Below, piece by piece: positions 1 through 64,000 of a stretch of 64,000 bases of DNA. Position 1 is the first letter of the stretch. Every line of letters begins with the position of its first letter. Origin of the DNA: an uncultured candidate division Zixibacteria bacterium (GTDB taxonomy: Bacteria > Zixibacteria > MSB-5A5 > RBG-16-43-9); contig OY970208.1 in the NCBI GenBank assembly GCA_963713865.1, positions 2,432,001-2,496,000 of the forward strand. The letters run 5' to 3'. The position numbers and the translations under genes were made by a program. The notes under the pieces were generated by a model. The model saw only the letters and a list, made by a program, of their open reading frames with translations, was not told where the DNA came from and made no database searches.

Positions 1-296
1 TTTCCCTCAACCAGTTCTCCTCGACTCTGTAATTTAATAAGCTCTTCTCGATACGAATTCACTTGATCTATATATTCATAGTTAAATCTTGTGATCTTAA
101 ATTCAATCAAACATAATTCTCTACCATGTGTTAATAACAAATCAAGACGTTGTTCACCTGATTTAAGTTTTAATTGTCGACCGATTACTTTTACATCATA
201 AATTAAATTGAGAATTTTCTTTAAATAAAAAAGATTAGAAATACATGTCTCCTCCACCTCGATTTCTCTAATATTATGGTATTGCTTTAATTTCAA
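1..296 (-). CDS. PD-(D/E)XK nuclease, NucS/restriction-endonuclease-like; partial, runs off the window start; not in ORF track
   Basis: Manual translation from TTG at 296 with AGGAG RBS: MKLKQYHNIREIEVEETCISNLFYLKKILNLIYDVKVIGRQLKLKSGEQRLDLLLTHGRELCLIEFKITRF...; RLDLL...IEFK motif. Confidence 0.6.
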   Translation of the reverse strand, partial: MKLKQYHNIREIEVEETCISNLFYLKKILNLIYDVKVIGRQLKLKSGEQRLDLLLTHGRELCLIEFKITRFNYEYIDQVNSYREELIKLQSRGELVEG

Positions 297-308
297 ATCA
301 GATCTCCT

Positions 309-662
309 TTAAACCTGAACTTCTCCTGTAGAATGATATTCCCTGCCAATTTATTTTGTTATTGCCATAATATCAGCATAGACACTTTGCTGACCACCTT
401 TATTTTTGTCCAGTGGAATATTTAGACAAAAACGACCATCATCTTTTACAAGTTTAAATGCTTTTTCAAGCCATTTTTGAGTAAATTCAAGGTAGATATC
501 GTAGGAAATTTTATCATCGTAAGAGTTATATCTAATATCTACATTGTAAGGAGGTGATGTGACAACTAAATCTATGGAATCTTCTTTAATACAATCTGTT
601 GTTAAAAAATCATCATTAAATATGAAAATGTTGCTTGACTGAAAATATAGTTTTTCGTTCAT
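309..662 (-). pseudogene. Truncated beta-class N4/N6 DNA methyltransferase
   Basis: IDLVVTSPPYN catalytic motif; TAA at 351-353, then in-frame IGREYHST resembling the usual continuation; the SAM-binding C-terminal half is absent. Confidence 0.75.
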
Positions 663-1119
663 TTTTATTTTATTTACCTTTTAATGACATTTGGATAAGT
701 GGTTTTTATTAACTCACTTTTTTATACTTTACTCTATCCCCCTCCAGAAGTCAAGTCTTTTTTGCCCTAAAATTCTTGATAAGCAACCCATTCCTCTTTC
801 TCCCCATTCCTCTCCATCCCCTTTAATTAAACCTCAAATAATCTTACATAAATTTACCTGAAAATGCAACAATATTTTTTAATTTTTAGAAGAATAAAAG
901 AACAGAATCCACCTCAGGCGGATTTTGACCCTACATTTTTTCCTTTACACCTTTTAAGCGGTAGAACAGACATTTCCTATGGTGGCTACGCCAGACGTAG
1001 TCTCCGTTATAGGACTTATCTGTTCGTGCCTGTCAGAGAGCGAAGCCTGTGGCGTAGTCCGTAGCCACGTAGCCACAGGAATGTCTGACCTACCACAAAA
1101 ATCTGGTGTCTATAATATC

Positions 1120-1440
1120 TCAAATCTTTATCTCTACCCCTCTTTTCCTGATCCCATATATTAAAGGAACCCAAGTATCTTTTTTATAAGATTTCAAAGA
1201 AATAGGTACGGTCTCAAATCTTGGGTCTATTTTGCAGGCTATCTGTAAAAGCATTACCCCTTCTTCAAAGCGGTCTTTACCAAAATCCGGAGAGACAACA
1301 GCAACGTCTATGTCGCTATCTTTGTGATATCTCCCGCTTGACCTTGAGCCATACAGGATAATTTTTGTTACCCTTATGCCTCTTTTCTTTAGGGCTTTAT
1401 GTAATTCCCTTAATTTTCCTGCAATCTCTTTTTCAACCAT
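1120..1440 (-). CDS. Minimal nucleotidyltransferase (MNT) antitoxin-like protein
   Basis: LYGSRSSG...DSDIDVAVV motif; overlaps the HEPN gene. Confidence 0.85.
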   Translation of the reverse strand: MVEKEIAGKLRELHKALKKRGIRVTKIILYGSRSSGRYHKDSDIDVAVVSPDFGKDRFEEGVMLLQIACKIDPRFETVPISLKSYKKDTWVPLIYGIRKRGVEIKI

Positions 1441-1811
1441 TTGTAGACCATTTTGACTTCATTTAGATTCTTCTCAGTAAAAGCTTTTGTGCACTTCTTG
1501 TAGAATTTTTTCTGTTCTTCTGGATACCTTGTTTCAAAATAAAACTCCATAAAACGAACAAGTTTCTTCTCAATATTTTCAGGTATCTTGGAAGCTAATT
1601 TACTTGCCAATGAAGGGAGTGAGTGGGTACGAGGTGCATGTTCTTTTGTATCTCTAACTACTAAAGCCTTCAACAATTTCTCTAATGCCAGATGTCCCAT
1701 AAATAAGGCATAAGGATATTTGCCAGTCTTAAACATTGCTTCTGCTACACCCAAATCATACTCCGCTCCTTCTCGCCAGTAAGATACTGTTTTTTCGATC
1801 TCAAATCTCAT
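1410..1811 (-). CDS. HEPN domain protein (HEPN-MNT pair)
   Basis: ALFMGHLALEKLLKA, PRTHSL and ETRYP motifs. Confidence 0.85.
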   Translation of the reverse strand: MRFEIEKTVSYWREGAEYDLGVAEAMFKTGKYPYALFMGHLALEKLLKALVVRDTKEHAPRTHSLPSLASKLASKIPENIEKKLVRFMEFYFETRYPEEQKKFYKKCTKAFTEKNLNEVKMVYKWLKKRLQEN

Positions 1812-2031
1812 AAATTTAACTATTCAAAAGATTTCTTTCTTGATATATATGTAATCGACAAGAATCGCTATTATTATATTCACCCCTTTTTAAAAGTCAA
1901 GGGTATTTTCAGTAATGTCAAGAAAAAAGGACAGGACGATGTTCTTTCCTTACGATTTTTTAAAAAAATCCTTGACTTTATTTTTGGTTTGTTTTATTTA
2001 AGGGAAATTTATTTCCAAGCTACCTGTCGAT

Positions 2032-4257
2032 ATGGGTTTTAGTAAATTCTCCGGAATTTTTGGAAAGCTGATCCGCCTCAGGCGGACCGCTGCGAGTATA
2101 CTCTTAATATTGATTATCTTTTCCCCTATTAAATCTTTAGTTGGTGCGGGAATTGGATTTCCCGCACCTGATAACATTCGGAAATTCCAATTCCCGAATG
2201 AACCGGATTCTGTACCGGCTTTTTTGTCCGCCATCTCCGACCAGGACGGGAAAGTCCCTGTTTACTGGTTCAAACCCGGAGCAGATCCACAGGAACAAAT
2301 TTTGGATGACGGGACCAAAGCGCTTCAGTTTTATCTTTCAGATCAGTGGTATGAAAACTGTGCCGCAGAAAAATTTATCTCTCCTTCTTTACCCTTTCTC
2401 CTGTTGAAATCAAAGATATTCATCAGTTATCAGGGCAAACCTGGAGATACTTTATATGACCCCACAGATTCATTTTTCATAACTATAAACAAAAATAACA
2501 AGGGAAAACCAGGGTCTGCACTTTCAGAACCAGTTTATGCAAAAGCAGTAGGTAACGATACATCCGTAGGTGAATGGGTGCAAATAGCGCATAATCTTTT
2601 GATTACCGAAGAGGATACCTTCTGGGTAGTTTTCCGCTGGCTAAAAGATACGCCAACCTCCCCTTTAATCGGATCAGACAATTCCACAAATCTTTGTAGG
2701 TCTTATAAGGGCTGGAAAAAAGATGGGTACTGGCAGTGGAACGAGTGGAATTACAATCTGATGATAAGATGTTTAACCTTGACCAACGATACACCGTCTT
2801 CTCTTATACCAGAAGGATATAATTTATATAGAGCAGACACCTCGAACTTTCAGACCTCTTCTGATATTTTTCCGAAACATTTCCCGGCTGACAGTTTTTA
2901 TTATCTGGATACAGATGTAATTAATGGAAAAAGCTATTACTATAAACTAACCGCACTTTATTCCGGGCAGGAATCAAATAGCTCAAACCAAACTCAAGCC
3001 ACACCTCAAACACCAGCTTCACTCCAGGTAGATCTCGATTCGCTGGAGATTTCTTTGCTCTCAGGAGAAAAGAAAGAAGAGTATCTTCATTTGACTAATA
3101 CCGGTGGTATTCCTCTGGACTTCCAGATAAAACTTGAGCTTTCTCTGGATGATTCAACCAATGGAGCTGATCTTTACGGCTATACCTGGACTGATAATTT
3201 TACCCAAAAAAGTTTAAGATATGAATGGGTAGATACAACTAATCGAGGAACCCAGATTAATAATTCAAGTGATCATGATAAAGTATATGGACCAATTATT
3301 TTGAACTTTCCTTTCCCCTTTTATGGAAATCTCTATGATACTCTCTGGATTTCGACCACTGGTGTTTTGAGTTTTTATCCCTGGGATCTAAGATTTCCCA
3401 ATTACCCTTTACCTTATGATCAGGGATATTTCAGGTTAATATCACCTTTCTGGAGCAATTTGGTTTTAACCGATTCAAGTAGAATTTACTTTTTCCAATC
3501 TTCTGACTCAATCGTTGTTTCCTTCATAGATATAAAACACTTTAAATCCGAAGGTTTATACACCTTTCAGGTCATCCTGACTGAAGAAGGCTCAATCGAT
3601 TTTCAATATAAAATATCAAGCCAGCTCTATGATTCAGCCACAGTCGGGATACAAAATGAAGATGGAACCCTGGCTTTATTAATATCTTACAACCAGGATT
3701 ATCCGGAAGATAGTTTGAGGGTCAGGATAGAGCCTCCTTATCTATCCTTTTCTCCAGTCAAGGGGAAAATTAATCCTGCAGAAACTCAACCTCTAAAACT
3801 CCTCTTCGATAGTCACTTTTTATCTTCCGGTTTATATGAAGGAGTTTTAAAATTTTATGCACAGGACAAAAATCACGCTCTAAATCCATTATCCATACCA
3901 GTAACTCTGAAAATCGATACCACCACTTCAGTTCCGCAGGAAATCGAACAAACCCCCTATATTTTCGAGCTTAACCAGAATTACCCAAACCCGTTTAACC
4001 CCACCACCACCATTCCGTTCCGAGCAGGTAGCAAGAAGCTTGTAGCTCGTAGCCCCATCCATACAACCCTGATTATCTATAATATTTTGGGACAGAAGGT
4101 GAAAACTCTGATGGATGAGGATAAATTACCGGGGAATTATCAGGTTATCTGGGATGGGAAAGATCAAAGAGGAAATGAGGTTTCATCCGGGATATATTTC
4201 TATCAGTTAAAAGCCGGAAATTATAAAGAAACGAAAAAGATGAGTTTGTTAAGATAG
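2032..4257 (+). CDS. Secreted protein with FN3-like domain and C-terminal FlgD-Ig/T9SS-type sorting domain
   Basis: Hydrophobic N-terminus; YNLYR...YYYKLTA FN3 motif; LNQNYPNPFNPTTTI...WDGKDQRGNEVSSGIYFYQL tail. Confidence 0.75.
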   Translation: MGFSKFSGIFGKLIRLRRTAASILLILIIFSPIKSLVGAGIGFPAPDNIRKFQFPNEPDSVPAFLSAISDQDGKVPVYWFKPGADPQEQILDDGTKALQFYLSDQWYENCAAEKFISPSLPFLLLKSKIFISYQGKPGDTLYDPTDSFFITINKNNKGKPGSALSEPVYAKAVGNDTSVGEWVQIAHNLLITEEDTFWVVFRWLKDTPTSPLIGSDNSTNLCRSYKGWKKDGYWQWNEWNYNLMIRCLTLTNDTPSSLIPEGYNLYRADTSNFQTSSDIFPKHFPADSFYYLDTDVINGKSYYYKLTALYSGQESNSSNQTQATPQTPASLQVDLDSLEISLLSGEKKEEYLHLTNTGGIPLDFQIKLELSLDDSTNGADLYGYTWTDNFTQKSLRYEWVDTTNRGTQINNSSDHDKVYGPIILNFPFPFYGNLYDTLWISTTGVLSFYPWDLRFPNYPLPYDQGYFRLISPFWSNLVLTDSSRIYFFQSSDSIVVSFIDIKHFKSEGLYTFQVILTEEGSIDFQYKISSQLYDSATVGIQNEDGTLALLISYNQDYPEDSLRVRIEPPYLSFSPVKGKINPAETQPLKLLFDSHFLSSGLYEGVLKFYAQDKNHALNPLSIPVTLKIDTTTSVPQEIEQTPYIFELNQNYPNPFNPTTTIPFRAGSKKLVARSPIHTTLIIYNILGQKVKTLMDEDKLPGNYQVIWDGKDQRGNEVSSGIYFYQLKAGNYKETKKMSLLR

Positions 4258-4530
4258 ATTATGGAGTGCATCAGTTTACTGACGCATCTTCGAGCAAATA
4301 AAACTCACCCTTGCTCTTTCCTTAGAAAAGAAAGGGAATTAGTTGTAGGGACAGAATCCGCCTCAGGCGGATTCTGTCCAATACTTCCTCTGCTGACCGT
4401 GGGTGGCACCCTCAAACTTGTTTGGGGGTGACTTATAAAATCTTAAGTTTATTAACTCCATAATTACCTTAAATGAAGCGAACCTGAAAGGTTCGCACTT
4501 GTATATTGAATATTATGTTTATATTTTACA

Positions 4531-4713
4531 GGTGAATAAGGGATATACCCTTCACCCAATGGTGGAAGGGAACCTTGCCGACAGATCGTGTCGCACTTGG
4601 GCTAAAAGCTCGTTCGTAGCTTGGTCGTCGGCAAGGTCCCTTGTGCCTCTGCAAGCTCGAACAGTCGAATGGTTAAAAAGACCGCATAGCAAGTATGGGC
4701 TACCAGAGGCAAG
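4531..4713 (+). ncRNA. Predicted IS110 bridge RNA (5' hairpin, target-binding loop, donor-binding loop)
   Basis: Stem 4566-4582/4627-4642 encloses GTCGCACT (4590-4597) and GTTCGTAG (4612-4619); stem TGCCTCTG/CAGAGGCA encloses ACAGTCG (4661-4667) and CAAG (4690-4693); exact ends unknown. Confidence 0.8.
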
Positions 4714-4744
4714 TTAATTAAATTATACTAAAGGAGGAGTAGTT

Positions 4745-5670
4745 ATGCAACAGATAGTTTGCGGGATTGACGTTAGTTCAGAGGAGCTTGAAGCTTGCAT
4801 TCTTTTGGCAGATGATACTGCTAATCCACACCGCCGGACCTTCAGCAACACCAGGAAAGGTATTAAGAAGTTCATATCTTGGTTAAGGGGTAACAAAGTA
4901 GAGTTGGTAGTTATGGAGGCATCAGGAGGGTATGAGCGGGTTTGTAGGAGGATGTTAAGAGAGTTAGGGATTCAGGCTCATGTAGTTAATCCTGCACGGG
5001 TAAGGCATTTTGCCAGGGGGATAGGAAAACTGGCGAAGACGGACAAGATTGATGCCCGGGTTATAGCCAGATTTGGACAGGTGGTGAAGTTAGAGGAGTT
5101 AGGGGAGATAAGTGAGATGGAGTTGGAGATTCAGGAGCTTATCAAAAGGCGGCAGGAGTTGCAGGAAATGGTAGTGGCAGAGAAAAACAGGCTTCGTATA
5201 GCAGAGAGGGAAAAGGCAAAAAGCCTTAAAAGGATAATCAAGGTATTGGAGAAGGAGCTTGAGCTGATGGATGAGAGGATAAAGGAATTAGCTCAAAAAG
5301 ATGATCAGATTATGCGGAAGGTTGGATTTTTAAGAAGGGAAAAAGGGATGGGATTTATCACCGCTATAAGTTTACTTTCTTGTTTACCTGAGTTGGGGAG
5401 AGTAGATAGGAAAAAGATATCTGCGTTGGCGGGGGTGTCACCTTTCAACCGAGAGAGTGGCAAGTGGAAAGGTAAAAGCTTCATAAGTGGAGGACGTGGA
5501 CTCATAAGAAGATCCTGTATATGCCTGTCTTGGTAGCAATAAGATTTAACCAGAAGCTAAAAGAGTTTTATCAGAGGTTATTAGCTTCAGGAAAGGCAAA
5601 AAAAGTAGCCGTGGTTGCGGTGATGCGCAAATTACTAATTATCTGTAATGCCATTTTAAAAAATGCTTGA
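4745..5670 (+). pseudogene. IS110 DEDD recombinase/transposase, frameshifted near 5507-5512
   Basis: GIDVS, VMEASGGY, KTDKIDA and RESGK motifs; the C-terminus ILYMPVLVAIRFN...AVMRKLLIICNAILKNA continues in the -1 frame to TGA at 5670. Confidence 0.9.
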
Positions 5671-5748
5671 TTTTCAAGACAGTCGCTACGAGAAAAACAT
5701 AAAATAAACAAAAAAATGGAGGTCTGAAGACCTCCGCTACACAAAAAT

Positions 5749-5777
5749 GCAGGGGCGGGTTTTAAACCCGCCCCTGC
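5749..5777. repeat. REP-like palindrome (GGGGCGGGTTT-AAACCCGCCCC family), possible terminator
   Basis: Near-identical copies at 21091-21119 and 23143-23171. Confidence 0.8.
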
Positions 5778-5850
5778 AAAAACAATAAAAATATAAACTC
5801 ACTCACCTGCTTATAAATTTCCTCCAGTAACTTCTTCAAGACTTACTTAG

Positions 5851-8022
5851 CTAACCGGTCTTATCAGCCAGAAATTTGATTCGATCATATCGTTCCCGGA
5901 GCTTGTCCATCTCTTCTGAGGAATCAGAATCCTTTCTTTTCTTCAAAACTCTGACCGCCTCTAATTTAATCTCCTCGTCTATCTTTTTGCCTGAAATCCC
6001 TTTATCAAATATCCTGGGTTGATTAATAACTTCAACCAAAAATTTGTAACCCTTTTCTCCCCCGACATTATTGATAGTGTGTAAAATCAGAAGAGCATTG
6101 TCTTCGTCTTTATAGAAAAGCTCTTTTAACTTATCAACGGAGTTCTCCGAACCGCAAGAGCCCAGAGCCATCAGGGCTAATTTCCTGATCTCCTTATCCT
6201 CTTCCTTTGCCAATGCCAGGATAAGCTCCTCGCTTTTTTTACCACCGGTTTTCTCTAAAGTCTGCAGGACCGCTTTTTTTACCTTAAGGTCTTTATCGCC
6301 CATCAATTTTTCCAGTCCGGATAAGGATTTTTCGCTCTTGATGTCGGATAATATATGGAGAATATTCCTTATTTTAAACCAGCTATCTAAAGTCAAATTC
6401 CCGGATGAGTCTCGCTGGAAACTGGAATCATCCTGAATTATTCTGGAGAAATAGTCAGCCCCGGCTTCCCCTGAACCACTCCCGGCAATCTTTAAAACCA
6501 CCTGCCTTATGGTTCTATCCGGATCGGTTAGAAGAGGTTCTAAAGCCTGGGCAATTTTTTCTCCCCCGATTAAAATCAGTGCCTCCCCAACTTTCTCCCA
6601 CACCTCCTTTTTTTTACTTTTTATCTCCCCCACCAGCTGCTGGATGATCTGGTCCCGGGCAAAACTCTGAATAATCTTAATATACCGTTCCTCTTTTTCC
6701 GGCGAATACTCCCTTTCCGGATCTGACCTGAGTTCCTGGATGATCTGGTTGAATTGCCCGTATTCGCGGGATATTATCGACTGCCTGGCACAGTTTTCCA
6801 AAAGCTGAAAGTACTGAAGATCGATCCGGTTTTTATGGGAAAGCATCTCCTGGACAAAATACCTGAAAAGCTCTTTGGAATATTTCAGGAAGAAAGAAGA
6901 GAAAGTTTTAAGCCAGAAGAAAGAGGTTTGACGTAAATTTTCCTTTTCTGAAAAAAGATTCTGCCAGAGAGCATCGATCGTCTTCTTCAACCTCTCCGCC
7001 TGATTTAAATTGATAAGCTTGATCAAAAGATTCTTCAGGCTCTCCTTCTCTTCCGCCTTTGCTTCTCCGGAGATGAGTTTATCTAAAACCAGCTCAGAGT
7101 CCCTTAAGGTCTTGATCTTGAGCAAAGTGCTTTCATCTAAAGCTTTTTCAAAAAAGTTCTCCGGAGCACCCTGGCGCACAAAAACATCCTTCAACTCGCT
7201 AAAAAGGTAATCCCTTTCCGGATGATGGATAAAAGCTTTGACTAAATTCTTCACCCCGTCTAAATATTCCCCATTTTGAGACATCTCCTCCCAGTCTTTT
7301 CCGGCGAACTCATTTTTTAAAAGCTCCTTCACTTTTTCTCGGGGTAATTTCGAGAACTCCTCCAGCAGAATAGCTTGAAAAACATTGAGCCTGAAATCAA
7401 ACTTTAGTTTCCCCTCTAAATCTATATCTTTCTTTATCTTTCTTAACAATATGTCTAACATCAGCTGTGGGGCTTGTTGTAGCGAAATTCTGGCAAAAGT
7501 CTTAACTTCAAAATCATCACATTTTTCCACTAAAGAGATGCTTTCTTCTAAGAAAGTATCCCCGGGCTCTGATTTTTTCACCCGGATAGAATTGATTCTC
7601 TTATCTTCCAGGAACCTCTGCAGATTCAGATTCTTAGGCAAGGGCAAGAGTTTCTCGCTCAACCTTCTTAAAAAAATGTTCAGCTCATCCGAAGCCACCT
7701 GGCCATAGATATAAACACTGCCTAACTCGAATTTGAAAAGCTCGATTTTCAACCCGCGTATGAAAACCTCCTCCTTCAGAGGAATACCCATAGCGTAAAA
7801 TTTATCCTGATAAAGGTGGAAATCGAAGTAGCTCCTCAGGCGGAAAAGCTTCTTCATCCAGTTAAAAGGTTTTTTGGATAACTCCTTCTCTGCTGGATGC
7901 TCCTGGGTATATAGTGCCAGGCAGCGTGAGGATAAGAAAAGCTCCCTTAAGATCTCTTTCCCCAATTCCCTCAGGTCTAACTCCAGGTCTTCCCTTTTAA
8001 GTAATGAAAAATCAAATACCAT
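5851..8022 (-). CDS. HEAT-repeat protein
   Basis: C-terminal HEAT/PBS-like repeats (DPDRTIRQ, DKDLKVKKAV, EIRKLALMALG); N-terminal LYTQEHP motif shared with its paralogue at 12066. Confidence 0.7.
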   Translation of the reverse strand: MVFDFSLLKREDLELDLRELGKEILRELFLSSRCLALYTQEHPAEKELSKKPFNWMKKLFRLRSYFDFHLYQDKFYAMGIPLKEEVFIRGLKIELFKFELGSVYIYGQVASDELNIFLRRLSEKLLPLPKNLNLQRFLEDKRINSIRVKKSEPGDTFLEESISLVEKCDDFEVKTFARISLQQAPQLMLDILLRKIKKDIDLEGKLKFDFRLNVFQAILLEEFSKLPREKVKELLKNEFAGKDWEEMSQNGEYLDGVKNLVKAFIHHPERDYLFSELKDVFVRQGAPENFFEKALDESTLLKIKTLRDSELVLDKLISGEAKAEEKESLKNLLIKLINLNQAERLKKTIDALWQNLFSEKENLRQTSFFWLKTFSSFFLKYSKELFRYFVQEMLSHKNRIDLQYFQLLENCARQSIISREYGQFNQIIQELRSDPEREYSPEKEERYIKIIQSFARDQIIQQLVGEIKSKKKEVWEKVGEALILIGGEKIAQALEPLLTDPDRTIRQVVLKIAGSGSGEAGADYFSRIIQDDSSFQRDSSGNLTLDSWFKIRNILHILSDIKSEKSLSGLEKLMGDKDLKVKKAVLQTLEKTGGKKSEELILALAKEEDKEIRKLALMALGSCGSENSVDKLKELFYKDEDNALLILHTINNVGGEKGYKFLVEVINQPRIFDKGISGKKIDEEIKLEAVRVLKKRKDSDSSEEMDKLRERYDRIKFLADKTG

Positions 8023-8082
8023 CTTTTCTATTCCTTGCGACGATCTTATCGTAGAGACGTATAGCTTGCGTCTCTGTGCAAC

Positions 8083-9243
8083 TTATTCAAAACAGTAGAG
8101 ATAGCCGTCCATAGAGGGGATCAGTATCTTTCCTTTAGAAAAAGAGGGCGAGGCATAGATCATCCCTCCGGTCTTATATTTAAAAACCATCTCACCAGTT
8201 GAGCTGTTCACTCCGTAAAAATTACCATCCAGAGAGCCAAAGAAAATTTTATCACCGATTATCAAAGGCGAAGAGTGGATTGGACCATCAGTCACAAAGC
8301 TCCAGACCAGTTCTCCGCTTTTTGAGGACAGGGCATAAAGATGACCATCATTCGAGCCAAAATAAATCCTCTCTTTATCCAGGGACGCTGAAGAATGAAT
8401 ACTCCCTCTGGTTTTGAATTTCCAGAGAAGCTCCCCGTTAGATCTATCTAAGGCATAAAAGTAACCGTCCGCAGAACCTAAGTAGAGAGCCTTTTCCTCG
8501 ATACTGGGTGAGGCAAAAATTGCCCCTTCAGTCTCATAACTCCAGATTTTCTTCCCTGAATCAATTTCCAGAGAATAGACTTTGCCATCTCCTGATCCAA
8601 AGTATAAAGCTTCCCCTGAAAAAGTTGCGGCAGAATAGGTAAAATCACCAGCCCGATATTTCCAGAATTCCTCTCCATTAATTTTATTCAACGATAGAAA
8701 TTCCCCCCCCTCTGTGGCTACGAAAAGCCCTCCTTTTATTATCATCGGTGAGGAGCTTATATCTCTTAATCTTTTCTTCCAGACCAGAACACCACTTTTT
8801 AAGCTCAGGGCAAAAAGATTTGAATTCTCCTTCCCCCCGTTAAAATAGAGGATACTTTCATCTGCACAGGGGGTAATAGATAGTGGAAAATCCAGGGAAT
8901 AAGAGCCTGACTTTTCACCGGTGTTAAAATCTAAAAAGACTAACCTCTGCTCTAAAGTCCCGATGATTATCATCTCCTCTAAGATCAAAGGAGTTGAGTA
9001 GCTTGGTCCGACCTTCTTCTTCCAGAGAAGTTTTAATGGCAGATTTATATTAGAATTTTGAATTGCTTGGTTAATCCGGTCATATCTGAAGCTTCTCCAA
9101 TCTGAATCTTTTTCCTTGAAATCCACTCGTGGGAATTTTAAACTTGAGGCACAACCCCAAAAAAGGAAAATAAAAATGACGAATACTCTTTTAATAACTT
9201 TCATTCCGAAAAGGGATTTACCTAACCAGAGATTAAACCCCAT
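8083..9243 (-). CDS. PQQ-like beta-propeller lipoprotein (BamB-like)
   Basis: Lipobox-like FWGC; repeated GSxDGxxYALD...G...W blades; true start may be MKVIKR. Confidence 0.8.
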   Translation of the reverse strand: MGFNLWLGKSLFGMKVIKRVFVIFIFLFWGCASSLKFPRVDFKEKDSDWRSFRYDRINQAIQNSNINLPLKLLWKKKVGPSYSTPLILEEMIIIGTLEQRLVFLDFNTGEKSGSYSLDFPLSITPCADESILYFNGGKENSNLFALSLKSGVLVWKKRLRDISSSPMIIKGGLFVATEGGEFLSLNKINGEEFWKYRAGDFTYSAATFSGEALYFGSGDGKVYSLEIDSGKKIWSYETEGAIFASPSIEEKALYLGSADGYFYALDRSNGELLWKFKTRGSIHSSASLDKERIYFGSNDGHLYALSSKSGELVWSFVTDGPIHSSPLIIGDKIFFGSLDGNFYGVNSSTGEMVFKYKTGGMIYASPSFSKGKILIPSMDGYLYCFE

Positions 9244-9258
9244 TCTTTCTGCCTTTAT

Positions 9259-12042
9259 CTAAAAGTTCCAGCCAAAAAAGAAATTGAACACCGTTTCCCT
9301 CGAAACCGATTTGAAATCTGTTTTCTTGGCGAAATCAAATCTCAAAACTATCACATATCCAAAGCTGATCCGGAATCCAGTCCCAAAACTGCCATATAAT
9401 TGATCAAAATGGTCTTCCCAGGCATTCCCGGCATCGAAAAAGAATGCCCCACGGATAGCCTCAAAACCTATTTTGCCAAAGGGGAAGCCGATTATCAGAT
9501 TGTCGATCAGGGGAAAACGTAGTTCGTTATTTATCAAGATAAGTCTTTTCCCGTAAAAAGCTTTGCGATCATAACCTCTCAGACTCCAGCTCCCGCCTAA
9601 ATGTAACCTCTGAGGCTCAGTGCCTGAAGAGGAAAAACCCGTTAACCTTAGGGCAAAACAACTGTTCTTCCCCAGCCGCAGATATTTTCTAAAATCAGCT
9701 AAAATAAGTCGATTGTAAACCTGCAGCTTATCCCAGCTCAGGGTAAGCCCGAGAGTAAGATTAAACCTGATTCCATCTATAGGACCGGTCAGATCCCATA
9801 AACTGGTATCTTTGATCCAGGAGAAGTAATTGGTGGAAAGCAGCACATTCCTTTTCCTTCCAAAAACATAAAAATCCTTATCCGACTGCCTTAGGAAGAA
9901 ACTGGATTCTATCCGCTGAAACTTGGAGATTGGATAGTTGGCAAAGAAAAGTCCTCCATATTGTCTTTCCTTGAAGAAGCCATAATAATCATCATAATAT
10001 TCATCATAAAGATGATAGATCCCGAATCCATAGTTAAGCCTTTGGGTTCGATTCAAATAGGTCACGCCAAAGTTAAAGCTGGAAAAAAACTCGGATTTGG
10101 TCCTGGCGGTATTGCTCAAAAGGAAAAAATACTGATGGTTACCTAACATATCGGTCAGGGCTAACTGCAGACCACCTACCGTCCCGTAGACTGCATCATA
10201 GGATATGGCTGACTGGGCTATGTCAAATGAATAATCGTTCTCATATTTAACCACACCCCTGGTATGTTCTCCGGAGATTTTCTCCGGAGCCCAGCTTGAT
10301 TTCAGGCTATCTTTCTCCTGTCCCAAAAACTCAACCAAAGAATCATTCAGGGAAAATTTATAGATATGGAAATTGTAATCCCGATAACCGGAGAAATAAA
10401 GTTCTTTTCCTTCGCCGCTCGCGTCCGGATCAAAACCTCCGGTTAAGAACCGGGTCAACTTTTTTATCCCGGACGAATCCAGAGAATAAAGATTAAAAGC
10501 GCCTTCCCGATCCGAAGTGAAAAAAAGCTTGTCTTCATTTTTTGAGAAAGTGGGATTTAAATCATGCGCTCTGGCAGAGGTGAGCTGTTTAATTTCTCCA
10601 GTTGATACCTCAATCGAAAAAAGGTTTTGAAAACCTTCTTGTCCATAAAAGGTCCGATCCGATGAGAAAACTATGGTTTTACCATCTTTAGACCAGGTCG
10701 GATCCTTTTCCTTATATATATCCTTGGTTAAACGAACCAGTGAGTCTGCGAGCAGATAATATAAATAAAGATCAGTATATCCATTCTTATCTACTCCGCT
10801 GAATGCTATCTTCACATTGTCCTCAGACCAGGCGGGTGAAGATAAACTGATGAGAGTATCAAATCTCTTGCGCTGGACGATCTTCATCTGCTTTAAATCA
10901 TATATATACAATAAATCTTTTTCCTTACTCTTGGAGATAAAAACAATCCTGCTGTCTTGTGAACCATCCACCTTACTCTCTAAAAAATGCAAAGACTCAA
11001 ACTGGGGAGACCTCTCCCCCTTTACCAGGGTAAACAGCTTTTCCTTCTCCCCCCGGGGTGACATAAGATATAAGCTGGAATAACCTAATTTATTAGATTT
11101 AAATACCACCCAGTCCTCAACCTTACCCTTGTACCGGTATGGAACTAAAGTCGGTTTGACACTGAAGTCATCAAAGGTCAATTGAGTAGCCACCCTATCC
11201 GGCAAGTCTCCTGAGGAGATCTCCGGAAAATATTTTTTCTTCAGATGATATTCCCACTCATCTCCCAGCTCTTTCAGGCTTTTATGGAAAATCAATCCCA
11301 CTACTTCTGAAAAATTCCCCCCCCTCCAGTAATCGTCAAAAACAAGGGTAAGCCGGTCATCTCCGTATTTCTCCTCTAAAAATCTGCAGAAAGATTCTCC
11401 CTCCTTGTACATCAGGTAAGATCCAGCTAGCTCTCCCATATGCTCGATCTTCACCAGCCTTCCGGAGATAACCAGGTCTTTGATTATCATCTCTGCTTCG
11501 GAATCGACCTTTCCGGACCAGTGTTCGGCTAACCCTTCTTGAAACCAGAGAGGCGGTTCTACATAATTGTAGATGCGGTGAAGCTTCATCACGAAATAGA
11601 GCTTTTCAAAGGTGAATACATGCACCAGCTCGTGCTGAATGGTATGCTTAAAAGAAGAATATGACCCGTCAAAAGGGATCACCATTCGTCCCTTGAAAAA
11701 CTCGGTAAACCCGGCTACGTTTTCCGGCAGCAGGTTTGGGATCACATTCGTCTGTTCGAAATAGTTAGGCGAGCTGTAGATGATTAAAGGGATTTTCTTG
11801 TTGATATGATAATTGAACTTGTCTTGAAGGAGGTTATAACCGTCCTCTGCTATCTTGGCCGCAATCTCGGCGATCTCCTTTTCCTCTACGTAAAAATAAA
11901 CATTGAAATGCTCGGTGGTCAGAACCTCCCACTCAAAGCGGGTATATTGTACTTTATTTTTCCCAAAGTAATATTGAGAAAACCCCCGCAGGGGTAAAAA
12001 TAGCAAAAAAATAAATATGGCCCCGAAAAAGTATTTACTCAT
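9259..12042 (-). CDS. Outer-membrane protein: zincin-like N-terminus, PD40/TolB-like propeller, Omp85/BamA-type barrel
   Basis: YFGKNKVQY, HELVH...EGLAE, PxWSxDG repeats, LRGY, terminal FGWNF. Confidence 0.8.
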   Translation of the reverse strand: MSKYFFGAIFIFLLFLPLRGFSQYYFGKNKVQYTRFEWEVLTTEHFNVYFYVEEKEIAEIAAKIAEDGYNLLQDKFNYHINKKIPLIIYSSPNYFEQTNVIPNLLPENVAGFTEFFKGRMVIPFDGSYSSFKHTIQHELVHVFTFEKLYFVMKLHRIYNYVEPPLWFQEGLAEHWSGKVDSEAEMIIKDLVISGRLVKIEHMGELAGSYLMYKEGESFCRFLEEKYGDDRLTLVFDDYWRGGNFSEVVGLIFHKSLKELGDEWEYHLKKKYFPEISSGDLPDRVATQLTFDDFSVKPTLVPYRYKGKVEDWVVFKSNKLGYSSLYLMSPRGEKEKLFTLVKGERSPQFESLHFLESKVDGSQDSRIVFISKSKEKDLLYIYDLKQMKIVQRKRFDTLISLSSPAWSEDNVKIAFSGVDKNGYTDLYLYYLLADSLVRLTKDIYKEKDPTWSKDGKTIVFSSDRTFYGQEGFQNLFSIEVSTGEIKQLTSARAHDLNPTFSKNEDKLFFTSDREGAFNLYSLDSSGIKKLTRFLTGGFDPDASGEGKELYFSGYRDYNFHIYKFSLNDSLVEFLGQEKDSLKSSWAPEKISGEHTRGVVKYENDYSFDIAQSAISYDAVYGTVGGLQLALTDMLGNHQYFFLLSNTARTKSEFFSSFNFGVTYLNRTQRLNYGFGIYHLYDEYYDDYYGFFKERQYGGLFFANYPISKFQRIESSFFLRQSDKDFYVFGRKRNVLLSTNYFSWIKDTSLWDLTGPIDGIRFNLTLGLTLSWDKLQVYNRLILADFRKYLRLGKNSCFALRLTGFSSSGTEPQRLHLGGSWSLRGYDRKAFYGKRLILINNELRFPLIDNLIIGFPFGKIGFEAIRGAFFFDAGNAWEDHFDQLYGSFGTGFRISFGYVIVLRFDFAKKTDFKSVSRETVFNFFFGWNF

Positions 12043-12065
12043 CTAACTTGTCAGAATCTGAGTTT

Positions 12066-14339
12066 TCAAAGTTTGGAATTGTTGATTTCCTTATCTTTAA
12101 AAGATAGGACCTTTTGAGCTTTTTCCGTCACCTCATCCCGACTCCATCTCCCTAAAATACCTTTTCTCCTTTTTCGCACAAACTCTTTTAAAACCTGAAA
12201 ACACTCTTCGTCTCCGATTTTATCTAATAGACCTAAGGCGCTTATCTGAAGCTCTTCTTTTTCCTTTTTGGAAATATTCGCTGGAATAAACTTTTCGTCC
12301 GTAGCTACCTTCAGGATAAAATCCCTGGATTCTTTCTCGTCTAAATTTACCACCGTGGTAAGTATTTTCTTCCGGTCTAAGGAATCGGCATAAAAAGCTC
12401 TCTTCAGCTCGGTAATGAGATTTTTATCTTTAGTGAGAGAGAGCAGGTTCAAGGCTTTTTTGCGAACTTCCTCTTCCTTGTCCTTAAGTAGCTCAAGGAA
12501 AACTTGATTTATTTTCTCATCCTTCTTCTTCTCTAACCCTTTTAAGATTTCCAGTCTCACCCGTGGGTCCGGATCTTTTGCAAAGTCTGTTAAAATATCT
12601 ATAGCTTTTTTGCTTTCGATATTTCCCAAAACGAATAGCGCATTCCTCACCTTATACCAGGACTCATCTTCCAGGATATTGGTATCTTTACTCCTTTTGA
12701 AGTTCTCTTTATAAGATAGGAAACCCAAAATGGTTTCAACTGAATTCTCTCCCAGGTCGCTTAAAACCCGTAGGGCCCATAGACGAATACTGCGCTGTTC
12801 TACCGTAAATATCTCTATAAGTTTCTGAGCAACTTTGTTTAGCTCTAAATTCTTCAAAAACTCCTCTATCTCTTTTCCTTTCTGCGTATGAAAATCGGTG
12901 AAAAGCGGCTGGATCAGAAGATCCAGATTCTCTCTGGAAGAAACCTGATTCATAAAATCATCTTTTAATCTCTGGATTTCGGGCATTTTTTGCTCAGCCT
13001 GGGTTTTGCTGTGAATTTTCTCCATAATCCTTTTCAGCTCATTCAGATTTCCAATCTTTGACAAATGAGTATAGATTGGCAATAACAGCTCAAAATATCC
13101 ACGATAAAACCTTATGGAGACTAATTGGTTATCAAACTGTCCTTCCAGTCTTTCCCTTATATATACGAAATCCTTCTCTTTTTCTTCGGAGATTGATATT
13201 TCAATCATCTTTTTAAGAGCTAAAACCGAATCGCGCCTGAGCTTTTCATCCGGAGAATCAAGTTTTTCCAGCAGGGAATCGATTATTCTCTGCTTGAGCT
13301 TTTCATCTGGATAATCAGCTATCGTCTTAATCCTCTCCTCCAGACCTTCCTCTTCTATTCTGCCTTTCTCTAATTCTTCAAAAAACTCTATAGTTTGAGA
13401 TATTACCTCCTCTTTTCTCTGAAAAGTCCCGTCGATCAAAAGATCAAAATATTTCTCATCGATTATCCCGTAACCGGACAGGAGTTCCTTAAGTCTGGGT
13501 AAAAGCCTCTGTTTGTCCCGTTTCTCTAAAACTTTTTTAACCATCTCCAGCGCTTCCTGGGAAGGGCTTTTTTGTTGAGAAACATCCTTCAAGCCCTGCT
13601 TTATACTGTAGGTCAGAAGAGATAGTATCTCGTCGTCCGATAGATTATTGACCTCGTTCTTGAGATTCTCCAGCATCTGTTTGATGTCTACCCCTCCTTC
13701 ACCTGCTCCCCCTCCCCCCGTTCCAGAAGCTACTCCCTCAATTCCGGGATAAAAGGAGATACCTGCGGCTTTAAACGCCGTTTGAAGTCTTTCCTTCTTG
13801 ATCGATTTACCTAAGATGAGATCTTTCAACAGGTCAGGATAAGCGCGGATGATCTTCGAGATTTCAGATTTCAGGCTCACATTTTCTATCTGTTCCGCCT
13901 TAACCACCTTTTCATCCTCTAATACCACCTCATACCGCTTTCGATTCAGTTTTATATGTGAGATATTACTTTTTTGAAAATAAGAGTTCAGATCCTCTTC
14001 TTCCTTTTTAAGAAAGAACTCTAAAAATAACCTCATCTCTTTTTCAGTTAAACCCTGAGTGAAGCTGATGCTTTTGATCTTCTGCTTTTCCAGCGTGTTC
14101 CAGACCAATTCGGAGACGGCGTTGGCTTCCAGGCTTTCCTCCTCCAATACCAGTTTATTTTCAACCCGGCCCAGGGTGATCTCCCCTTTGGTTTTGAAAA
14201 ACTCCTGAAACAGTTTAAAGGTTTTCTGCAGGGCAGCTTTTACCGCCGGATGTTCTGAAGGATAAATACTCAACCTTCTGATAGTCGAGTCGAATTCCTT
14301 CAGAAAACTTATGTATGAAGAATTTTTAGAAACCTGCAT
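12066..14339 (-). CDS. HEAT-repeat protein
   Basis: IYPSEHP N-terminus; WYKVRNALFVLG and DPDPRVRLE HEAT repeats. Confidence 0.7.
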   Translation of the reverse strand: MQVSKNSSYISFLKEFDSTIRRLSIYPSEHPAVKAALQKTFKLFQEFFKTKGEITLGRVENKLVLEEESLEANAVSELVWNTLEKQKIKSISFTQGLTEKEMRLFLEFFLKKEEEDLNSYFQKSNISHIKLNRKRYEVVLEDEKVVKAEQIENVSLKSEISKIIRAYPDLLKDLILGKSIKKERLQTAFKAAGISFYPGIEGVASGTGGGGAGEGGVDIKQMLENLKNEVNNLSDDEILSLLTYSIKQGLKDVSQQKSPSQEALEMVKKVLEKRDKQRLLPRLKELLSGYGIIDEKYFDLLIDGTFQRKEEVISQTIEFFEELEKGRIEEEGLEERIKTIADYPDEKLKQRIIDSLLEKLDSPDEKLRRDSVLALKKMIEISISEEKEKDFVYIRERLEGQFDNQLVSIRFYRGYFELLLPIYTHLSKIGNLNELKRIMEKIHSKTQAEQKMPEIQRLKDDFMNQVSSRENLDLLIQPLFTDFHTQKGKEIEEFLKNLELNKVAQKLIEIFTVEQRSIRLWALRVLSDLGENSVETILGFLSYKENFKRSKDTNILEDESWYKVRNALFVLGNIESKKAIDILTDFAKDPDPRVRLEILKGLEKKKDEKINQVFLELLKDKEEEVRKKALNLLSLTKDKNLITELKRAFYADSLDRKKILTTVVNLDEKESRDFILKVATDEKFIPANISKKEKEELQISALGLLDKIGDEECFQVLKEFVRKRRKGILGRWSRDEVTEKAQKVLSFKDKEINNSKL

Positions 14340-14670
14340 AGGTATAATCCATGCCTTATTTTAACCCTATATCAATTAATCGACATCTTAGGATAACTCT
14401 TTATTTGGATAGTTGGAGAGAAATCATCGTTTTAAACCCCTGCGGACAGAAATATTTTTAGAGATCATAGTCAAACGATTTAGCACCAACGGCAGGAAAG
14501 CAGTAAGATTTCCCTTTACCTTCCTGAGGAAAGGGTTAGGGAGAGGTTTCTAAATAGTATAGCTTCCTTCCTCCTGCTGGATGCTATCATGCGGCAAAGG
14601 AACAGTCGGATGAAAACATCCGCTTATGAACAGGACATCCTGCGGGAGCAAGAAATCTCAAACAATTTTG

Positions 14671-14973
14671 CTATTCCCAGCCGCTGAAAGGAGGATATTT
14701 ATCCACCATACAAAGCCAGTAAGCTTGAACCCGGTTGACATATCTCTGGTACCTTACCAGGTAATCAAAGGATTTTTTGGGGTAATTGCTGGTGAAGAGG
14801 ATAGATAAGCCACTATAGATAATCACAAAAAACGCAGCGATACCGTAAAGCCCCATAAAAATCCCGTGAGGAATCCCGATATAGAGCCAGCCCAAAAAGA
14901 AACGGGCTAAGACCAGCCAGGGATTAGATTTCTCCGGATAGGTCACATCATATTTAACCGGATATTCAGGCAT
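14671..14973 (-). CDS. DUF4389-family membrane protein
   Basis: YPV...IPH...RVQAY...DKYPPFS pattern; GGAGG RBS. Confidence 0.7.
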   Translation of the reverse strand: MPEYPVKYDVTYPEKSNPWLVLARFFLGWLYIGIPHGIFMGLYGIAAFFVIIYSGLSILFTSNYPKKSFDYLVRYQRYVNRVQAYWLCMVDKYPPFSGWE

Positions 14974-15127
14974 CTTTAACCTCCCGTGTTAAAGTTTATG
15001 ATTATTTACCGTTTTAAAAAAACGGTAGAACAGACATTCTTGTCTGTTCTTTACAGTCAGACAGGAATGTCTGACCTACCAATAATTTCTCACCTGAACA
15101 GAAGTAAAACATATCTCTTCAAATTTA

Positions 15128-15502
15128 TTATGGCTTAATCTTATACATAATCACCCAGGTATTAGAATCGTATTTCCATGAGGTATCAGCTACGCTTTTG
15201 AGTCTAAACAGTCGATACAAATCCGCATTTCGGAAAAAATTAATGGAATCAACCTCATGGAAATTTATCCTGATCCAGTAATCCCTCTTGGTAATCTCCC
15301 GTTAGAAGGAACTATTCCTGGAAATATCAAATATATCCGACAAGAAGATGCTCGGATGAGAATAAATATAATCCTCTATCGCATCTACCTCTGTATAACT
15401 CTTATAAGTAGGTTTTTTACACATTAAAGCAAAAAGAGAAAATAAAACCAAGAGAATCAAGACTTGCAACCCAAATTTAAACATTTTTCCTTGCATATCC
15501 AA
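15128..15502 (-). pseudogene. Putative exported/lipoprotein with an internal in-frame TAA (15302-15304)
   Basis: The frame stays open for 57 further codons (REITKRDYWIRINF...YDSNTWVIMYKIKP) after the stop. Confidence 0.5.
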
Positions 15503-15987
15503 CCTCTATCAATTTAAATATACGAACTTATATCTTAAAACCAAATAAAAAAAGCTGAAGCAGACAAATCAATAGAGTCATAGGCACAAGGCTCCTTACC
15601 TGCGCAACTCTTTTTCGTAGTTCGAGACATCAGCCTCGCTCATGCAACCGTTAATCCCACCTTGTCCAAAGGTGGGGTGATCTTCTCCATCTCCTTTCAG
15701 GAGAGGGTCAGGTTGAAAATCCCGTCAAGGGCGGGGTTGAGGTCTTTTTTCGTAGCGTTGTCACTCCTGTGACAACGAAGAAACTGGAAATCCCACTTTG
15801 CCCCCAAGGTAGGATGATTAAAAAAAGTAGAGTCGCATGGCGATGCGTCTCTACAAAAAACACCCGGAACAAAAATTTGGATAATCTTGACCTGAATACT
15901 AATATATCTACAGATTTCATCCCGGTTTAATTCTTGACATTTTCCCATCTTGAGACTATATTTGAAAAAATTTTAAGTGGCTTGATT

Positions 15988-16719
15988 ATGCTAAAAGATA
16001 AAATTATAAATGAACTGAAAAAAATACTGAGCGGGGATGGATTAAAGACTGAACCGGGCAGAACTTATGCTGTACCTGAAAAGGTGAGTACCATCCCTCA
16101 ACTTGTTAAATTAGCCCTTCAGGAAAAATTCAAAATTCTCCCCCTGGGAAACGAATCTAAAATCAGCCTGTCTGAATATTCTGGAGACCAAACTCTTTTT
16201 TTAAAATTAAACCGGCTCTCCAGCCTAAAAAAGGTAGTACCGGAAGACCTTTTTGTGATGGTAGAGCCTGGATTTAACTTAAAAGATTTGAATCCCCAGC
16301 TTTCAAATTATAATCTTTTTTACCCTTTTTCTCTGGATAAATCAGAAGGAACTATAGGTGGTTCTGTCGCCTGCGGGCTTACTGGGAAAGCTTTCCGAAA
16401 AGATATCAGCACCAGCGAGCTGGTTTTAGCCTTAGAGATTGTGGATTCTTCCGGGCAGATTTTAAAATTAGGGGCTGAGGTTTTCAAAAGCGTTACCGGA
16501 TATGATACTGCCAGACTCCTGGTCGGCTCCCGGGGAACTCTGGGAATAATCACCTCCATTTCTTTAAGAGTTTTCCCTTCAAATAGAAAAAAAGAGTTTG
16601 CAGACCTGAAATTATTACCGGCTATACCCTGGAAACTTAAAGGCGATAATTCAGCTAAAGCCATCCTCAACCAGAGAATAAAAAATATATTAGACCCGCA
16701 AGGGATTTTCGTAGAATAA
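15988..16719 (+). CDS. FAD-binding oxidoreductase, GlcE-like
   Basis: GTIGGSVA, FKSVTGYD, GSRGTLGII, LDPQGIF motifs; ATG at 15988. Confidence 0.75.
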   Translation: MLKDKIINELKKILSGDGLKTEPGRTYAVPEKVSTIPQLVKLALQEKFKILPLGNESKISLSEYSGDQTLFLKLNRLSSLKKVVPEDLFVMVEPGFNLKDLNPQLSNYNLFYPFSLDKSEGTIGGSVACGLTGKAFRKDISTSELVLALEIVDSSGQILKLGAEVFKSVTGYDTARLLVGSRGTLGIITSISLRVFPSNRKKEFADLKLLPAIPWKLKGDNSAKAILNQRIKNILDPQGIFVE

Positions 16720-16734
16720 TCTTAAGGAGAGAAA

Positions 16735-17187
16735 ATGGAAAATAAAGCTTTTGAGGAGATTATCCTTTTTGCCATAAGAAAAGAAGTGGAAGCATCTACT
16801 CTTTATGGAATCTATTCTAACTTGGCGAAGAACCAGAATATCAAGAAGATGTTTCGAGACTTGAAAAATGAGGAGCTCAAACATAAAAAGATTCTGGAAG
16901 GGCTCAAAAAAGAAGACTTATCCCATTACCAGTTGAAAAAGATGCCGGATTTGAAAATAAGTAACTACTCTTTAGAAAAAGATTACTCTCCGGATATGAA
17001 CTACCAGGAAGCTTTATTGTTAGCTATCAAAAGGGAGGAAAAATCTGTCAAATTATACCAGGACCTGTCTAAAGGAGCAGCCGGATCGGAGCTCGAGAAA
17101 ATGTTCCAGGTCTTAGCTCAGGAAGAATCAAAACATAAACTCAAGCTGGAAACCGAATACGATCAGAACATATTGATTGAGGACTAA
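16735..17187 (+). CDS. Rubrerythrin/ferritin-like diiron protein
   Basis: Two E...EExxH motifs (EELKH, EESKH). Confidence 0.85.
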   Translation: MENKAFEEIILFAIRKEVEASTLYGIYSNLAKNQNIKKMFRDLKNEELKHKKILEGLKKEDLSHYQLKKMPDLKISNYSLEKDYSPDMNYQEALLLAIKREEKSVKLYQDLSKGAAGSELEKMFQVLAQEESKHKLKLETEYDQNILIED

Positions 17188-17192
17188 AAGTA

Positions 17193-18179
17193 ATGCCGGA
17201 GAAAAAAGATTTGATCCTGGATATCCTGTTAGGTGCTATCCAGAGGGAGATAAACGCCTATGATTTTTATTACAAGTCCAGCCAAAACTCCCCCTTTCCG
17301 GAGACCAGGTCTTTATTTCTGCAATTAGCCCGGGAGGAGAAAAAACACCGGGAGATTCTGGCCAGGGAATATCAGACCGTTAAAAGAATGCTTCTAAGAG
17401 ATGAGACCTCTCGGGTTTTTTTGGAAAAAGAAAAGGTCTCCTATTTTATCCCGGAAGAGATTATTTCTCGAAAAGTAAGAACTATTCCTGAGGTTGATCT
17501 ATCCTGTATTTCTTTGCCCACAGAATTCTTAGGTGGAGATTATTTCGAGACTTTAATCGTGGCTGACCCGGTAAAAAACGTAAATCATCTCGGTTTTTTG
17601 CTATATGATATCATGGGACACGGTCTTGAGCTGACAGCCTTTAAAGCCAGAATCAGAGAGAGATTTGAAAACCTTCAGGATCTCTGGTCTAAAGACAAAT
17701 CGATCCTCTCCCCGGCTTCAACCCTTACCCGCTTGGGAAAAGAGCTGTATCCGGATTGTCAAAAAGCCTCAAGTTTCATAGAGCTTTTTTATGCCCGGTA
17801 TGATCCCCTGGAGAAAAAGATTACCTATTCTTCAGCCGGTCACCCCCCGCCCATCCTTATTTCCAACCAGGGAAAAGAAGTAAAAGTATTGATCGATACC
17901 GACCTGGTTATGGGTATAGATCAGACCAAGGAGTATAGAGATAGCTATATGAAAGTTGAATCCGGTGATATTCTGATCTTGTACAGCGATGGGGTGGTGG
18001 AGGCATTCAATCCCGAAGAGGAATTCTTCGAAGAGAAAAGGCTGATCCAGACTGTTCAGGATAACTTCCAGCTTTCATCTATTGAGATTACCAATCGTAT
18101 ATGTAAATCGATTAAGGAATTTACCGGTGAAAGACCTTTAACAGATGAATTAACCATGGTCATTGCCAAGATAAAATAG
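17193..18179 (+). CDS. Ferritin-like half domain fused to SpoIIE/PP2C phosphatase
   Basis: REINAYDFY...EEKKH, then GGDYF, DIMGHG, SAGHPPP, YSDGVVEA, DELT. Confidence 0.8.
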   Translation: MPEKKDLILDILLGAIQREINAYDFYYKSSQNSPFPETRSLFLQLAREEKKHREILAREYQTVKRMLLRDETSRVFLEKEKVSYFIPEEIISRKVRTIPEVDLSCISLPTEFLGGDYFETLIVADPVKNVNHLGFLLYDIMGHGLELTAFKARIRERFENLQDLWSKDKSILSPASTLTRLGKELYPDCQKASSFIELFYARYDPLEKKITYSSAGHPPPILISNQGKEVKVLIDTDLVMGIDQTKEYRDSYMKVESGDILILYSDGVVEAFNPEEEFFEEKRLIQTVQDNFQLSSIEITNRICKSIKEFTGERPLTDELTMVIAKIK

Positions 18180-18201
18180 AACTTTAAATAAGGCAGAAAA
18201 A

Positions 18202-18729
18202 ATGAAAAATAGACCAAAGAAAATCTATCCGGAAGGATCTGATCAACTTCCAGCAGATGCAGAGGCATTAGAAGCCCTGGAAATAGCTATTTATAATGAA
18301 CAGTCTGCTCATGATTTTTACAAAAATTTAAGCGAGACCATTGAGAATCCCAGCGGCCAGGAAAGGTTTAAGTTTTTGTATTTAGACGAGAAAAGGCATC
18401 GATATCTTTTGGAGGAAAGATACCTCAAAGAATCTGGAGGAAAAAGTTTTCTCTTCAATCCGCAGAAAGTCAAAAAAGTTGAGCTGAAAATCAATGACCA
18501 GGCTTCTGCCAAGGAGGCTCTGGACATAGCCTTAGAAGCTGAGAGAGAAGCTTATAACTCCTATATGAAAGCGGCCTCGAAAGCTAAAGACCAGCAGGGC
18601 AAGAAGATGTTCGAGTCCTTAGCCTCGGAGGAAGATAAACATTATCAGATATTGATGTCCGAAAAACAGATCATCGAAGGCGGATTTTACTGGTTCAGCC
18701 TGGATAGCTCAGGATTTATGGAGGATTAA
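18202..18729 (+). CDS. Rubrerythrin/ferritin-like protein
   Basis: DEKRH and EEDKH motifs. Confidence 0.8.
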   Translation: MKNRPKKIYPEGSDQLPADAEALEALEIAIYNEQSAHDFYKNLSETIENPSGQERFKFLYLDEKRHRYLLEERYLKESGGKSFLFNPQKVKKVELKINDQASAKEALDIALEAEREAYNSYMKAASKAKDQQGKKMFESLASEEDKHYQILMSEKQIIEGGFYWFSLDSSGFMED

Positions 18730-18892
18730 TCTTTGTTGTCGCTTGTTTCATCAAGCATTTGTGCCCGTCGGGTCCCCCGACCCGACGGGCTTAGAGCCAG
18801 CCAAGTCAGGGGACTTGACTGGCACAAAATATCGGACTGTCAGCCTGATTAGTGGATGACCATAATCAAGCGAAAATAAGGAGGGAAGAAAG

Positions 18893-19057
18893 ATGGAAAA
18901 ATGGCAATGTACTATCTGTGGCTATATTTATGATCCAGCCATAGGTGATCCGGATAACGGGATCAGTCCGGGAACGCCATTTGAAGAACTACCGGATGAC
19001 TGGCTCTGCCCTGAATGTGGAGCAGAGAAAGACCAATTTGAGAAATTCCCGGAATAG
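18893..19057 (+). CDS. Rubredoxin (54 aa; not in ORF track)
   Basis: [63 protein letters not shown]. Confidence 0.95.
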
Positions 19058-19187
19058 TTTTTTGATGCTCATGTTTTTTAAATTGAAGAACACAGTTTTT
19101 GAAACAGAATTTAACCTTTAATACTAATCGAATTGAATCAAGACTGAAAGACTCAATTCGTCCCAAAAACATCTTAAAGGAGGATAA

Positions 19188-21080
19188 ATGATGGACGAAA
19201 AGATTCCTGAGAATCTAAAAAAGAGGTTAAGCAAGGACGGGTATGAAAAGCTCTCTAAAACAAACAACCCCGCTCTTTTCCAGTTCATTGCCAAATATGT
19301 TGAGCTGTGCAATCCGGAAAAGATCTTCGTCTGCGCGGATACGCCGGAGGATGTGAAATACGTGAGGGAATCAGCCCTGAAAAACGGGGAAGAGAGCAAA
19401 CTGGCAGTGAAAGGACATACCATCCATTTTGATAATTATAAAGACCAGGGAAGGGATAAGAAAAACACCGGTATCCTTGTTCCCCAGGGTGTTAACCTCG
19501 GAACATCCATAGAGACCAAAGACAGGGATGCAGGCTTAAAAGATATTTATGAAATCCTTAAAGACATTATGAAAGGAAAAGAGCTTTATATCCCTTTCTT
19601 TTGTCTGGGTCCTTCAAATTCTATATTCTCCATCCCCGCAGTCCAGCTTACCGATTCAAGTTATGTGGCTCACAGTGAAACTTTGCTCTACCGGCCCGGA
19701 TATGCTGAATTCGTCAGGCAGGGCTCAAAGGCTCGCTTCTTTAAGTTCGTTCACTCCCAGGGCGAATTAGATGAACGAAAAACCTGCAAAAATCTTGACA
19801 AGCGTAGAATATTCATTGACCTGGAAGAGGATATCGTTTACAGCACCAATACCCAGTATGGCGGCAATACCATCGGATTAAAGAAATTAGCCATGCGACT
19901 GGCTATTAATAGAGGCTCTGAAGAAGGATGGCTCACTGAACATATGTTAGTGATGGGCATTCATGGTCCCAAAAAGAGAATTACTTATTTCTTGGGTGCA
20001 TTCCCTTCCCTCTGTGGCAAAACCTCAACTGCAATGTTGGACGGCGAAACCATAGTTGGCGATGACATCGCCTATTTGAGGAAGAAAGATGGGGAAGTCC
20101 GGGCAGTAAATGTCGAAAAAGGTATGTTTGGCATCATTATGGGAGTAAATTCCAAAGACGATCCCAGCCAGTGGAAAGCTTTGAATAATCCCGGCGAGAT
20201 AATTTTCTCTAATGTTTTAGTTGCCGAGGATAAAAAAGTATATTGGATTGGAAAAGATGGCGAAGCTCCATCTAAGGGTTATAACCATTCAGGTGAATGG
20301 CAGGCAGGCAAGAAAGATGCAGAAGGAAAAGAGATAAAATGTTCACATCCGAATGCCCGCTTCACTCTTTCGCTGGATACTTTAGATAATCTCGACCCCA
20401 AGCTTAACGATCCAGAAGGAGTGATAGCAGGCGGTATAGTCTATGGCGGAAGGGATTCAGACACCTGGGTGCCAGTTGAGGAGTCTTTCGACTGGCAGCA
20501 CGGTATTATTACCAAAGGCGCATCCTTGGAATCGGAAACAACTGCTGCCACTTTGGGAAAAGAAGGGGTCAGGGCTTTTAATCCGATGTCCAATCTCGAT
20601 TTTTTATCTGTGCCGGTTAGCAAATATATCCAGAGCAATCTCGATTTTGCCAAAGGCTTGAAAAAGCCTCCCCTGATTTTCTCCGTCAACTACTTCTTGA
20701 AAGACAAAGATGGCAATTTTCTGAACGAGAAAACTGATAAAAGAGTCTGGTATAAATGGGCGGAGCTGAGAGCTCACAATGAGGTTTCTGCCATAAAAAC
20801 TCCAACTGGCCTTATACCGAAATATGACGACCTCAAAAAACTTTTTAAAGAGGCTTTGAAAAAAGAATATACCCAGGAAGATTATAACAAGCAGTTCATG
20901 CTCCGGATACCTGAAAGCCTGGCAAAGATCGAGAGGATAAAAAAGATTTACGAGAATAATGCCCAGATCCCGGATGCACCTAAAGTTGTATTTGAGGAAC
21001 TGGAGAAACAAAAAGCCAGATTAATTCAGGCAAAGGATAAATACGGAGACTACATAACGCCGGACAAGTTTTTGTCCTAA
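19188..21080 (+). CDS. pckG: GTP-dependent phosphoenolpyruvate carboxykinase
   Basis: YGGNTIGLKK, EGWLTEHM, AFPSLCGKTS, VGDDIAY, HPNARFT. Confidence 0.93.
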   Translation: MMDEKIPENLKKRLSKDGYEKLSKTNNPALFQFIAKYVELCNPEKIFVCADTPEDVKYVRESALKNGEESKLAVKGHTIHFDNYKDQGRDKKNTGILVPQGVNLGTSIETKDRDAGLKDIYEILKDIMKGKELYIPFFCLGPSNSIFSIPAVQLTDSSYVAHSETLLYRPGYAEFVRQGSKARFFKFVHSQGELDERKTCKNLDKRRIFIDLEEDIVYSTNTQYGGNTIGLKKLAMRLAINRGSEEGWLTEHMLVMGIHGPKKRITYFLGAFPSLCGKTSTAMLDGETIVGDDIAYLRKKDGEVRAVNVEKGMFGIIMGVNSKDDPSQWKALNNPGEIIFSNVLVAEDKKVYWIGKDGEAPSKGYNHSGEWQAGKKDAEGKEIKCSHPNARFTLSLDTLDNLDPKLNDPEGVIAGGIVYGGRDSDTWVPVEESFDWQHGIITKGASLESETTAATLGKEGVRAFNPMSNLDFLSVPVSKYIQSNLDFAKGLKKPPLIFSVNYFLKDKDGNFLNEKTDKRVWYKWAELRAHNEVSAIKTPTGLIPKYDDLKKLFKEALKKEYTQEDYNKQFMLRIPESLAKIERIKKIYENNAQIPDAPKVVFEELEKQKARLIQAKDKYGDYITPDKFLS

Positions 21081-21184
21081 CCTGTTAACAGTAGGGGCGG
21101 GTTTCAAACCCGCCCCTACAAACGAACAAACTCACAAACTCTAAATTCTGGTGACAGTCCCGCTAAATCAGGATTTCGCTCCGC

Positions 21185-22972
21185 TTAACACGGCGATGGT
21201 CCGCCTTTGAAAAGATAATTGATTAAATATATTACATCGCTAACTGTTATTTTGCCATCACAATTGACATCTCCAACCGAGACCTCGGGAATAGGTGCAG
21301 GTCCACCTTTGAAAAGATAATTAATCAGATAGATTACATCAGAAACGGTTATTTTTTGATCTCCATTAGCATCCCCACGTTTGGCAGAGAGAAAAGTCCA
21401 GGTTTGAGTGGACCATCTTTCTGAATGTTTATCAAAAGCCCTTACCTTCCAATAATACCTTTCGATCACAAGAGTATCTGTATACAGGCTATTCGAAAGA
21501 CTATCATAGATTAGTGTTGAATCAGGATTGAAGCTCGAGGAAGTGCTTACATACAAGTCGTATTTAGCAGTATCCCATGGATCAGGGTCTGTTGCTGTTT
21601 CCCAGTCAAATGCCACAATGAAAGGTATAATTGCGCTGTCAGAAGGAGAAGTCAGTGCAAAGGAATTCGGAGGATAGTTCTGCCAATATTTTATGGTAAG
21701 GCAGTCTGCACCAGTTCCCCCAGCAATATAGACATTTCCAGAACCGTCCACTGCTATTGCAGTTGCCCCATCATTCACATACACGTTTGGATCACCGTAC
21801 CCTTTAACCCAGAGTTCATCTCCTGAGGAACTATATTTTACGGTGGCACAGTCGCTCCTCCATAATAGTCCGCTAAAACCTGTAACATAGACATTACCAT
21901 AAATGTCTATCGTCATATCATAAGGTATATCATGGTCATATGAGTTATACTTACTCACCCAGACTGTATCCCCAGCTGATGAATACTTTATTGTGGTATA
22001 CTCCGTATTAGAGATGCCTGTTACATAGGCATTCCCGGAACCATCAAGTAATATTTTGAATGCCTGATCGTCAATTCCCTCAATTTGATAGTATATATTA
22101 GCCCAGATGACGTTTCCATTTTGGTCATACTTTACTGTGGCAAAGTCATAGTTTGTTCCGGAACCATACCAGATAGATACTTGTCCTGTGACATAGACAT
22201 TACCAGAAACATCAACTGCTATGTCATTAGCATAATCATGGTAACCCCCCGGCCCGTCGTAGAATCTCATCCAAGCAGTGTCTCCATTGGGATAATACTT
22301 TATTGTGGTATAGTTATGATTAGACCAGGTTTGTGCACTCGGGCCGGTTACATAAATATTCCCATATCCATCCAATGCTATTGCGTTGATTACTGTCCCG
22401 GAATAGCCAGAAGCTGCTGTTCTTGACCACAATTCGTTACCATCTTTGTCATACTTTACTGTTAGAAAGGCGTAGTCGGATGAACCAGCTACATAGACGT
22501 TGCCCAAACCGTCAATAGCGATGGCATAGGCCCGATCATTGTTATAGTTTGGCCCGTTGTATCTTCTAACCCAGGCGGTATCTCCGTTAGGATAATACTT
22601 TATGGTTGCACAGTCATAATCAGCTATTGGAGTCACAAGAACCGTTCCGGTTACATAGACATTACCAGAACCATCAACTGCTAAAGCACGTGCTTCATCA
22701 GGTCCGTTTGCTTGTCCGTTGTATCTCCTCACCCAAGCGGTATCGCCATTCGAATAATACTTTATGGTGGCATAATCCATGCCTGTCCCACTGCCCAAAC
22801 TATTACCTGTGACATAGACATTTCCAGAACCATCCACTGCTATTGCATTAGCATAATCATCACCGTTTACTGGACCGTTGTATCTTCTCACCCAAGCAGT
22901 ATCAACCTGCTGAGCAAAGACGGGTAAAGCAAAAAAGAAAACAAGACACAAAACCAAAAGCACTTTAGACAT
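21185..22972 (-). CDS. Secreted SBBP beta-propeller repeat protein with C-terminal dockerin-like domain
   Basis: Repeated AIAVDGSGNVYVTG / DYATIKY...WVRRYNG; GDANGDQKITVSDVIYLINYLF duplicated; likely start MSKVLL after GGAGG. Confidence 0.8.
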   Translation of the reverse strand: MSKVLLVLCLVFFFALPVFAQQVDTAWVRRYNGPVNGDDYANAIAVDGSGNVYVTGNSLGSGTGMDYATIKYYSNGDTAWVRRYNGQANGPDEARALAVDGSGNVYVTGTVLVTPIADYDCATIKYYPNGDTAWVRRYNGPNYNNDRAYAIAIDGLGNVYVAGSSDYAFLTVKYDKDGNELWSRTAASGYSGTVINAIALDGYGNIYVTGPSAQTWSNHNYTTIKYYPNGDTAWMRFYDGPGGYHDYANDIAVDVSGNVYVTGQVSIWYGSGTNYDFATVKYDQNGNVIWANIYYQIEGIDDQAFKILLDGSGNAYVTGISNTEYTTIKYSSAGDTVWVSKYNSYDHDIPYDMTIDIYGNVYVTGFSGLLWRSDCATVKYSSSGDELWVKGYGDPNVYVNDGATAIAVDGSGNVYIAGGTGADCLTIKYWQNYPPNSFALTSPSDSAIIPFIVAFDWETATDPDPWDTAKYDLYVSTSSSFNPDSTLIYDSLSNSLYTDTLVIERYYWKVRAFDKHSERWSTQTWTFLSAKRGDANGDQKITVSDVIYLINYLFKGGPAPIPEVSVGDVNCDGKITVSDVIYLINYLFKGGPSPC

Positions 22973-23194
22973 AATACCTCCTTTGGCTTGAAAGTGTGGA
23001 TTCATTACTCTATTTTACTATGAATCTATGACGGGTGGGCGATTTTGTCAAGTGTATTTTGAAAGATTCTACTAAAAATTTTCCTACAAAATTAGAGGTA
23101 AAGAGGATAACAAGGGGGTAGTGCAGGTAGTTATTTTTTCTTGTAGGGGTGGGTTTGAAACCCACCCCTACAGATTTTTCAAGAAAGCCACAAA

Positions 23195-23683
23195 ATGTAT
23201 CTTGAAGATAGACAAAAGGATAAGAACTTTTCCAAGTTTTATCATGAGATTATTAAAAACGGTCTTTGGGCAAGATTATCTAATCCCGCTATTCGGGTAT
23301 ATGGAGTTATACTTATCTATGCCCATTATAAGACCGGCTGGTCTTATCCTACAGTAAAAACCCTGTCCCGTCTTTCCGGCGTAAACAAAAATCTCATATC
23401 CAGAGCCATCCGGGAACTTGAACATGTAGGTTTGATCAGGAAAAGCAAAATCAGGAAAAAATCTTACTTCAGGAATGGTTACCAGATTATCCCACATCCT
23501 TTAATCTTTCCTCATCTACTACCTGTAAAGATAAAGAAACGGAAATCCCCTTTAAAAGGGAAGGATGGAAGATTCAAATCAGTTCCATCAAAGATGGACA
23601 ATGATATTCCACTGAATATAGATACCCCTGTTCCATCTTTTGCGGATTCAGACACTTATCCACATTTAGTGGACAATAAATAG
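23195..23683 (+). CDS. HTH_36-like helix-turn-helix protein (replication-initiator N-terminal-like)
   Basis: LSNPAIRVY...SYPTVKTLSRLSGVNKNLISRAIRELEHVGLI. Confidence 0.65.
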   Translation: MYLEDRQKDKNFSKFYHEIIKNGLWARLSNPAIRVYGVILIYAHYKTGWSYPTVKTLSRLSGVNKNLISRAIRELEHVGLIRKSKIRKKSYFRNGYQIIPHPLIFPHLLPVKIKKRKSPLKGKDGRFKSVPSKMDNDIPLNIDTPVPSFADSDTYPHLVDNK

Positions 23684-24022
23684 AATACATAGAGATATAT
23701 ATTAGAGATATTTATTTAGAGCAGCTGACAAACAGAATTTCAACAATATATAAATCAGAATATTGAAATAAAGAAAAAGAGTTGTTCGTAGTGCGACCCT
23801 GCTTGTCCCGTCGTAGGCGGGATTAGGGTCGCCTAAGCGAGGCTAATCCCGCCAAACGGCGGGACGCACTACGATTTAAAAATACCCTCTTGCCAAAACG
23901 CGCACCCTCTCAAACAAATTTGAAGGTTCCACACTGTAATAAGTGAAAAAATGAAGCTTATAAATGGAAGGCTAAAATCTTCCTCTACACGTCGGGCATA
24001 AAACCCGACGCTAAAATCCTGT

Positions 24023-25618
24023 CTACTGTCTACTATAAATAACCTTTCCTCCTAAGATCGTCATATCCACTTCAGTTTCCAAAATCTCCTCTGGAGGAAT
24101 ACTGAAAATATCTTTAGTTAAGACCACAATATCTGCTAATTTATTAGTTTCCAAAGACCCTTTTTCTTTCTCTTGAAATTCAGCATAAGCGGAACCTAAA
24201 GTATAAGCTTTAATTGCTTGCTCTACAGTCAACGTTTGTAGGGGCATATTGCAATACGCCCCTGCGTCTCGTGTTACTGCAGAATATATCCCTATCATAG
24301 GATTCAAAGACTCAACTGGCCAGTCAGTGCCAAAAGCCAGGTGCGTACCCGCATCCAAAAGCGACCTGAAGGGATAAGCTCTTTTTAATCTTTCTTTTCC
24401 CAGTCTCTGTTCTAACCACTTTTTATCCGAACTCCAGAAAGCTGGCTGAACCGAGGCTATCACTCCTATCTCTGCCATTCGATCTATATCGGTTTTTTTC
24501 AGGACGCTACAGTGTTCTATTCGGTGCCTTCTTTCTCTTGATGGATTTAACCCCTGGACTTTCTGATAAATATTTAAAACTATTACATTCGTTCCATCCC
24601 CGATAGCATGAATCGCTATCTGATAACCTGACCTGTCTGCTTGAGAAACCATATATTCCAGCTCTTCTTCAGGTATTAGAAACACCCCTGATTTTCCAGG
24701 TTCATCTGCATAAGGCTCAAAAAGAAAAGCGGTGCGTGAGCCGAGAGTCCCATCTGCCATAATCTTAAGTAAACCTGGTTTTAAAAAATTACCTTTTTCG
24801 GGAAAACTTTTTATTAAGCTTGTCAACTCTTCAGGCTTTTTGATTAGCTCTAAAGGAAACCATTCGCTCACTCTCACTTTCAGCTCATTTTTTTCTAAAA
24901 GTTTCTTATAAACCTCAATCACTTCTAAATCAGAATTATCCTGAATACTCGTAATCCCGTATCTTTTAGCTTCTTTCATCGCTTCTCTGATTGCCAGGGT
25001 AAGCTCGTCCAGAGAAGGTTTAGGTATAATCTTCTCAACCAAATCCATTGCTTTTTCCATTAGAATCCCGGTTGGCTCTTCTGTCAGTCCATCTTTAACT
25101 ATAACGCCCCTTTCAGGAGAGGGAGTGTTGCTATTTATCCCTGCTAACTGCAAAGCTGTACTATTAGCCCAACCAATATGCCCATCCACCCTTTTCAGAA
25201 AAACAGGATTCTGAGGTGCTATTCCATCTAAAAAACTTTTGTCAGGCCAGTTACCCTGATTAAAAAGAGTATGATCCCATCCCCTGCCCAAAATCCAAGA
25301 GCCGGCTCGTAATTTAATGATCTTATTTTTTAGTCTTTTCTCTATCTCTTGAAAACTCTTGCAGTCCTTCAAATCAATCCTCAATAAGGTTAATCCCCCA
25401 CCTGCGAAATGCAAATGCGCATCATTAAATCCCGGTAAAGCCAGCCTTCCCTTTAAATCTATTACCTCAGTTTTTTTTGTGATATAACCTTTGGCAGCAT
25501 CCTCGCCCCCAGAATAAATAATCCTCTCTCCAGAAACCACTAAAGCACTCGCCCGGGGATTTTTATCATCCATAGTGGCGATTTTACCATTTAAAAGTAT
25601 TAAGTTGGCTTTCGACAT
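24023..25618 (-). CDS. Amidohydrolase 3 family (YtcJ-like)
   Basis: PGFNDAHLH, DGTLGSRTA, HAIGD, RHRIEH, FGTDWPV. Confidence 0.88.
   Translation of the reverse strand: MSKANLILLNGKIATMDDKNPRASALVVSGERIIYSGGEDAAKGYITKKTEVIDLKGRLALPGFNDAHLHFAGGGLTLLRIDLKDCKSFQEIEKRLKNKIIKLRAGSWILGRGWDHTLFNQGNWPDKSFLDGIAPQNPVFLKRVDGHIGWANSTALQLAGINSNTPSPERGVIVKDGLTEEPTGILMEKAMDLVEKIIPKPSLDELTLAIREAMKEAKRYGITSIQDNSDLEVIEVYKKLLEKNELKVRVSEWFPLELIKKPEELTSLIKSFPEKGNFLKPGLLKIMADGTLGSRTAFLFEPYADEPGKSGVFLIPEEELEYMVSQADRSGYQIAIHAIGDGTNVIVLNIYQKVQGLNPSRERRHRIEHCSVLKKTDIDRMAEIGVIASVQPAFWSSDKKWLEQRLGKERLKRAYPFRSLLDAGTHLAFGTDWPVESLNPMIGIYSAVTRDAGAYCNMPLQTLTVEQAIKAYTLGSAYAEFQEKEKGSLETNKLADIVVLTKDIFSIPPEEILETEVDMTILGGKVIYSRQ
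24238..24265. repeat. GTAG REP palindrome inside the amidohydrolase CDS
   Basis: gtaggggcatattgcaatacgcccctgc, compared with intergenic gtaggggcgtattgcaatacgcccctac at 47861-47888. Confidence 0.85.
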
Positions 25619-26124
25619 ATATCCTTATTTTTTTTACTGTAGAGGCGAGGTTACCTCGCTCCTATTATTATTTCTCAAGAATTATATCAAAAAAAATAGA
25701 AATTTGTCAAGGAGAAACTCTCCCCTCTCCTTTTCAAGGAGAGGGATCAAGGGTGAGGTTAAAAAAGTCCAGTGGTAGCATTGCCACTCCTTGGCAATGA
25801 AGAATATAAAATAAGTAGAGACGCATAGAGATGCATACGATGCATCTCAACAAAAGTATGAACGTCCTCACAGGAGTGACTACGCAAGGGCATCCCCAAA
25901 GCGAGTTTGGGGATGGTACTCTACTTTTTTCTCATTTCAGGGTGGCACCCTCAAACTCGTTTGAGGGTGCATATCCCTCCGGCATGGGGTTTATCAATCC
26001 CAATCTACTTTTTAACTTGCAATCCCTTTGTTGAATCATATCTTAAATAGAAAGCCAAAATGCTTAGCTCGGTAAAGGTATAAAACCTTTGCTACGCGAA
26101 CGAATAAATTCAAGGAGTTCAGAA

Positions 26125-26889
26125 ATGTCAGTACCAATCAATTTAAAGGGTAAAGTAACTTTAATCACTGGAGCATCCAGGGGAATAGGAAAAGCCACTG
26201 CCCTTCTTTTTGCCCAAGCCGGTTCTGATCTTATAATAAATTACTTCAGAAATAAAAAAGAAGCGGAAAAAACTGCATCTCAGGCAAAAGAATTAGGAGC
26301 TCAGGCAAAGATTTTCAAAGCGGACGTATCTTCAAAAACTCAATGCGAGAAGATGATTGATTTCGCTTTCAAAATATTTGGCAGAATCGACAATTTGATA
26401 AATAATGCCGGAATCTGGAAATATGCACCCATAGATAAGATGAGCCAGACTCAATTAAAGGAAACCCTGAGGGTGAATTTAGAGAGCGTCTTCTATCTGA
26501 CAGCTAAAGTGGTCCCGATTATGAAAAAGCAAGGCGGTGGCAATATCATTAATATCTCTTCTACTGCCGGGCAAAGAGGGGAGGCTAATCATTCCCACTA
26601 TGCCGCTTCCAAGGGAGCTATCATCAGCCTGACTAAATCACTTTCAACTGAGTTAGCATCATATAATATACGGGTTAATTGTGTTGCCCCGGGCTGGGTG
26701 GATACTGATATGAGCCATCGTTCCCTGATTGGAAAAGATAGAAACTGGATTTTAGATCAAATCCCTATTGGTCGGGCAGCTCAGCCCGAAGAAATTGCTC
26801 GAGCCATCTTATTCTTGGCTTCCGACTTAGCCACATTCATCACCGGTGAAGTAATTAACGTTAACGGAGGAGCAGTCCTGATAGGATAA
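26125..26889 (+). CDS. SDR oxidoreductase (FabG-like)
   Basis: TGASRGIG, NNAG, YAASK, VAPGWVDTDM; ATG at 26125 after AAGGAG. Confidence 0.88.
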   Translation: MSVPINLKGKVTLITGASRGIGKATALLFAQAGSDLIINYFRNKKEAEKTASQAKELGAQAKIFKADVSSKTQCEKMIDFAFKIFGRIDNLINNAGIWKYAPIDKMSQTQLKETLRVNLESVFYLTAKVVPIMKKQGGGNIINISSTAGQRGEANHSHYAASKGAIISLTKSLSTELASYNIRVNCVAPGWVDTDMSHRSLIGKDRNWILDQIPIGRAAQPEEIARAILFLASDLATFITGEVINVNGGAVLIG

Positions 26890-27074
26890 GAATTTATTAG
26901 ATTCTTAAACTATTTACAGCACATATTTTCATCTTATATTATTCATTTTTCATCTCACCTCTACCGTCTTACGTCTTACTCCTCACCTCTATTCTTCTAT
27001 AAATATCCATAAAATCAGTCTCCCCTTTATCGATATAGACTATTAGAGTAAATTTTAATGCAAGTCTGTCGATA

Positions 27075-30000
27075 ATGAAAAAAAGAATCAAAGCGATCTC
27101 AAGGTCTTCTGACAAAGTACCTATGGATATTATCAATAATCGATACCGGATCTTAAGAAAATTGGGCGAAGGAGGGATGGGATCAGTTTTTTTAGCAGAA
27201 GACAGCTTGGAGAACAATAAAAAGATCGCCCTCAAGACCATCAAGGCTGATCAACAGAGACTTCCCGCCTTAGAAAGATTCAAAAATGAGTTTAAATCAC
27301 TGACCGAGTTACACCATCCCAATCTGGCTGAAGTTTATGATTTTGGAATAATCCGGGGCTCTTCTTCCGGAGAGGAAGAATATTTTTTCACCCTGGAATA
27401 TGTTGAAGGTAAAGATTTCTTTGAAGCCTCTGAGAACCTATCTTGTGAAGAGCTGTATGAGTTAATCGTTCAAGTCTGCAGAGCTTTGGAATATGTCCAT
27501 TTAAGGGGTTTTCTGCATAACGACATAAAGCCAGAGAATATCCTCATCCAAAATCCGGGTAAAGGAAAGTATCTGGCAAAACTTATGGACTTTGGCCTGG
27601 CTGAGGAAAAACCTACCCCGGGCAAAATCAAAGGGACTGCGCACTACATTGCTCCGGAAATCGCCTCCGGAAAACCTTCGTCTCGTCTTTCAGATCTATA
27701 CTCTTTAGGAGTTGTGCTTTATCAGGTTTCAACCCGAAAGCTACCTTTCGATGGAAAAAGCCCAATAGAGATTTTGAAAAACCAGATAGAACAGGAGCCC
27801 GCACCACCGCAGAGGGTTAAACCCGATATCCCGGACCCACTCCAGACGATAATCCTGAAACTTCTTTCAAAGAATCCAGAGAACCGCTACCAGAGTGCCA
27901 ACGAGATCATTGAAGCCCTGAACAATCTGGCTCAAAAGGATTTCCAGATCGACATCCCGGATACCGGGGAAAGCTATCTGTTCAGTGGTAAATTCATCGG
28001 AAGACAAAAAGAACGCTCTTTATTTCAGGAATATCAGCAGAGATTACTCAAAGAAAAAAAAGGTGGTTTTATTCTAATTCGAGGGAGGAGCGGTATAGGA
28101 AAAACCCGCCTGCTGAATGAATTCAGATATAATATCCAGTTGAATAAACTGCATTACTTTTCTGGAAAAGTTATCTCTGAAAGCAGCACCCCATACCAAC
28201 CAATCAAAGAGATCCTGAAACAGGTAATTCCATTATTTGAGGAAAGCTCTCTCAAAAAATACATCTGGATTCTGCAGAAACTGATTCCGGAATCATTCCC
28301 CTCCAGATCCGAGGTCGAGCTGACCAGACTCAACCCTGAACAGGAAAAACTCAAACTTTACGACGCGGTTACTCAGCTCTTTTTGGAGTTCAGTGAATTC
28401 ATCCCTTCGGTATTTAGTTTCGACGATCTCCATCTGGCTGATCAATCCAGTCTGGAGCTTCTGAACTACATCTTCCGGAATATCAAAGGATATCCCACTT
28501 TGATCCTGGGAAGTTATCAGGATGAAGAAAAAGAAGAAAAAAAGGGGACTACTATTTTTGAAAACGAGTTCCAGGAACTTAAAGCTGAGGGACTTCTCAC
28601 CGAGATCTGTCTGGAGAGTTTTGAACTTCAGGAGATAGAAGAGCTTCTAAAATCTATGCTGGGGTTGGAGACTATCCCTTCTGGTTTTATTCAAAAATTA
28701 AAAGAGCTCACCGGAGGAAATCCATTTTTCCTGCAGGAGGTAATGAAAGCCATAATTGAGAAGAAGACTTTTTCCAGAAAAGACCTTCTCTGGTCCCTGG
28801 AGAAATTTGATTTCTCGGAGCTGAAGATCCCCAAAACCATGAAAGGGGTCCTCTCTGAGAGGATTAAAAAATTGGAACCTTCTCTCCTGAGCATTGCTCA
28901 ATGCTTGGCTGTTTTCAACCGAGCCACCCAATCAGAGCTTATACAAAAATCTTTATTCCCGCTTAAAGATGAATTGATAACCGGACTTAAGGCTTTGCAG
29001 AAAATGGAATTTGTAGAACTTGATTATGAAAGAGAAACTGAGGTCTATATTCTGAATAATGCCCAGCTTCGGGATGTGATCTATGAAGAGATGGATTCGG
29101 AATTAAGAAAAGAGATGCACCAGGCACTGGGACTTCTCTTGGAAGATTTCTACAAACAAAATCGAAAAGCTCATTCTGAGGAATTAGCTTATCATTTCAA
29201 CAGCTCACCGGATAAAAAAAGAGCTTTAAGCTATTCCCTCTTAGCGGGCAGACGCAGCAAGAAAATATATGCTAATAATGAGGCAATCAAATTCTTCGAG
29301 AATGCCCTTCTCCTTTTAGCCAAGAAAAATAATTATAAGGTTGAATCGAAAGTATTCGAGAACATCATCGAGCTCTACCAGCTCTTGGGCAAATACGACC
29401 TGGCCATTCAAAAATTTGAAGAATGGATTAAGATCTGTCCTGAACCCAGGAAAAAAGCCAGGGCCTATGAAAAAATCGGGATGATCTATGAGAAAAAAGG
29501 AGAATTTGATCTGGCTTTAGAGCATCTGAAAAAAGGTATAGAGTATCTTGACCCGGAAGAGAACACCTGGGAGATGGCTCGTCTCTGTTATGATTCCGGA
29601 TTTGTACACAGTCGTAAAGGGGAGTTCGATCCGGCTAAAGGATTTTACGAAAAAGCCCTTAAAATCTTAGAAGATAAAAATGACCATGCTTCTCAGAAAG
29701 AGGTTGGAAAACTCTTTAATGCTACCGGGGTGGTTCACTGGTATCAGGGTAAATATGATCAGGCAAGCGAATATTATTGGAAAAGTATCGAAATCTTTCA
29801 GAAAATAAAAGATGAGCAGGAGATTTCTTCTCCTTACAATAACTTAGGCAACATCTCTTTTGATCGAGGCAGTTACGATCAGGCTATCGAATATTACCAG
29901 AAGAGCCTTTCCTTGCGCGAGAAAATGGGGGACACCAATACCATAGCCGGTTCATACAATAACTTAGGAAATGCTTATTACAAAAAAGGAAGCTTTGCCG

Positions 30001-30926
30001 AAGCCTTACGAAACTATAAAAGGAGCGCTTCTATTTATTCCCGCATTGGAGCACGCTCCTCAGTTATCATCCCCTTGAGCAACATAGCTAACATCAGTTT
30101 AGATCAGGCAGATTATCGCTCAGCTTTAGAACATAACCAGAAATGTATGGAGATGTCTGAGAAGGTAGGGGCAGTCTGGAATACTTCAATCAACGCTCAT
30201 AACCAGGGATGTATCTATCAGCTCATAAATGAGCTGGATAGAGCTATAGAAATCTCTCATAAAAGCTACGCTTTAAAGTGTAAATTGAAAGATACCTTTG
30301 GAAAGGCTGGAGCTTTTAACCTCCTGGGAGATATATACAGGATAAAAGGTGAATGGTTTAAATCTGAAAGATATTTGCAGAAAGCCATAAAGATCTACCA
30401 GGAATTAAACAGTAAACCTGGAGAAGCTGAAGGTCTAAAGTCCTGGGCAGAACTAAATTTAGAAACCGGAAACTATCCCCTGGCTTTTGAGCTTATAAAA
30501 AATGCTCTTAAGCTTTCAGAGGAGTCTCAGGACGTTGGCCTTATCCTCTCCACCCTTCTTCTTCTGGGAAAGACTAAATTAAGAGCCAAGATCTCAAACT
30601 GGGATCAGAAAGATTTCTCTTATGAAGAGATCGAAAAAGACTTGAAAACCGCGCTGGATAAAGCTGAATCTCTGCAAAAACCGGAATTGCAGTGGGAGAT
30701 CCTAACCAGCTTAGGCAATCTATATCAATCTCAGAAAAGATATACTCAAGCCATCAAATTTTATAAAAAAGCGGTAAATGTTCTCAGGGAAATCTATGCT
30801 AAAGTACCTGAACAATTCCGAAGCTCATATCTTTCAGAGCCCAAGAAAATTCAGCTAAGGAAAGATACCTCTCGACTGAAAGAAGAGATCAAAACCCGGA
30901 GTAGAGCTTTAGTTGGAGTAACTTAA
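27075..30926 (+). CDS. Ser/Thr kinase - AAA/STAND ATPase - TPR protein
   Basis: GEGGMG, HNDIKPEN, DFG, APE; Walker A GRSGIGKT; FDDLHLAD; GGNPFF; many TPRs. Confidence 0.88.
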   Translation: MKKRIKAISRSSDKVPMDIINNRYRILRKLGEGGMGSVFLAEDSLENNKKIALKTIKADQQRLPALERFKNEFKSLTELHHPNLAEVYDFGIIRGSSSGEEEYFFTLEYVEGKDFFEASENLSCEELYELIVQVCRALEYVHLRGFLHNDIKPENILIQNPGKGKYLAKLMDFGLAEEKPTPGKIKGTAHYIAPEIASGKPSSRLSDLYSLGVVLYQVSTRKLPFDGKSPIEILKNQIEQEPAPPQRVKPDIPDPLQTIILKLLSKNPENRYQSANEIIEALNNLAQKDFQIDIPDTGESYLFSGKFIGRQKERSLFQEYQQRLLKEKKGGFILIRGRSGIGKTRLLNEFRYNIQLNKLHYFSGKVISESSTPYQPIKEILKQVIPLFEESSLKKYIWILQKLIPESFPSRSEVELTRLNPEQEKLKLYDAVTQLFLEFSEFIPSVFSFDDLHLADQSSLELLNYIFRNIKGYPTLILGSYQDEEKEEKKGTTIFENEFQELKAEGLLTEICLESFELQEIEELLKSMLGLETIPSGFIQKLKELTGGNPFFLQEVMKAIIEKKTFSRKDLLWSLEKFDFSELKIPKTMKGVLSERIKKLEPSLLSIAQCLAVFNRATQSELIQKSLFPLKDELITGLKALQKMEFVELDYERETEVYILNNAQLRDVIYEEMDSELRKEMHQALGLLLEDFYKQNRKAHSEELAYHFNSSPDKKRALSYSLLAGRRSKKIYANNEAIKFFENALLLLAKKNNYKVESKVFENIIELYQLLGKYDLAIQKFEEWIKICPEPRKKARAYEKIGMIYEKKGEFDLALEHLKKGIEYLDPEENTWEMARLCYDSGFVHSRKGEFDPAKGFYEKALKILEDKNDHASQKEVGKLFNATGVVHWYQGKYDQASEYYWKSIEIFQKIKDEQEISSPYNNLGNISFDRGSYDQAIEYYQKSLSLREKMGDTNTIAGSYNNLGNAYYKKGSFAEALRNYKRSASIYSRIGARSSVIIPLSNIANISLDQADYRSALEHNQKCMEMSEKVGAVWNTSINAHNQGCIYQLINELDRAIEISHKSYALKCKLKDTFGKAGAFNLLGDIYRIKGEWFKSERYLQKAIKIYQELNSKPGEAEGLKSWAELNLETGNYPLAFELIKNALKLSEESQDVGLILSTLLLLGKTKLRAKISNWDQKDFSYEEIEKDLKTALDKAESLQKPELQWEILTSLGNLYQSQKRYTQAIKFYKKAVNVLREIYAKVPEQFRSSYLSEPKKIQLRKDTSRLKEEIKTRSRALVGVT

Positions 30927-30959
30927 AGATCCTATTAAAAAGAATATGAGGTTTTTCTA

Positions 30960-33900
30960 ATGCTCACTTCAGACCTGAAAAAGAAAAGCACTTCCTCCTC
31001 TTATGAGGGCGCCGAAGTCTTCAGATCAATGGAAAACGACTTAGAGGAAGCAGAAATTGGAGCCATCGAGCTGGATAAAGCCAGACAGAGTCATTTCCAG
31101 GACCAATCCCTACGCCAGCTTTTAGAGATCAGTAACGCTATGAATTCCAATTTAAAGCTGGAGCGACTTTTAAGCTATGTTATGGATCAGGTCATAGAGA
31201 TGACCAAAGCGGAATACGGTTATCTTATCTCCTTAAAAGAGGATGGTGATTTAGAATTCAAGGTGGCTCATAACCTGGCTAAAGAGGAGATCGAAAGCGC
31301 TGAGTTTGAGATAAGCCGAAGCGTGATCCGGGAGGTAATAGAAACCCAGAACAACAGTTTTTTTACAGAACGCCTCCCAGGATGAAAAGTTCAAAAACCA
31401 AAACAGCATCTTAGACCTGCAGCTGAAATCGATACTGTGCGTTCCCTTAAAAAGAAAGCAGAAGCTCTTGGGTTTAATCTACTTAGAAAATAGAACTATC
31501 GCCGGGATGTTCACTCCAGATCAAACCGAGCTCTTAGAGATCTTTGCCAATCAGGCTGCCACCGCTATAGAGAATGCCCAGTTATTTGAGTTAACTGATG
31601 AGAAGCTCCAAAAAAAAGTCCACGAGCTCTCAGCCATTAACTCGGTCATCTCTACTATCAGCCGGACCATGGACCTTAAATTGATTTATTATGATACCGT
31701 CAGGATCATTAAACAAATCACCAAAGCTGATTATGCAGGCATTCATATAATAAAAAATAACCGTATTGTTCTGGAAGCTTTTTTAGGTCTCGAATCTTAT
31801 CTGCTTAACAAAAATAGGATAGCGAATATAGATACACCCTGGGCGAAAAAGTTTCTTGAGCCACTGAAGTGGTTAAAAAACAATCCTCTGGCTGAGTTAA
31901 ATGATTTCATCTCCTCGGAGGCAAAAGACCTGGGAATTCAAACTTATCTCTGTATCCCTTTAAAATCCAAGGAGAACTTAATAGGATTAATGGTCCTAGC
32001 AAGCGTGGAACCTAACCATTTCACTGAAGAGAATATTGATCTTCTCTCTTCTATTGCCAACCAAGTCGGGGTTGGAATTGAAAACGTTCAGTTATATCTA
32101 AAGGAGACCAACAAAGCCAGACGTCTAAGGGTTATCAATCAGATCGGTTTAAAGATCACCTCTATTCTGGATATCGAGAAGGTTCTGGAAGAAGTTATCA
32201 GCCTGCTATACTCGGAAATGAATTACTATGGTGTAACTATAGGTTTAATTCATAAGGATGAGTTAATTATAAAAGGTGCCTATGAAGATAATACTGGAAA
32301 ACACGCTCAGCATACTCACAGTTTAGATTTAAAAGAAAATAGTATAATTGGCTGGGTGGTGGAAAATAACCAGCCGTTGTTAGTAAGAGACGTGCACTCT
32401 GATCCACGCTATTATTATTTTGAGGGATTAAAGGACACCAGATCTGAATTAGCCGTCCCCATCGAATTACAGGGTAAAATCTTGGGGGTTTTAGATGTCC
32501 AGAGCAACAAAATCGATTTCTTCGAAGATGAAGATCTACAACTTCTTCAATCCATTGCCAATCAGGCTGCTGTAGCTCTGGAAAACGCCAGGCTCTATGC
32601 TAACAGCGAAAAGAAAATTCAAGAGCTTTCGGTTCTAAACGAAGTTGGTAGGGTAGTGAACTCCACCCTGGATTTAGACCAGATTTTAGAACATATCTAC
32701 AAACAATTGTCCTCAGTGATTAACTCCCCTTCTTACTATGTGGCTTTATATGATGAGAAAAACGCGAGATTGAATTTCGAGATCTTAATCGATGAAGGGA
32801 AGCGATTCTCCAAAACCACCACTCCCTTAGGCGAAGGAACGGTAAGTTATGTAATAAAAACCAAAAAGCCTTTGCTCATTCGCGACATCGAATCTGAGAT
32901 TAATAACCTGCCAATCAAGATAGAGACAGTGGGAAGTGAAAAGATCTCTTCCTCCTGGATGGGAGTGCCGATGATGTCCGGGGATAAGGTGTTAGGTGTT
33001 TTAGCTGTAGCCAGTTACGAGAAAAATGCCTTTTCGGAAGAAGACCTTCAATTTTTGACAAATATTTCCAACCAGGCTGCAATTGCCATAGTCAATGCAC
33101 AGCTTTTTCACCAGGTGTTAAAGGGAAAACAGGAATGGGAACAAACCTTCGATTCGATAACCGACCTGATCTGCTTGATCGATCCAGAATATAGAATTAT
33201 CCGGGTGAATAGAACCTTAGCTCAAAAATTAGGTGAACAGCCAGAAGGAATAATCGGTAAAAAATGCCATCAGGTCTTTCATCCTGAGTCAGATACACCC
33301 TGTCCTGAGTGTGCCCATCGTCAAGCTATGATCTCTAAAAAACCCTTTACTCTGGAGACCAAAAGCATAGGGAGTAATGAAATATTTTTGTGTTCAGCTT
33401 TCCCGCGTTTCAGTTCCAAAGAAGAATTCATCGGCAGTGTTTATGTGCTTAGAGATATAACTGAGCAGAAAAGGCTCAGGGAGCAATTAGTCCAGTCGGA
33501 GAAGATGGCTGCGGTGGGACAGTTAGTTTCGGGAGTAGCCCATGAGCTTAATAACCCCTTAGCTGGAGTCATGGGATATGCCCAGCTTTTATTGATGCGA
33601 AATGATCTGGATGACAAAACTCAGAGTTACCTGAACAAAATCAGTAAAGAGTCGGATCGTGCAAAAAACATTGTTAACAATTTACTCACCTTCGCACGTA
33701 AACATAAGCCAGAGAAAAAATTCCTGGATATAAATACTATCCTGGAACAAACCATAGTGTTAAGAGCTTATGACCTGAAAGTCAGCAGTGTCCAGGTACT
33801 TAAAAATTTTGACCCCCAACTGCCCAAGACCATGGCTGATTTCTACCAGCTTCAGCAAGTATTTCTCAATATTTTCAACAATGCCCAGCAAGCTATTCTG

Positions 33901-34596
33901 GAATCAAAAGGTAAGGGCGAAATCAAAATCACTACTCAAAAATTGGGAGAGATGATTCAGATAGCTTTTGAAGATAATGGCCCGGGTATCCCGGAGGAGA
34001 ACCTTAACAAAATCTTCGAGCCCTTTTTCACTACCAAGGAAGTAGGAAGGGGAACCGGACTGGGCTTAAGCATCTCATACGGGATAATTCAGCAACATAG
34101 TGGAAAGATCTATGCTCGAAGTACCCTGGGACAGGGTGCCACTTTCATAATCGAGCTACCCATACTAAAAGAAGAGGGTGTAAGTGAAACTGAGAGAAAA
34201 GAAAAACCTAAACCTTTGAAACGAAAGATAGAAAGTAAGAATATTTTAGTGATAGACGATGAGCAATCGATTCTGGATATTCTGATGAATACCTTACAAC
34301 AGGAAGGTCATCAGGTAGATGTGGCATCTAACGGAAGAATAGCTTTATCCAAGGTTAAGGAAACTGACTATGACCTGGTGATAACCGATATAAAGATGCC
34401 AGATTTTGATGGTAGAAGGTTTTTCAAAGAGGTAGAGAAACATAATCAGAAATTAGCTGAAAAGATTATCTTTACCACCGGAGACCTGGCCAATCCCGAA
34501 ACCCAGGCTTTCCTGGAAAATACCAACCGACCTTGCATCGCCAAGCCTTTCAATTTAGAAGATGTCAAACAGACGGTCTTGAGATTTTTTGAATAA
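30960..34596 (+). CDS. Multi-GAF, PAS, histidine kinase, REC hybrid sensor; frameshifted at about 31342-31382
   Basis: The first GAF domain continues in the +1 frame ([29 protein letters not shown]) into ORF 31468; [26 protein letters not shown]. Confidence 0.82.
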
Positions 34597-34680
34597 AATT
34601 ATTCCCCTTTTATAAATTATTTTTATAAGGGCACGGCAGGCCGTGCCCTTATTATCATTAAACTTTCTTCCTGAACGATA

Positions 34681-35649
34681 TTATTTTTTCATCTCTTGTC
34701 TGAGTTTTTCTAAATCCTCCTTCAGTTTCTCTAGTTCTTCTTTAAGTCCCTCCAGCTCCTTTTTTAGTTGTCTCTCGTCCGTAGAAAACTCTTTCTGGAT
34801 AAGAGGTTCAGGGATTTTGAGCTTTTCCGTAAATATTTTTATCTTATCCATATCCGGCCGGACCGTCTTTGACCATTCCTCTGCTTCCTGCAGAGTGACG
34901 GAAAATCTCATAGGTTTTTTCTCTCTAAATACTTCCAGATTGACTTTGTCTCCCTTCTCCTTATCAGAGACTATCTCCAGAAGCTCGTCAGAATTTTCAA
35001 CTTTGCGACTATCCACTTCCACGATCACGTCCCCGGCTTTTAATCCAGCTTGTTCTGCTGGACTTTCCTTCTCCACCTCAGTAATCAGCACACCTTCTCC
35101 ATTTTTAACCCCAAAGTAGTTCCCTAACTGATCAGTTAAATCCTGAATGGAAATCCCCAGCTTTGACCCTGAAAAAATAGACATCTTGAAAGGGAATCCC
35201 TTTTTCTTCTCCAGCTGTAGTCCTTCAGGAAAAGGGTTATACATACTTGAGGAAGAACTCTCACCCAGAGTAACCTGGATGATCTTCCTTTTCCCATCCC
35301 GGATGACCTTCAGTTCAATCTTGGTTTTGGGAGAAGTTTTTCTAACTAAACTGGTGAGGTCATCAACTGATAATACCCTCTTGCCATTAAAGGAGATTAT
35401 CACATCCCCATCCTCCAATCCTCCCTCTTCAGCCGGGCTATCCTCCACCACTCCACTGACCAGGACACCCTCTGTGGCTTCATCTAAATCCATTGATTCC
35501 TTTAGTCCAGAGGTAAGCTCCTGCAGATAAACTCCCAGCCAGCCCTGTTTTTTGTCCTTAACAGTTTTTTCAGCCCAGCTTAAGCTCAGGAATAGAAAAA
35601 CTACCAGGACCAGAAGCAGAAGCGTTGCTTTTGATAATTTTTTTAACAT
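34681..35649 (-). CDS. Exported tandem-PDZ domain protein
   Basis: Signal peptide; GWLGV...SPAEEGGLEDGDVI and a second similar PDZ; no protease domain seen. Confidence 0.8.
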   Translation of the reverse strand: MLKKLSKATLLLLVLVVFLFLSLSWAEKTVKDKKQGWLGVYLQELTSGLKESMDLDEATEGVLVSGVVEDSPAEEGGLEDGDVIISFNGKRVLSVDDLTSLVRKTSPKTKIELKVIRDGKRKIIQVTLGESSSSSMYNPFPEGLQLEKKKGFPFKMSIFSGSKLGISIQDLTDQLGNYFGVKNGEGVLITEVEKESPAEQAGLKAGDVIVEVDSRKVENSDELLEIVSDKEKGDKVNLEVFREKKPMRFSVTLQEAEEWSKTVRPDMDKIKIFTEKLKIPEPLIQKEFSTDERQLKKELEGLKEELEKLKEDLEKLRQEMKK

Positions 35650-35872
35650 CGTATCACCTCCTTATCGTTTTATCTTTCAATAATTTTTACAATCATTTTA
35701 ACAAAATTGTTCCAGTATTTTGCAAAAATATTATTAATAGTTATAGGGGCGTATTGCAATACGCCCCTACCTCATCCTATATTCTATCAAAAAATATCTT
35801 TACAATTCTAAATTCTGAGGCTAAATTATTTTTCAGGATATTTTTTTCTACCAGTCTTTAAAGGAGGAGAAT

Positions 35873-36169
35873 ATGCCAACCTATATATTGATGACCAAGC
35901 TATCACCGGAGGTAACCAAAAGGATGAAACAGAGGGCTGAACTGGGGAAGGAATGGATGGAGGTAGTTAAAAGCAAATGCCCGGAGGTAAAATTCATCTG
36001 CCATTATGCCCTGCTTGGCCCTTACGATTTTCTGGATATCTACGAAGCCCCGGATGCAGAGACTGCGGCTAAGGTCTCTATGATCAGCCTTTCCTATGGT
36101 GCTATTCAGGCTGAAAGCTGGACTGCTATCCCGTATAAAAGATTTTTGGAACTAAGCCAGGAGATCTGA
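35873..36169 (+). CDS. GYD domain protein
   Basis: YALLGPYDFLDIYEAPD motif; GGAGG RBS. Confidence 0.75.
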   Translation: MPTYILMTKLSPEVTKRMKQRAELGKEWMEVVKSKCPEVKFICHYALLGPYDFLDIYEAPDAETAAKVSMISLSYGAIQAESWTAIPYKRFLELSQEI

Positions 36170-36318
36170 AATGGGAAATGGTTTTCGTAGTGCGACCCTT
36201 TCAGGGTCGCTTGTTTTTTCCATTCTCTATTGGTTTCCAAACATCTGAGAAAAGAACAGGGGCGTATTGCCATACGCCCCTGCAAACTCCAATCCGCCTT
36301 AGGCGGACAGACTGTATT

Positions 36319-39300
36319 TCAACAAGGCGGAGGTCCGCCCTTGAAAAGGTAATTGATCAAATAAACCACATCGCTGACCGATACTTTACCATCACAATTA
36401 GTATCTCCAACCAGCAATTCTGGAACAGGTGCGACCCCGCCTTTGAAAAGGTAGCTAATTAAGAAGACCACATCAGTAATATCTATTGCCAGATCATAAT
36501 TGACATCTCCTGACAACCATACAGAGGTTTTGGATTTCACCCTTACATCATCTATGTAGAAACCCTCTCCATCGTATGTATATTGGTTATCGCTTACAAA
36601 GGAGAACCTGAGATATACACTTGTACCAGGAGGAATATGGGAAAGATCATAACTGTATTCTAGCCAATCGTTGCCAGTATTCAAAAGCGAGTCCAAAGCG
36701 CCACCTGTACCGATAAAGTCAAGTGTATCAGACTCTCCACTCAATGAGTTTACTATCTCCACATATATCCCATCAACACCGTAGTTGGTCACATCATACC
36801 AAAGCCAGAATAAAAGATTGGATTCAGGACCCAGGATAAAAGAAGAGCTTTTAAGCCAGGATGCCATATTATTATTGAAATACCAGGACCCTTCTATCCC
36901 GTTATACCAGCTCCAATCGCCCGAGTGTTTTCTGTGGCTGCTAAGATGCCATAAGTCATCAGCGCCTCCATGACTCCATTGGCTTGTGCCTGCTTCCATA
37001 TCATCCTTAAATCCCCCTTCGCCAATACTCAGGATGAAACTATCCTGAAACGAACACAGTTCGCTAGTCTCAGCGCGGAGATGCAGATAAGGAAAATAGA
37101 TAGAAGGACAGGTGGGAAGCAGATATACTTCAAAGCTCCCATACAAGCTCTTACCAGAACCAATATCGCCAAAGCTGGCTATGCTATCGGTGATATTTAC
37201 ATAAGGACTGGTGCTGGAAAGATGGCCGGTTACATTCCGCGCCGGCTCCTGTCCCTGGTTTTTCAAATAAAACCGAAGATCGAGATTCTCCCCGGGCTCT
37301 GGCTTGCCATTTCCATTTCCTCCAGCTGCATCATTCACCGAATAATTTTGATATACCAGATTAGGCGTGACCACAATTATAGGAATCATACTGCTCCCGG
37401 AAAATCCAGAGGTATCGCTAAATTCCAGATTAAAATAAATCACCTGATCATTAGGACAATTTGAGTCAATGGCGAATCTATATGGTTCGAGACTTAAACT
37501 GATCTCACCCGGGTTGATGATTCCGAAAGTCTGCACACTATCGGTTATGGTGATGTAGGGGTTGCCTTTTGAGTTCAAAATACCAGTCACGCTATACGCA
37601 GTCTCAGTTCCCCAATTCTTCAGGTTGACAGACATTTGAATGTTTTCTCCGGGATTTGGTAAACCATCACCGTTACCACCTGAAAAATCATCTAAGCTGT
37701 GCTCGTAACAGGAAATGTAAACTCCAGTGGAGACTACCGCTACAGTGTCGATGTAAGGAAGGAAATCGTGAGCAGTTAAGGTAACATACATCTCTCCAGC
37801 AGAGGATGGTGAAATCTCAAAACTAATCTGTCCCTGCTGGTCGGTCAAGCCCCGCTGGTATACCTCATCTCCTTTCATAAGACATACCAAAGCACCCGGC
37901 ACGGATTCCACTCCTCCGAAACCACTGTGAACGGTAATAGTATACTGACTTGTACCCACGATGATTGTGTCTGGATTCTGTACCAGAAGTACTTGAGGTG
38001 TATCCGTCCATATGGACATCTCCGGCTCGCCCAGAAGATTGATCTCATACATACACCAGCGATACACGTTTTCCTGTTGAGCCATAGGAACATAAAAAGA
38101 TTTCATATTTGCTACCGTAGCACCTATGTTATAAATGCTCCTGGAAAACAAAGTAGCGAAGAATTGCTGATCGAACCGGTCCGAATACCCATATTCTGGA
38201 TTACCAGGAGCTCCCCATCCGTATCTCGAATTCCCGATAAAAGCTACGCCTCCGCCATTCGGGTTGTTAATGAAATGTTCTGCCATACAGTCATAATCAA
38301 AAGCAGCAGGCCAGCAGCCGATAGAATAGAGGATCGAATTTCGGGGATTGTTATTGAGCCCATCCATATCAGAACGACCGAGATAATCACTTCCCACCCC
38401 CATCACGCTGTAGTTAGCATGTCCATCATGGTTGATGATATTTTGTCCCTCATTCATGGCTGCCAATACCGTGCTTTTGTTCTCATTTCCTAATGCCTCG
38501 TAGAGTTTGGTAATAGGATCAAACTGTGGGGGAACATATCTTTCGTCGATAAGATCCTTTCCAATCCCTGAGTTAGTGTAAGGATCAGACCATAAGATCT
38601 CTCCTAAAAAAAGCATCTTAGTTTGATAGTCCGTGGGAGGATTCTTCTCATAGGTCAAAATTTTATTCACCAAAGCCTGGGCTTTTGTCACGTTACTGCA
38701 CGAAGCTCTTCCTACGAAAACATCGGAGTACATATCAACTGAGTCCTCCACTTCTCCATAGACATGATTGCCGTTACCGTCCCACGTCCCATCCAGATCG
38801 GAAAAATATAGATCGCACTGTATGTTATTCTCATCTGGATAATAACCCGCTTCGCAGTCCATAGCCCAGGCAACTCTTGCCGGGACCTGATTGACATCCC
38901 CTCCCAGAAGTACCCAGAGGGTTCCCCAGTTCTGGTAAGCATCCTTGATGAAATTCCTTATCCTCTCTGCATTATCATATCCAGAATAATGGCTATAGAT
39001 CCAGTTAGTAGTGACGATCCTTGTTGGGATGCCCTTTTGGGTTTTCCAATCTGCCAGGGGCTGAAATGCGGATACAAAAGAGGTCTCGGTAACGATTATA
39101 TACTCGTAATCTCCCGGAGGAACAAATGATTTTGTGACCCTCTTGGGTTCAAGGTTTAAGCTAACTGCATCGGGGTTCAAAGTAGTTTTTCTTAACACGG
39201 TCTCATAAACCTGAGTACCGGTAAGAGATCTCTTCATTATCGGCAGGGGTCTCTTCCCTCCCGGAGAGTAATTGATCTTGAATTCTATGTGAGAATAGAA

Positions 39301-39795
39301 CTTTACCTTCTTCTCAGCAGGAATATACTGAAGCGGGTAGACCAGGATGTTTGCCAGTTGATACCCTCCTAAAAAACCGGTACCAGTATATTCAAGTAGT
39401 CTGCCCGGGTATTCTATATTCTGTTGATAAATCTTAGGCTCAGGTGGAACAAATAGAATAGGCTGTTGTATAAGAGAAAGGATTCGAGGTGGCTGAACTG
39501 GTAAGATCTGATACTGGTCGGGAAGGAATTCCCCTCTGACATAAGTCACCAGCACCTCTTCCACCTCAGAGCCAGGAGGAAGGGCTACATGAACTAGCTT
39601 TACAGGAAGCTGGGGGAATCCTACTTCATTCGTGATATCACAACCCTTTATATTGAGTATATCAAATCCATCTGAGCTTGAAAAAATCAGATCCTCTGTG
39701 GAGAACTCCACTGTATGAGAAAGTTCCGCGGACTCTGTCTTGCCTGGCCTGAAAAGAAAAAGGAAACACGCTAAAAACAAAATTCTAAGTCTCAT
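36319..39795 (-). CDS. Gingipain-like C25 cysteine peptidase with propeptide and dockerin-like tail
   Basis: LLGGD, DLYFSDLDG, HDGH...SIGC catalytic region; GDVNYD/GDTNCDG dockerin-like repeats. Confidence 0.85.
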   Translation of the reverse strand: MRLRILFLACFLFLFRPGKTESAELSHTVEFSTEDLIFSSSDGFDILNIKGCDITNEVGFPQLPVKLVHVALPPGSEVEEVLVTYVRGEFLPDQYQILPVQPPRILSLIQQPILFVPPEPKIYQQNIEYPGRLLEYTGTGFLGGYQLANILVYPLQYIPAEKKVKFYSHIEFKINYSPGGKRPLPIMKRSLTGTQVYETVLRKTTLNPDAVSLNLEPKRVTKSFVPPGDYEYIIVTETSFVSAFQPLADWKTQKGIPTRIVTTNWIYSHYSGYDNAERIRNFIKDAYQNWGTLWVLLGGDVNQVPARVAWAMDCEAGYYPDENNIQCDLYFSDLDGTWDGNGNHVYGEVEDSVDMYSDVFVGRASCSNVTKAQALVNKILTYEKNPPTDYQTKMLFLGEILWSDPYTNSGIGKDLIDERYVPPQFDPITKLYEALGNENKSTVLAAMNEGQNIINHDGHANYSVMGVGSDYLGRSDMDGLNNNPRNSILYSIGCWPAAFDYDCMAEHFINNPNGGGVAFIGNSRYGWGAPGNPEYGYSDRFDQQFFATLFSRSIYNIGATVANMKSFYVPMAQQENVYRWCMYEINLLGEPEMSIWTDTPQVLLVQNPDTIIVGTSQYTITVHSGFGGVESVPGALVCLMKGDEVYQRGLTDQQGQISFEISPSSAGEMYVTLTAHDFLPYIDTVAVVSTGVYISCYEHSLDDFSGGNGDGLPNPGENIQMSVNLKNWGTETAYSVTGILNSKGNPYITITDSVQTFGIINPGEISLSLEPYRFAIDSNCPNDQVIYFNLEFSDTSGFSGSSMIPIIVVTPNLVYQNYSVNDAAGGNGNGKPEPGENLDLRFYLKNQGQEPARNVTGHLSSTSPYVNITDSIASFGDIGSGKSLYGSFEVYLLPTCPSIYFPYLHLRAETSELCSFQDSFILSIGEGGFKDDMEAGTSQWSHGGADDLWHLSSHRKHSGDWSWYNGIEGSWYFNNNMASWLKSSSFILGPESNLLFWLWYDVTNYGVDGIYVEIVNSLSGESDTLDFIGTGGALDSLLNTGNDWLEYSYDLSHIPPGTSVYLRFSFVSDNQYTYDGEGFYIDDVRVKSKTSVWLSGDVNYDLAIDITDVVFLISYLFKGGVAPVPELLVGDTNCDGKVSVSDVVYLINYLFKGGPPPC

Positions 39796-39990
39796 TACTA
39801 CACCTCCTTAATCAGAAATGAGCAAGTAATTGATCTTTACGAGCTTAATATAAGTGATTTTGTGATTTTGTCAACTTTTCGACTTCATTCTAATAGGATA
39901 AATTAGGTCTATATACTCTACAAATAGTTTCTTGACACGTATTATTTTTAGAATTATATTGACAAAAATTTTTTCGAGGACAATCCCGTT

Positions 39991-41265
39991 ATGTCACAAA
40001 ACGATTACAAATATATAAAAGAACACGAAGACCAGCTTTTAAAATGCCTTAAGTGCGGCACCTGCCTGCCTGCCTGCCCTTTGTATGCGGAGCTTAAATA
40101 TGAGCCAGCCGCACCCAGAGGAAGGGTAGCTTTAATCGATGCCGCCTATAAAGGGGAGATCGACTTAACTGAGGTTTTCAGAAAAAAAATAGCTTTCTGC
40201 CTGAACTGTAAATCCTGCGTGGAAAATTGTCCCAGCGGAGTAAAAGTAGACGACTTGATTTTAACTGCCAGAGCTGAATTAGTCGAAAAAGGAAAGCTGA
40301 CCCTCATAGAAAGACTCATCTTCAGACATCTAATGAAAAGAGGAAGACTCCTCCCCCCTGTAGCTAAATGGGCAACCTTTATGGGCAGATTAGCCCAGAA
40401 AATGCTGCCGAGCAGCACCACCTTAAAACTATTCTTACCTATACCTGAAGGCTTTAAAGAAAGGATTTATCCCCGGATCGCTAAAAAGAACGCACGAAAA
40501 AGATTCCCTGAACTAATCAAGGTAAAAAATCCTAAGATGAGGGTCGGCTATTTTGTTGGCTGCGGAACAGATCTGGTTTATCCTGAGATAGCCGAGGCAG
40601 TGATAAAAGTTTTAACCCATAATGATATCGAGGTTGTCATTCCCAGAGGATGGGTTTGCTGTGGAACTTCAATCTATAACTCTGGTGATTTTAAAACCGG
40701 GATTAAACACGCCAGAAAGAACTTGAAAGTTTTCAATGAAGCTAAAGTGGATGCCATTGTAACCAACTGTGCCTCCTGCGGCTTGACCTTGAAAAAAGAG
40801 TATCCTGAACTTTTGAAAGTTGGAAAATTCGATGCCCCGGTTTATGATATAAACGAATTTCTAACTAAAGTGATTAAACTGAAAGACGATTTCAAATCAA
40901 TCGATTATAAAGTTACCTACCATGATCCCTGCCATCTGAACCGGGGACAGGGAATAAAAGCCGAGCCCAGAAAAATCTTGAAAAGCCTGCCCGGAGTCAA
41001 ATTCACCGATATGAAAGATGCAGACCGGTGCTGTGGCGGAGGAGGCTCTTTCCATTTAAAATATTATCCCATTTCCGTAGGTGTAATGCAGAAGAAATTG
41101 GTCAATATGGAAAAACTCGATGCAGATACCCTGGTAACCTCCTGCCCCGGCTGTATGATGAGATTTGAGGAAACGTTTTTACAGAAACAAAACGGCAAGA
41201 AAGTCAAGCACATAGTCCAGCTCTTAGCTGAAGCCTACGGAGATAAAGATCGTCGAGACGCATAG
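39991..41265 (+). CDS. glcF: GlcF-like Fe-S oxidoreductase (2x 4Fe-4S + CCG domains)
   Basis: CLKCGTCLPACP, CLNCKSCVENCP, CCG, YHDPCHL, CCGGGG. Confidence 0.8.
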   Translation: MSQNDYKYIKEHEDQLLKCLKCGTCLPACPLYAELKYEPAAPRGRVALIDAAYKGEIDLTEVFRKKIAFCLNCKSCVENCPSGVKVDDLILTARAELVEKGKLTLIERLIFRHLMKRGRLLPPVAKWATFMGRLAQKMLPSSTTLKLFLPIPEGFKERIYPRIAKKNARKRFPELIKVKNPKMRVGYFVGCGTDLVYPEIAEAVIKVLTHNDIEVVIPRGWVCCGTSIYNSGDFKTGIKHARKNLKVFNEAKVDAIVTNCASCGLTLKKEYPELLKVGKFDAPVYDINEFLTKVIKLKDDFKSIDYKVTYHDPCHLNRGQGIKAEPRKILKSLPGVKFTDMKDADRCCGGGGSFHLKYYPISVGVMQKKLVNMEKLDADTLVTSCPGCMMRFEETFLQKQNGKKVKHIVQLLAEAYGDKDRRDA

Positions 41266-41528
41266 CCATGCGTCTCTCCTTTTTTCTAACAGCTCCTTGT
41301 AGAGAATATCCTGATATTTTCAAATCATTCGTAACAGATTCTCGTAAAAGCTTTAATCAAGTTTAACGTTATAATACAAGCGTGACGCTGAAGTTGGTTC
41401 TGAGAGGTAATCCGTTGCCTGTTCAGTGCCGATTTATATTAATAGTAAAGCTAAAAGATTACAGCTTTTTGCTTGCATTTTAAGCTGTTAGTGTTTTTAT
41501 TTGAGACAAAACTTGAGGGTTTTAAGAG

Positions 41529-42866
41529 ATGAGTCAATATTCCTGTGAGAAAAATGGGGACCCGGTAGAGCTCCTTAAAGATACGATTGAGACTAAAATG
41601 GATAAACTTGCCGGGATCAACCAGATTCTGAAGAAAAAGCTCTTCGATCTGCAGGCTATTTTAGAGCTCAGCCGGCAATTCAACTCAAATCCGGACCTGA
41701 ATTCTCTTCTGGAAAACACTCTTCTGACCGTTGCGAGATGTTTAGAGGTCAAGGGTGGATTTATCGCAGTTCAAAAGACTCCTGATGACAGATCGTTTTC
41801 TCTTACCAGGTCTTGCGGGATCGAGATAAAAAAAGGGTTGGAGTTTTCACCTGATTCCTCCCTGTCTGCATATCTTATAGAAAAGAACAAACCTCTATTC
41901 GTAAAAAATGTAATTAAGGAATTTAAGTCTGGGCTGAAAGAATTTCAAGCTAACGAATTTGAGATTATAATCCCTCTTTTGATAAGAGATAAGGTAAGGG
42001 GTATTCTTTTACTCTCCGGCAAGATTTCCGGTCAGTCCTATTCGGAAAACGATCTGGAATTCCTTTCCCTGCTGACTAATCAGGTAACCATCATAATGGA
42101 AAATTTGCTTTACTCTCGGAACGGGAAAGATGCAGATTCAAAACCTGAGAAAACTCGACCGCACTTTATGCAGACCGAAAGATTGGTACTCTTAGGCCAG
42201 CTTTCCATAGCAATTGCCCAGAAGATAACTGACCCTCTGGGGATAATCAAAAATTATCTGGCTATACTTTCACAATCTTTTAAAAAACCCGATAAATCCC
42301 TGGCTCATCTGAGGGTCATAAAAGAAGAGGTGGATCGGATAGCCCATATCGTAAAACAGCTTACCTATTTCTATCGTCCCAAATCCGAGGTTAAAACCCT
42401 GATAGACATTGGCTCTCTTTTAGAAGACACCCTGTCTTTCGTAGAAAAACAATTTTCCAAAGATAAAATCTTTATAAAGAAGGAATTCCAGTCAGACCTG
42501 CCCAGAATTAAAGTTTATCCGGATGAATTACAACAGGTATTTTTAAACCTTCTGATGAATTCCAGGGATTCTTTGCCTCAGGGAGGGGAGATAGAAGTTT
42601 CTGTGAGCGCTCAAAAGGAGAAGCTGGAAATAGAGTTTAAAGATACTGGCAGATGGATTGAAGAAAATGATATCGCTTTAAACTTCGAGCTTTTTGATCT
42701 CCCGGATGCGGGATCGCAGAGACTGGGATTCTGGGTTTCCTCCGAGATATTAAAAAGACATAATGGTGAGCTAAAGGTAAAAAATAGAGAGGATAGAAAA
42801 GGAAGCTGTTTTAACCTCAGCCTGCCTTTCCGGGAAACGGATCTACAGGACGGTAAATTAGGATGA
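41529..42866 (+). CDS. GAF + degenerate histidine kinase (pseudokinase)
   Basis: H-box reads IAQKITDPL (no His); G boxes read DTGRWI and GSQRLGF. Confidence 0.7.
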   Translation: MSQYSCEKNGDPVELLKDTIETKMDKLAGINQILKKKLFDLQAILELSRQFNSNPDLNSLLENTLLTVARCLEVKGGFIAVQKTPDDRSFSLTRSCGIEIKKGLEFSPDSSLSAYLIEKNKPLFVKNVIKEFKSGLKEFQANEFEIIIPLLIRDKVRGILLLSGKISGQSYSENDLEFLSLLTNQVTIIMENLLYSRNGKDADSKPEKTRPHFMQTERLVLLGQLSIAIAQKITDPLGIIKNYLAILSQSFKKPDKSLAHLRVIKEEVDRIAHIVKQLTYFYRPKSEVKTLIDIGSLLEDTLSFVEKQFSKDKIFIKKEFQSDLPRIKVYPDELQQVFLNLLMNSRDSLPQGGEIEVSVSAQKEKLEIEFKDTGRWIEENDIALNFELFDLPDAGSQRLGFWVSSEILKRHNGELKVKNREDRKGSCFNLSLPFRETDLQDGKLG

Positions 42867-44947
42867 AGACGAAAAATCCGGAAAAAATCTTAATAGTGGA
42901 TAATGAAGTTAGAATGCGTGAGAGTCTCAAGACTCTTCTGCATAACTCCGGGTATGAGGTGGAAACGGTAGAAGATGGGGAGAAAGCCATTTGCCTTATG
43001 AATCAAAATAATTTTGAATTGATAATTGCGGATATAAATATACCAAAAGCCAGTGGGATAGAACTGTTAAGAAAAGCAAAGTCTAAAGATAAAGATGCAC
43101 TGGTCATCCTCATGACCGGTTATGGTTCATTGGATTCTGCCTTAGAGGCGATAAAAGGAGGGGCTTATCACTATTTCCTTAAACCGATCGAGTTTTCAGA
43201 CCTGGAGAGAGTTATAAAAAGCGGGCTGGAGAAAAGGAAAATAGATTTGGAAAGAAAAATCCTTTTAAAAGAGCTTAAAGAGAAAAACGTAGAACTCAAG
43301 ACCAAAGTAGAGGAACTGAATGCCCTATACCAGGCTGGTCGAGCCTTGAGTTCCAAAGATAGTTTAGATGTTCTGCTGGCCAATATCCTTTCGCTGGCGA
43401 CTAAAGTGGTTAAGGCTAAAACCGGCTCCATAATGTTGCTGGATCCTTCAAATAGATTTCTTTTTATAAAAACAGCCATCGGTTTGGAAAAAGAGATTAT
43501 AAAGAATACAAAATTAGAGCTGGGCAAAAGCATATCCGGCTATGTGGCGGAAAAAGGGCAACCGCTTTTAGTGGAAGATGTGGAAAAAGATCCCCGCTTC
43601 AAAAGGACCTCCAGGGAAAAGTATGAGACCAAATCCCTGATCTCGGTCCCCTTGAAAGCTAAAGACAAGATCTTGGGTGTCATAAATCTAAATAACAAAC
43701 TCAGTGGTGAGCCTTTTAATACTAAAGATCTTAAATTGATCTCCACCTTTGCGTCCCAGGCAGCTATAGCGATTGACGATGTATATAATTTTGAGCAGAG
43801 CAGGAAAAAAATTGCCCAGCTCTCGGTTTTGCACCAGATAGCTTCACGCCTTGCTACTTTAGACGATTTTGAGGTAATATCGAGATTCATTTTCATGCAG
43901 TTAAAAAAAATAATCCCTATAGACTTTTCCCTGTGGTTTGACTGGAATGAAAAAAATCAAATGATAAGGCTCAGCTCTATCCATGGGCTGGAGGATAGAA
44001 TTTCAGGGTTGGAGATCCCCATTCTGGATTTAGATATATTCGATCGGGAAAAGCTAAGCCAGAAGATTAAAAAAAGGTTAGAGGAGGAAAAGTTTATTAC
44101 TCCTCAGAGCATTGTTTATTCTTTCCCCATATTAACTGAAGGCACTTTCCTGGGAATATTCTGTGCCGGGAATGTAAAAGGCATAGTTTTATCTCAGGAG
44201 GAAGAAGAGATTATCTCCATAGTAGGCTCGCAAGCATCTTCAATCTATGAACGCCAGCGAGCGATCCTGAATGCAACCAGACTTCTGACTATGGGGAATA
44301 TGATGTCCGAGATAACCCACGATCTAAAAAAACCTCTGACCAATTTAAAAGGGGTAATTCAGCTTTTAAAAGAAGGGAAAAGCGAAGGGAAAAAGGAAGA
44401 GCTCCTGAGAATATTGGATCAGGAGATCAACCGAGCGAGTGAGCTGGTCAGGGAGTTAGTGGATTTCTCCAATCCAGGTAAATATCAGTCAGAGAGAAAA
44501 TCGATCCTTCCCATTTTAGAAAAGGCTTTGAAGCTGCTGGAGACGGACGTAAAAAAGAATCGGATTAGAGTGATTAAAGAATATCCGGATAATCTCCCTT
44601 TAATTTTCATTAACGAGAATGAGCTCTTGGAGGCATTTATAAACGTGCTTTTAAATGCGGTTGAGAGTATGCGCGAAGGGGGAGAACTGAAGTTAGAGCT
44701 GAGCAGGTATTATGATACGCAGAGAGAAGACAGTATTCTTCAGTTCTGTATTGCTGACCAGGGTACGGGGATTCCCAAAGAGAACTTGAATCGGATCTTC
44801 GAACGGTATTTTACTACCAAGGAAGGTGGTTCAGGTTTAGGATTATCCATAGTAGAGAGAATTATCAAAGCCCATAACGGATTTATCAAAGTGGAAAGCC
44901 AGTTAAATAAAGGAACAAAATTCTTTATATGTTTACCCTGTGGTTAG
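42863..44947 (+). CDS. REC-GAF-histidine kinase
   Basis: N-terminal REC; EITHDLKKPL, DQGTGI, GGSGLGL. Confidence 0.85.
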   Translation: MKTKNPEKILIVDNEVRMRESLKTLLHNSGYEVETVEDGEKAICLMNQNNFELIIADINIPKASGIELLRKAKSKDKDALVILMTGYGSLDSALEAIKGGAYHYFLKPIEFSDLERVIKSGLEKRKIDLERKILLKELKEKNVELKTKVEELNALYQAGRALSSKDSLDVLLANILSLATKVVKAKTGSIMLLDPSNRFLFIKTAIGLEKEIIKNTKLELGKSISGYVAEKGQPLLVEDVEKDPRFKRTSREKYETKSLISVPLKAKDKILGVINLNNKLSGEPFNTKDLKLISTFASQAAIAIDDVYNFEQSRKKIAQLSVLHQIASRLATLDDFEVISRFIFMQLKKIIPIDFSLWFDWNEKNQMIRLSSIHGLEDRISGLEIPILDLDIFDREKLSQKIKKRLEEEKFITPQSIVYSFPILTEGTFLGIFCAGNVKGIVLSQEEEEIISIVGSQASSIYERQRAILNATRLLTMGNMMSEITHDLKKPLTNLKGVIQLLKEGKSEGKKEELLRILDQEINRASELVRELVDFSNPGKYQSERKSILPILEKALKLLETDVKKNRIRVIKEYPDNLPLIFINENELLEAFINVLLNAVESMREGGELKLELSRYYDTQREDSILQFCIADQGTGIPKENLNRIFERYFTTKEGGSGLGLSIVERIIKAHNGFIKVESQLNKGTKFFICLPCG

Positions 44948-45057
44948 AGTCTTTTTTAGTTTTGCCGATAGGGTAGATAATATCCGAGAAACGAAGACTA
45001 CGAGCCAGCCCGCCCTTTGGGCGTCTGGCTTAGCCACCGTAGGAAAGGCTGGAGCTT

Positions 45058-46449
45058 ATGAGAGATAAAGTAAAGTTGTTAGTCATCGATGATGACCCAA
45101 GTGTCCCCTGGCTTTTAAGCGAAGGGTTAGGAGAGAATTATGAGATCGCTTCAGCCCGGGATGGAAAGGAGGGAATTAAGCTTATTTCTGGAAATAGACC
45201 GGATCTGGTATTGCTGGATATCAAAATGTCAGGGCTGAGTGGGTTTGAGGTTCTGGAGCAGATTAAAGAAATGGATCGCTTATTAGAGGTTATAATGCTT
45301 TCCGGACATAGCGAGACTAAAAATGTTGTGGAGTCGATTCGCCGTGGTGCCTCGGAATTTATAACTAAACCTTTTGATGTGAAAGAAGTTGAAATTCATA
45401 TTCAGAAGGTTCTTGAAAAAAATAAGCTGAAAAAAGAGTTAGACCTGCTGAAATCAGAACTTCAGGCAAAAACTCAGTACGATAAGCTAATCGGAGAATC
45501 TCCCAAAATGTTGCAGGTCAAAAGCTTAATAGAACAGGTAGCGGACTCGGAATTGACTGTGCTTATCAGGGGAGAAAGCGGCACCGGCAAGGAGATAGTT
45601 GCCCGGATGATCCATAACCTTTCCAGCCGTAGAAATGAAACCCTTATAAAGCAAAACTGTGCGGCTATACCCCGTGAGCTTTTGGAGGCTGAGCTATTCG
45701 GGTACGAGAAAGGGTCTTTTACCGGGGCGCATAAGACCAAACCAGGCAGGTTTGAGACCGCTCACAAGAGTACCATGTTTTTAGATGAGATCGGGGATCT
45801 GCCTTTAGAGCTTCAATCCAAGCTCCTCCAGGTCCTAGAGCAACATGAGTTCTTAAGAGTTGGTGGGATAAAAAATATTCAGGTGGACGTACGGATTGTC
45901 TGCGCTACAAATCGAGATCTGGAAAAAGCCTTAGAAAAACAGCTTATGCGAGATGATCTATATTACCGTTTAAATGAGATCACTATCCAGTTGCCTTCCT
46001 TAAGAGAGATCAAGGATGATATTCCTTTTCTGGTTGACCATTTTTTAAAGAAGTATAATCTTCAATATAAAAAAGAATATTCTCAACTTTCTCCGAAAAG
46101 TATGAATCTTCTCCAGGAATATGGCTGGCCTGGAAATGTGAGGCAGTTAGAGAATCTGATTAAACAGATCATTGTGCGAGGGAATGAGAATATCATACTG
46201 GAAACTATTAAGGCAACTATAATACCTTCTGAGACTACAGAAGAGCTCGGATCCCAAACTGAAGAAAAAGACTTTTCTCTTAAAAAAAGGGTAGCTAAAA
46301 CTATCGCCAGTCAGGAAAAGAGATTAATCCTGGAAGTTCTTAACAAGACTAACTGGAACCGGAGAAAAGCGGCAGAGCTTTTGGAAATAAGTTATCGCTC
46401 TTTGCTCTATAAGATCAAAGAATACCGGCTCAATGAAACTGAAAAATAG
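45058..46449 (+). CDS. Sigma54-dependent NtrC-family response regulator
   Basis: REC (LLDIKM), GESGTGKE, GSFTGA, FLDEIG, WPGNVRQL, Fis HTH. Confidence 0.92.
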   Translation: MRDKVKLLVIDDDPSVPWLLSEGLGENYEIASARDGKEGIKLISGNRPDLVLLDIKMSGLSGFEVLEQIKEMDRLLEVIMLSGHSETKNVVESIRRGASEFITKPFDVKEVEIHIQKVLEKNKLKKELDLLKSELQAKTQYDKLIGESPKMLQVKSLIEQVADSELTVLIRGESGTGKEIVARMIHNLSSRRNETLIKQNCAAIPRELLEAELFGYEKGSFTGAHKTKPGRFETAHKSTMFLDEIGDLPLELQSKLLQVLEQHEFLRVGGIKNIQVDVRIVCATNRDLEKALEKQLMRDDLYYRLNEITIQLPSLREIKDDIPFLVDHFLKKYNLQYKKEYSQLSPKSMNLLQEYGWPGNVRQLENLIKQIIVRGNENIILETIKATIIPSETTEELGSQTEEKDFSLKKRVAKTIASQEKRLILEVLNKTNWNRRKAAELLEISYRSLLYKIKEYRLNETEK

Positions 46450-46720
46450 GAAAGAAATAGCTTTTCTCTCTTATGTAAGTTAGTGCAAAGATTATGAACA
46501 GGGTTGCATATAAATTCCACTATTAAGGATGGAATTTGATTTACCACTCACCTGTCGATAAATAGTGTATGTAATTGTCCGAGAGAAAGAATTTTCACGC
46601 ATACCTACTACACCACGTAATCTTTTGTTAATCATCGACTTATATTCTGCGAGTTAAGTTATCAACATTCTAAAATTTATATTGCCAAAATAAAATGCCG
46701 CAGGTGAAGAGTAAGTTCAA

Positions 46721-46736
46721 TGGCATAAGTTTTGCT
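46721..46736 (+). promoter_or_regulatory. Sigma54 -24/-12 promoter
   Basis: TGGCATAAGTTTTGCT (GG-N10-GC), directly downstream of an enhancer-binding protein gene; IHF-like AATCATCGACTTA at about 46630. Confidence 0.7.
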
Positions 46737-46897
46737 TTTTTATATAGCGCTTAGTGATTAGAAGTTACCTCTTCGACGATGATTTGACAGATCATAAATT
46801 TTAGGCTCGGATGCCAGCTTCATTTTTAAGGAACACAATACAAAGAAAAATGATTGATAAAGTTTTAAATTTTCATATTTATAAAAGGAGTGTTTGA

Positions 46898-47401
46898 ATG
46901 AATAGCTTCAGGGATGAACTTGATCCAAAACCGGATCATGAAGAATGGGAAGAGACAGATCAGTTTTACAAGAGACACCGTAACTTCGGGCTAAGGGCAA
47001 AGCAGGAGTTAAAGCGAGCAGAGAGATACTGTGAATTTCTATCCCTTTTGGTGGTTGATTTAAGCAGTTTAGCAAAATTTGCTAAAGGTGGTGCTATGAA
47101 AAGTTACCAGCGAGTGGAAACGTTTTTTGAAGAGCTGGAAAGACTGGTTAAAGGAAGCGTGCGGGAGACGGATCTGGTCTCTGGGGTTGAAGACCAGAAA
47201 CTTCTCTTGCTCCTTTCCGAAACGCCTAAGGAAGGTGCTAAAAGTCTATCCAAAAGATTAGGTGAAAAGGTAAAATATTTAGTTTCCAGCACCCTGAAAA
47301 CTCCGCCTGGCTGGCAGGTGCCGATGAATATCCTTTCTTATCCGGACCGGAAAGGGAAAGACAAGTTCTTAGGTTTCATTCAGGAGTTGACCCAATCCTG
47401 A
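46898..47401 (+). CDS. Degenerate GGDEF-like protein
   Basis: QELKRAERY...LSLLVVD...VRETDLV...LLLSETPKEGA pattern with no GG(D/E)EF motif. Confidence 0.6.
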   Translation: MNSFRDELDPKPDHEEWEETDQFYKRHRNFGLRAKQELKRAERYCEFLSLLVVDLSSLAKFAKGGAMKSYQRVETFFEELERLVKGSVRETDLVSGVEDQKLLLLLSETPKEGAKSLSKRLGEKVKYLVSSTLKTPPGWQVPMNILSYPDRKGKDKFLGFIQELTQS

Positions 47402-47894
47402 TTTTTTTAATCACGCTTTGACAAGGATGTCATCTGCAAAAAAGAAAAGAATTAAAAAATAATTAAAATTAGTAAGAACCCAAAATTCAAGAGTTGATTT
47501 ATCTATTTGTTATTTCGTGTTTGGGAGATAAGTGTTTATTTCCCCTCCTTTTCAAGGGGAAGGTAAGGGAGTGGTTATATATGTAGCGTCAGGTTTTATG
47601 CCCGGCGTTCATTTTCCCATTGAAACGGAAAATACATAAATTAAATTCCTCTCCCTTTTGGAGATTGATAGAATCAGAGTATATCCCGCCCTTAGATGGG
47701 CTGATGCTAAAAAAGCAAGAGCAAGCTCTTGCACTCCACTCAAAAACAGGTAGAGACGCATGGCTATGCGTCTCTACGAGAATTTTGTCGGGTCAGGGGA
47801 CCCGTGTGCAACGGCTATATTGGAACTAGTATCCCCACCTTGCCCGCAAGGTGGGATTAAGTAGGGGCGTATTGCAATACGCCCCTACGAAAAG

Positions 47895-49271
47895 CTATTC
47901 AGGGAAGATTTTGCCGGGGTTGATTATTCCTTCAGGATCAAAGGCTTGTTTTATCTTTTTCATAAACTCTATTCCGGCTTTGCCCACTTCTTTTTCTAAG
48001 AATCTTGATTTGGTTGTGCCGATGCCGTGCTCTCCGGAAAGAGTTCCGCCTAACTTTAAAGTCAAATCGAACAATTTCTCTACTGCCTGTTCCACCCGGT
48101 GCATCTTGGCTTTATCTCTGGAGTCGGTCATAAAATTAACGTGCAGGTTTCCATCTCCGGCATGCCCGAAGGTATTTATCTGAACGGTGTAATCTTTTGC
48201 CAGCTTTTTGATTCCCCGGACTAACTCCGGAAGCTGACTGGGAGGAACGCAAACGTCTTCATTTACCTTGGTAGGAGCTAATCTTAATAAAGACGCAGAG
48301 ACAGACCGCCGGATTTTCCAGAGATTGTCTTTTTCCTCTTTGGTGTCTGCAAACCTTAAACTTTTAGCATTATTTCTCTGACAGATCTTTATGATATCTT
48401 CTGCTTCTTTATGAGCTTCTGCTTTTTCTCCGCTGGTTTCGATCAAAAGAACTGCTTCTGCTTTTTCGACCAGGTCAGTTTGGATATATTCCAAGACACA
48501 GGCTAAAGTGTCACCGTCGATGAACTCTAAAATAGATGGAGTGATCCCTGAAGCGGTAATATCCGCTACTACTTTTGCGGCGTCCTCCATCTGGTTGAAG
48601 CCGGCTAAGATCGTTTCCTCATAAGCTGGTTTGGTTAAAAGTCTCAAAGCTATTCTGGTTATCAAAGCCAGAGTCCCTTCGGAGCCATTGATAAGTCCGG
48701 AAAGGTCGTAGCCTGAGTCTCCATCCTGGTCCAGGATTCCTGTTCGGATTATCTCTCCATTATAAAGGATACATTCCAATCCCAGGACATAATTTTTGGT
48801 AACTCCATATTTCCTGCCTCTTAACCCTCCGGCACATTCGGCTACATTTCCTCCTAAAGTCGAGGTTTTCAAACTGGATGGGTCAGGCGGGTAGAAAAGC
48901 CCGATTTTTTCCATCTCATCTGCAAAGTTTTGAGTAACCACTCCTGGCTCAACTACCGCATACATCTTATCTTTATCTACAGATAAAATCTTGTTCATCT
49001 GCTCGAAACTGACCACGATTCCACCTTTGACTGGCAACGAGCCGCCAGTATAACCTGAGCCTGCACCCCGGCTGACGATTGAAATTTTATGGGTTGAAGC
49101 ATATTTCATTAGTTCTACCACCTGTTTAGTGTTCTGCGGAATGACCACTGCATCCGGCATAAAGCTGGTGTTGGTGGCATCGTAGGAATAGCAGAGTCTT
49201 TCCTCATAGGTGGAGAGGAGATTTTTAGGGCCGAAAATTCTTTTTAGGTCTTCAAATAGGTTTTCTTTCAT
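47895..49271 (-). CDS. glcD: GlcD-like FAD-linked 2-hydroxyacid oxidase
   Basis: YPPDPSS, GGNVAECAGG, GSEGTL, GHAGDGNLH, SGEHGIG, NPGK. Confidence 0.85.
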   Translation of the reverse strand: MKENLFEDLKRIFGPKNLLSTYEERLCYSYDATNTSFMPDAVVIPQNTKQVVELMKYASTHKISIVSRGAGSGYTGGSLPVKGGIVVSFEQMNKILSVDKDKMYAVVEPGVVTQNFADEMEKIGLFYPPDPSSLKTSTLGGNVAECAGGLRGRKYGVTKNYVLGLECILYNGEIIRTGILDQDGDSGYDLSGLINGSEGTLALITRIALRLLTKPAYEETILAGFNQMEDAAKVVADITASGITPSILEFIDGDTLACVLEYIQTDLVEKAEAVLLIETSGEKAEAHKEAEDIIKICQRNNAKSLRFADTKEEKDNLWKIRRSVSASLLRLAPTKVNEDVCVPPSQLPELVRGIKKLAKDYTVQINTFGHAGDGNLHVNFMTDSRDKAKMHRVEQAVEKLFDLTLKLGGTLSGEHGIGTTKSRFLEKEVGKAGIEFMKKIKQAFDPEGIINPGKIFPE

Positions 49272-49493
49272 AGCATCATCCTTCTTTGAAAATGGACTAA
49301 GCTTATCTTAATCTATACGAAATAAAATCGAAAATGAAAAGTGGAGTATAAAGCCATCAAGGTCTTGTCCACAGGATCCTGGTGAGGACTATAGCTTTAC
49401 TATTTTCTCTTGTTTGTGCGGGAATTCCCCAGAATGGGTCTTGACGACAATTCCCGAACCAACTTAAAACCAAAGGGCGAAGAATCTACAGAC

Positions 49494-49550
49494 GAAAGAG
49501 ATTTAGTCGGGCAGTTTTCAACAGCCCGACCTACTGCTACTACTGCTACT
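49494..49550. repeat. REP1 with duplicated CTACTG tail (left boundary of the cargo array)
   Basis: gaaagagatttagtcgggcagttttcaacagcccgacctactgctact; also at 50968-51015 and 52463-52510. Confidence 0.9.
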
Positions 49551-49586
49551 ATTTACAGAAAAAAAATTGCCAATTATTGACGAATA

Positions 49587-50627
49587 TTATAATAGAAAAA
49601 TATTATTTTCATGACATTTACTAATCATGTCATCAGGCCAAATACTGCTTTGGACTTCACCTATATGAGCCTTTCGAAGGTAAAACATGCAAAGCCGCGA
49701 TTGGCCGATACCACCTCCAATAGAAAGTGGCAATTCGTCATTGAGCAGACGCCTGTGGAAGTATAAATCTTTTCTTTTCATTTCACCCTTAATCTTCAGT
49801 TGTCGCAACAGCGTTTCAGCATTTACTCGTATTCCCATTGAAGAAAGCTCATAGGCACAGTTTAAAATCGGGTAGTAAATCAATATGTCTCCATTCAATC
49901 CCTTGTATTTACTACCAATGGGTGTGGACCAATCATCATAATCTGGGGCTCGACCATCATGCGGTTTGCCGTTTTTCAGGCTGCCGCCAATCCCGATGAT
50001 AAAAACAGCACCGTACTCGTTGCACACAGCTTTTTCCCTTTCATCGGGCGTCAGTTCTGGATATCTTTCCTCTAGTTCTTCACTATGTACAAAAGTAATG
50101 TCTTCCGGAAGGATGGGCTCGATGACGCTGTATTGATGGCAAATATATTTTTCTGTTCTTTTTATGACATCATATATTTTTCGGACAACACCTTGGAGAT
50201 AATTTAGGTTTCTTTCGTTTGGTGATATCACCTTTTCCCAATCCCACTGATCCACATATAGCGAATGCAGGTTGTCCAGACATTCATCTGATCGAATGGC
50301 ATTCATATCGGTGTACAGGCCTTCACCATGCTGAAAATTATAATCGGCCAGCATCATACGCTTCCATTTAGCTAAGGATTGCACGATCTCTGCATTAATA
50401 TCATCCAAAGCCTTTATCTTAAAAGAAACGGGTCTCTCTACACCGTTTAGGTCGTCATTGATACCTGTACCTGCTTTGACAAACAGAGGTGCCGTAACCC
50501 GTTGAAGGTTCAACTCAAATGATAAATTGATCTGGAAAAATTCTTTTATTAGCCGGACTGCTTTTTCCGTTTCTTTCAGATCCAACAATGGTTCATACTG
50601 TTCCGGGATAAATAAACTTGTTCTCAT
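49587..50627 (-). CDS. asnA: Aspartate--ammonia ligase
   Basis: NDDLNG, VQSLAKWKR, YVDQWDWE, HDGRAPDYDDW, IGGGIGQSR. Confidence 0.95.
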   Translation of the reverse strand: MRTSLFIPEQYEPLLDLKETEKAVRLIKEFFQINLSFELNLQRVTAPLFVKAGTGINDDLNGVERPVSFKIKALDDINAEIVQSLAKWKRMMLADYNFQHGEGLYTDMNAIRSDECLDNLHSLYVDQWDWEKVISPNERNLNYLQGVVRKIYDVIKRTEKYICHQYSVIEPILPEDITFVHSEELEERYPELTPDEREKAVCNEYGAVFIIGIGGSLKNGKPHDGRAPDYDDWSTPIGSKYKGLNGDILIYYPILNCAYELSSMGIRVNAETLLRQLKIKGEMKRKDLYFHRRLLNDELPLSIGGGIGQSRLCMFYLRKAHIGEVQSSIWPDDMISKCHENNIFLL

Positions 50628-50696
50628 AAAATACCTCCTTTCATATCGCTGTTAGCAAATTCAAATCTCTCGCTTATTAGATATAATCATCTGAAG

Positions 50697-51015
50697 GCCT
50701 AACATAGGTTTATCTGTACTAATAAAATTACAATTACGGCTATTTCTAACCATAAAAACCTCCTTACTAACTTGTAATTTTATTTAATCATTTACTTTAA
50801 TCGCAAGCAGTTAGATAATAAATATCTTATAAACTTACAATCTTTTATACAGCTAAAAGAAGTCGCATAAAATGAAAATTAAAATATATCTGTAAACAAG
50901 ATAAATTGCCTTGTTTAGATATGCAAGTAAAATTCTTCCGTCAGGTCAGGGGACCTGACGGTCACGTGAAAGAGATTTAGTCGGGCAGTTTTCCACAGCC
51001 CGACCTACTGCTACT
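50697..51015 (-). repeat. Repeated REP / promoter / attI-like block, copy 1
   Basis: Aligns with 52193-52510 and (without the REPs) 54365-54600; minus strand TTGCAT-17-TATCTT; ends GATAAACCTAT-GTTAGGC. Confidence 0.85.
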
Positions 51016-51087
51016 GACTGGAAGTACCCGAACCTTCGCTGGGGCGCGGTGGTAGCAACGTCGGCTGCACGCGCTTGTTAGCTCGCT
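51016..51087 (-). other. Truncated integron attC site (left half)
   Basis: AGCGAGCTAACAAGCGCGTGCAGCCGAC shortly after the glycosyltransferase stop; its reverse complement GTTAGCTCGCT matches the cassette start GTTAGCCCGCT at 10/11. Confidence 0.75.
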
Positions 51088-51108
51088 CTCCGTGATAAGT
51101 CAAAATGG

Positions 51109-51936
51109 CTACGATAGATTTGACTCCAAGATACTCAAGATGCCTCCATCAACGGTTTCGTCGAATTTGCGGGCAAACAAGTCTTGACTTGCCATCAAGA
51201 AATCAGCGTCTTTGGACGTGAAGTCTCTTGGACGTAACTTTATTGTTCCTAGCGGCACCCAGTCAATGGTCCTTTTATCGTCGTTCACAATAGTTGCCTT
51301 GTAGTTAGTATTCATTATTACCGTCTGAAAGAATCCTTCATCAGATATAAAGGTGTGCCGATAGAATCTCTTGAACCTTTTGACCTCAAAGCTGTAGCAC
51401 ATATATTCACAGAACTTCCTGCTCAAGATCATCCACTGATTTCCGATATAAGGAGTCACGCCTCGAAGATACGGTCGCTTGATAGGAGTGCGTAGTATCC
51501 TCTTGCTAAACTCGATACAGTAGTTCTCGATTCGAGATAGTGTATCAGGGCGTATCTCTCTCTGGTTAGCCACCTTGATGAAATCCCTTCCTATATTGAG
51601 GCTAAGAAAATCCTGGATGTGCGTCTGCGACTTTAGGGGGAAATCCTGTGCGCTAAGGTTTATGAAAAATTCCCATTCCGAGCTGATCTTCAATAACTCC
51701 TTGATGCCTCGCAATTCAGCATCTACCATGCTGTATCCCCCCCAAAGAATGCTTTGGCTTTTCAGCAAGGATGCGTTGGCAAAGCTTGACAAGAAATCTT
51801 GTATCTCCGTCTGTAATCCAACGCCTGATCTCTTATCCACATGAACCAGGTAATAGTTGGCGGGATGGTAAATTGCTCTAAAGAGCCTTTTGAACTGGTT
51901 AGGATACCGATGTACCAAGATGAGGTATGCGATCAT
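51109..51936 (-). CDS. GT14 / core-2 I-branching beta-1,6-GlcNAc-transferase family glycosyltransferase (cassette cargo)
   Basis: IAYLILVH, HVDKRS, WGGYSMV, INLSAQDFPL, DEGFFQT, FARKFD. Confidence 0.85.
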   Translation of the reverse strand: MIAYLILVHRYPNQFKRLFRAIYHPANYYLVHVDKRSGVGLQTEIQDFLSSFANASLLKSQSILWGGYSMVDAELRGIKELLKISSEWEFFINLSAQDFPLKSQTHIQDFLSLNIGRDFIKVANQREIRPDTLSRIENYCIEFSKRILRTPIKRPYLRGVTPYIGNQWMILSRKFCEYMCYSFEVKRFKRFYRHTFISDEGFFQTVIMNTNYKATIVNDDKRTIDWVPLGTIKLRPRDFTSKDADFLMASQDLFARKFDETVDGGILSILESNLS

Positions 51937-52192
51937 GTCCTTAACGATCTCCTCTAATCTGTATCTTCCTCAATAATTAGCGGGAAACTAACTCTGCACA
52001 GCCTCTTTCACTCGTGAAAACCGAGGCTACGGGCAACTTTCCCACAGTTATTGAGAATATACTATAACTTGTATCTCTCGAATTTCTATCATGGCAAGCC
52101 TTTCATGGTTAGGATATGGCTATGCCAGAATTATATTCCGAATACGACGGCTTGGCCGAAAAAAGGGGCGACACCTTTGCATACAACGAGCG

Positions 52193-52510
52193 GGCTAACA
52201 TAGGTTTATCTGTACTAATAAAACTACAATTACAGATATTTCTAACCCATAGAAACTTCCTTGCTAACTTACAATTTTTTTTAATCATTCCCTTAATTCG
52301 CAACGGAAAGATAATAGATATCTAATAAACTTACCATCTTTTATACAGTTAAAAAAAGCCGCATAAAATGAAAATTAAAATATATCTGCAAGCAAGATAA
52401 CTTGCCTTGTTTAGATATGCAAGTGAAATTTTTCGTCAGGGCAGGGGACCTGACGGGCACGTGAAAGAGATTTAGCCGGGCAGTTTTCCACAGTCCGACC
52501 TACTGCTACT
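52193..52510 (-). repeat. Repeated REP / promoter / attI-like block, copy 2
   Basis: As copy 1 with scattered substitutions; ends GATAAACCTAT-GTTAGCC. Confidence 0.85.
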
Positions 52511-52514
52511 TGGC

Positions 52515-52688
52515 TTATGCGCTCCGGTTGGCGAACGATCGACCAGCGTTTACACCGGAACCAAACCCTGTTGCAAAGAAACCGATTTTTGCTGCCAGCG
52601 AGACATCTCTCCAAATCACAATTGAGAAGACAACCGCAAAAACAAAAAACATGATTGATATCCCCATAAGATTTTTGTTTGACCTCAT
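52515..52688 (-). CDS. Small membrane protein (57 aa, cargo)
   Basis: AAGGAG RBS; MRSNKNLMGISIMFFVFAVVFSIVIWRDVSLAAKIGFFATGFGSG... Confidence 0.6.
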   Translation of the reverse strand: MRSNKNLMGISIMFFVFAVVFSIVIWRDVSLAAKIGFFATGFGSGVNAGRSFANRSA

Positions 52689-52746
52689 CCTAATATCTCC
52701 TTCGTGAATTTTAAAATTACAGCCATATTCACACTCAAACCCGGCT

Positions 52747-52800
52747 ACCCAACACAGGTTAATCTGTACCAATAAAATTACAATTACGGCTATTTCCAAC
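52747..52800 (-). repeat. Partial attI-like copy bounded by two GTT cores
   Basis: GTTGGAAATAGCCGTAATTGTAATTTTATTGGTACAGATTAACCTGT-GTTGGGT. Confidence 0.8.
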
Positions 52801-52810
52801 CAAACTATGA

Positions 52811-54328
52811 TTAGCTTTCCTGTTCGGTAGCCTTTGCCCTTTCCTCATAAGACATATCTGCCAGGCGTTTAACTTCGTTCACATCAAGGCCCAATCCTTC
52901 CGCTACGCGACGGCCATAATCCTGGTCCGCTTTATAAAACAAAGCTGTCTGGCGAAATTGAATGCGTTTTTTCGCCTTGCCCAGGTGGTCCACTATGTTG
53001 CCGATCAGGTGATCCCGGTCCTCATCCTGCATAACTTTGCGATAGAGGTTTCCAGGTTGAACAAAGTCATCATTAGGAAAATTAAAGGGGAAACGCCCCG
53101 CCTGGCCTGAAAGTTCAAAAGGAGGTTCGCCTGTTGCGGGATCCGGCCCGGGGCCGTCAAAACTGTTGGGCCAGTAATTGGGTCCACCCCCTCCGTTGGC
53201 GTCAACACGCATGAAACCGTCACGCTGGTAATTGTTTTCCAAAGCGCATTTAGGCGCATTGACTGGAATAAGATGATAATTAGGACCCAGTCTATGAAGG
53301 TGCGTATCATGGTAAGAAAAAACCCTTGCTTGCAGCATCTTATCCGGTGAAACGGCGATTCCCGGGACTACGTTTCCCGGGCAAAAAGCCGCCTGCTCTA
53401 CTTCTGCAAAATAGTTGACGGGGTTACGGTTTAAAACCAGCTTACCAATTTTGACGGGTGGGACTTCTTTATGCGGCCACACTTTAGTGATGTCAAAGAT
53501 ATCCCAGGGGAAATCCTTGGCTTTCTCTGGTGTTAGAATCTGCATCTCCAGCGTCCAGGAAGGATAGTCACCTCGTTCGATAGCATTATACAGATCACGG
53601 GTGGCGTGATCCGGATCTTCCCCGCAGAGCCTCTTCGATTCCTGGCGGGTCAGATTCTTGATACCCTGATCTGTCTTGAAATGGTATTGTACCCAGAAAT
53701 ACTCCCCCTTATCATTGTACCATTTGAAGGTGTGGCTACTATAACCGTTCATATGCCGGTAAGCGGCCGGTGTTCCCCTGTCGGAGAAAAGAATGGTAAC
53801 TTGATGAACGGATTCGGGAGTAAGAGACAGAAAGTCCCAAAACATGTCCGGATCAGGCAGATTGGTTGCGGGGCGCCTTTTCTGGGTGTGGATGAAGTCG
53901 GGGAACTTAAGTGGATCCCGGATAAAAAATACCGGCGTGTTGTTGCCCACGAGGTCATAATTGCCTTCTTCAGTGTAGAATTTCAATGCAAAGCCGCGTG
54001 GGTCCCGTGCAGCATCGGCTGAGCCCCTTTCACCACCAACGGTGGAAAAGCGAGCGAAGACTTCCGTGCGCTTTCCCACTTTTGAAAGAAACTTGGCTTT
54101 GGTGTACCTGGTCACATCGGCAGTAACTTCGAAATAACCAAATGCTCCAGCTCCTTTTGCATGCACGACACGTTCGGGAATTCGCTCACGGTCGAAGTGG
54201 GCTAATTTTTCCAGCAAATGGGCATCCTGCATGAGTACAGGTCCACGTTCACCGGCTGTCATGCTGTTCTGGTCGTCAGCCACAGGGATTCCAAAAGCTG
54301 TGGTTAGTCTTTTTTTCTCTTCTTTCAT
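52811..54328 (-). CDS. katA: Monofunctional heme catalase (small subunit)
   Basis: [40 protein letters not shown]. Confidence 0.93.
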
Positions 54329-54364
54329 GGCTTACCTCCTTCCTGTAATTATGAATCCATAGCT

Positions 54365-54600
54365 ATATAACATAGGTTTATCTGTACTAATAAAATTACA
54401 ATTACGGCTATTTCTGACCATAAAAACCTTTTTGCTAACTTATAATTTTATTTAATCATTTACTTTATTTACAAGCAGTAAGATAATAAATTTCTAATAA
54501 ACTTACCCTCTTTTATACGGCTAAAAGAAACCGCATAAAATGAAAATTAAAATAAATCTGAAAAAAAGATAACTTTCCTTTTTCAGGTATGCAAGTAAAA
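54365..54600 (-). repeat. Repeated promoter / attI-like block, copy 3
   Basis: Aligns with 50701-50930; ends GATAAACCTAT-GTTATAT. Confidence 0.85.
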
Positions 54601-54714
54601 CTTTTCCCTCCCTAAATTAAGCAGCCACCCTTGATGTGTTGTCAAGTGTCACTACCTGACAGCCATAAGTACTTGACGTCAGGAGGTAACTCCTGACGCC
54701 ACAATTCAACAATA

Positions 54715-55224
54715 TTATTTTTGCCTTTTTCCTTCCGCATCGAACCATTCACTGTCTGGACATACCGGCTCAGCCTGGTTTCTCCTCACATTATCTCCCT
54801 GGATGGAAGCCATTATGAAATTCTCCGGAGGAACTGGTGAACCGAAAAGACGGCGCAACATAGCCAGCTGTCCCGCGTGTGACATAGCATCTGAGAAGGG
54901 TCCCTGAAGCATCCTTTCAGGAGTAGTGCCCTGGAATGGCGTTCCCTGTTCCAGATGTGTCCTGAGACTATCAAGTATCCTGTGAAACTCCTCGATTTCC
55001 AGATTAAAGTTGTCTTTGATCTCAGGTCTGAACTTTCCTCCAACAAAAAACGTCCTGGCGTATCCCAGAACATTGGTCATATGAAAAACTATTTGATGAG
55101 GCGTCCTGACACCAGGAGCGGCACGGAAACTCGCAAATTCAGGCGGAGCATCCCTGAGGGCTTTTTGCGCTCGATAAGCTATTGCCCCAAGAAAGTGGCG
55201 AAGTATCATTCTTTTATCATCCAT
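54715..55224 (-). CDS. DinB-like hypothetical protein
   Basis: RTPHQIVFHM...DAMSHAGQLAMLRR His pattern. Confidence 0.6.
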   Translation of the reverse strand: MDDKRMILRHFLGAIAYRAQKALRDAPPEFASFRAAPGVRTPHQIVFHMTNVLGYARTFFVGGKFRPEIKDNFNLEIEEFHRILDSLRTHLEQGTPFQGTTPERMLQGPFSDAMSHAGQLAMLRRLFGSPVPPENFIMASIQGDNVRRNQAEPVCPDSEWFDAEGKRQK

Positions 55225-55557
55225 ACAAGCTCACCTTTTGGCAGTATAATAAAAGTTTCTCTAATCTTGCAAGAGAAATTCCTATGTCTGGTCAAGGGAA
55301 ATGATTGGCATGTGTACAAAACAATTTCCCTCCCTCGATGGGAGGGAATAAAAGGGAGGGTGTTAACATTATTTTATTACCCTCTCCCCCGCCTCTGGCG
55401 GGATTTTCAACCTATCCCTCTCCCATTAAGGGAGAGGGAACTAAAAAAAATATCCCACCCCGCTTCTGGCGGGATGGGATACCAAAATCGCAAGGAGATC
55501 CACTTGGATGTCCCTGCAATTATTTGGACAGGACACTGTCCTGTCCCTACAAAAAGA

Positions 55558-56652
55558 TTATTTTATATCAAACTTAATATTTATCTCCTGAGACAACTTC
55601 TCCAGCTGGCCATAGACTTTGTCCTGCAAGGGCAACCCGTTTTTCTTATAATAATCCCATTTCTCAAATTCCTTTTCTCCGTGGATATAAATTCTTTTTT
55701 CTCCTTCGGCTTTATTGGCGCTTTTCAGCTCGTTGATCATCCTGTCCATCATTTTTTTGAATGTATCCAGTGGAATGAAATTATCTATCTTTATCGCTCC
55801 AAAGAAATGCCCTACATTGGAGAATTTCTGGGAAGGGTCTCTTTTGGAATCGACATAAGGTCCGTATGCTGCTCCGGAGAGTATTCCGGAGAAGATATCT
55901 ACCAGGACCGAAAGCCCATATCCTTTATGCCCGCTGAACTCCTCGCCGGCTCCGCCTAAAGGAAGAACTCCGCCTCCTGCGGCTTTGGTCATATTGTCCA
56001 GAACCTTTTTGGTATCAGTTGTGGGAACGCCCTTTTCGTCCACTGCCCAGCCCAAGGGAAGAGGTTTTCCCAGACGGTCCAGGACCTCTAATTTTCCCCT
56101 CGGAACCACAGTGGTTGCCATATCCAGTACAAAAGGTCTTTCTTTTGCGGTGGGGAAGACCACGCTGATCGGATTGGTGCCGATGATCATATCCCGGCTG
56201 AAAGTGGGAACACCCAATGGAGCTGAGTTGGTCATAGAAATCCCGCAGAGATTTTCTTTTATCGCCATCATCGAATAATATCCGGCAATTCCAAAATGAT
56301 TGGAATTTCCAACGGTAACCAGGCCTACTCCTGCTTTTTTGGCTTTATCGATAGCCAATTTCATTCCAAAAAGCCCGGCTGGCTGGCCTAAACCGTTTTC
56401 TCCGCTCACTGCTGCAGTGGTGGGAGTTTCTTTTATGATCTTGGGCTTGACTTTGGGTAGTATCTTCCCGTTTTTGATCCCGTTGACGTATCTCATCAGG
56501 CGGGCAACTCCGTGTGAGGGGATAGCCCTGAGGTCTGCCTGGACCAGATTATCTGCAGTTACCTCTGCATCTTCTTTGGTTACTCCCAAGTCGATGAATA
56601 CCTGAGTACAAAAGCTGCTCAGCTTTTTATCATTGACCAGTATGTCTGCCAT
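55558..56652 (-). CDS. Ldh_2 family malate/L-lactate dehydrogenase
   Basis: SHGVARL, SNHFGIAGYY, GTNPIS, DMATT, HKGYGL. Confidence 0.88.
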   Translation of the reverse strand: MADILVNDKKLSSFCTQVFIDLGVTKEDAEVTADNLVQADLRAIPSHGVARLMRYVNGIKNGKILPKVKPKIIKETPTTAAVSGENGLGQPAGLFGMKLAIDKAKKAGVGLVTVGNSNHFGIAGYYSMMAIKENLCGISMTNSAPLGVPTFSRDMIIGTNPISVVFPTAKERPFVLDMATTVVPRGKLEVLDRLGKPLPLGWAVDEKGVPTTDTKKVLDNMTKAAGGGVLPLGGAGEEFSGHKGYGLSVLVDIFSGILSGAAYGPYVDSKRDPSQKFSNVGHFFGAIKIDNFIPLDTFKKMMDRMINELKSANKAEGEKRIYIHGEKEFEKWDYYKKNGLPLQDKVYGQLEKLSQEINIKFDIK

Positions 56653-56692
56653 TCTTACTCCTTTTTTAAAAGTTTATTTCTTCCTGAACGGA

Positions 56693-57961
56693 TCAATTCT
56701 GGACCATACAAGGATAAATCAATCCTCCCTGTGGCATAATGTAAGCTTTGAAATCCTCCCCGTGCCTGGTTTTAATCTTATCCAGTGCATCTTCCAGGTT
56801 TTCCGCATATTTGAAGAGCCTTTTCTCTAAGAAATCTTTTTTCATAGAGGAGATAACGTAAACCTGATAATTCTTAAGAGTTTTGGAGTTAATCACTGCG
56901 GTGTGACCACCAACCACAATGTCTTTTTCCCTGGTATTCAAAAGCTCATCACAACAGGAAGCATTTGCCAGCCATTTATCAAAGGTATCTGAGCCGATCC
57001 CCTCCCTGGATTCGGTAAGCATCACTACGGTTCCTCCCTCTTTTACCACCTCTTTGGCGTTGTTCATTGTCTTCATAGTTTGATAAAGATTGACGTCCTT
57101 GGGATAACCTCCGGCACTGGCTATAACCGCATCGGCTAAGCAATCGATTTTTACTTTATAAAGCTGATTGCAGGCAGCCACCCCGGCCAGGAAAGCTTCT
57201 TTTAAATCTCCAGCTACTATCTTTACTATTTCCTTTTTATCGTTTATCACCACATTTAGCAGAAAATCTACTCCCGCCCTACGGGCGGCTTCTTCCATTT
57301 CCAGATTTATCGGGTTATCATTAAGCCTGGCAATCCCCACTCCCGGCCTGCATACCATAGCATGGTTTGCCCGGATGGTTTCTCTACCCGCTACTCCAGG
57401 CAGAATCCCTTTTCTACCGCCGGAATACCCTCCGAAATAATGAGTGGTGATAAGTCCGGTCATCACCACTAAGTCAGATTCCTTGATCAGTTTATTTACC
57501 AAAAGCTCGTTCCCGGTAGAAAGATTACCGAAAGATACAAGATCTTTGTCACATTCATGGCTTATCAATTCATAGTTATCAACTATCTCATCCCCGAAAT
57601 TATCCCGATTTTCCTTGTCAGTGTGGGGTCGGTGCGCTCCGGTTCCCACTAAAAAACTGATATCCTCATTTTTTATTCCACCAGCATTTAATTCCTCAAG
57701 AATGGGGATAAGAAAATTATACCCTGGTCGTTTGTAAGGGGTGCCACGGGTGAAATCGCTTACCACAATAACTGCTGTCTTCTTCCTTTTGGCTAATTCG
57801 CTTAATCTTTTACTTTTGATTGGATTCTGTAATGCCTGGATAGCTGACTGGTTAACGTCTGAAAGACCCGGAACTTTTTCCAATTCTAAGACTTTAAGAA
57901 GGTTTTTATCTTGAAGATTTAACTCTTTATAACCATCGCCGTATTTTAGGTTTATTTTCAT
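56693..57961 (-). CDS. larA: Nickel-pincer lactate racemase family protein
   Basis: SDFTR, GTGAHR, HYFGGYSGGRKGILPG, GGYPKDVNLYQ. Confidence 0.85.
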   Translation of the reverse strand: MKINLKYGDGYKELNLQDKNLLKVLELEKVPGLSDVNQSAIQALQNPIKSKRLSELAKRKKTAVIVVSDFTRGTPYKRPGYNFLIPILEELNAGGIKNEDISFLVGTGAHRPHTDKENRDNFGDEIVDNYELISHECDKDLVSFGNLSTGNELLVNKLIKESDLVVMTGLITTHYFGGYSGGRKGILPGVAGRETIRANHAMVCRPGVGIARLNDNPINLEMEEAARRAGVDFLLNVVINDKKEIVKIVAGDLKEAFLAGVAACNQLYKVKIDCLADAVIASAGGYPKDVNLYQTMKTMNNAKEVVKEGGTVVMLTESREGIGSDTFDKWLANASCCDELLNTREKDIVVGGHTAVINSKTLKNYQVYVISSMKKDFLEKRLFKYAENLEDALDKIKTRHGEDFKAYIMPQGGLIYPCMVQN

Positions 57962-58250
57962 AAATTTTCCTCGTTTCTACTATTAATACGCAGATGCGAA
58001 ATAAAATATATCAAAGCCGTTTTCAGGAAGCAAGGGTTTTTTGTGAAATTTTTAACAAAGTTATTTATCCTGCAGTGCGAGACGATGAATGGTAAATGAC
58101 GGATATCGGATGGTTATTCTTTTATAGGGGAGGGGATTGTTGAGCTTTGCAAAATCGCACTTTGCGGTGGTTCCTTCCCGTTTTTTCGGGCTACCCTACA
58201 TATTTCCCTAATCCGGTAAACCCACGTTGCCCTAAAGTGGGTTAATTCTT

Positions 58251-58478
58251 TTATCTCCTGAAAAATATATTAAACAAAATAAAAAGCAGGGAAAGAATCA
58301 GGCTGATCAAAACAGAGGAAGCTAAGGGAAAGTAAAACGAAAAATTTTTCTTTTGAATATAAACATCTCCGGGAAGTTTTCCGAAGAATGGCAATTTTCC
58401 AAAAAGGAGCATAGCGCCACCTAAAAGGACTAAAATTACACCAAATAGAATTATTAACTTGCTCAAATTAGTAATCAT
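58251..58478 (-). CDS. DUF2905 membrane protein
   Basis: GKLPGDVYI...FYFPLASS. Confidence 0.8.
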   Translation of the reverse strand: MITNLSKLIILFGVILVLLGGAMLLFGKLPFFGKLPGDVYIQKKNFSFYFPLASSVLISLILSLLFILFNIFFRR

Positions 58479-58557
58479 TTCCCTTTGAACTCTTAAACTT
58501 TCGAACTTTTAAACATTTTCAAAAGGCCGCATCCCCAAAGGAATTTACCAGCATAGG

Positions 58558-59304
58558 CTATTTTTTGCCAATTACTCTATAATTTAACCCCAGAGACATG
58601 GCGTTCTCACTAATCCCTTCGCTTGAGCCTAATCTTCCCGCTAAATCCAGATGCCAGTTCCTGAATAATTTGAAACTGGTCTTTGCTACCAGTCCCGCAG
58701 CATCATATGGTCCACCACTTAATCCTATCCACCAAGTAGAAGATTTAATTCCAAATCCCATACCCATATTAGCATAACCACCGCCAGAATAGAGCGGAAC
58801 GTTTTCCAATACACTCACAGAAAAATATAACTTTTTAGTGCCGAGACGGATGTGCCCGCTGGGAAAGGTCTCTCCCCCTTTCTCATCTTCAGAGACATCT
58901 AAGGTCTTCTGTGCAAAAAAAGGACCCGTCCCAATCCCAAACCCTTTCCACTCCAGAGAAAAATCAGGATTAAAATAGAAATTCGTCCTATCTTTAAATA
59001 GATAGGCATCATAATCATCAAGATATACTCTGGATACAGGTGTTTTATCTGAGATATAACCGCTTCTCAAGCCGATTTTGACCGGTGATTTAAACTTATG
59101 GTCAACCGAGAAACCAAAGTCATTAAATGGGATTTTATCTTTGGTAAGCACCTGCCCCTCACAACCGCGAGTAACATAGGCATAAGATCCTAAACCACCA
59201 GCGATTTTCAAATTAGTTTCAGTGCTGTCCTTCCCATCATTCTCTACCCCTATCAATAAAGGTAGGACAGCAAAGAAGCTTAATATTCTTGTGATTTTTC
59301 TCAT
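58558..59304 (-). CDS. Exported hypothetical protein, possibly an outer-membrane beta-barrel
   Basis: Signal-like N-terminus; alternating beta-strand pattern; ends SLGLNYR. Confidence 0.5.
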   Translation of the reverse strand: MRKITRILSFFAVLPLLIGVENDGKDSTETNLKIAGGLGSYAYVTRGCEGQVLTKDKIPFNDFGFSVDHKFKSPVKIGLRSGYISDKTPVSRVYLDDYDAYLFKDRTNFYFNPDFSLEWKGFGIGTGPFFAQKTLDVSEDEKGGETFPSGHIRLGTKKLYFSVSVLENVPLYSGGGYANMGMGFGIKSSTWWIGLSGGPYDAAGLVAKTSFKLFRNWHLDLAGRLGSSEGISENAMSLGLNYRVIGKK

Positions 59305-59457
59305 CTAAACCTCATTTTTTATAGAGTTGCCGAGCAAGGTTGAAGCCTTGCTCTATCTCATCTGGCACGGTAATTCCAATTCCCGTATCAACAAAGAACC
59401 AACCAAAGATTCTTCGCCCCTACGGGGACTCAGAATGACATTATAAAAGCAACCCAA

Positions 59458-60027
59458 TCATTTCCCCTTTGAACTTTTGAACCCTTGAACCTTTGAACCT
59501 TTTTTCTCATATCTTTCCTTCTCACTGAAAATACACCCGCAATACTTCTGACGATATAAATTCAATTCCTTAGCCATATTTTTACCTTCGTAATACCCTG
59601 GTCTTAAATCCTCATAGAAGAATTTTATATCATATTTTTTGGCCAGCTCTTCTCCAATTTCATTTATCAGCTCATGCTTTTGAGTAGGGCTGACTAAAAG
59701 GGTGGTTGAAAAAGCCTCAAACCCCTTTTCTTTAGCTACCCGGGCAGTTCTCTCTAATCTTAACTGGTAACAGAATCGACAACGGTCTTCTAAATGAGGC
59801 ATAACTGCCTGAAGATATTCTACCAGATCATAAGAATCCTCATAGATTATTGGAAAAACTTTAGCCCATTCTAAATATCCTGCCGCCTCTAACCTGTTCT
59901 GATATTCAGTGTAGGGGTGAATATTAGGATTATACCAGAAACCAGTAAGTTTGTGACCTTTTTCAGTTAATCTTTTTAGAGGATAGGTCAGGCAGGGACC
60001 ACAGCAGACATGAATCAGAATCTCCAT
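59458..60027 (-). CDS. queH: Epoxyqueuosine reductase
   Basis: IHVCCGPC, YNPNIHP, RCRFCY, YRQKYCGCIFS. Confidence 0.88.
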   Translation of the reverse strand: MEILIHVCCGPCLTYPLKRLTEKGHKLTGFWYNPNIHPYTEYQNRLEAAGYLEWAKVFPIIYEDSYDLVEYLQAVMPHLEDRCRFCYQLRLERTARVAKEKGFEAFSTTLLVSPTQKHELINEIGEELAKKYDIKFFYEDLRPGYYEGKNMAKELNLYRQKYCGCIFSEKERYEKKGSKVQGFKSSKGK

Positions 60028-60109
60028 AGATCTCTCGATAGTAGGTCGGGCTGTCCCGCCTTTGGCGGGACTACCCGACAAAACTTATGGTGGTTAGCTC
60101 ACCTGACTT

Positions 60110-61129
60110 TTAAAATAGCTCGTTCTGGGGCTTTGATTCTCGTTTTATCTCTAAATGCTGGTAAGCTGAATCGGTAGCGACTCTCCCTCGAGGTGTTCGA
60201 GCTAATAGACCTTCCGTAATTAAAAATGGCTCGTATATTTCTTCAATCGTATCCTCTTCCTCTCCCACTGCTACTGCTATAGTATTTATGCCTACTGGTC
60301 CACCTTTAAATTTATGTATAATCACTTCTAATATCCGCTTATCCATCTCATCTAAACCCAATTCATCCACATCTAACATCTTTAAAGCTTCGATCGCCAC
60401 TTTGCGGTCTATCTTCCCCTTAGCTTTCACCTGTGCATAATCCCGGACTCTCCTAAGAAGACGATTAGCCACCCGGGGAGTTCCTCTGGACCTTTTGGCA
60501 ATTTCTAAAGCCCCTTCATCTGTGATAAAAATATTTAATATCTTAGCTGAACGGTGAACGATTTTAAACAGGTCGTCCGGTATATAAAAATCTAAGCGGT
60601 TTACCAGTCCGAACCTGGACCTTAAAGGAGAGGTTAGAAGCCCTGCTCGGGTTGTGGCACCGATAAGGGTAAACTGATTCAGATTTATCTTTACCGATCT
60701 GGCAGAAGGACCTTTTTCTATCATTATATCCAAGGTGAAATCCTCCATAGCTGGATATAGATATTCCTCTACTATATGACTCAGCCGGTGAATTTCATCG
60801 ATAAATAGAACTTCTCCTTTTTGCAGATTGGTCAGAATCCCGGCTAAATCAGCCGGTTTATCTAAAATGGGACCGGAAGTAGATTTTATATTAGTCCCCA
60901 TCTCTTTGGCAATGATAAAAGCCAGGGTAGTTTTCCCCAGTCCTGGAGGACCATAGAAAAGGGTATGCTCTAAAGACTCTTTCCTTTTCTTGGCCGCTTG
61001 AATAAAAATCTTCAGGTTTTCTTTAACCTTATCCTGCCCCACGAATTCATCAAAGCGACAAGGGCGTAAAGTTAAATCAAGTTCTAACTCTTCAGTTAAC
61101 ACCTGCGGTGAAGTTATTCTTTCTGCCAT
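60110..61129 (-). CDS. ruvB: Holliday junction helicase RuvB
   Basis: [27 protein letters not shown]. Confidence 0.97.
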
Positions 61130-61209
61130 AATCTCTCAAATTAGTAGACAGTAGGTAGTAGACAGTAAACAGGGCAACCCATCCTCTTTCCCTGTCTACT
61201 GTATGCTGT

Positions 61210-61821
61210 CTACTGTCTACTGTTTACTTGCTTTAACGCTCTTTTAATCAACTCTTCTACCGATAGCTTCTCTTTTGCCCCTTCTTTCCCTTTCTCGATA
61301 GCCTTCTTTGCCTCGTAACGATTATACCCTAAGGAGAACAGGGCTAAGATAGCTTCCTGTTCGATCTGTGAATCTTCCCTATCTTTTATTTTTATCTTTA
61401 AATCTTTTTTCAAATCTAATTTCTCTAATTTTTCCTTTAGTTCTACTATCAATCTCTGGGCAGTTTTTCTGCCAATCCCGGGGATATTGGTGAGAAAATC
61501 TATCTGTTCATCCATTATTGCCCGGTGAAAATCTTCAACTGATATAAAGGATAAAATCCCTAACCCGGTTTTTGGACCTATTCCGTTAACCGAAAGCAGA
61601 GTCTCGAAAAGCCATTTCTCTCCCGTAGTGAAAAACCCATAAAGCTGAAGGCAATCCTCCCTTACATAATAATAGGTAAGAATCTTCACCTTTGAGCCGA
61701 TCTCACCTATCCTCTCAAAAGTGGAGATGGGGATATTAACGCTATATCCCACCCCCTGCACATCTAAGATCAGCTGGGTGGGATTTTTCTCCACCAGTTT
61801 TCCTTCCAAATATGCTATCAA
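61210..61821 (-). CDS. ruvA: RuvA
   Basis: VREDCLQLYGF, GIGPK, PGIGRKTAQR. Confidence 0.95.
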   Translation of the reverse strand: MIAYLEGKLVEKNPTQLILDVQGVGYSVNIPISTFERIGEIGSKVKILTYYYVREDCLQLYGFFTTGEKWLFETLLSVNGIGPKTGLGILSFISVEDFHRAIMDEQIDFLTNIPGIGRKTAQRLIVELKEKLEKLDLKKDLKIKIKDREDSQIEQEAILALFSLGYNRYEAKKAIEKGKEGAKEKLSVEELIKRALKQVNSRQ

Positions 61822-61833
61822 GTTTCTCTTGTC

Positions 61834-62361
61834 CTATGGATCCGTTTCCCGGATCATCTCTTTTAAGCGTTTTTTACTCTTCAATTTATTCAGATGACAT
61901 AAGGCGATTGCCAGAGCATCGGTAGCGTCTAAAGGTTCAGGTGTTTTTTTCAACTGCAACATATTTTTCACCATATACTGCACCTGCATCTTAGAGGCTC
62001 CTCCAGTTCCAGTGATGGAAGATTTAATCTCCCTGGGCGAATATTCAGCTACCGGTATCTTTGCCTGAGCACCAGCCAGTAATGCCACACCTCTTATCTC
62101 ACCCATAACCAGGGCCGACCTGGCATTCTTGCTGTAAAAAGCTTCCTCTACTGCTAATTCATCCGGTTTTCTTTTATCAATTATCTCTTTAATTCCCGAA
62201 TAAATCTCTTTCAGTCTCTGGGGTAACTGCTTTTTAGAGGATACTTTAATAGTGCCATAATCAACCAGCACTGCTCTGTTATGATTATCTTTTATGATCC
62301 CATATCCGGTTACCGTGCTTCCCGGATCTATCCCCAAGATAATTAAATTATCTTTACCCAA
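61834..62361 (-). CDS. ruvC: RuvC resolvase
   Basis: ILGIDPGS, VEEAF, DATDALAIA. Confidence 0.95.
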   Translation of the reverse strand: MGKDNLIILGIDPGSTVTGYGIIKDNHNRAVLVDYGTIKVSSKKQLPQRLKEIYSGIKEIIDKRKPDELAVEEAFYSKNARSALVMGEIRGVALLAGAQAKIPVAEYSPREIKSSITGTGGASKMQVQYMVKNMLQLKKTPEPLDATDALAIALCHLNKLKSKKRLKEMIRETDP

Positions 62362-62396
62362 AGATCAAACTCCATTCTCCTGAAGAATCAGTTAAA

Positions 62397-63146
62397 TTAC
62401 GCGCTCATCTTCATCATAATCTCTTCAGCGATATCGAAGTTAGCATAGACCTTCAGCACATCCTCATGGTCTTCTAAACCTTCCATCAATTTAAGCATCT
62501 GCTCAGCTTCTTTTCCTTCTAACTTCACGAAGGTCTGCGGAAGCATGGTTAATTCTGCACTGGAATAGGCGATTTTATTCTGGTCTAAAGCCTTTCTGAC
62601 TTCCTCGAACATATTAAAAGGGGTTACTATCTCATAATATCCCTGCTCAGACCGCATATCAATAGCCCCAGCCTCCAACACGATCTCCATCAGTTTGTCC
62701 TCATCTGCCTTCCCTTTCTCCACATTGATCAAACCTCTTTTTTCAAACATCCAGCCCACACATCCAGCCTCGCCCAAGTTCCCGTTATTCCGGGTAAAAA
62801 TATGCCTGATCTCAGAGACAGATCGATTTTTATTATCCGTGGTTACTTCGACTAAAACCGCTACTCCACCCGGTCCATACCCCTCATAGTTTACCTCCTC
62901 ATAGGTAACCCCCGGAAGCTCTCCTGTCCCTTTCTTTATCGCCCTGTCAATATTAGAAGCTGGCATATTAGCCGCTTTAGCGGCTAAGATCGCAGTTCTC
63001 AAGCGGGGATTTCCATTTGGATCACCTCCGCCATGCCGGGCGGCAACAGTTAGCTCTTTAATGAGCTTAGTGAAGACTTTACCTCTTTCCGCATCGGTTT
63101 TTTCTTTCTTTCTTTTTATGGTTGCCCATTTCGAATGACCGGACAT
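62397..63146 (-). CDS. yebC: YebC/PmpR family protein
   Basis: [25 protein letters not shown]. Confidence 0.95.
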
Positions 63147-63768
63147 ATTTCTAATCCTCCTTTTCTATCCTCTTCAACGGATTCATTTCAAGATAGGTGC
63201 ATTACCGGATCCGCTTCTTGGATTTAAGAAAATCTATTTCTTTTTATAATAAATAGAATCTCTCAAAAAAGGCAATAGAAATTTGAATTGACCCCAAATA
63301 AAAAAATTAGGTCGGGTAGCTCACCTAATGTTTGGAACCCGGCCTACTCCTCTGGTAGGGGCAATTTCCAGATGGATCCAAATGGACATGAATTGTCCCT
63401 ACACTTTTTCTGCTCCGTCAGGAGCTACTCCTGACGTCCGACCTGTGTTATATGAAAAGCTTCTGACACAACGATTGAAAAACTATAGGAGCGTATTGTC
63501 ATACCCTCCACGCATTACACACTTAATCAGTGCCTTTCAAGTCTCCTGACCTGGCAAACCAAAACTCTGTCGTAAGGTCGGGGGACCTGACGGATACAGC
63601 CTCACCTCTGCGACTTCTTCCGTTGCCACAGGAGTGGCAACGCTACCATCTCCTTAAATAAATGTAGCGGAAGGCTTTAACCTTCCATGTTTTCTTTTCA
63701 ACCTTTGAACCTTTAAACATTTGAACTATATTCTTTATGGAGGTCTAAAGACCTCCTCTTCATAAATA

Positions 63769-64000
63769 CTATTTCTGCTCCTTCTCCTTTGCCTCTTGCG
63801 CCTCTTTGATTATCTTCTCTGCGATCTCACGTGGAACTTCTTCATAATGGGAGAAAGAGCGGGTGTGAATCCCTCTCCCTTGAGTTAAGGAGCGCAGAGA
63901 AGTCGAATATTTATATAATTCCGCCAGGGGAACCAAAGCTTTTATCTTCTGAAAATTGCCACCGCTCTCCACTCCCAGGATCTTACCTCTGCGTGACGAT
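63769..64000 (-). CDS. fusA: Elongation factor G (or EF-G paralogue), C-terminal fragment
   Basis: RRGKILG...VPLAELYKYSTSLRSLTQGRG...FSHYEEVP. Confidence 0.85.
   Translation of the reverse strand, partial: SSRRGKILGVESGGNFQKIKALVPLAELYKYSTSLRSLTQGRGIHTRSFSHYEEVPREIAEKIIKEAQEAKEKEQK

Follow-up and report, generated by a model that had tools for sequence, protein, structure and literature searches.

An IS110-family insertion sequence in a candidate Zixibacteria genome with a very probable IS621-type bridge RNA and guides matching a host hairpin repeat

The non-coding DNA ahead of a transposase gene in the genome of an uncultured candidate division Zixibacteria bacterium raises the question of whether an insertion sequence here carries legible RNA guides, both for the site that it enters and for its own ends. 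Bridge RNAs of IS110 elements were established with IS621 in 2024, and descriptions since then cover thousands of members of the family. An earlier note on the window (the whole 64,000-nucleotide stretch of DNA analysed, in which all positions below are counted) had proposed, from the letters alone, an RNA of the IS621 layout with a CT core and a specificity of its own. The results lead with high confidence to the same reading, namely that positions 4500-5687 are a copy of an IS110-family insertion sequence whose left end encodes an IS621-type bridge RNA, with target and donor guides arranged around a CT core (Table 1).

Table 1. Positions of the element, its RNA, its gene and the adjoining target site in the window
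Feature	Position	Strand	Basis or remark
Insertion sequence, IS110 family	4500..5687	+	Three copies in own genome; empty-site contig of run X3
CT core dinucleotide, left copy	4498..4499	+	Joint in X3 has 2 bases fitting either side
Right end: left donor ACAGTCG and right CT core	5679..5687	+	Same in L079, L080, L081, L082
Target-site hairpin (REP-like repeat), left flank, GCGAACCT-GAA-AGGTTCGC	4478..4496	+	Stem 8 pairs, loop 3
Right target ACGAGA, tail of REP-like repeat	5688..5693	+	Junctions of copies; X3 contig
5' stem-loop of RNA	4531..4556	+	Minimum-energy and centroid fold
Target-binding stem-loop: 21-pair outer stem, 9x9 internal loop, 6-pair inner stem	4566..4642	+	RNAalifold consensus
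Left target guide UGUCGCACU, 9 nt	4589..4597	+	Last 8 nt are the top strand of left target and CT
Right target guide GUUCGUAG, extended, 8 nt	4612..4619	+	Reverse complement of CT-ACGAAC
Putative handshake guide, target loop	4620..4621	+	C4620 can pair with G7 of donor ACAGTCG; by position, rule from the consulted part of PMC11208158
Guide-specified target as one string, GGGTCGCACTACGAAC			
Donor-binding stem-loop	4645..4710	+	Fold and RNAalifold consensus
Left donor guide ACAGUCG	4661..4667	+	Equals last 7 nt of element before CT (5679-5685)
Right donor guide AU-A-GCAAG	4686..4693	+	Pairs discontiguously with CT-TGTAT (core and left end)
Putative handshake guide, donor loop	4694..4695	+	U4694 can pair with A7 of left target; rule from the consulted part of PMC11208158
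TATATT, -10 half of putative junction promoter	4502..4507	+	Kept in L080, L081, L082
TTGATT, -35 half of putative junction promoter	5667..5672	+	Overlaps stop codon; L082 has TTGACT at same place
Shine-Dalgarno AGGAGG	4732-4737	+	Ahead of transposase gene
Transposase (bridge recombinase) gene, first 255 in-frame codons	4745..5536	+	PF01548, PF02371, NF033542
Frameshift site	5508..5511	+	One A missing from run 5509-5510: GAAG here, GAAAG in intact copies
Transposase C-terminal 49 codons, out of frame	5521..5670	+	Tail identical to that of intact 308-aa protein

The element comprises 1188 bp when counted with one CT, with a left junction of GGTTCGCA-CT/TGTAT (CT at 4498-4499) and a right junction of ACAGTCG-CT/ACGAGA (CT at 5686-5687). 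Three copies are present in the genome, at three REP-like hairpins, and are identical but for one A over 1188 bp; CT is found at both junctions in all three, so that this 2-bp core is common to the element ends and the target. The boundaries are fixed by a precise empty site in metagenome run X3, in which a 9461-nt contig joins 4497 to 5686, skipping 1188 bases with two ambiguous bases at the joint, and in the same run the contig of the element has a depth of 156 vs 49.7 for the flank. Terminal inverted repeats are absent, as in the IS110 subgroup of the family, with none of the 25 inverted pairs joining the two termini. All 20 runs listed as holders of the stretch are metagenomes, and no RNA run with the stretch was found among 24 listed runs. 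There do not appear to be any circle junctions among the metagenome contigs searched (Logan), which as contigs are blind to rare forms.

The encoded protein matches Pfam PF01548 (DEDD_Tnp_IS110), the N-terminal RuvC-like DEDD domain, at E 6.3e-27 over residues 6-151, and PF02371 (Transposase_20), the C-terminal Tnp domain, at E 1.3e-7 in the window copy, together with the NCBIfam family NF033542 'IS110 family RNA-guided transposase', which scores 166.5 bits on the window copy and 206.8 bits on the third genome copy (positions 1-341 of 343, in an open frame without stops). An intact relative of 98% identity (L079) aligns with the IS621 transposase structure 8wt6_A at E 1.4e-37 (residues 6-307 vs 10-314) and with ISCro4 at E 1.3e-35, and shares with IS621 a full-length architecture of RuvC-like DEDD domain, coiled coil and Tnp domain with the ESG serine. 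In this alignment the GID, MEASG, KTDxxDAR and ESG motifs correspond, as do the D, E, D and D of the DEDD domain (residue names as in the consulted part of PMC11208158) and the conserved serine of ESG. The Tnp domain is complete in the third genome copy and is interrupted in the window copy by the frameshift, 14 codons past the serine motif.

The earlier note had treated this frameshift as something to be repaired before recombination could be tried. It is present in the window copy and in a second copy (L002), which lack the same A, but it is a property of single copies and not of the element as such, as the third copy (L003) has the extra A and an intact 308-aa gene (G000:C1:1081785-1082997). 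Repair is unnecessary because a natural intact copy exists in the same genome. The missing A may be real, having arisen once, after which the intact third copy supplied recombinase in trans to the still intact RNA and ends of the defective copy and so mobilised it to a second site; the window copy would then be dead and non-autonomous. This explanation is given a little under an even chance: the window and L002 copies carry the identical 1-nt deletion and otherwise match the intact copy over 1188 bp, and for ISPpu10 an IS110 recombinase is reported to work in trans (10.64898/2026.03.19.712850), which is regarded as possible for IS621 too (PMC13626964). However, the same pattern would result if assembly or base calling had gone wrong in the short purine run beside GATC, and the contigs of three other metagenome runs all have the extra A. 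The alternative, in which faulty assembly or consensus calling produced the frameshift and each of the three copies is in truth intact and autonomous, is held to be close to, though not quite at, even probability, given that every contig covering 5508 inserts an A behind that position (1/1 each in X1, X3 and X5), that the genes of L079 and the third genome copy are intact, and that an inactivating mutation common to two copies is an extra assumption. Such an error would nevertheless have to strike two copies yet spare a third of identical sequence, and the affected run is three bases only.

The non-coding left end, in which the earlier note had seen two stem-enclosed internal loops, was predicted to fold far more stably than expected from its composition: region 4500-4744 folds at -83.3 kcal/mol compared with a mean of -61.3 for 200 dinucleotide shuffles (z -4.56), none of which folds as well. 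The fold consists of a 5' hairpin, a feature also mentioned for the IS621 bridge RNA in the consulted part of PMC11208158, and two long stem-loops, each enclosing an internal loop. Both loops hold the guide strings first read there, at the places given for them, i.e. GTCGCACT at 4590-4597, GTTCGTAG at 4612-4619, ACAGTCG at 4661-4667 and CAAG at 4690-4693.

An RNAalifold consensus of four relatives comprises 43 pairs, and the bridge-RNA model R1 detects the same RNA on the + strand, directly upstream of the gene, in most of 154 fetched loci. Across 34 distinct rows, 89% of cells pair vs 33-49% with partners slid, and 35 of the 43 stem pairs change on both sides, a value reached by none of 500 shuffles (the alignment being fitted to model R1). 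Changes on both sides were seen at 17 of the 21 pairs in the outer stem of the target stem-loop and at 11 of 13 pairs in helices 3 and 4 of the donor stem-loop. The position of the RNA, ahead of the gene and within the left end, is that of a bridge RNA of the IS621 type. A scan of 4300-5800 with Rfam 15 at E up to 10 gave no + strand match within 4501-4744, and that release contains no family matching the RNA. Among relatives' genomes, model R1 had no match in 40 (E 1e-5 or better) and the left-end DNA none in 12, neither of which is proof of absence, because these genomes are mostly drafts in which repeats are often unassembled. As to the host, the PEP carboxykinase encoded in the window had matches from mixed taxa in an Atlas search.

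In the target loop, the left guide repeats the left target's top strand together with CT, and the right guide is complementary to CT plus the right target. Together, UGUCGCACU and GUUCGUAG predict the target GTCGCA-CT-ACGAAC, as the earlier note had deduced; a REP-like hairpin repeat of the host genome has this very sequence as its consensus. The guide-derived 14-mer occurs there 3 times exactly, 30 times at up to one mismatch and 63 times at up to two, compared with means of 0, 0.63 and 10.1 for thirty shuffled 14-mers, and the 17-mer arm of the hairpin has 71 matches vs 7 for its control. Among 68 unoccupied copies of the repeat, the next bases are AC in 49 and ACGAA in 27. The repeat was found in all eight same-family genomes and in none of 12 genomes from other families of the order. 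The specified target lies at the 3' foot and tail of this hairpin repeat, which is particular to the host's family.

At the window copy, the 3' arm of the adjoining hairpin serves as left target, and the other two insertion sites have the same hairpin with a compensatory change. The three sites read TTCGCA-CT-ACGAGA, GTCGCA-CT-ACATTA and GTCACA-CT-ACGATG, each after that hairpin, with left flanks of TTCGCACT, GTCGCACT and GTCACACT. U4589, the first base of the 9-nt left guide, mismatches the repeat consensus (G). The occupied sites differ from the 14-nt target by 3, 4 and 3 mismatches; as they fit worse than the 63 free sites at up to two mismatches, the extended right target guide may not govern site choice. 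Classical REP sequences are linked to a Y1 (RAYT) transposase, with a GTAG tail tied to RAYT. The REP traits seen in the target repeat are many copies, a hairpin and the tail CTAC, and one of the eight Y1_Tnp matches in the genome lies within 1.5 kb of the hairpin family.

In the donor loop, ACAGUCG and AU-A-GCAAG would pair with the element ends as joined in a circle (ACAGTCG-CT-TGTAT), the junction that the earlier note had assigned to this loop; the first string is identical to the right end and the second fits the left end. The discontiguous pattern of the right donor guide is the same as in IS621, where flipped-out bases and a G.T pair are described in the consulted part of PMC11208158, and the right half of the IS621 donor quoted in the earlier note, CT-TGTAT, does follow from the pairings given there. 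In L083 the right donor guide is a contiguous AUACAAG. The left donor guide is kept as ACAGUCG(C) in nearly all relatives. It reads ACAGUCG-AA here, with AA in place of CU and no pairing with the CT core, so that the core pairing expected of this guide was not found; most relatives have ACAGUCGC, while the left donor guide of IS621 pairs one core base according to the same part of PMC11208158. L080 and L081 have a hairpin inserted at the position of the left donor guide, yet their right end is still ACAGTCG-CT. The handshake position of the donor loop is U in the window copy and L079, where the target ends in A, and G in L080, L082 and L083, where it ends in C. Were the ends joined in a circle, TTGATT and TATATT would be separated by a 17-nt spacer, and no promoter-like site was found upstream of the element in its integrated state.

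Comparison with relatives was informative as to the guides, since lack of covariation with insertion sites among homologues had been named in the earlier note as evidence against them. Among relatives whose proteins are 61-76% identical, a different left target guide goes with a correspondingly different flank. Guide and flank covary in L080/L081, L082 and L083, and also in a truncated relic (L004). L080 and L081 have the left guide UCGCCCCU with flank ACGCCCCT, and the right guide GUUUGUAG with flanks CTACAG and CTACAA; the flank is CCGCCCCT in L082 and ACGCCCCT in L083. Among distant relatives, the aligned left-guide 7-mer is present in the upstream flank at 24/70 distinct loci vs 214/4672 cross-locus controls, and an exact match of at least 8 nt at 29/70 loci vs 5.4% in controls, with an exact 7-mer match missing in 46/70. 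A metagenome clade (L079-L083 and P0001-P0013) shares with the element proteins of 66-99% identity, the same RNA (148-166 bits to R1), the ends ACAGTCG-CT and TGTAT, and the junction promoter motifs. Within it, L080-L083 differ in being aimed at another palindrome (GGGGCGTATTG/CAATACGCCCC-T), with left target guides that differ accordingly, and L083 is degraded, with many stops.

These features can be set beside those of IS621 of E. coli, with which the guide rules agree in the consulted parts of PMC11208160 and PMC11208158, the IS621 RNA having been compared by description. In both, the left end encodes an RNA made up of a 5' hairpin followed by two stem-loops that contain internal loops, the left target guide side is 9 nt long, the core is CT, the right donor guide pairs discontiguously with CT-TGTAT (PMC11208158), and the target is at the foot of a repetitive hairpin and ends in CT-AC, the wild-type target of IS621 being ATCAGGCCTAC (PMC11208160). 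A promoter split over right and left ends, as in IS621, is suggested here by the motifs. The left target guide and the left donor guide are 72 nt apart, compared with 73 nt in IS621 (A50 to A123). In contrast, the right target guide is 8 nt here (CT plus 6) vs 4 nt in IS621, the right donor guide has one flipped-out base vs two, the left donor guide lacks core pairing, and the 5' region is longer. The target here is another repeat (GTCGCA-CT-ACGAAC) in another host lineage, and the element is known from sequence alone, whereas the same RNA layout in IS621 was shown by experiment to guide recombination (PMC11208160).

ISPpu10 of Pseudomonas putida similarly inserts into REP copies, and its left target makes up the 3' side of a small stem-loop whose other side is a conserved 5' sequence, a geometry shared by hairpin 4478-4496; the need for the hairpin was shown by mutation for ISPpu10 (10.64898/2026.03.19.712850, in the part consulted) and would apply here by inference. 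IS1111-type elements with seekRNA, reportedly described by Siddiquee and colleagues in 2024, are said to belong to the same protein family and to have an RNA that reads both target and ends, lying downstream of the gene, together with subterminal inverted repeats. The RNA here is upstream of the gene, and terminal inverted repeats were not found.

That the structured left end is a mere leader controlling translation or stability of the transposase mRNA, with the flank and end matches as by-products of insertion into a repeat, is very improbable: the RNA does lie directly upstream of a Shine-Dalgarno sequence, and a joint transcript is likely since no terminator was found between RNA and gene, but a leader would not combine constant stems with loops that vary in step with the insertion site, nor would it contain, about one and the same CT, both a copy of the left-target strand and the right target's complement, and the identical layout guides recombination in IS621 by experiment (PMC11208160, in the part consulted).

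Under the preferred reading of an IS621-type bridge RNA, a cycle may be proposed by analogy with IS621. Rare excision would yield a circle, the junction of which would form a sigma-70 promoter (TTGATT, 17 nt, TATATT) from which RNA and recombinase would be expressed; a tetramer of the recombinase, carrying a single RNA, would then bring the circle junction to a copy of the repeat, with strand exchange at CT. Binding of the RNA to the recombinase, directed recombination and reprogrammability of the guides are likewise putative for the present element. Nothing of the RNA or of the two ends is missing from the window copy, but its recombinase gene is one A short; if that loss is real, this copy would be dependent on the intact one elsewhere in the genome.

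A separate observation concerns the relic L004 (G000:C1:596641-596730), of 92 nt, which ends exactly at guide-coding DNA. Its sequence ends in CGTT-TGCCCCT and is followed directly by the right target ACAATATT; TGCCCCT is its left guide and ATGCCCCT its flank, and a genome of the same genus (G001) has an empty site with a single TGCCCCT. On a tentative and rather doubtful explanation, the DNA that encodes the left guide, being a duplicate of the left junction (left target, CT and TG), could be mistaken for that junction by the RNA-recombinase complex of the element. Excision between this internal guide site and the true right junction would then expel a crippled circle and leave behind, as a scar, about 92 nt reaching from the left end to the end of the guide; the relic has exactly such a form. 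If general, such excision would give bridge-RNA elements an inherent path of decay, and it would be a predictable by-product of guide reprogramming for genome editing. The relic, a single case, is the only point here that might be new.

Published work already covers RNA-guided recombination by IS110 elements, the targeting of REP sequences, junction promoters and the covariation of guides with flanks, and the element is no new kind of system but a well-documented example of the mechanism reported in 2024. The predicted guides that accompany PMC11208160 for many orthologues may already include those of this clade. It provides one more natural bridge recombinase, with complete guides readable by hand, a 14-bp target, an extended right target guide and a natural intact copy. 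The record of a single genome holds an intact copy, a frameshifted copy, dozens of free targets and a truncated relic, with the empty site present in a sister population. The elements of this clade are each tuned to a hairpin repeat of their own host lineage, which fits the recently proposed recognition of sequence plus structure.

A small mobile element opens with a non-coding left end, which is followed by a gene for a protein with Pfam hits to DEDD_Tnp_IS110 (E 6.3e-27) and Transposase_20 (E 1.3e-7) and a score of 166.5 bits against the NCBIfam model 'IS110 family RNA-guided transposase' (cut-off 140). The host genome, a single contig of 2.72 Mb (C1), carries three full copies of the element and one 92-nt fragment. 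Alignment of the copies with their flanks placed the left junction at CT followed by TGTATATT and the right junction at ACAGTCG-CT followed by AC, and a 9461-nt contig from metagenome run X3 contained the empty site, with window base 4497 joined directly to 5686, 1188 bases skipped and two bases fitting on either side. The element therefore spans 1188 bp with one CT counted. It is polymorphic in nature and multi-copy, with an X3 depth of 156 on the element's own contig against 49.7 on the flank. A search for inverted pairs within the element found no inverted repeat linking its termini. The C-terminus of the 741-aa protein encoded upstream presumably resembles a type IX secretion sorting domain.

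Coordinates of the element and associated features (window positions unless a contig or locus is named)
Feature	Position	Detail
Upstream 741-aa protein	2032-4257	
Element	4500-5687	
Non-coding left end	4500-4744	
TATATT	4502-4507	putative promoter motif
5' hairpin	4531-4556	predicted fold
Stem-loop 1 (target loop)	4566-4642	predicted fold
Left target guide	4589-4597	UGUCGCACU, 5' side of loop 1
Right target guide	4612-4619	GUUCGUAG, 3' side of loop 1
Stem-loop 2 (donor loop)	4645-4710	predicted fold
Left donor guide	4661-4667	ACAGUCG
Right donor guide	4686-4693	AUAGCAAG
Shine-Dalgarno	4732-4737	AGGAGG
Gene start	4745	
Frame break	5508-5511	GAAG, after codon 255
TTGATT	5667-5672	putative promoter motif, over stop codon
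Final seven bases before CT	5679-5685	same sequence as left donor guide
Occupied target site	4478-4499, 5688-5693	either side of the element
Other GC-rich hairpin repeats	4350-4380, 5718-5735, 5748-5778	
Second full copy	C1:196580-197789	same missing A as window copy
Third full copy	C1:1081785-1082997	extra A present
Relic, 92 nt	C1:596641-596730 (L004:1503-1600)	left end of related element

The three genomic copies are identical apart from one A. The window gene breaks where intact copies read GAAAG, whereas the third copy has an open 308-aa frame with no stops (NF033542, 206.8 bits). The extra A occurs in all contigs from metagenome runs X1, X3 and X5 that cover the position, and the gene is intact in L079, a metagenome element 98% identical. 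The catalytic motifs, including the ESG serine, precede the break. The missing A points either to a genuine deletion, in which case a defective copy was mobilised in trans, or to an assembly mistake affecting two copies.

RNA of the left end was predicted to fold at -83.3 kcal/mol compared with -61.3 for shuffled sequences (z -4.56; none of 200 shuffles folded as well), giving a 5' hairpin and two long stem-loops. Folded jointly, the window and three metagenome relatives, L080, L082 and L083 (four sequences), gave a consensus of 43 pairs; stem-loop 1 comprises 21 outer pairs, a symmetric 9x9 internal loop and 6 inner pairs, and stem-loop 2 has a like architecture. Loop letters varied and stems were almost invariant. 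A covariance model, R1, built from these four sequences matched the plus strand, ending at the gene start, in most of 154 loci fetched by protein (26-46% identity in reference genomes, 34-98% in metagenomes). Across 34 distinct rows, 89% of cells could pair, against 33-49% with slid partners, and 35 of the 43 pairs had changes on both sides, values reached by none of 500 shuffles, for an alignment whose fitting to R1 biases it in favour of structure. The best R1 match (166 bits) was the bridge RNA region of L083, an otherwise degraded locus whose transposase frame contains numerous stops and whose left junction has a duplicated CTTGTAT. No family in Rfam 15 covers the left end, and the RNA was found in none of the 40 relatives' genomes searched, such repeats often being lost from draft genomes.

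An earlier note, made from sequence alone, had described this left end as an IS110 bridge RNA and read it as guiding both target and donor; the observation and its interpretation both hold. Under the IS621 rule of PMC11208160, the left guide repeats the top strand across the left target and the core, and the right guide complements the core and the right target; read in this way, loop 1 specifies GTCGCA-CT-ACGAAC. The rebuilt occupied sites are TTCGCA-CT-ACGAGA in the window and GTCGCA-CT-ACATTA and GTCACA-CT-ACGATG at the other two copies. Each of these left targets forms the 3' arm of a hairpin, GCGACCC-TGAA-GGGTCGC, in which the window copy shows compensating substitutions, C>A / G>T. Copies of the hairpin are dispersed over the host genome: its 17-mer arm has 71 hits there with 3 mismatches or fewer, compared with 7 for the reversed sequence as control, and the 68 free copies continue with AC in 49 cases, ACGA in 33 and ACGAA in 27. 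The guide-derived 14-mer has 3 exact matches there, 30 at up to one mismatch and 63 at up to two (averages of 0, 0.63 and 10.1 for 30 shuffled 14-mers). The repeat was present in all eight same-family genomes (23-57 copies each at up to one mismatch) and in none of 12 genomes from three other families of the order. The target loop therefore addresses a repeat belonging to this host family.

Base 1 of the 9-nt left guide mismatches the repeat. Against the 14-nt target the three occupied sites have 3, 4 and 3 mismatches, a poorer fit than at 63 unoccupied sites (two at most). Either only some 11 bp matter, as in IS621 (left target, CT and AC), and the extended right guide has no role in site choice, or insertions at well-matched sites disappear more easily. 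Many other hairpins in the host genome differ in sequence yet terminate in CTAC, and CTAC also follows the hairpin at 4350-4379 in metagenome contigs; there seem to be several REP-like families in the genome that share this tail and often lie in tandem with the target hairpin. Y1_Tnp (PF01797), which covers IS200/IS605 and REP-associated transposases, has eight matches on the host contig (e.g. 801515-801856 and 1449650-1449883), and a target hairpin copy lies within 1.5 kb of only one.

Covariation of guides with insertion sites in homologues, the key test named in the earlier note, was found in close relatives and, above controls, in distant ones. In L080 and L081 (73-76% protein identity) the left guide is UCGCCCCU and the upstream flank ends in ACGCCCCT; the preceding flank is CCGCCCCT in L082 (61% protein identity) and ACGCCCCT in L083. 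The right target guide GUUUGUAG of L080 and L081 corresponds to flanks CTACAG and CTACAA, and that of the window to CTACGA. At 24 of 70 distinct loci from distant relatives, the upstream 300 nt contained the 7-mer that aligns with the left-guide end, compared with 214 of 4672 trials of guides on other loci, and TGTAAC or TGTAT nearly always came next. The exact 7-mer was missing at 46 of the 70, with some contigs beginning within the element, an inexact alignment register and tolerance of mismatches; in a tolerant register, exact matches of at least 8 nt occurred at 29 of 70 loci (5.4% in controls) and of at least 9 nt at 17 of 70 (1.5%).

Donor guides ACAGUCG(C) and CAAGG are kept across the set of relatives, the former in nearly all of them, in agreement with the greater conservation of donors than targets reported in PMC11208160. 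The right donor guide of the window repeats, with one spare base, the discontiguous pairing with CT-TGTAT that PMC11208158 describes for IS621 (CAAG-CTTG, G opposite T, flipped-out bases, AU-AT); that of L083 is contiguous (AUACAAG). Because AA follows the left donor guide, core pairing is absent, whereas the IS621 guide pairs one core base; in most relatives C follows. L080 and L081 carry an inserted hairpin, CCGCC-TAA-GGCGG, in place of the left donor guide (about 1075-1100 of their contigs), with the right end ACAGTCG-CT unchanged; the two share the same left flank and differ in the right one. Under the handshake rule of PMC11208158, C4620 and U4694 are putative first handshake bases, assigned by position: C4620 could pair with donor G7 and U4694 with target A7; in L080, L082 and L083 the base corresponding to U4694 is G and the target ends in C.

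With the ends joined, TTGATT and TATATT would stand 17 nt apart, and both are kept in L080, L081 and L082 (TTGACT in L082). This predicted junction promoter would match that of IS621, described in PMC11208158 and PMC13626964. In the integrated state, a scan upstream of the RNA found no promoter-like site.

The 92-nt relic is 77% identical to the element's left end. Its upstream flank ends GGGA-TGCCCCT, and it breaks off at the very end of its own left guide (CAGATCGTT-TGCCCCT), followed directly by ACAATATT, the right target; the orthologous empty site in a genome of the same genus has a single TGCCCCT, then ACAATATT. The scar is therefore left target-CT, the left end through guide DNA that again equals left target-CT, and right target; the lost segment reaches from the CT of the guide-coding DNA as far as the right-end CT. 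Together with the two bases after it (TG), the DNA that encodes the guide mimics a left junction. In excision as outlined in PMC13626964, the left junction is handled by the left guide and the right junction by the left donor guide; false excision at the internal guide-coding site would leave exactly the relic's structure. This one case suggests that the relic arose by excision with guide-coding DNA as a false left junction, an event of which no mention was found in the portions of the literature searched.

End-to-end alignments link the intact protein to the IS621 transposase (PDB 8wt6, E 1.4e-37) and to ISCro4 (E 1.3e-35). The element shares with IS621 its layout, guide rules, CT core, left end TGTAT and a site at the foot of a hairpin repeat that ends in CT-AC (wild-type target ATCAGGCCTAC in PMC11208160), and the predicted junction promoter would agree as well. 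Hairpin geometry at the target is the same as for ISPpu10, whose stem-loop contributes extra specificity according to 10.64898/2026.03.19.712850. The protein clade, drawn from 6289 proteins at E 1e-20 or better, is small and so far seen in metagenomes alone (about 13 clusters at at least 66% identity). The element is an ordinary member of the kind described in 2024, though an unusually well documented one.

Follow-up and report, generated by a model that had tools for sequence, protein, structure and literature searches.

Repeated attI-like sites with promoter-like segments head cassette-like genes in a Zixibacteria genome without an intact integron integrase

A row of unrelated genes in the genome of an uncultured candidate division Zixibacteria bacterium, each headed by a copy of the same DNA block, raises the question of what the block is and how the genes came to lie behind it. 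The locus is part of a stretch of 64,000 nucleotides (the window; assembly GCA_963713865.1, contig OY970208.1, positions 2,432,001 to 2,496,000) of a source genome (G000) that consists of one 2.72-Mb contig. Coordinates refer to the window unless marked as genome coordinates. A sequence-only reading had described three copies of the block and a short fourth piece, each full copy with TTGCAT-17-TATCTT on the minus strand, all alike up to AAC-CT(A/G)T-GTT and then diverging before different cargo, and had interpreted them as attI-derived elements of an integron-type cassette array that lacks an integrase.

The description was confirmed. A repeat search found three copies of a 243-nt repeat, all on the minus strand: Block A (50700-50942, the reference), Block B (52196-52438; 79% identical to the reference ungapped, 88% by BLAST) and Block C (54368-54610; 89%). 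A 59-nt repeat family adds a fourth member (52744-52802, minus strand), a piece of approximately 58 nt that holds only the 3′ part of the putative attI. The TTGCAT-17 nt-TATCTT motif is present on the minus strand of all three full copies, each of which combines this promoter-like segment with a full attI-like region (in Block A, TTGCAT at 50926-50921, TATCTT at 50903-50898 and the attI-like region at 50892-50697). All four copies end in AACCT(A/G)TGTT, after which the next bases are AGGC, AGCC, ATAT and GGGT and the sequences beyond are unrelated. The presumed crossover G lies at 50703 in Block A (followed by TTAGGC), at 52199 in Block B (TTAGCC), at 54371 in Block C (with TT at 54370-54369, giving a cassette start TTATAT) and at 52753 in the short piece (TTGGGT). 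Searching the genome with nhmmer for the terminal module of approximately 80 nt returned eight copies (E ≤ 1.4e-10), the next match having E = 2.3; the repeat is no chance match. These eight copies are spread over three loci, including an mnmE-mnmG island and a site at 83 kb, and in relatives copies lie beside rtcB and nadE, and the earlier idea of segments of Pc, attI and first cassette being captured at one REP-marked locus is not supported.

The genes behind the blocks, all on the minus strand, have little in common. Block A heads asnA (49587..50627; Pfam AsnA, 2.7e-108), which is 49% identical to the native asnA of the same genome (genome coordinates 2707008-2708069). The asnA copies of relatives are at most 52% identical to the cargo gene and match the native copy instead, and its best outside matches (59-68% identical) are found in other phyla; the comparison identifies it as a second copy, acquired horizontally. 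A GT14 glycosyltransferase of the Core-2/I-branching type (51109..51936; Pfam Branch PF02485, 1.3e-42) lies approximately 260 nt downstream of the crossover point of Block B. Block C heads a catalase (52811..54328; PF00199, 5e-201), and the short attI-like piece starts a few bases past its stop codon, followed by an ORF for a hydrophobic protein of 57 aa (52515..52688) that matched no family in a Pfam search of the cargo. The pairing of catalase and small ORF is also present in the same-genus genome G001. The cargo is accessory in kind; elsewhere it comprises genes for SieB and BrnT, for a methyltransferase of PEMT-like type, and for a lactonase and a peptidase.

An 85-nt REP-like repeat follows the units, again on the minus strand. 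At 50931-51015 and 52426-52510 it comprises a pair of hairpins, H1 and H2 (in the latter copy GTCGGAC..GCCCGGC and CGTCAGG..CCTGACG), and an H1 copy at 49457-49541 closes the asnA unit, where the asnA/REP junction carries a short AGTAGCAGT duplication. H2 matches approximately 25 further places in the genome, as a dispersed palindrome of the REP or BIME type does. H1 (GTCGGGC..GCCCGAC) occurs at three places only in this genome, and behind other cargo genes in metagenome loci.

What the block derives from is suggested by a metagenome locus, L159, that retains the end of an integrase gene. Over the 197 nt that follow the stop codon of this truncated ORF, Blocks A, B and C are identical at 174, 164 and 166 positions, respectively (83-88% for the last approximately 196 nt of the blocks). 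The 77-aa ORF itself matches positions 240-313 of the integron integrase model TIGR02249 with 104 bits, vs 70 for XerD, and its nearest longer relatives are proteins of approximately 320-330 aa named 'integron integrase' by their sources (best 72% identical). Decayed intI ends are the sole intI trace in 8 of 25 distinct upstream contexts; such ends are kept by loci L203, L166, L188 and others. Complete integrons of the same class, in genomes G171, G014 and G031 (362-486 bits against a TIGR02249 cut-off of 265), have an attI-like end approximately 190-200 nt past the intI stop, reading ATATAAACATTGTTAGGT, ATATAACCATAGTTGGGC and ATATAAACAATAGTTAGGC, respectively, next to GATAAACCTATGTTAGGC in the block. 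In these integrons intI, attI and cassettes are co-stranded and the simple site is ATAAAC-N3-4-GTTRGGY; the block ends in ATAAAC-CTAT-GTTAGGC, with the two inverted boxes, the right box GTTRRRY and the G|TT crossover of an attI simple site. No intact intI was found beside the exact block-type attI, L159 being truncated and the other loci keeping decayed ends, and the link between block and integron is therefore one of shared architecture and simple-site type, not of identity to an active integron. Around the complete integrases of the same order, the module HMM found no match within 40 kb in G014 and within 20 kb in G031. When the promoter-like part of approximately 48 nt was compared with the coding sequence of intI, no score exceeded the shuffle means, and similarity was thus not significant.

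The junctions provide further support for an attI origin of the block. A metagenome scan yielded 82 module instances with 68 distinct downstream contexts, across which information content drops to zero 4 nt past ATGTT; copies outside the window thus also diverge at GTT. By a tally of tetramer counts, GTTRRRY fits 35 of the 67 readable contexts, with AGGC in 21 and GTTAGGC as the commonest form. Where a single ORF with a detected attC follows the module (three cases), the R″ box exactly complements the G plus the first six cargo bases in every case (GCCTAAC in L170 and L231, TCCTAAC in the second module of L166), the signature of attI x attC insertion in these relatives. The relatives link the block to the 3′ end of an intI as well as to cassettes with a classical attC. 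At the locus itself, the 5′ half of an attC remains behind the GT14 gene (51060..51084, minus strand; R″ AGCTAAC, a spacer and L″ CAGCCGAC), as read by eye and set beside the classical attC sites found at related metagenome loci; its R″ complements six of the seven bases of the cassette start GTTAGCC. A crude detector revealed no complete attC at 49-55 kb, but its 43 sense vs 52 antisense matches in 542 kb make a statement that the locus has no attC weak. Within that reach, the view that attC sites are gone or halved agrees with our results, and classification as a CALIN (at least two attC without a nearby integrase) was rejected. The catalase stop, followed by the piece of approximately 58 nt and G|TTGGGT, has the form of a delta-attI-type cassette, in which a partial attI replaces attC.

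An intact intI is absent from G000: the best TIGR02249 match (106.7 bits vs the cut-off of 265) is a 99-aa 3′ fragment at genome coordinates 753928-754134, 1.7 Mb from the array, followed by a second type of attI, that of G014, and an ORF. Matches to PF00589 are limited to an intact Xer-like gene of 300 aa, a split gene and the 99-aa fragment. None of the eight other genomes of the family has an intI by TIGR02249, but seven of them carry the module; among 41 related genomes, 14 show the pattern. The earlier reading is thus supported as far as it concerns attI-derived blocks and an integron-type cassette array in a genome that lacks the integrase, and the refuting outcomes that it had named did not arise. 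With no intI over the cut-off beside the array and no complete attC detected on its cassettes, we rejected a complete integron; a delta-attI cassette inside the variable region of an integrase-bearing integron was likewise rejected, as the genome has no intact intI.

The module could instead be a portable promoter or leader unrelated to integrons that spreads from one accessory gene to another, either as a conserved 5′ UTR with a regulatory upstream ORF (for an arrest or attenuator peptide) or as a structured RNA. In every case it lies immediately in front of the next gene, in the same orientation; an SD-like GGAGG with ATG or GTG stands at a fixed position in 38 of 56 contexts; and copies of family f4 have TTGCAT or TTGCTT 17 nt from TAATTT inside the module. 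Of 35 cases, 17 have the stop of the upstream ORF no more than 15 nt from the cargo start, and four are in-frame fusions; the coupling frequency is not clearly above chance. Two different frames, however, are used in different genomes, and 1-nt indels break the ORF in some copies (in Block B by an insertion) despite the conserved DNA. A structured cis-regulatory RNA or riboswitch was rejected, since RNAalifold predicted 0 pairs on 27 module copies, a candidate stem pairs in 73.1% of cells vs 73.4% in shuffles with no covariation, and Rfam gave no match in the blocks (two sub-threshold matches lie elsewhere). A leader would also leave the upstream intI end, the GTTRRRY bias and the matching attC R″ unexplained, and we hold this reading to be very unlikely. 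A regulatory role on top of attI is compatible with an integron origin too; TTGCAT-17-TATCTT is a predicted sigma-70-like promoter, from which, with the start signals, we infer functions in transcription and translation.

Another reading accepts the likeness to attI as inherited and irrelevant, and explains the array solely by the segmental duplication of a unit of REP, promoter and leader and by its recombination, homologous or illegitimate, with the cargo of G000 never placed by an integrase. The unit of approximately 330 nt (H1, H2 and block) is 85-96% identical between copies, and asnA, the small ORF and the catalase lack an attC remnant; the duplication at the asnA/REP junction points the same way. 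Metagenome contigs contain joints inside the repeats, namely 49463->50936 (runs X3 and X5), where the asnA unit is absent, 50752->52323 and 50799->52371. The variants include deletions of a single unit between blocks and blocks shorter by 107-108 nt; this gain and loss of units is consistent with recombination between repeats. Illegitimate joins would be expected to scatter, whereas all four junctions in G000 fall at the G|TT that canonical cassettes use in relatives, and in the attC half kept behind GT14, six of the seven R″ bases fit the junction of that gene. Duplication by itself is therefore an improbable origin of the array. Repeats of 243-330 nt with 79-96% identity can also mislead assemblers, by collapse or mis-joining of dispersed copies, and in four metagenome runs the stretch is nowhere covered by one contig from end to end; the asnA unit, a thinly covered part, is not spanned by any independent contig. 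Set against this, G000 is a single contig, the copies differ by 11-21%, enough to be told apart, the independently assembled G001 carries the module three times, in a different order, at the same glcD..Ldh_2 locus, and a contig of run X2 (record 11, 1462 nt) joins GT14, Block B, REP and small ORF. Independent support for the tandem layout is partial, and an assembly artefact is highly improbable.

We consider it likely that the locus is an array of attI-type and delta-attI-type integron cassettes, the attI of which was copied from a family of chromosomal integrons with co-stranded intI, attI and cassettes. Each block would be a copy of the attI region of approximately 196 nt, which begins with the final codons and the stop of intI and ends at the G|TTRRRY crossover, preceded by the segment of approximately 48 nt with the sigma-70-like motif. 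The cargo would then be cassettes that start exactly at the crossover and end at the next attI copy, full or 58-nt delta-attI, with REPs in between; it is this bounding by attI copies instead of attC that defines the array type. Such an array may date from a time when an integrase could still act, and have formed through attI x attI exchange or aberrant attI x attC events. The gene behind each copy probably obtains its promoter and its Shine-Dalgarno/ATG start from that copy, in which case expression would not depend on the distance from a single Pc. As G000 has no working integron integrase, IntI-dependent excision or insertion is impossible from the cell's own supply, and the captured genes, each with expression signals of its own, appear to be locked into position; the array would now change through recombination between the 330-nt units. 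The claim that excision is no longer possible went too far, as IntI1 excises attI1-ORF-attI1 at approximately 100% in published assays (reported in PMC12901181), and an integrase supplied in trans could act.

It is also conceivable, if rather unlikely, that this order-level lineage has rebuilt its integron as an attI-only capture system, in which cassettes bounded by full double-stranded attI that carry promoter and start pass between loci and between strains without a resident IntI. The 330-nt units might then serve as portable homology, or an Xer-type or trans-supplied integrase might act on attI x attI through the ancestral double-strand pathway. Such a system would represent a class of integron-derived arrays invisible to attC-based tools.

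The array type occurs repeatedly within an order of uncultured bacteria from sediment and wetland, in the 14 genomes and 68 metagenome cargo contexts given above. It suggests a route whereby captured genes could each gain expression signals after integrase loss, as for the second asnA, the catalase, toxin-antitoxin genes and SieB-like superinfection exclusion. Hanau-Bercot et al., in 2002, are said to have described ORF-11 of attI1, a short reading frame across the crossover point that has a ribosome-binding site of its own. Likewise, the attI copies described here hold an SD-like site and ATG, and the ORF crosses G|TT and often ends at the cargo start; unlike ORF-11, it is a predicted ORF only, with a frame that is not conserved and a coupling not clearly above chance.

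The statement that no system of this architecture had been described was too strong, given published delta-attI cassettes, an attI1-aacA4-attI1 array (PMC12901181) and integrons with intI directed toward attI (PMC3607928). The latter, of the Treponema type, have intI, attI and cassettes on one strand in common with G171, G014, G031, L159 and the G000 fragment at 753.9 kb, but keep one attI and normal attC arrays, and multiplied attI sites go unmentioned in the passages of PMC3607928 cited here. CALIN and In0 elements, as outlined for IntegronFinder (PMC4889954), are also degenerate integron states, cassettes without integrase and platforms without cassettes; CALIN are defined by attC, whereas here a cluster of attI without integrase stands in the place of any detected complete attC. 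An attC-based search would be expected to miss such a cluster, and since integron surveys rely on intI and attC, an attI-separated array without intI would go unreported. A close parallel is offered by the 'unusual delta-attI-type cassettes' of class 1 and 2 integrons; these and attI1-ORF-attI1 arrays are, in the account of PMC12901181, recombined by IntI1. There, as here, an attI, partial or complete and ending at G|TTRRRY, takes the place of attC as the 3′ site of the cassette, and truncated attC sites with R″ alone occur as well (PMC12901181). In our locus the 58-nt delta-attI comes directly after the catalase, and behind the small ORF, as behind GT14, lie REPs and then a full attI copy. 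For questions that PMC12901181 leaves open (the origin of delta-attI, the rarity of attI-ORF-attI when an integrase is present, and the fixation and expression of cassettes), the array provides natural material. The cases set out in PMC12901181 lie inside integrons with intI, involve mostly attI remnants of 8-12 nt and are single events in resistance arrays, whereas here the separators are mostly attI copies of approximately 196 nt with a promoter-like piece and REPs and without an integrase, at eight copies per genome in three loci and in a third of the related genomes (14/41).

In the window, which corresponds to G000:C1:2432001–2496000 of the single-contig source genome (G000, contig C1; 2.72 Mb, 40% G+C), a repeat search identified a 243-nt repeat three times, at 50700–50942 (block A), 52196–52438 (block B) and 54368–54610 (block C), and a fourth copy of 59 nt that contains the block end only (52744–52802). 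Each full copy carries TTGCAT-17 nt-TATCTT on the minus strand. All four copies share the end ...AACCT(A/G)TGTT and then diverge (AGGC, AGCC, ATAT, GGGT) into different cargo: AsnA, a GT14 "Branch" glycosyltransferase, a catalase and a 57-aa hydrophobic ORF. The repeat search and the minus-strand reading thereby confirmed the repeat blocks, shared ends and distinct cargo that had been noted from the sequence alone. Read along the minus strand, the array starts with block C, the catalase gene, a 58-nt 3′ part of the attI region (delta-attI), the small ORF and a REP pair; this is followed by block B, the GT14 gene, an attC half and a second REP pair, and finally by block A, asnA and REP H1, after which glcD is reached. 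Formally, the catalase unit is a delta-attI-type cassette, and full attI copies terminate the small-ORF and GT14 units. An 85-nt REP-like repeat trails every unit; its hairpin CGTCAGG..CCTGACG has approximately 25 further genomic matches, and its GTCGGGC..GCCCGAC part is restricted to this locus within the genome. Between the attI crossover of block B and the GT14 start lies a spacer of approximately 260 nt (window 51937–52196, minus strand), which is conserved in the related genomes G001 and G008 and in metagenome copies.

The terminal ~80 nt of the block, hereafter the module, ends at the crossover G|TT. Scanning metagenomes with a 23-nt core yielded 82 instances on 80 contigs, with 68 distinct downstream contexts. 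Across these contexts, upstream conservation decays gradually and reaches background by about −75, and downstream conservation ends abruptly 4 nt past ATGTT. AGGC is the most frequent continuation (21 contexts), and a tally of the tetramer counts gave a fit to GTTRRRY in 35 of 67 readable contexts. Using the integron integrase of a related genome (G014) as a tblastn query against all loci, we found a match in the metagenomic locus L159 (residues 276–345, 63% identity) and short matching ends in two other loci (L203 and L223). The 77-aa ORF of L159 scores 104 bits on positions 240–313 of the integron-integrase model TIGR02249, vs. 70 bits for XerD, and its nearest longer relatives (~320–330 aa, at most 72% identical) are named "integron integrase"; among them are ~329-aa proteins with 71–72% identity to the L159 fragment. 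The closest full-length integrases include P0005, with the source name "candidate division KSB1 bacterium". The blocks in G000 are collinear with the L159 DNA that runs from the last codons and stop codon of this ORF (CAGATATAATTTAA) up to GTTAGGC; over this stretch, blocks A, B and C are identical to L159 at 174, 164 and 166 of 197 nt, respectively. The repeat GGTTAGAAATAGCC lies upstream of the ATAAAC-CTAT-GTTAGGC site.

Complete integrons were sought in the same class, where 7 of 285 genomes scored above the TIGR02249 cut-off of 265 bits; a phylum-level search for intI took in the same 285 genomes. The integrons of three of them (G171, G014 and G031) have an attI-like end ~190–200 nt past the intI stop codon and on the same strand, consisting of ATAAAC or TATAAC, 3–4 nt and GTTRGGY, followed by cargo. 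This co-orientation of intI, attI and cassettes is known from Treponema (PMC3607928). Behind modules in metagenome loci, a rough detector identified classical attC sites (GCCTAAC..CAGCGGAC....GCCGCTGA..GTTAGGC). Module and attC are separated by one ORF alone in three cases, and in all three the attC R″ exactly complements G together with the first six bases of the cargo, as expected for a product of attI × attC insertion at G|TT.

The sequence-only reading had taken the block for an attI site, in an integrase-less cassette array from which attC sites are lost or halved. The attI assignment is supported by the intI-linked homology of L159, the shared site type and the complementarity of R″. The other two parts found support as well: no intact integron integrase was found in G000 with TIGR02249 or PF00589, none of the 8 other genomes of the family has intI, and of 34 genomes in the order just two carry it. 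A crude detector revealed no complete attC at the window locus, only an R″-L″ half after the GT14 gene (AGCTAAC..CAGCCGAC, 51084–51060); 6 of the 7 bases of its R″ fit the GT14 junction GTTAGCC. These data support the window locus as an integrase-less array of attI-bounded cassettes. No intact intI adjoining this attI type was seen, the module was not found in the vicinity of the complete G014 and G031 integrases (HMM search, best E 2.6), and an obvious attC array was absent among the repeats downstream of the G171 integron.

Outside the window, G000 has a truncated intI (753928–754134; 106.7 bits, TIGR02249 positions 247–315), followed by an attI of the G014 type (..CCATATAACCATCGTTGGGC) and an ORF. 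With the last ~75 intI codons, this second attI type and an ORF of 145 aa, the region G000:C1:753844–754815 is a decayed integron platform within the same genome. The other PF00589 matches in G000 are one Xer-like gene of 300 aa and one split gene, an Xer-like tyrosine recombinase in ORFs of 264 and 67 aa (G000:C1:1580083–1580902) that reflects a frameshift or a sequencing error. The crude detector also reported isolated attC-like hairpins at G000:C1:524546–524621 and 197883–197972; the other 37 attC-like matches genome-wide are mostly chance-like, including one within a 16S rRNA gene.

Other readings were considered, among them a MITE or a target-site duplication in view of short terminal repeats. 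A leader peptide is suggested by a Shine-Dalgarno-like GGAGG with an ATG in the module, and by an upstream ORF that frequently stops where the cargo begins. As a conserved entity it was rejected: different genomes use two frames, 1-nt indels occur, and the start codon is missing from some copies. The conserved entity is DNA and not a peptide. A structured RNA was likewise rejected, since single-sequence folds are weak (z −2.3 to +0.8), RNAalifold returned 0 pairs on the module, covariation is absent from the stem AGGTTTAT/ATAAACCT, and Rfam matched nothing within the blocks. Mimicry of a dif/Xer site was dismissed because the chromosomal dif-like site at G000 position 1918419 is unlike the module. 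That site (ACGTCCTATAATATATATTATGTAAACA, G000:C1:1918419–1918446) lies where the cumulative GC skew peaks (1.91 Mb); with the GC-skew minimum at ~2.70 Mb and dnaA at 678 kb, the geometry is unusual for a single contig.

Upstream of the attI region, a tally of 25 distinct contexts showed a REP plus TTGCAT/TTGCTT-17-TAT(C/T)TT in 15 and decayed intI ends in 8. The leading ~48 nt of the block in G000 have no detectable kinship to intI coding sequence, and an intI relic in this promoter-like piece was dropped, as local alignments against L159 gave scores no higher than the shuffle means. In family f4, the same TTTTACTTGCAT and TAATTT are 17 nt apart within the attI core. This repeated occurrence, correctly spaced in two architectures, favours the candidate −35 element as a real one. 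With 8 matches out of 12 against a threshold of 9, TTGCAT-17-TATCTT was not returned by a simple promoter/terminator scan, which is uninformative in AT-rich DNA.

With nhmmer, eight module copies were found in G000 (E ≤ 1.4e-10; next match E = 2.3): four in the window locus, three between mnmE and mnmG (at 668.3, 669.9 and 672.3 kb, in an accessory island) and one at 83 kb. Each of the eight lies shortly before a gene and in the same orientation. By BLAST, 14 of 41 related genomes carry the module; they come from three families of one order, and their copies are often spaced 0.7–2 kb apart. When the nadE-rsmI intervals of two relatives (G032 and G016) are compared, a 62-nt module is the sole common sequence, with different flanks on both sides. 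Cargo at other modules comprises SieB-like, BrnT, PEMT-like methyltransferase, Hypoth_Ymh, lactonase and S15 peptidase genes and many further ORFs without a family; this is typical cassette content. In the mnmE-mnmG locus (L153), the 3′ end of mnmE is present in a second copy: ~85 nt of it, including the stop codon, directly precede the module at 668 kb. This copy (G000:C1:668370–668453) and the real mnmE end (673700–673785) bracket an island of ~5.2 kb with two more modules, a SieB-like gene and a truncated DNA-methylase remnant. An ~80-nt repeat (AGAGCTTATAGG...CTTGCAGATT) precedes two modules (G000:C1:668455–668540 and 669930–670015) and is also present in the relative G003 (L043, 8497–8544).

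Besides its native asnA, the genome has the array asnA as a second copy, with 49% identity between the two. The asnA copies of relatives are at most 52% identical to the array gene and match the native gene instead; the best outside matches (59–68% identity) come from several other phyla, and no donor context was found among them. The locus in the sister genome G001 has the same flanks (glcD and Ldh_2) with another order and content; asnA is absent, and the catalase copy lacks ~190 nt of the distal part of the block. Five extra ORFs, one of them HTH- or transposase-like by eye, lie there between the GT14 unit and Ldh_2 (L041, G001:C2, 14476–17092). Population variants were identified on contigs of four metagenome runs. 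A form lacking the asnA unit occurs in two runs (X3 and X5; joint 49463→50936), and other forms have one unit deleted between blocks, blocks shorter by 107–108 nt, or, in one case, another order. As the breakpoints are inside repeats, present-day change of the array looks like homologous recombination.

Partial precedents for attI-bounded cassettes are in print. IntI1 excises attI1-aadB-attI1 at about 100% (PMC12901181), and the authors of that study explain the rarity of such arrays by this efficient excision. Loss of the integrase would abolish this excision instability of attI-ORF-attI arrays.

Follow-up and report, generated by a model that had tools for sequence, protein, structure and literature searches.

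Positions 52198 to 51016 on the minus strand of the window (the whole 64,000-nt stretch analysed here) very probably constitute an integron gene cassette that encodes a GT14-type glycosyltransferase and has moved between phyla. We hold with considerable confidence that the surrounding region is best explained as a fossil array in which this cassette, with a halved attC, sits among multiplied copies of an orphan attI. Comparison with homologous loci shows the 5' end of the unit to be a canonical cassette boundary, G/TTAGCC, and its 3' end to be the left half of its own attC. Along the minus strand, the array reads attI-catalase-ΔattI (52 nt)-small ORF-attI-glycosyltransferase-ΔattC-attI-AsnA (Table 1); the catalase and AsnA genes stand without an attC and are large for cassettes.

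Table 1. Features of the array and the basis on which each was assigned.
Feature	Coordinates	Strand	Basis
attI-region copy C, before catalase (54328-52811)	54371..54560	-	homology to L242, promoter scan, Pfam
Pc-like promoter TTGTAA-18-TAAAAT, copy C	54474-54445	-	promoter scan
Partial attI stub, last ~52 nt, directly after catalase	52751..52802	-	repeat comparison
57-aa membrane-like ORF after attI stub	52688-52515	-	
attI-region copy B, before glycosyltransferase	52199..52389	-	84% identity to L242
Putative cassette (TTAGCCC..., leader, ORF, truncated attC)	51016..52198	-	homology with cassettes of other phyla
5' leader of cassette, 262 nt	51937..52198	-	conserved in L079
Predicted glycosyltransferase ORF, 275 aa, PF02485 Branch, GT14 type	51109..51936	-	Pfam
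attC remnant (R'' 51087-51077; L''-type arm GTGCAGCCGAC 51070-51060; ~45 nt variable loop)	51018..51087	-	
Module a, GTAG-tagged hairpin (REP-like), in place of attC right arm	50968..51015	-	
Module a, other copies	52510-52463, 49545-49494		
Module b, CGTC-type hairpin repeat	50923..50971	-	dispersed through genome
attI-region copy A, before AsnA unit (ORF 50627-49587, Pfam AsnA)	50703..50892	-	88% identity to L242
Pc-like promoter TTGCGA-18-TAAAAT, copy A	50806-50777	-	promoter scan

The cargo ORF is a predicted GT14 / Core-2/I-branching glycosyltransferase, passing the cut-off of the Pfam Branch profile clearly (E = 1.3e-42; 146.5 bits against 23.4; profile positions 1-227 of 250). Relatives on RefSeq plasmids, 54-57% identical to the 275-aa protein, are annotated as beta-1,6-N-acetylglucosaminyltransferase, and a search of the ORF against NCBIfam returned no match. 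The leader that precedes it is unusually long for a cassette and contains a terminator-like hairpin at 52047-52027; it had no match in Rfam (52198-51937). Its internal deletions differ among homologues: positions 52061-51964 are absent from L084 and L081, and the leader is also internally deleted in L078 and L087.

The glycosyltransferase unit is flanked by a 316-nt repeat, which lies at 52510-52197 before it and at 51015-50701 after it. A third copy, before the catalase gene (54610-54368), lacks the first 73 nt, and the first 48 nt of the repeat stand alone after AsnA. The attI region itself is a 192-nt repeat, and whereas a classical integron has one attI, three copies and a 52-nt stub of this one lie within 4 kb. 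Copy B retains the final codons of a lost intI together with their stop, plus a Pc-like stretch and an ATG behind a Shine-Dalgarno site; its core reads ...ACAGATAAACCTATG, the crossover G is at 52199, and similarity to every other copy stops at GTT.

We found the exact 21-base core of this repeat in 92 metagenome stretches. Similarity among the copies that were fetched ends at GTT, at a single nucleotide position, in 80 of 80 cases. The 61 distinct sequences that follow GTT have a purine at +1 in 59 cases, at +2 in 54 and at +3 in 52, and a pyrimidine at +4 in 54; 37 fit GTTRRRY exactly. Cassettes are joined here at the G/TT of a GTTRRRY core, as they are at an attI. Two of the 80 fetched contigs, L242 and L187, carry an integron-integrase remnant on the cassette strand, with its stop ~187 nt before GTT, and these score 128.8 and 104.6 bits against TIGR02249 (XerD, 42 and 68 bits). 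Both are broken: the L242 gene has an in-frame stop and is missing its N-terminal part, and that of L187 is interrupted by a transposase-like frame. This frame (936-1391 of L187) runs without a shift into the last ~70 integrase residues, and the gene looks to have been cut by an insertion element.

From ~5 nt before the intI stop to GTT, each of the three copies in the window is 84-88% identical to L242, and each retains the last intI codons and the stop; the coding end ...GIRSPADII-stop is likewise kept in 10 of 22 aligned metagenome contigs. GTTAG cores that recur and a pair of ~17-nt direct repeats can be seen in the same alignment, features that an integrase might bind. These alignments show the repeat abutting the cassette to be a homologue of the intI-proximal attI region, with intI pointing toward the cassettes. 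The wider suggestion of the initial annotation, that the site is an attI, gains support from the GTT junction statistics and from contiguity with the intI remnant, with the provisos that the window holds no integrase gene and that the site is repeated, unlike a classical attI. Frame-shifting indels, and copies with no ATG, led us to reject a leader-peptide reading of the repeat.

Further junctions of the same kind occur in a second integrase-less array, which lies between mnmE and mnmG in the G000 genome (668315-672262; locus L154, minus strand) and comprises three attI-type repeats along with four or more complete attCs. Its cargo includes a SieB-like protein, a 2'-5' RNA ligase-family protein and several proteins without a Pfam family. 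In this array the repeat is followed by the SieB-like cassette, whose attC begins GTCCAAC and matches the cassette start GTTGGAC, and the attCs of later cassettes, 77-136 nt long, also fold. Cassettes with a complete attC whose R'' matches the first bases after the G of the repeat stand behind it at genome position 672262 and in G013, G032 and G003; the match in G013 is exact (9/9). We used such 9-mer matches only where an attC hairpin followed, and the plain count of R''-type 9-mers within 3.4 kb of repeat copies is uninformative (9 of 27, with 9 of 27 in the reversed control as well). The array also contains an ORF-less unit that starts TTAGAGC... right after an attC and ends in an attI-type repeat (L154 6017-5850 and 4536-4305, thus twice in G000; also L058 near 2600, in G003). 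This unit looks like an ORF-less ΔattI-type cassette, and it may have a promoter aboard.

We consider it unlikely that the repeat is merely a shared promoter and 5' leader under selection, with the array assembled by homologous recombination and the cassette inserted at a chance secondary GTT. The repeat does always stand before a co-oriented gene, at a median of 37.5 nt from a Shine-Dalgarno-like site, and has a sigma-70-like match inside it; most repeat-bearing genomes are without IntI, and the differing unit order of G000 and G001 is explicable by recombination between 190-316-nt repeats. A promoter of this kind would sit poorly, however, with similarity that stops at one nucleotide in every fetched copy, with the GTTRRRY pattern of the 61 downstream sequences, and with the contiguity of the repeat and the 3' end of an intI remnant. 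It would also leave aside the several independent attC-bearing cassettes that begin exactly at GTT. Further, conservation in the repeat takes the form of a continuous block of ~32 nt, not of two hexamers with a loose spacer.

Because the repeat stands between co-oriented genes, much as an attC does, and in the mnmE-mnmG array follows a boundary, TTAGAGC..., right after true attCs, it might instead be taken for an unusually long conserved attC of the kind seen in Vibrio repeats, in an ordinary array whose units end in the repeat. We rejected this very improbable reading on the basis of folding. Neither strand yields the R''/R' closure of an attC: there is no R''/L'' arm and no hairpin closing on GTT. 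In addition, the 52-nt stub after the catalase gene has no inverted partner, and the homology of the repeat is to sequence lying downstream of intI.

At its 5' boundary, the glycosyltransferase unit begins with GTTAGCCCGCT (52199-52189, minus strand), as the initial annotation had stated. It had also placed, about 20 bp past the stop, a box complementary to this start at 10 of 11 positions, and we confirmed both the match and the location: the box AGCGAGCTAAC begins exactly 21 nt past the stop of the 275-aa ORF, equals the reverse complement of GTTAGCCCGCT at 10 of 11 positions, and is directly followed by AAGCGCGTGCAGCCGAC (51076-51060). The R'' of the unit is therefore complementary to its own first bases, as in a cassette. 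The same annotation described a site cut off about 60 bp in, with no right arm; the right arm is indeed absent, and the distance is really ~70, because AGTAGCAGTAG begins at 51015, 72 nt from the box start. When the 93-nt tail was shuffled 100,000 times, 103 shuffles gave a reverse-complement match of at least 10 of 11 positions; among 1,376 93-nt tiles from both strands of the window, 2 did so, the real site possibly being one of them.

The attC remnant is without L' and R'. It folds weakly (-8.8 kcal/mol), with R'' unpaired and no closing stem, whereas complete homologous sites close on an R''/R' stem. Because only R'', L'' and part of the loop are left, the window unit is a cassette remnant and not a mobilisable cassette. 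The site agrees with the long attC found in L081 and L083 as far as 51018, where the sequences part. The identical truncation is found in G001, of the same genus, and in G008, from another genus of the family, and the cut would therefore represent one old event. Searched with Rfam in E-value mode, positions 44000-60000 gave four matches, all under the gathering score, and none in 51016-52199.

The place of the missing arm is taken by module a (GTAGGTCGGGC-11 nt-GCCCGAC), which is probably a REP-like repeat. The genome holds four copies of it, three within this array, and relatives hold more. Module b comes next; within the 316-nt repeat, positions 44-94 have matches at ~20 further sites of the genome, and at many in relatives. 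Eight Y1_Tnp matches in the genome are over the cut-off. The 57-aa ORF upstream ends in a CGCCAAC box (52540-52511), ~16 nt before a GTAG-tagged hairpin. This box may be a second attC, cut even shorter; its match to the unit's own start, GTTGGGT, is weak (5/7).

In a scan of one genome per species, relatives of the glycosyltransferase are encoded in 147 of 191 candidate stretches. The best relatives show 84-96% amino acid identity and 88-92% nucleotide identity to the window cassette, and the top ones come from MAGs labelled Zixibacteria, Ignavibacteriota, Dadabacteria, Chloroflexota, Desulfobaccales, Pyrinomonadaceae, Anaerolineae and others. Nucleotide homology with these homologues spans 52199 to 51051-51018. 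In L079, L078, L084, L081, L087 and L107 it opens exactly at the G of GTTAGCC (52199), with unrelated sequence upstream that, in L084 and L081, includes typical attC right arms. The homologues thus share a G/TTRRRY 5' boundary behind differing upstream sites, as cassettes do.

At the 3' end, the R'' box (...GAGCGGGCTAAC) is kept in 16 of the 29 loci examined; it directly follows the stop in 15 of these and lies 1.6 kb further on in L081. A complete attC follows the gene in L077, L083, L087 and L107, and the sites fold with R''/R' paired at -15.8 (L077), -24.4 (L083, 129 nt) and -37.5 kcal/mol (L087). In L107 (69% amino acid identity), the gene lies between attCs, and an IntI with a score of 398.4 bits (cut-off, 265) stands 3 kb away. 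This is the one locus among 80 searched with an IntI within its 4-kb flanks, and a position next to an integron integrase is accordingly seen for a homologue only. Our custom attC finder is insensitive, missing sites visible by eye in L079 and L083, and was counted as positive evidence only. The central claim made for this unit at the outset, that it is a true cassette with an amputated attC, is supported by homologues that have an identical 5' boundary and that occur as cassettes with complete attCs.

Part of the stretch is also contained in 20 public runs from 19 studies. When we aligned contigs from four runs, the match of contigs from X3 and X17 ended at 52199, and an X17 contig extended beyond 51018 with an L081-type continuation; run X17 is an RNA library, which, used as contigs, shows sequence presence and not transcription. 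It is scarcely credible that the 11-nt inverted match stems from transposon or MITE ends, or from chance. A 10/11 match does turn up in ~1 per 1,000 shuffles, but complete attC hairpins in homologues start with this box, which is conserved among them, both boundaries are cassette boundaries in other phyla, and neither a transposase nor a target duplication was seen.

A search of the 2.72-Mb genome with TIGR02249 gave no match over the cut-off, in the window or elsewhere, and the four Phage_integrase matches in the genome lie ~850 kb away or further. With no intact IntI in the genome, we therefore regard the array as a probable fossil. An ORF at 54955-55959 (+), considered as a possible integrase, has no Pfam family. 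Across the phylum, the repeat core (at most three mismatches) occurs in 10 of 285 genomes, all ten of them from the taxonomic order to which the window belongs, and in none with the reversed-pattern control. IntI is over the cut-off in 7 of the 285 and in one of the ten repeat carriers, where it is partial. Beside the intact IntI genes of the phylum, we found neither the repeat nor, by direct-repeat search, attC arrays. All integrase genes seen beside the repeat are broken. Remnants of another integron integrase occur in G000, at genome positions 753931-754134 (+) and 795376-795625 (-); they share 79% identity with the last 68 residues of the IntI in G014, which is intact, and what lies upstream of 795376-795625 is similar to the sequence upstream of intI in G014 and G031.

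The slot that holds the array, between an Ldh_2-type gene (55558-56652) and a FAD-oxidase gene (47895-49271), is hypervariable in the family. Its gene set differs in each of five family genomes (window 47895-56652; L057, L068, L069, L070), and the glycosyltransferase unit is at a different place in G001. The sigma-70-like match, a consensus match only, is conserved across the repeat alignment; copies A and C have Pc-like promoters, copy B falls under the scan threshold, and the Shine-Dalgarno site with its ATG lies past the promoter match in the attI region. Transcription of each array gene would probably start at the promoter in the preceding attI copy. The attI1 site has an embedded short ORF (ORF-11) that aids cassette translation. 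The repeat resembles it in having a Shine-Dalgarno site and an ATG, and in copies A and C the frame crosses the junction and stops just before the cargo start. Unlike ORF-11, however, this frame lacks conservation: copy B has it broken, and neither the stub nor the copy at genome position 669853 contains the ATG.

We propose the following history. In an ancestor of the family, an integron integrase would have joined the attC of the cassette to the GTT of an attI-type site. The L'/R' arm would have gone at a later time, through a GTAG-tagged hairpin repeat or through a deletion with its end in that repeat, and the cassette, therefore unable to fold a recombination substrate, would have become fixed. 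The integrase gene would have been lost, leaving only its last codons before each attI copy, and the attI region, with its Pc-like promoter, Shine-Dalgarno site and short ORF, would have multiplied to three copies and the 52-nt stub. Units would now move only via recombination between attI copies, or with an integrase acting in trans. More tentatively, the module of last intI codons plus attI could be a portable landing pad and promoter that is multiplying within the chromosomes of one Zixibacteria order, building integrase-less arrays of true cassettes as well as full-size metabolic genes (catalase, AsnA) that rare in-trans integrases would serve only now and then. The broken state of every integrase gene seen beside the repeat would fit a site that persists where its integrase does not; we regard this reading as possible but doubtful.

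On this history, the array of this sediment bacterium would be a clear, datable fossil of integron activity in the candidate phylum Zixibacteria. Judged on titles and abstracts, our literature search turned up incidental mentions only and no described integron in Zixibacteria. The occurrence of one cassette at ~90% nucleotide identity across MAGs labelled as many phyla would represent cross-phylum spread. The window would also record the loss of the machinery, with the integrase gone, the attC halved by a REP-like repeat and the attI multiplied, while the genes remain with a putative promoter. For integron biology, this raises the question of whether an attI can outlive and outnumber its own integrase.

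CALINs, clusters of attC sites without an integrase, are remains of integron arrays; the term is used in PMC7923331. The window array is likewise such a remnant but, unlike CALINs, has a single half attC and several attI copies; the mnmE-mnmG array fits the term better. Fused cassettes whose attC is partly or wholly lost are described in the available text of PMC4670013. Like these, the window unit has one ORF, a G/TTRRRY 5' boundary and a partly lost 3' attC, so that it is fixed in the array; unlike them as described in that text, it has a GTAG-tagged hairpin where the arm was lost, instead of being fused to the next ORF, and its host is a Zixibacterium without an integrase.

The available sections of PMC12901181 report ΔattI-type cassettes in integrons of classes 1 and 2, arranged as attI-ORF-ΔattI or attI-ORF-attI, in which 14-244 nt of attI replace the attC. 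Similarly, in the window the 52-nt attI stub comes after catalase, and whole attI regions come after the glycosyltransferase and after the small ORF. In contrast to the cassettes in those sections, the attI sequence of the window is unrelated, chromosomal and integrase-less, and its copies carry the last intI codons. These cassettes are, as far as the same sections describe them, a precedent for the repeated putative attI in the window. Treponema-type chromosomal integrons, in the excerpted text of PMC3607928, have an atypical layout with intI transcribed toward attI, and that text gives the integron only one attI. The intI remnants of L242 and L187 are similarly co-oriented with the cassettes, with attI downstream of the stop; unlike the Treponema type as presented there, they belong to another phylum, and every intI seen beside the window-type attI is broken.

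Other repeats are found in the window. Hairpin repeats of 40 nt, GC-rich and placed behind genes, occur at 15820, 25808, 36249, 41245, 47743 and 47854. A 606-aa ORF at 21185-23005 contains internal repeats with a period of ~150-170 nt, and a 78-nt repeat pair (21198-21377 / 36332-36511) is common to two large ORFs 15 kb apart.
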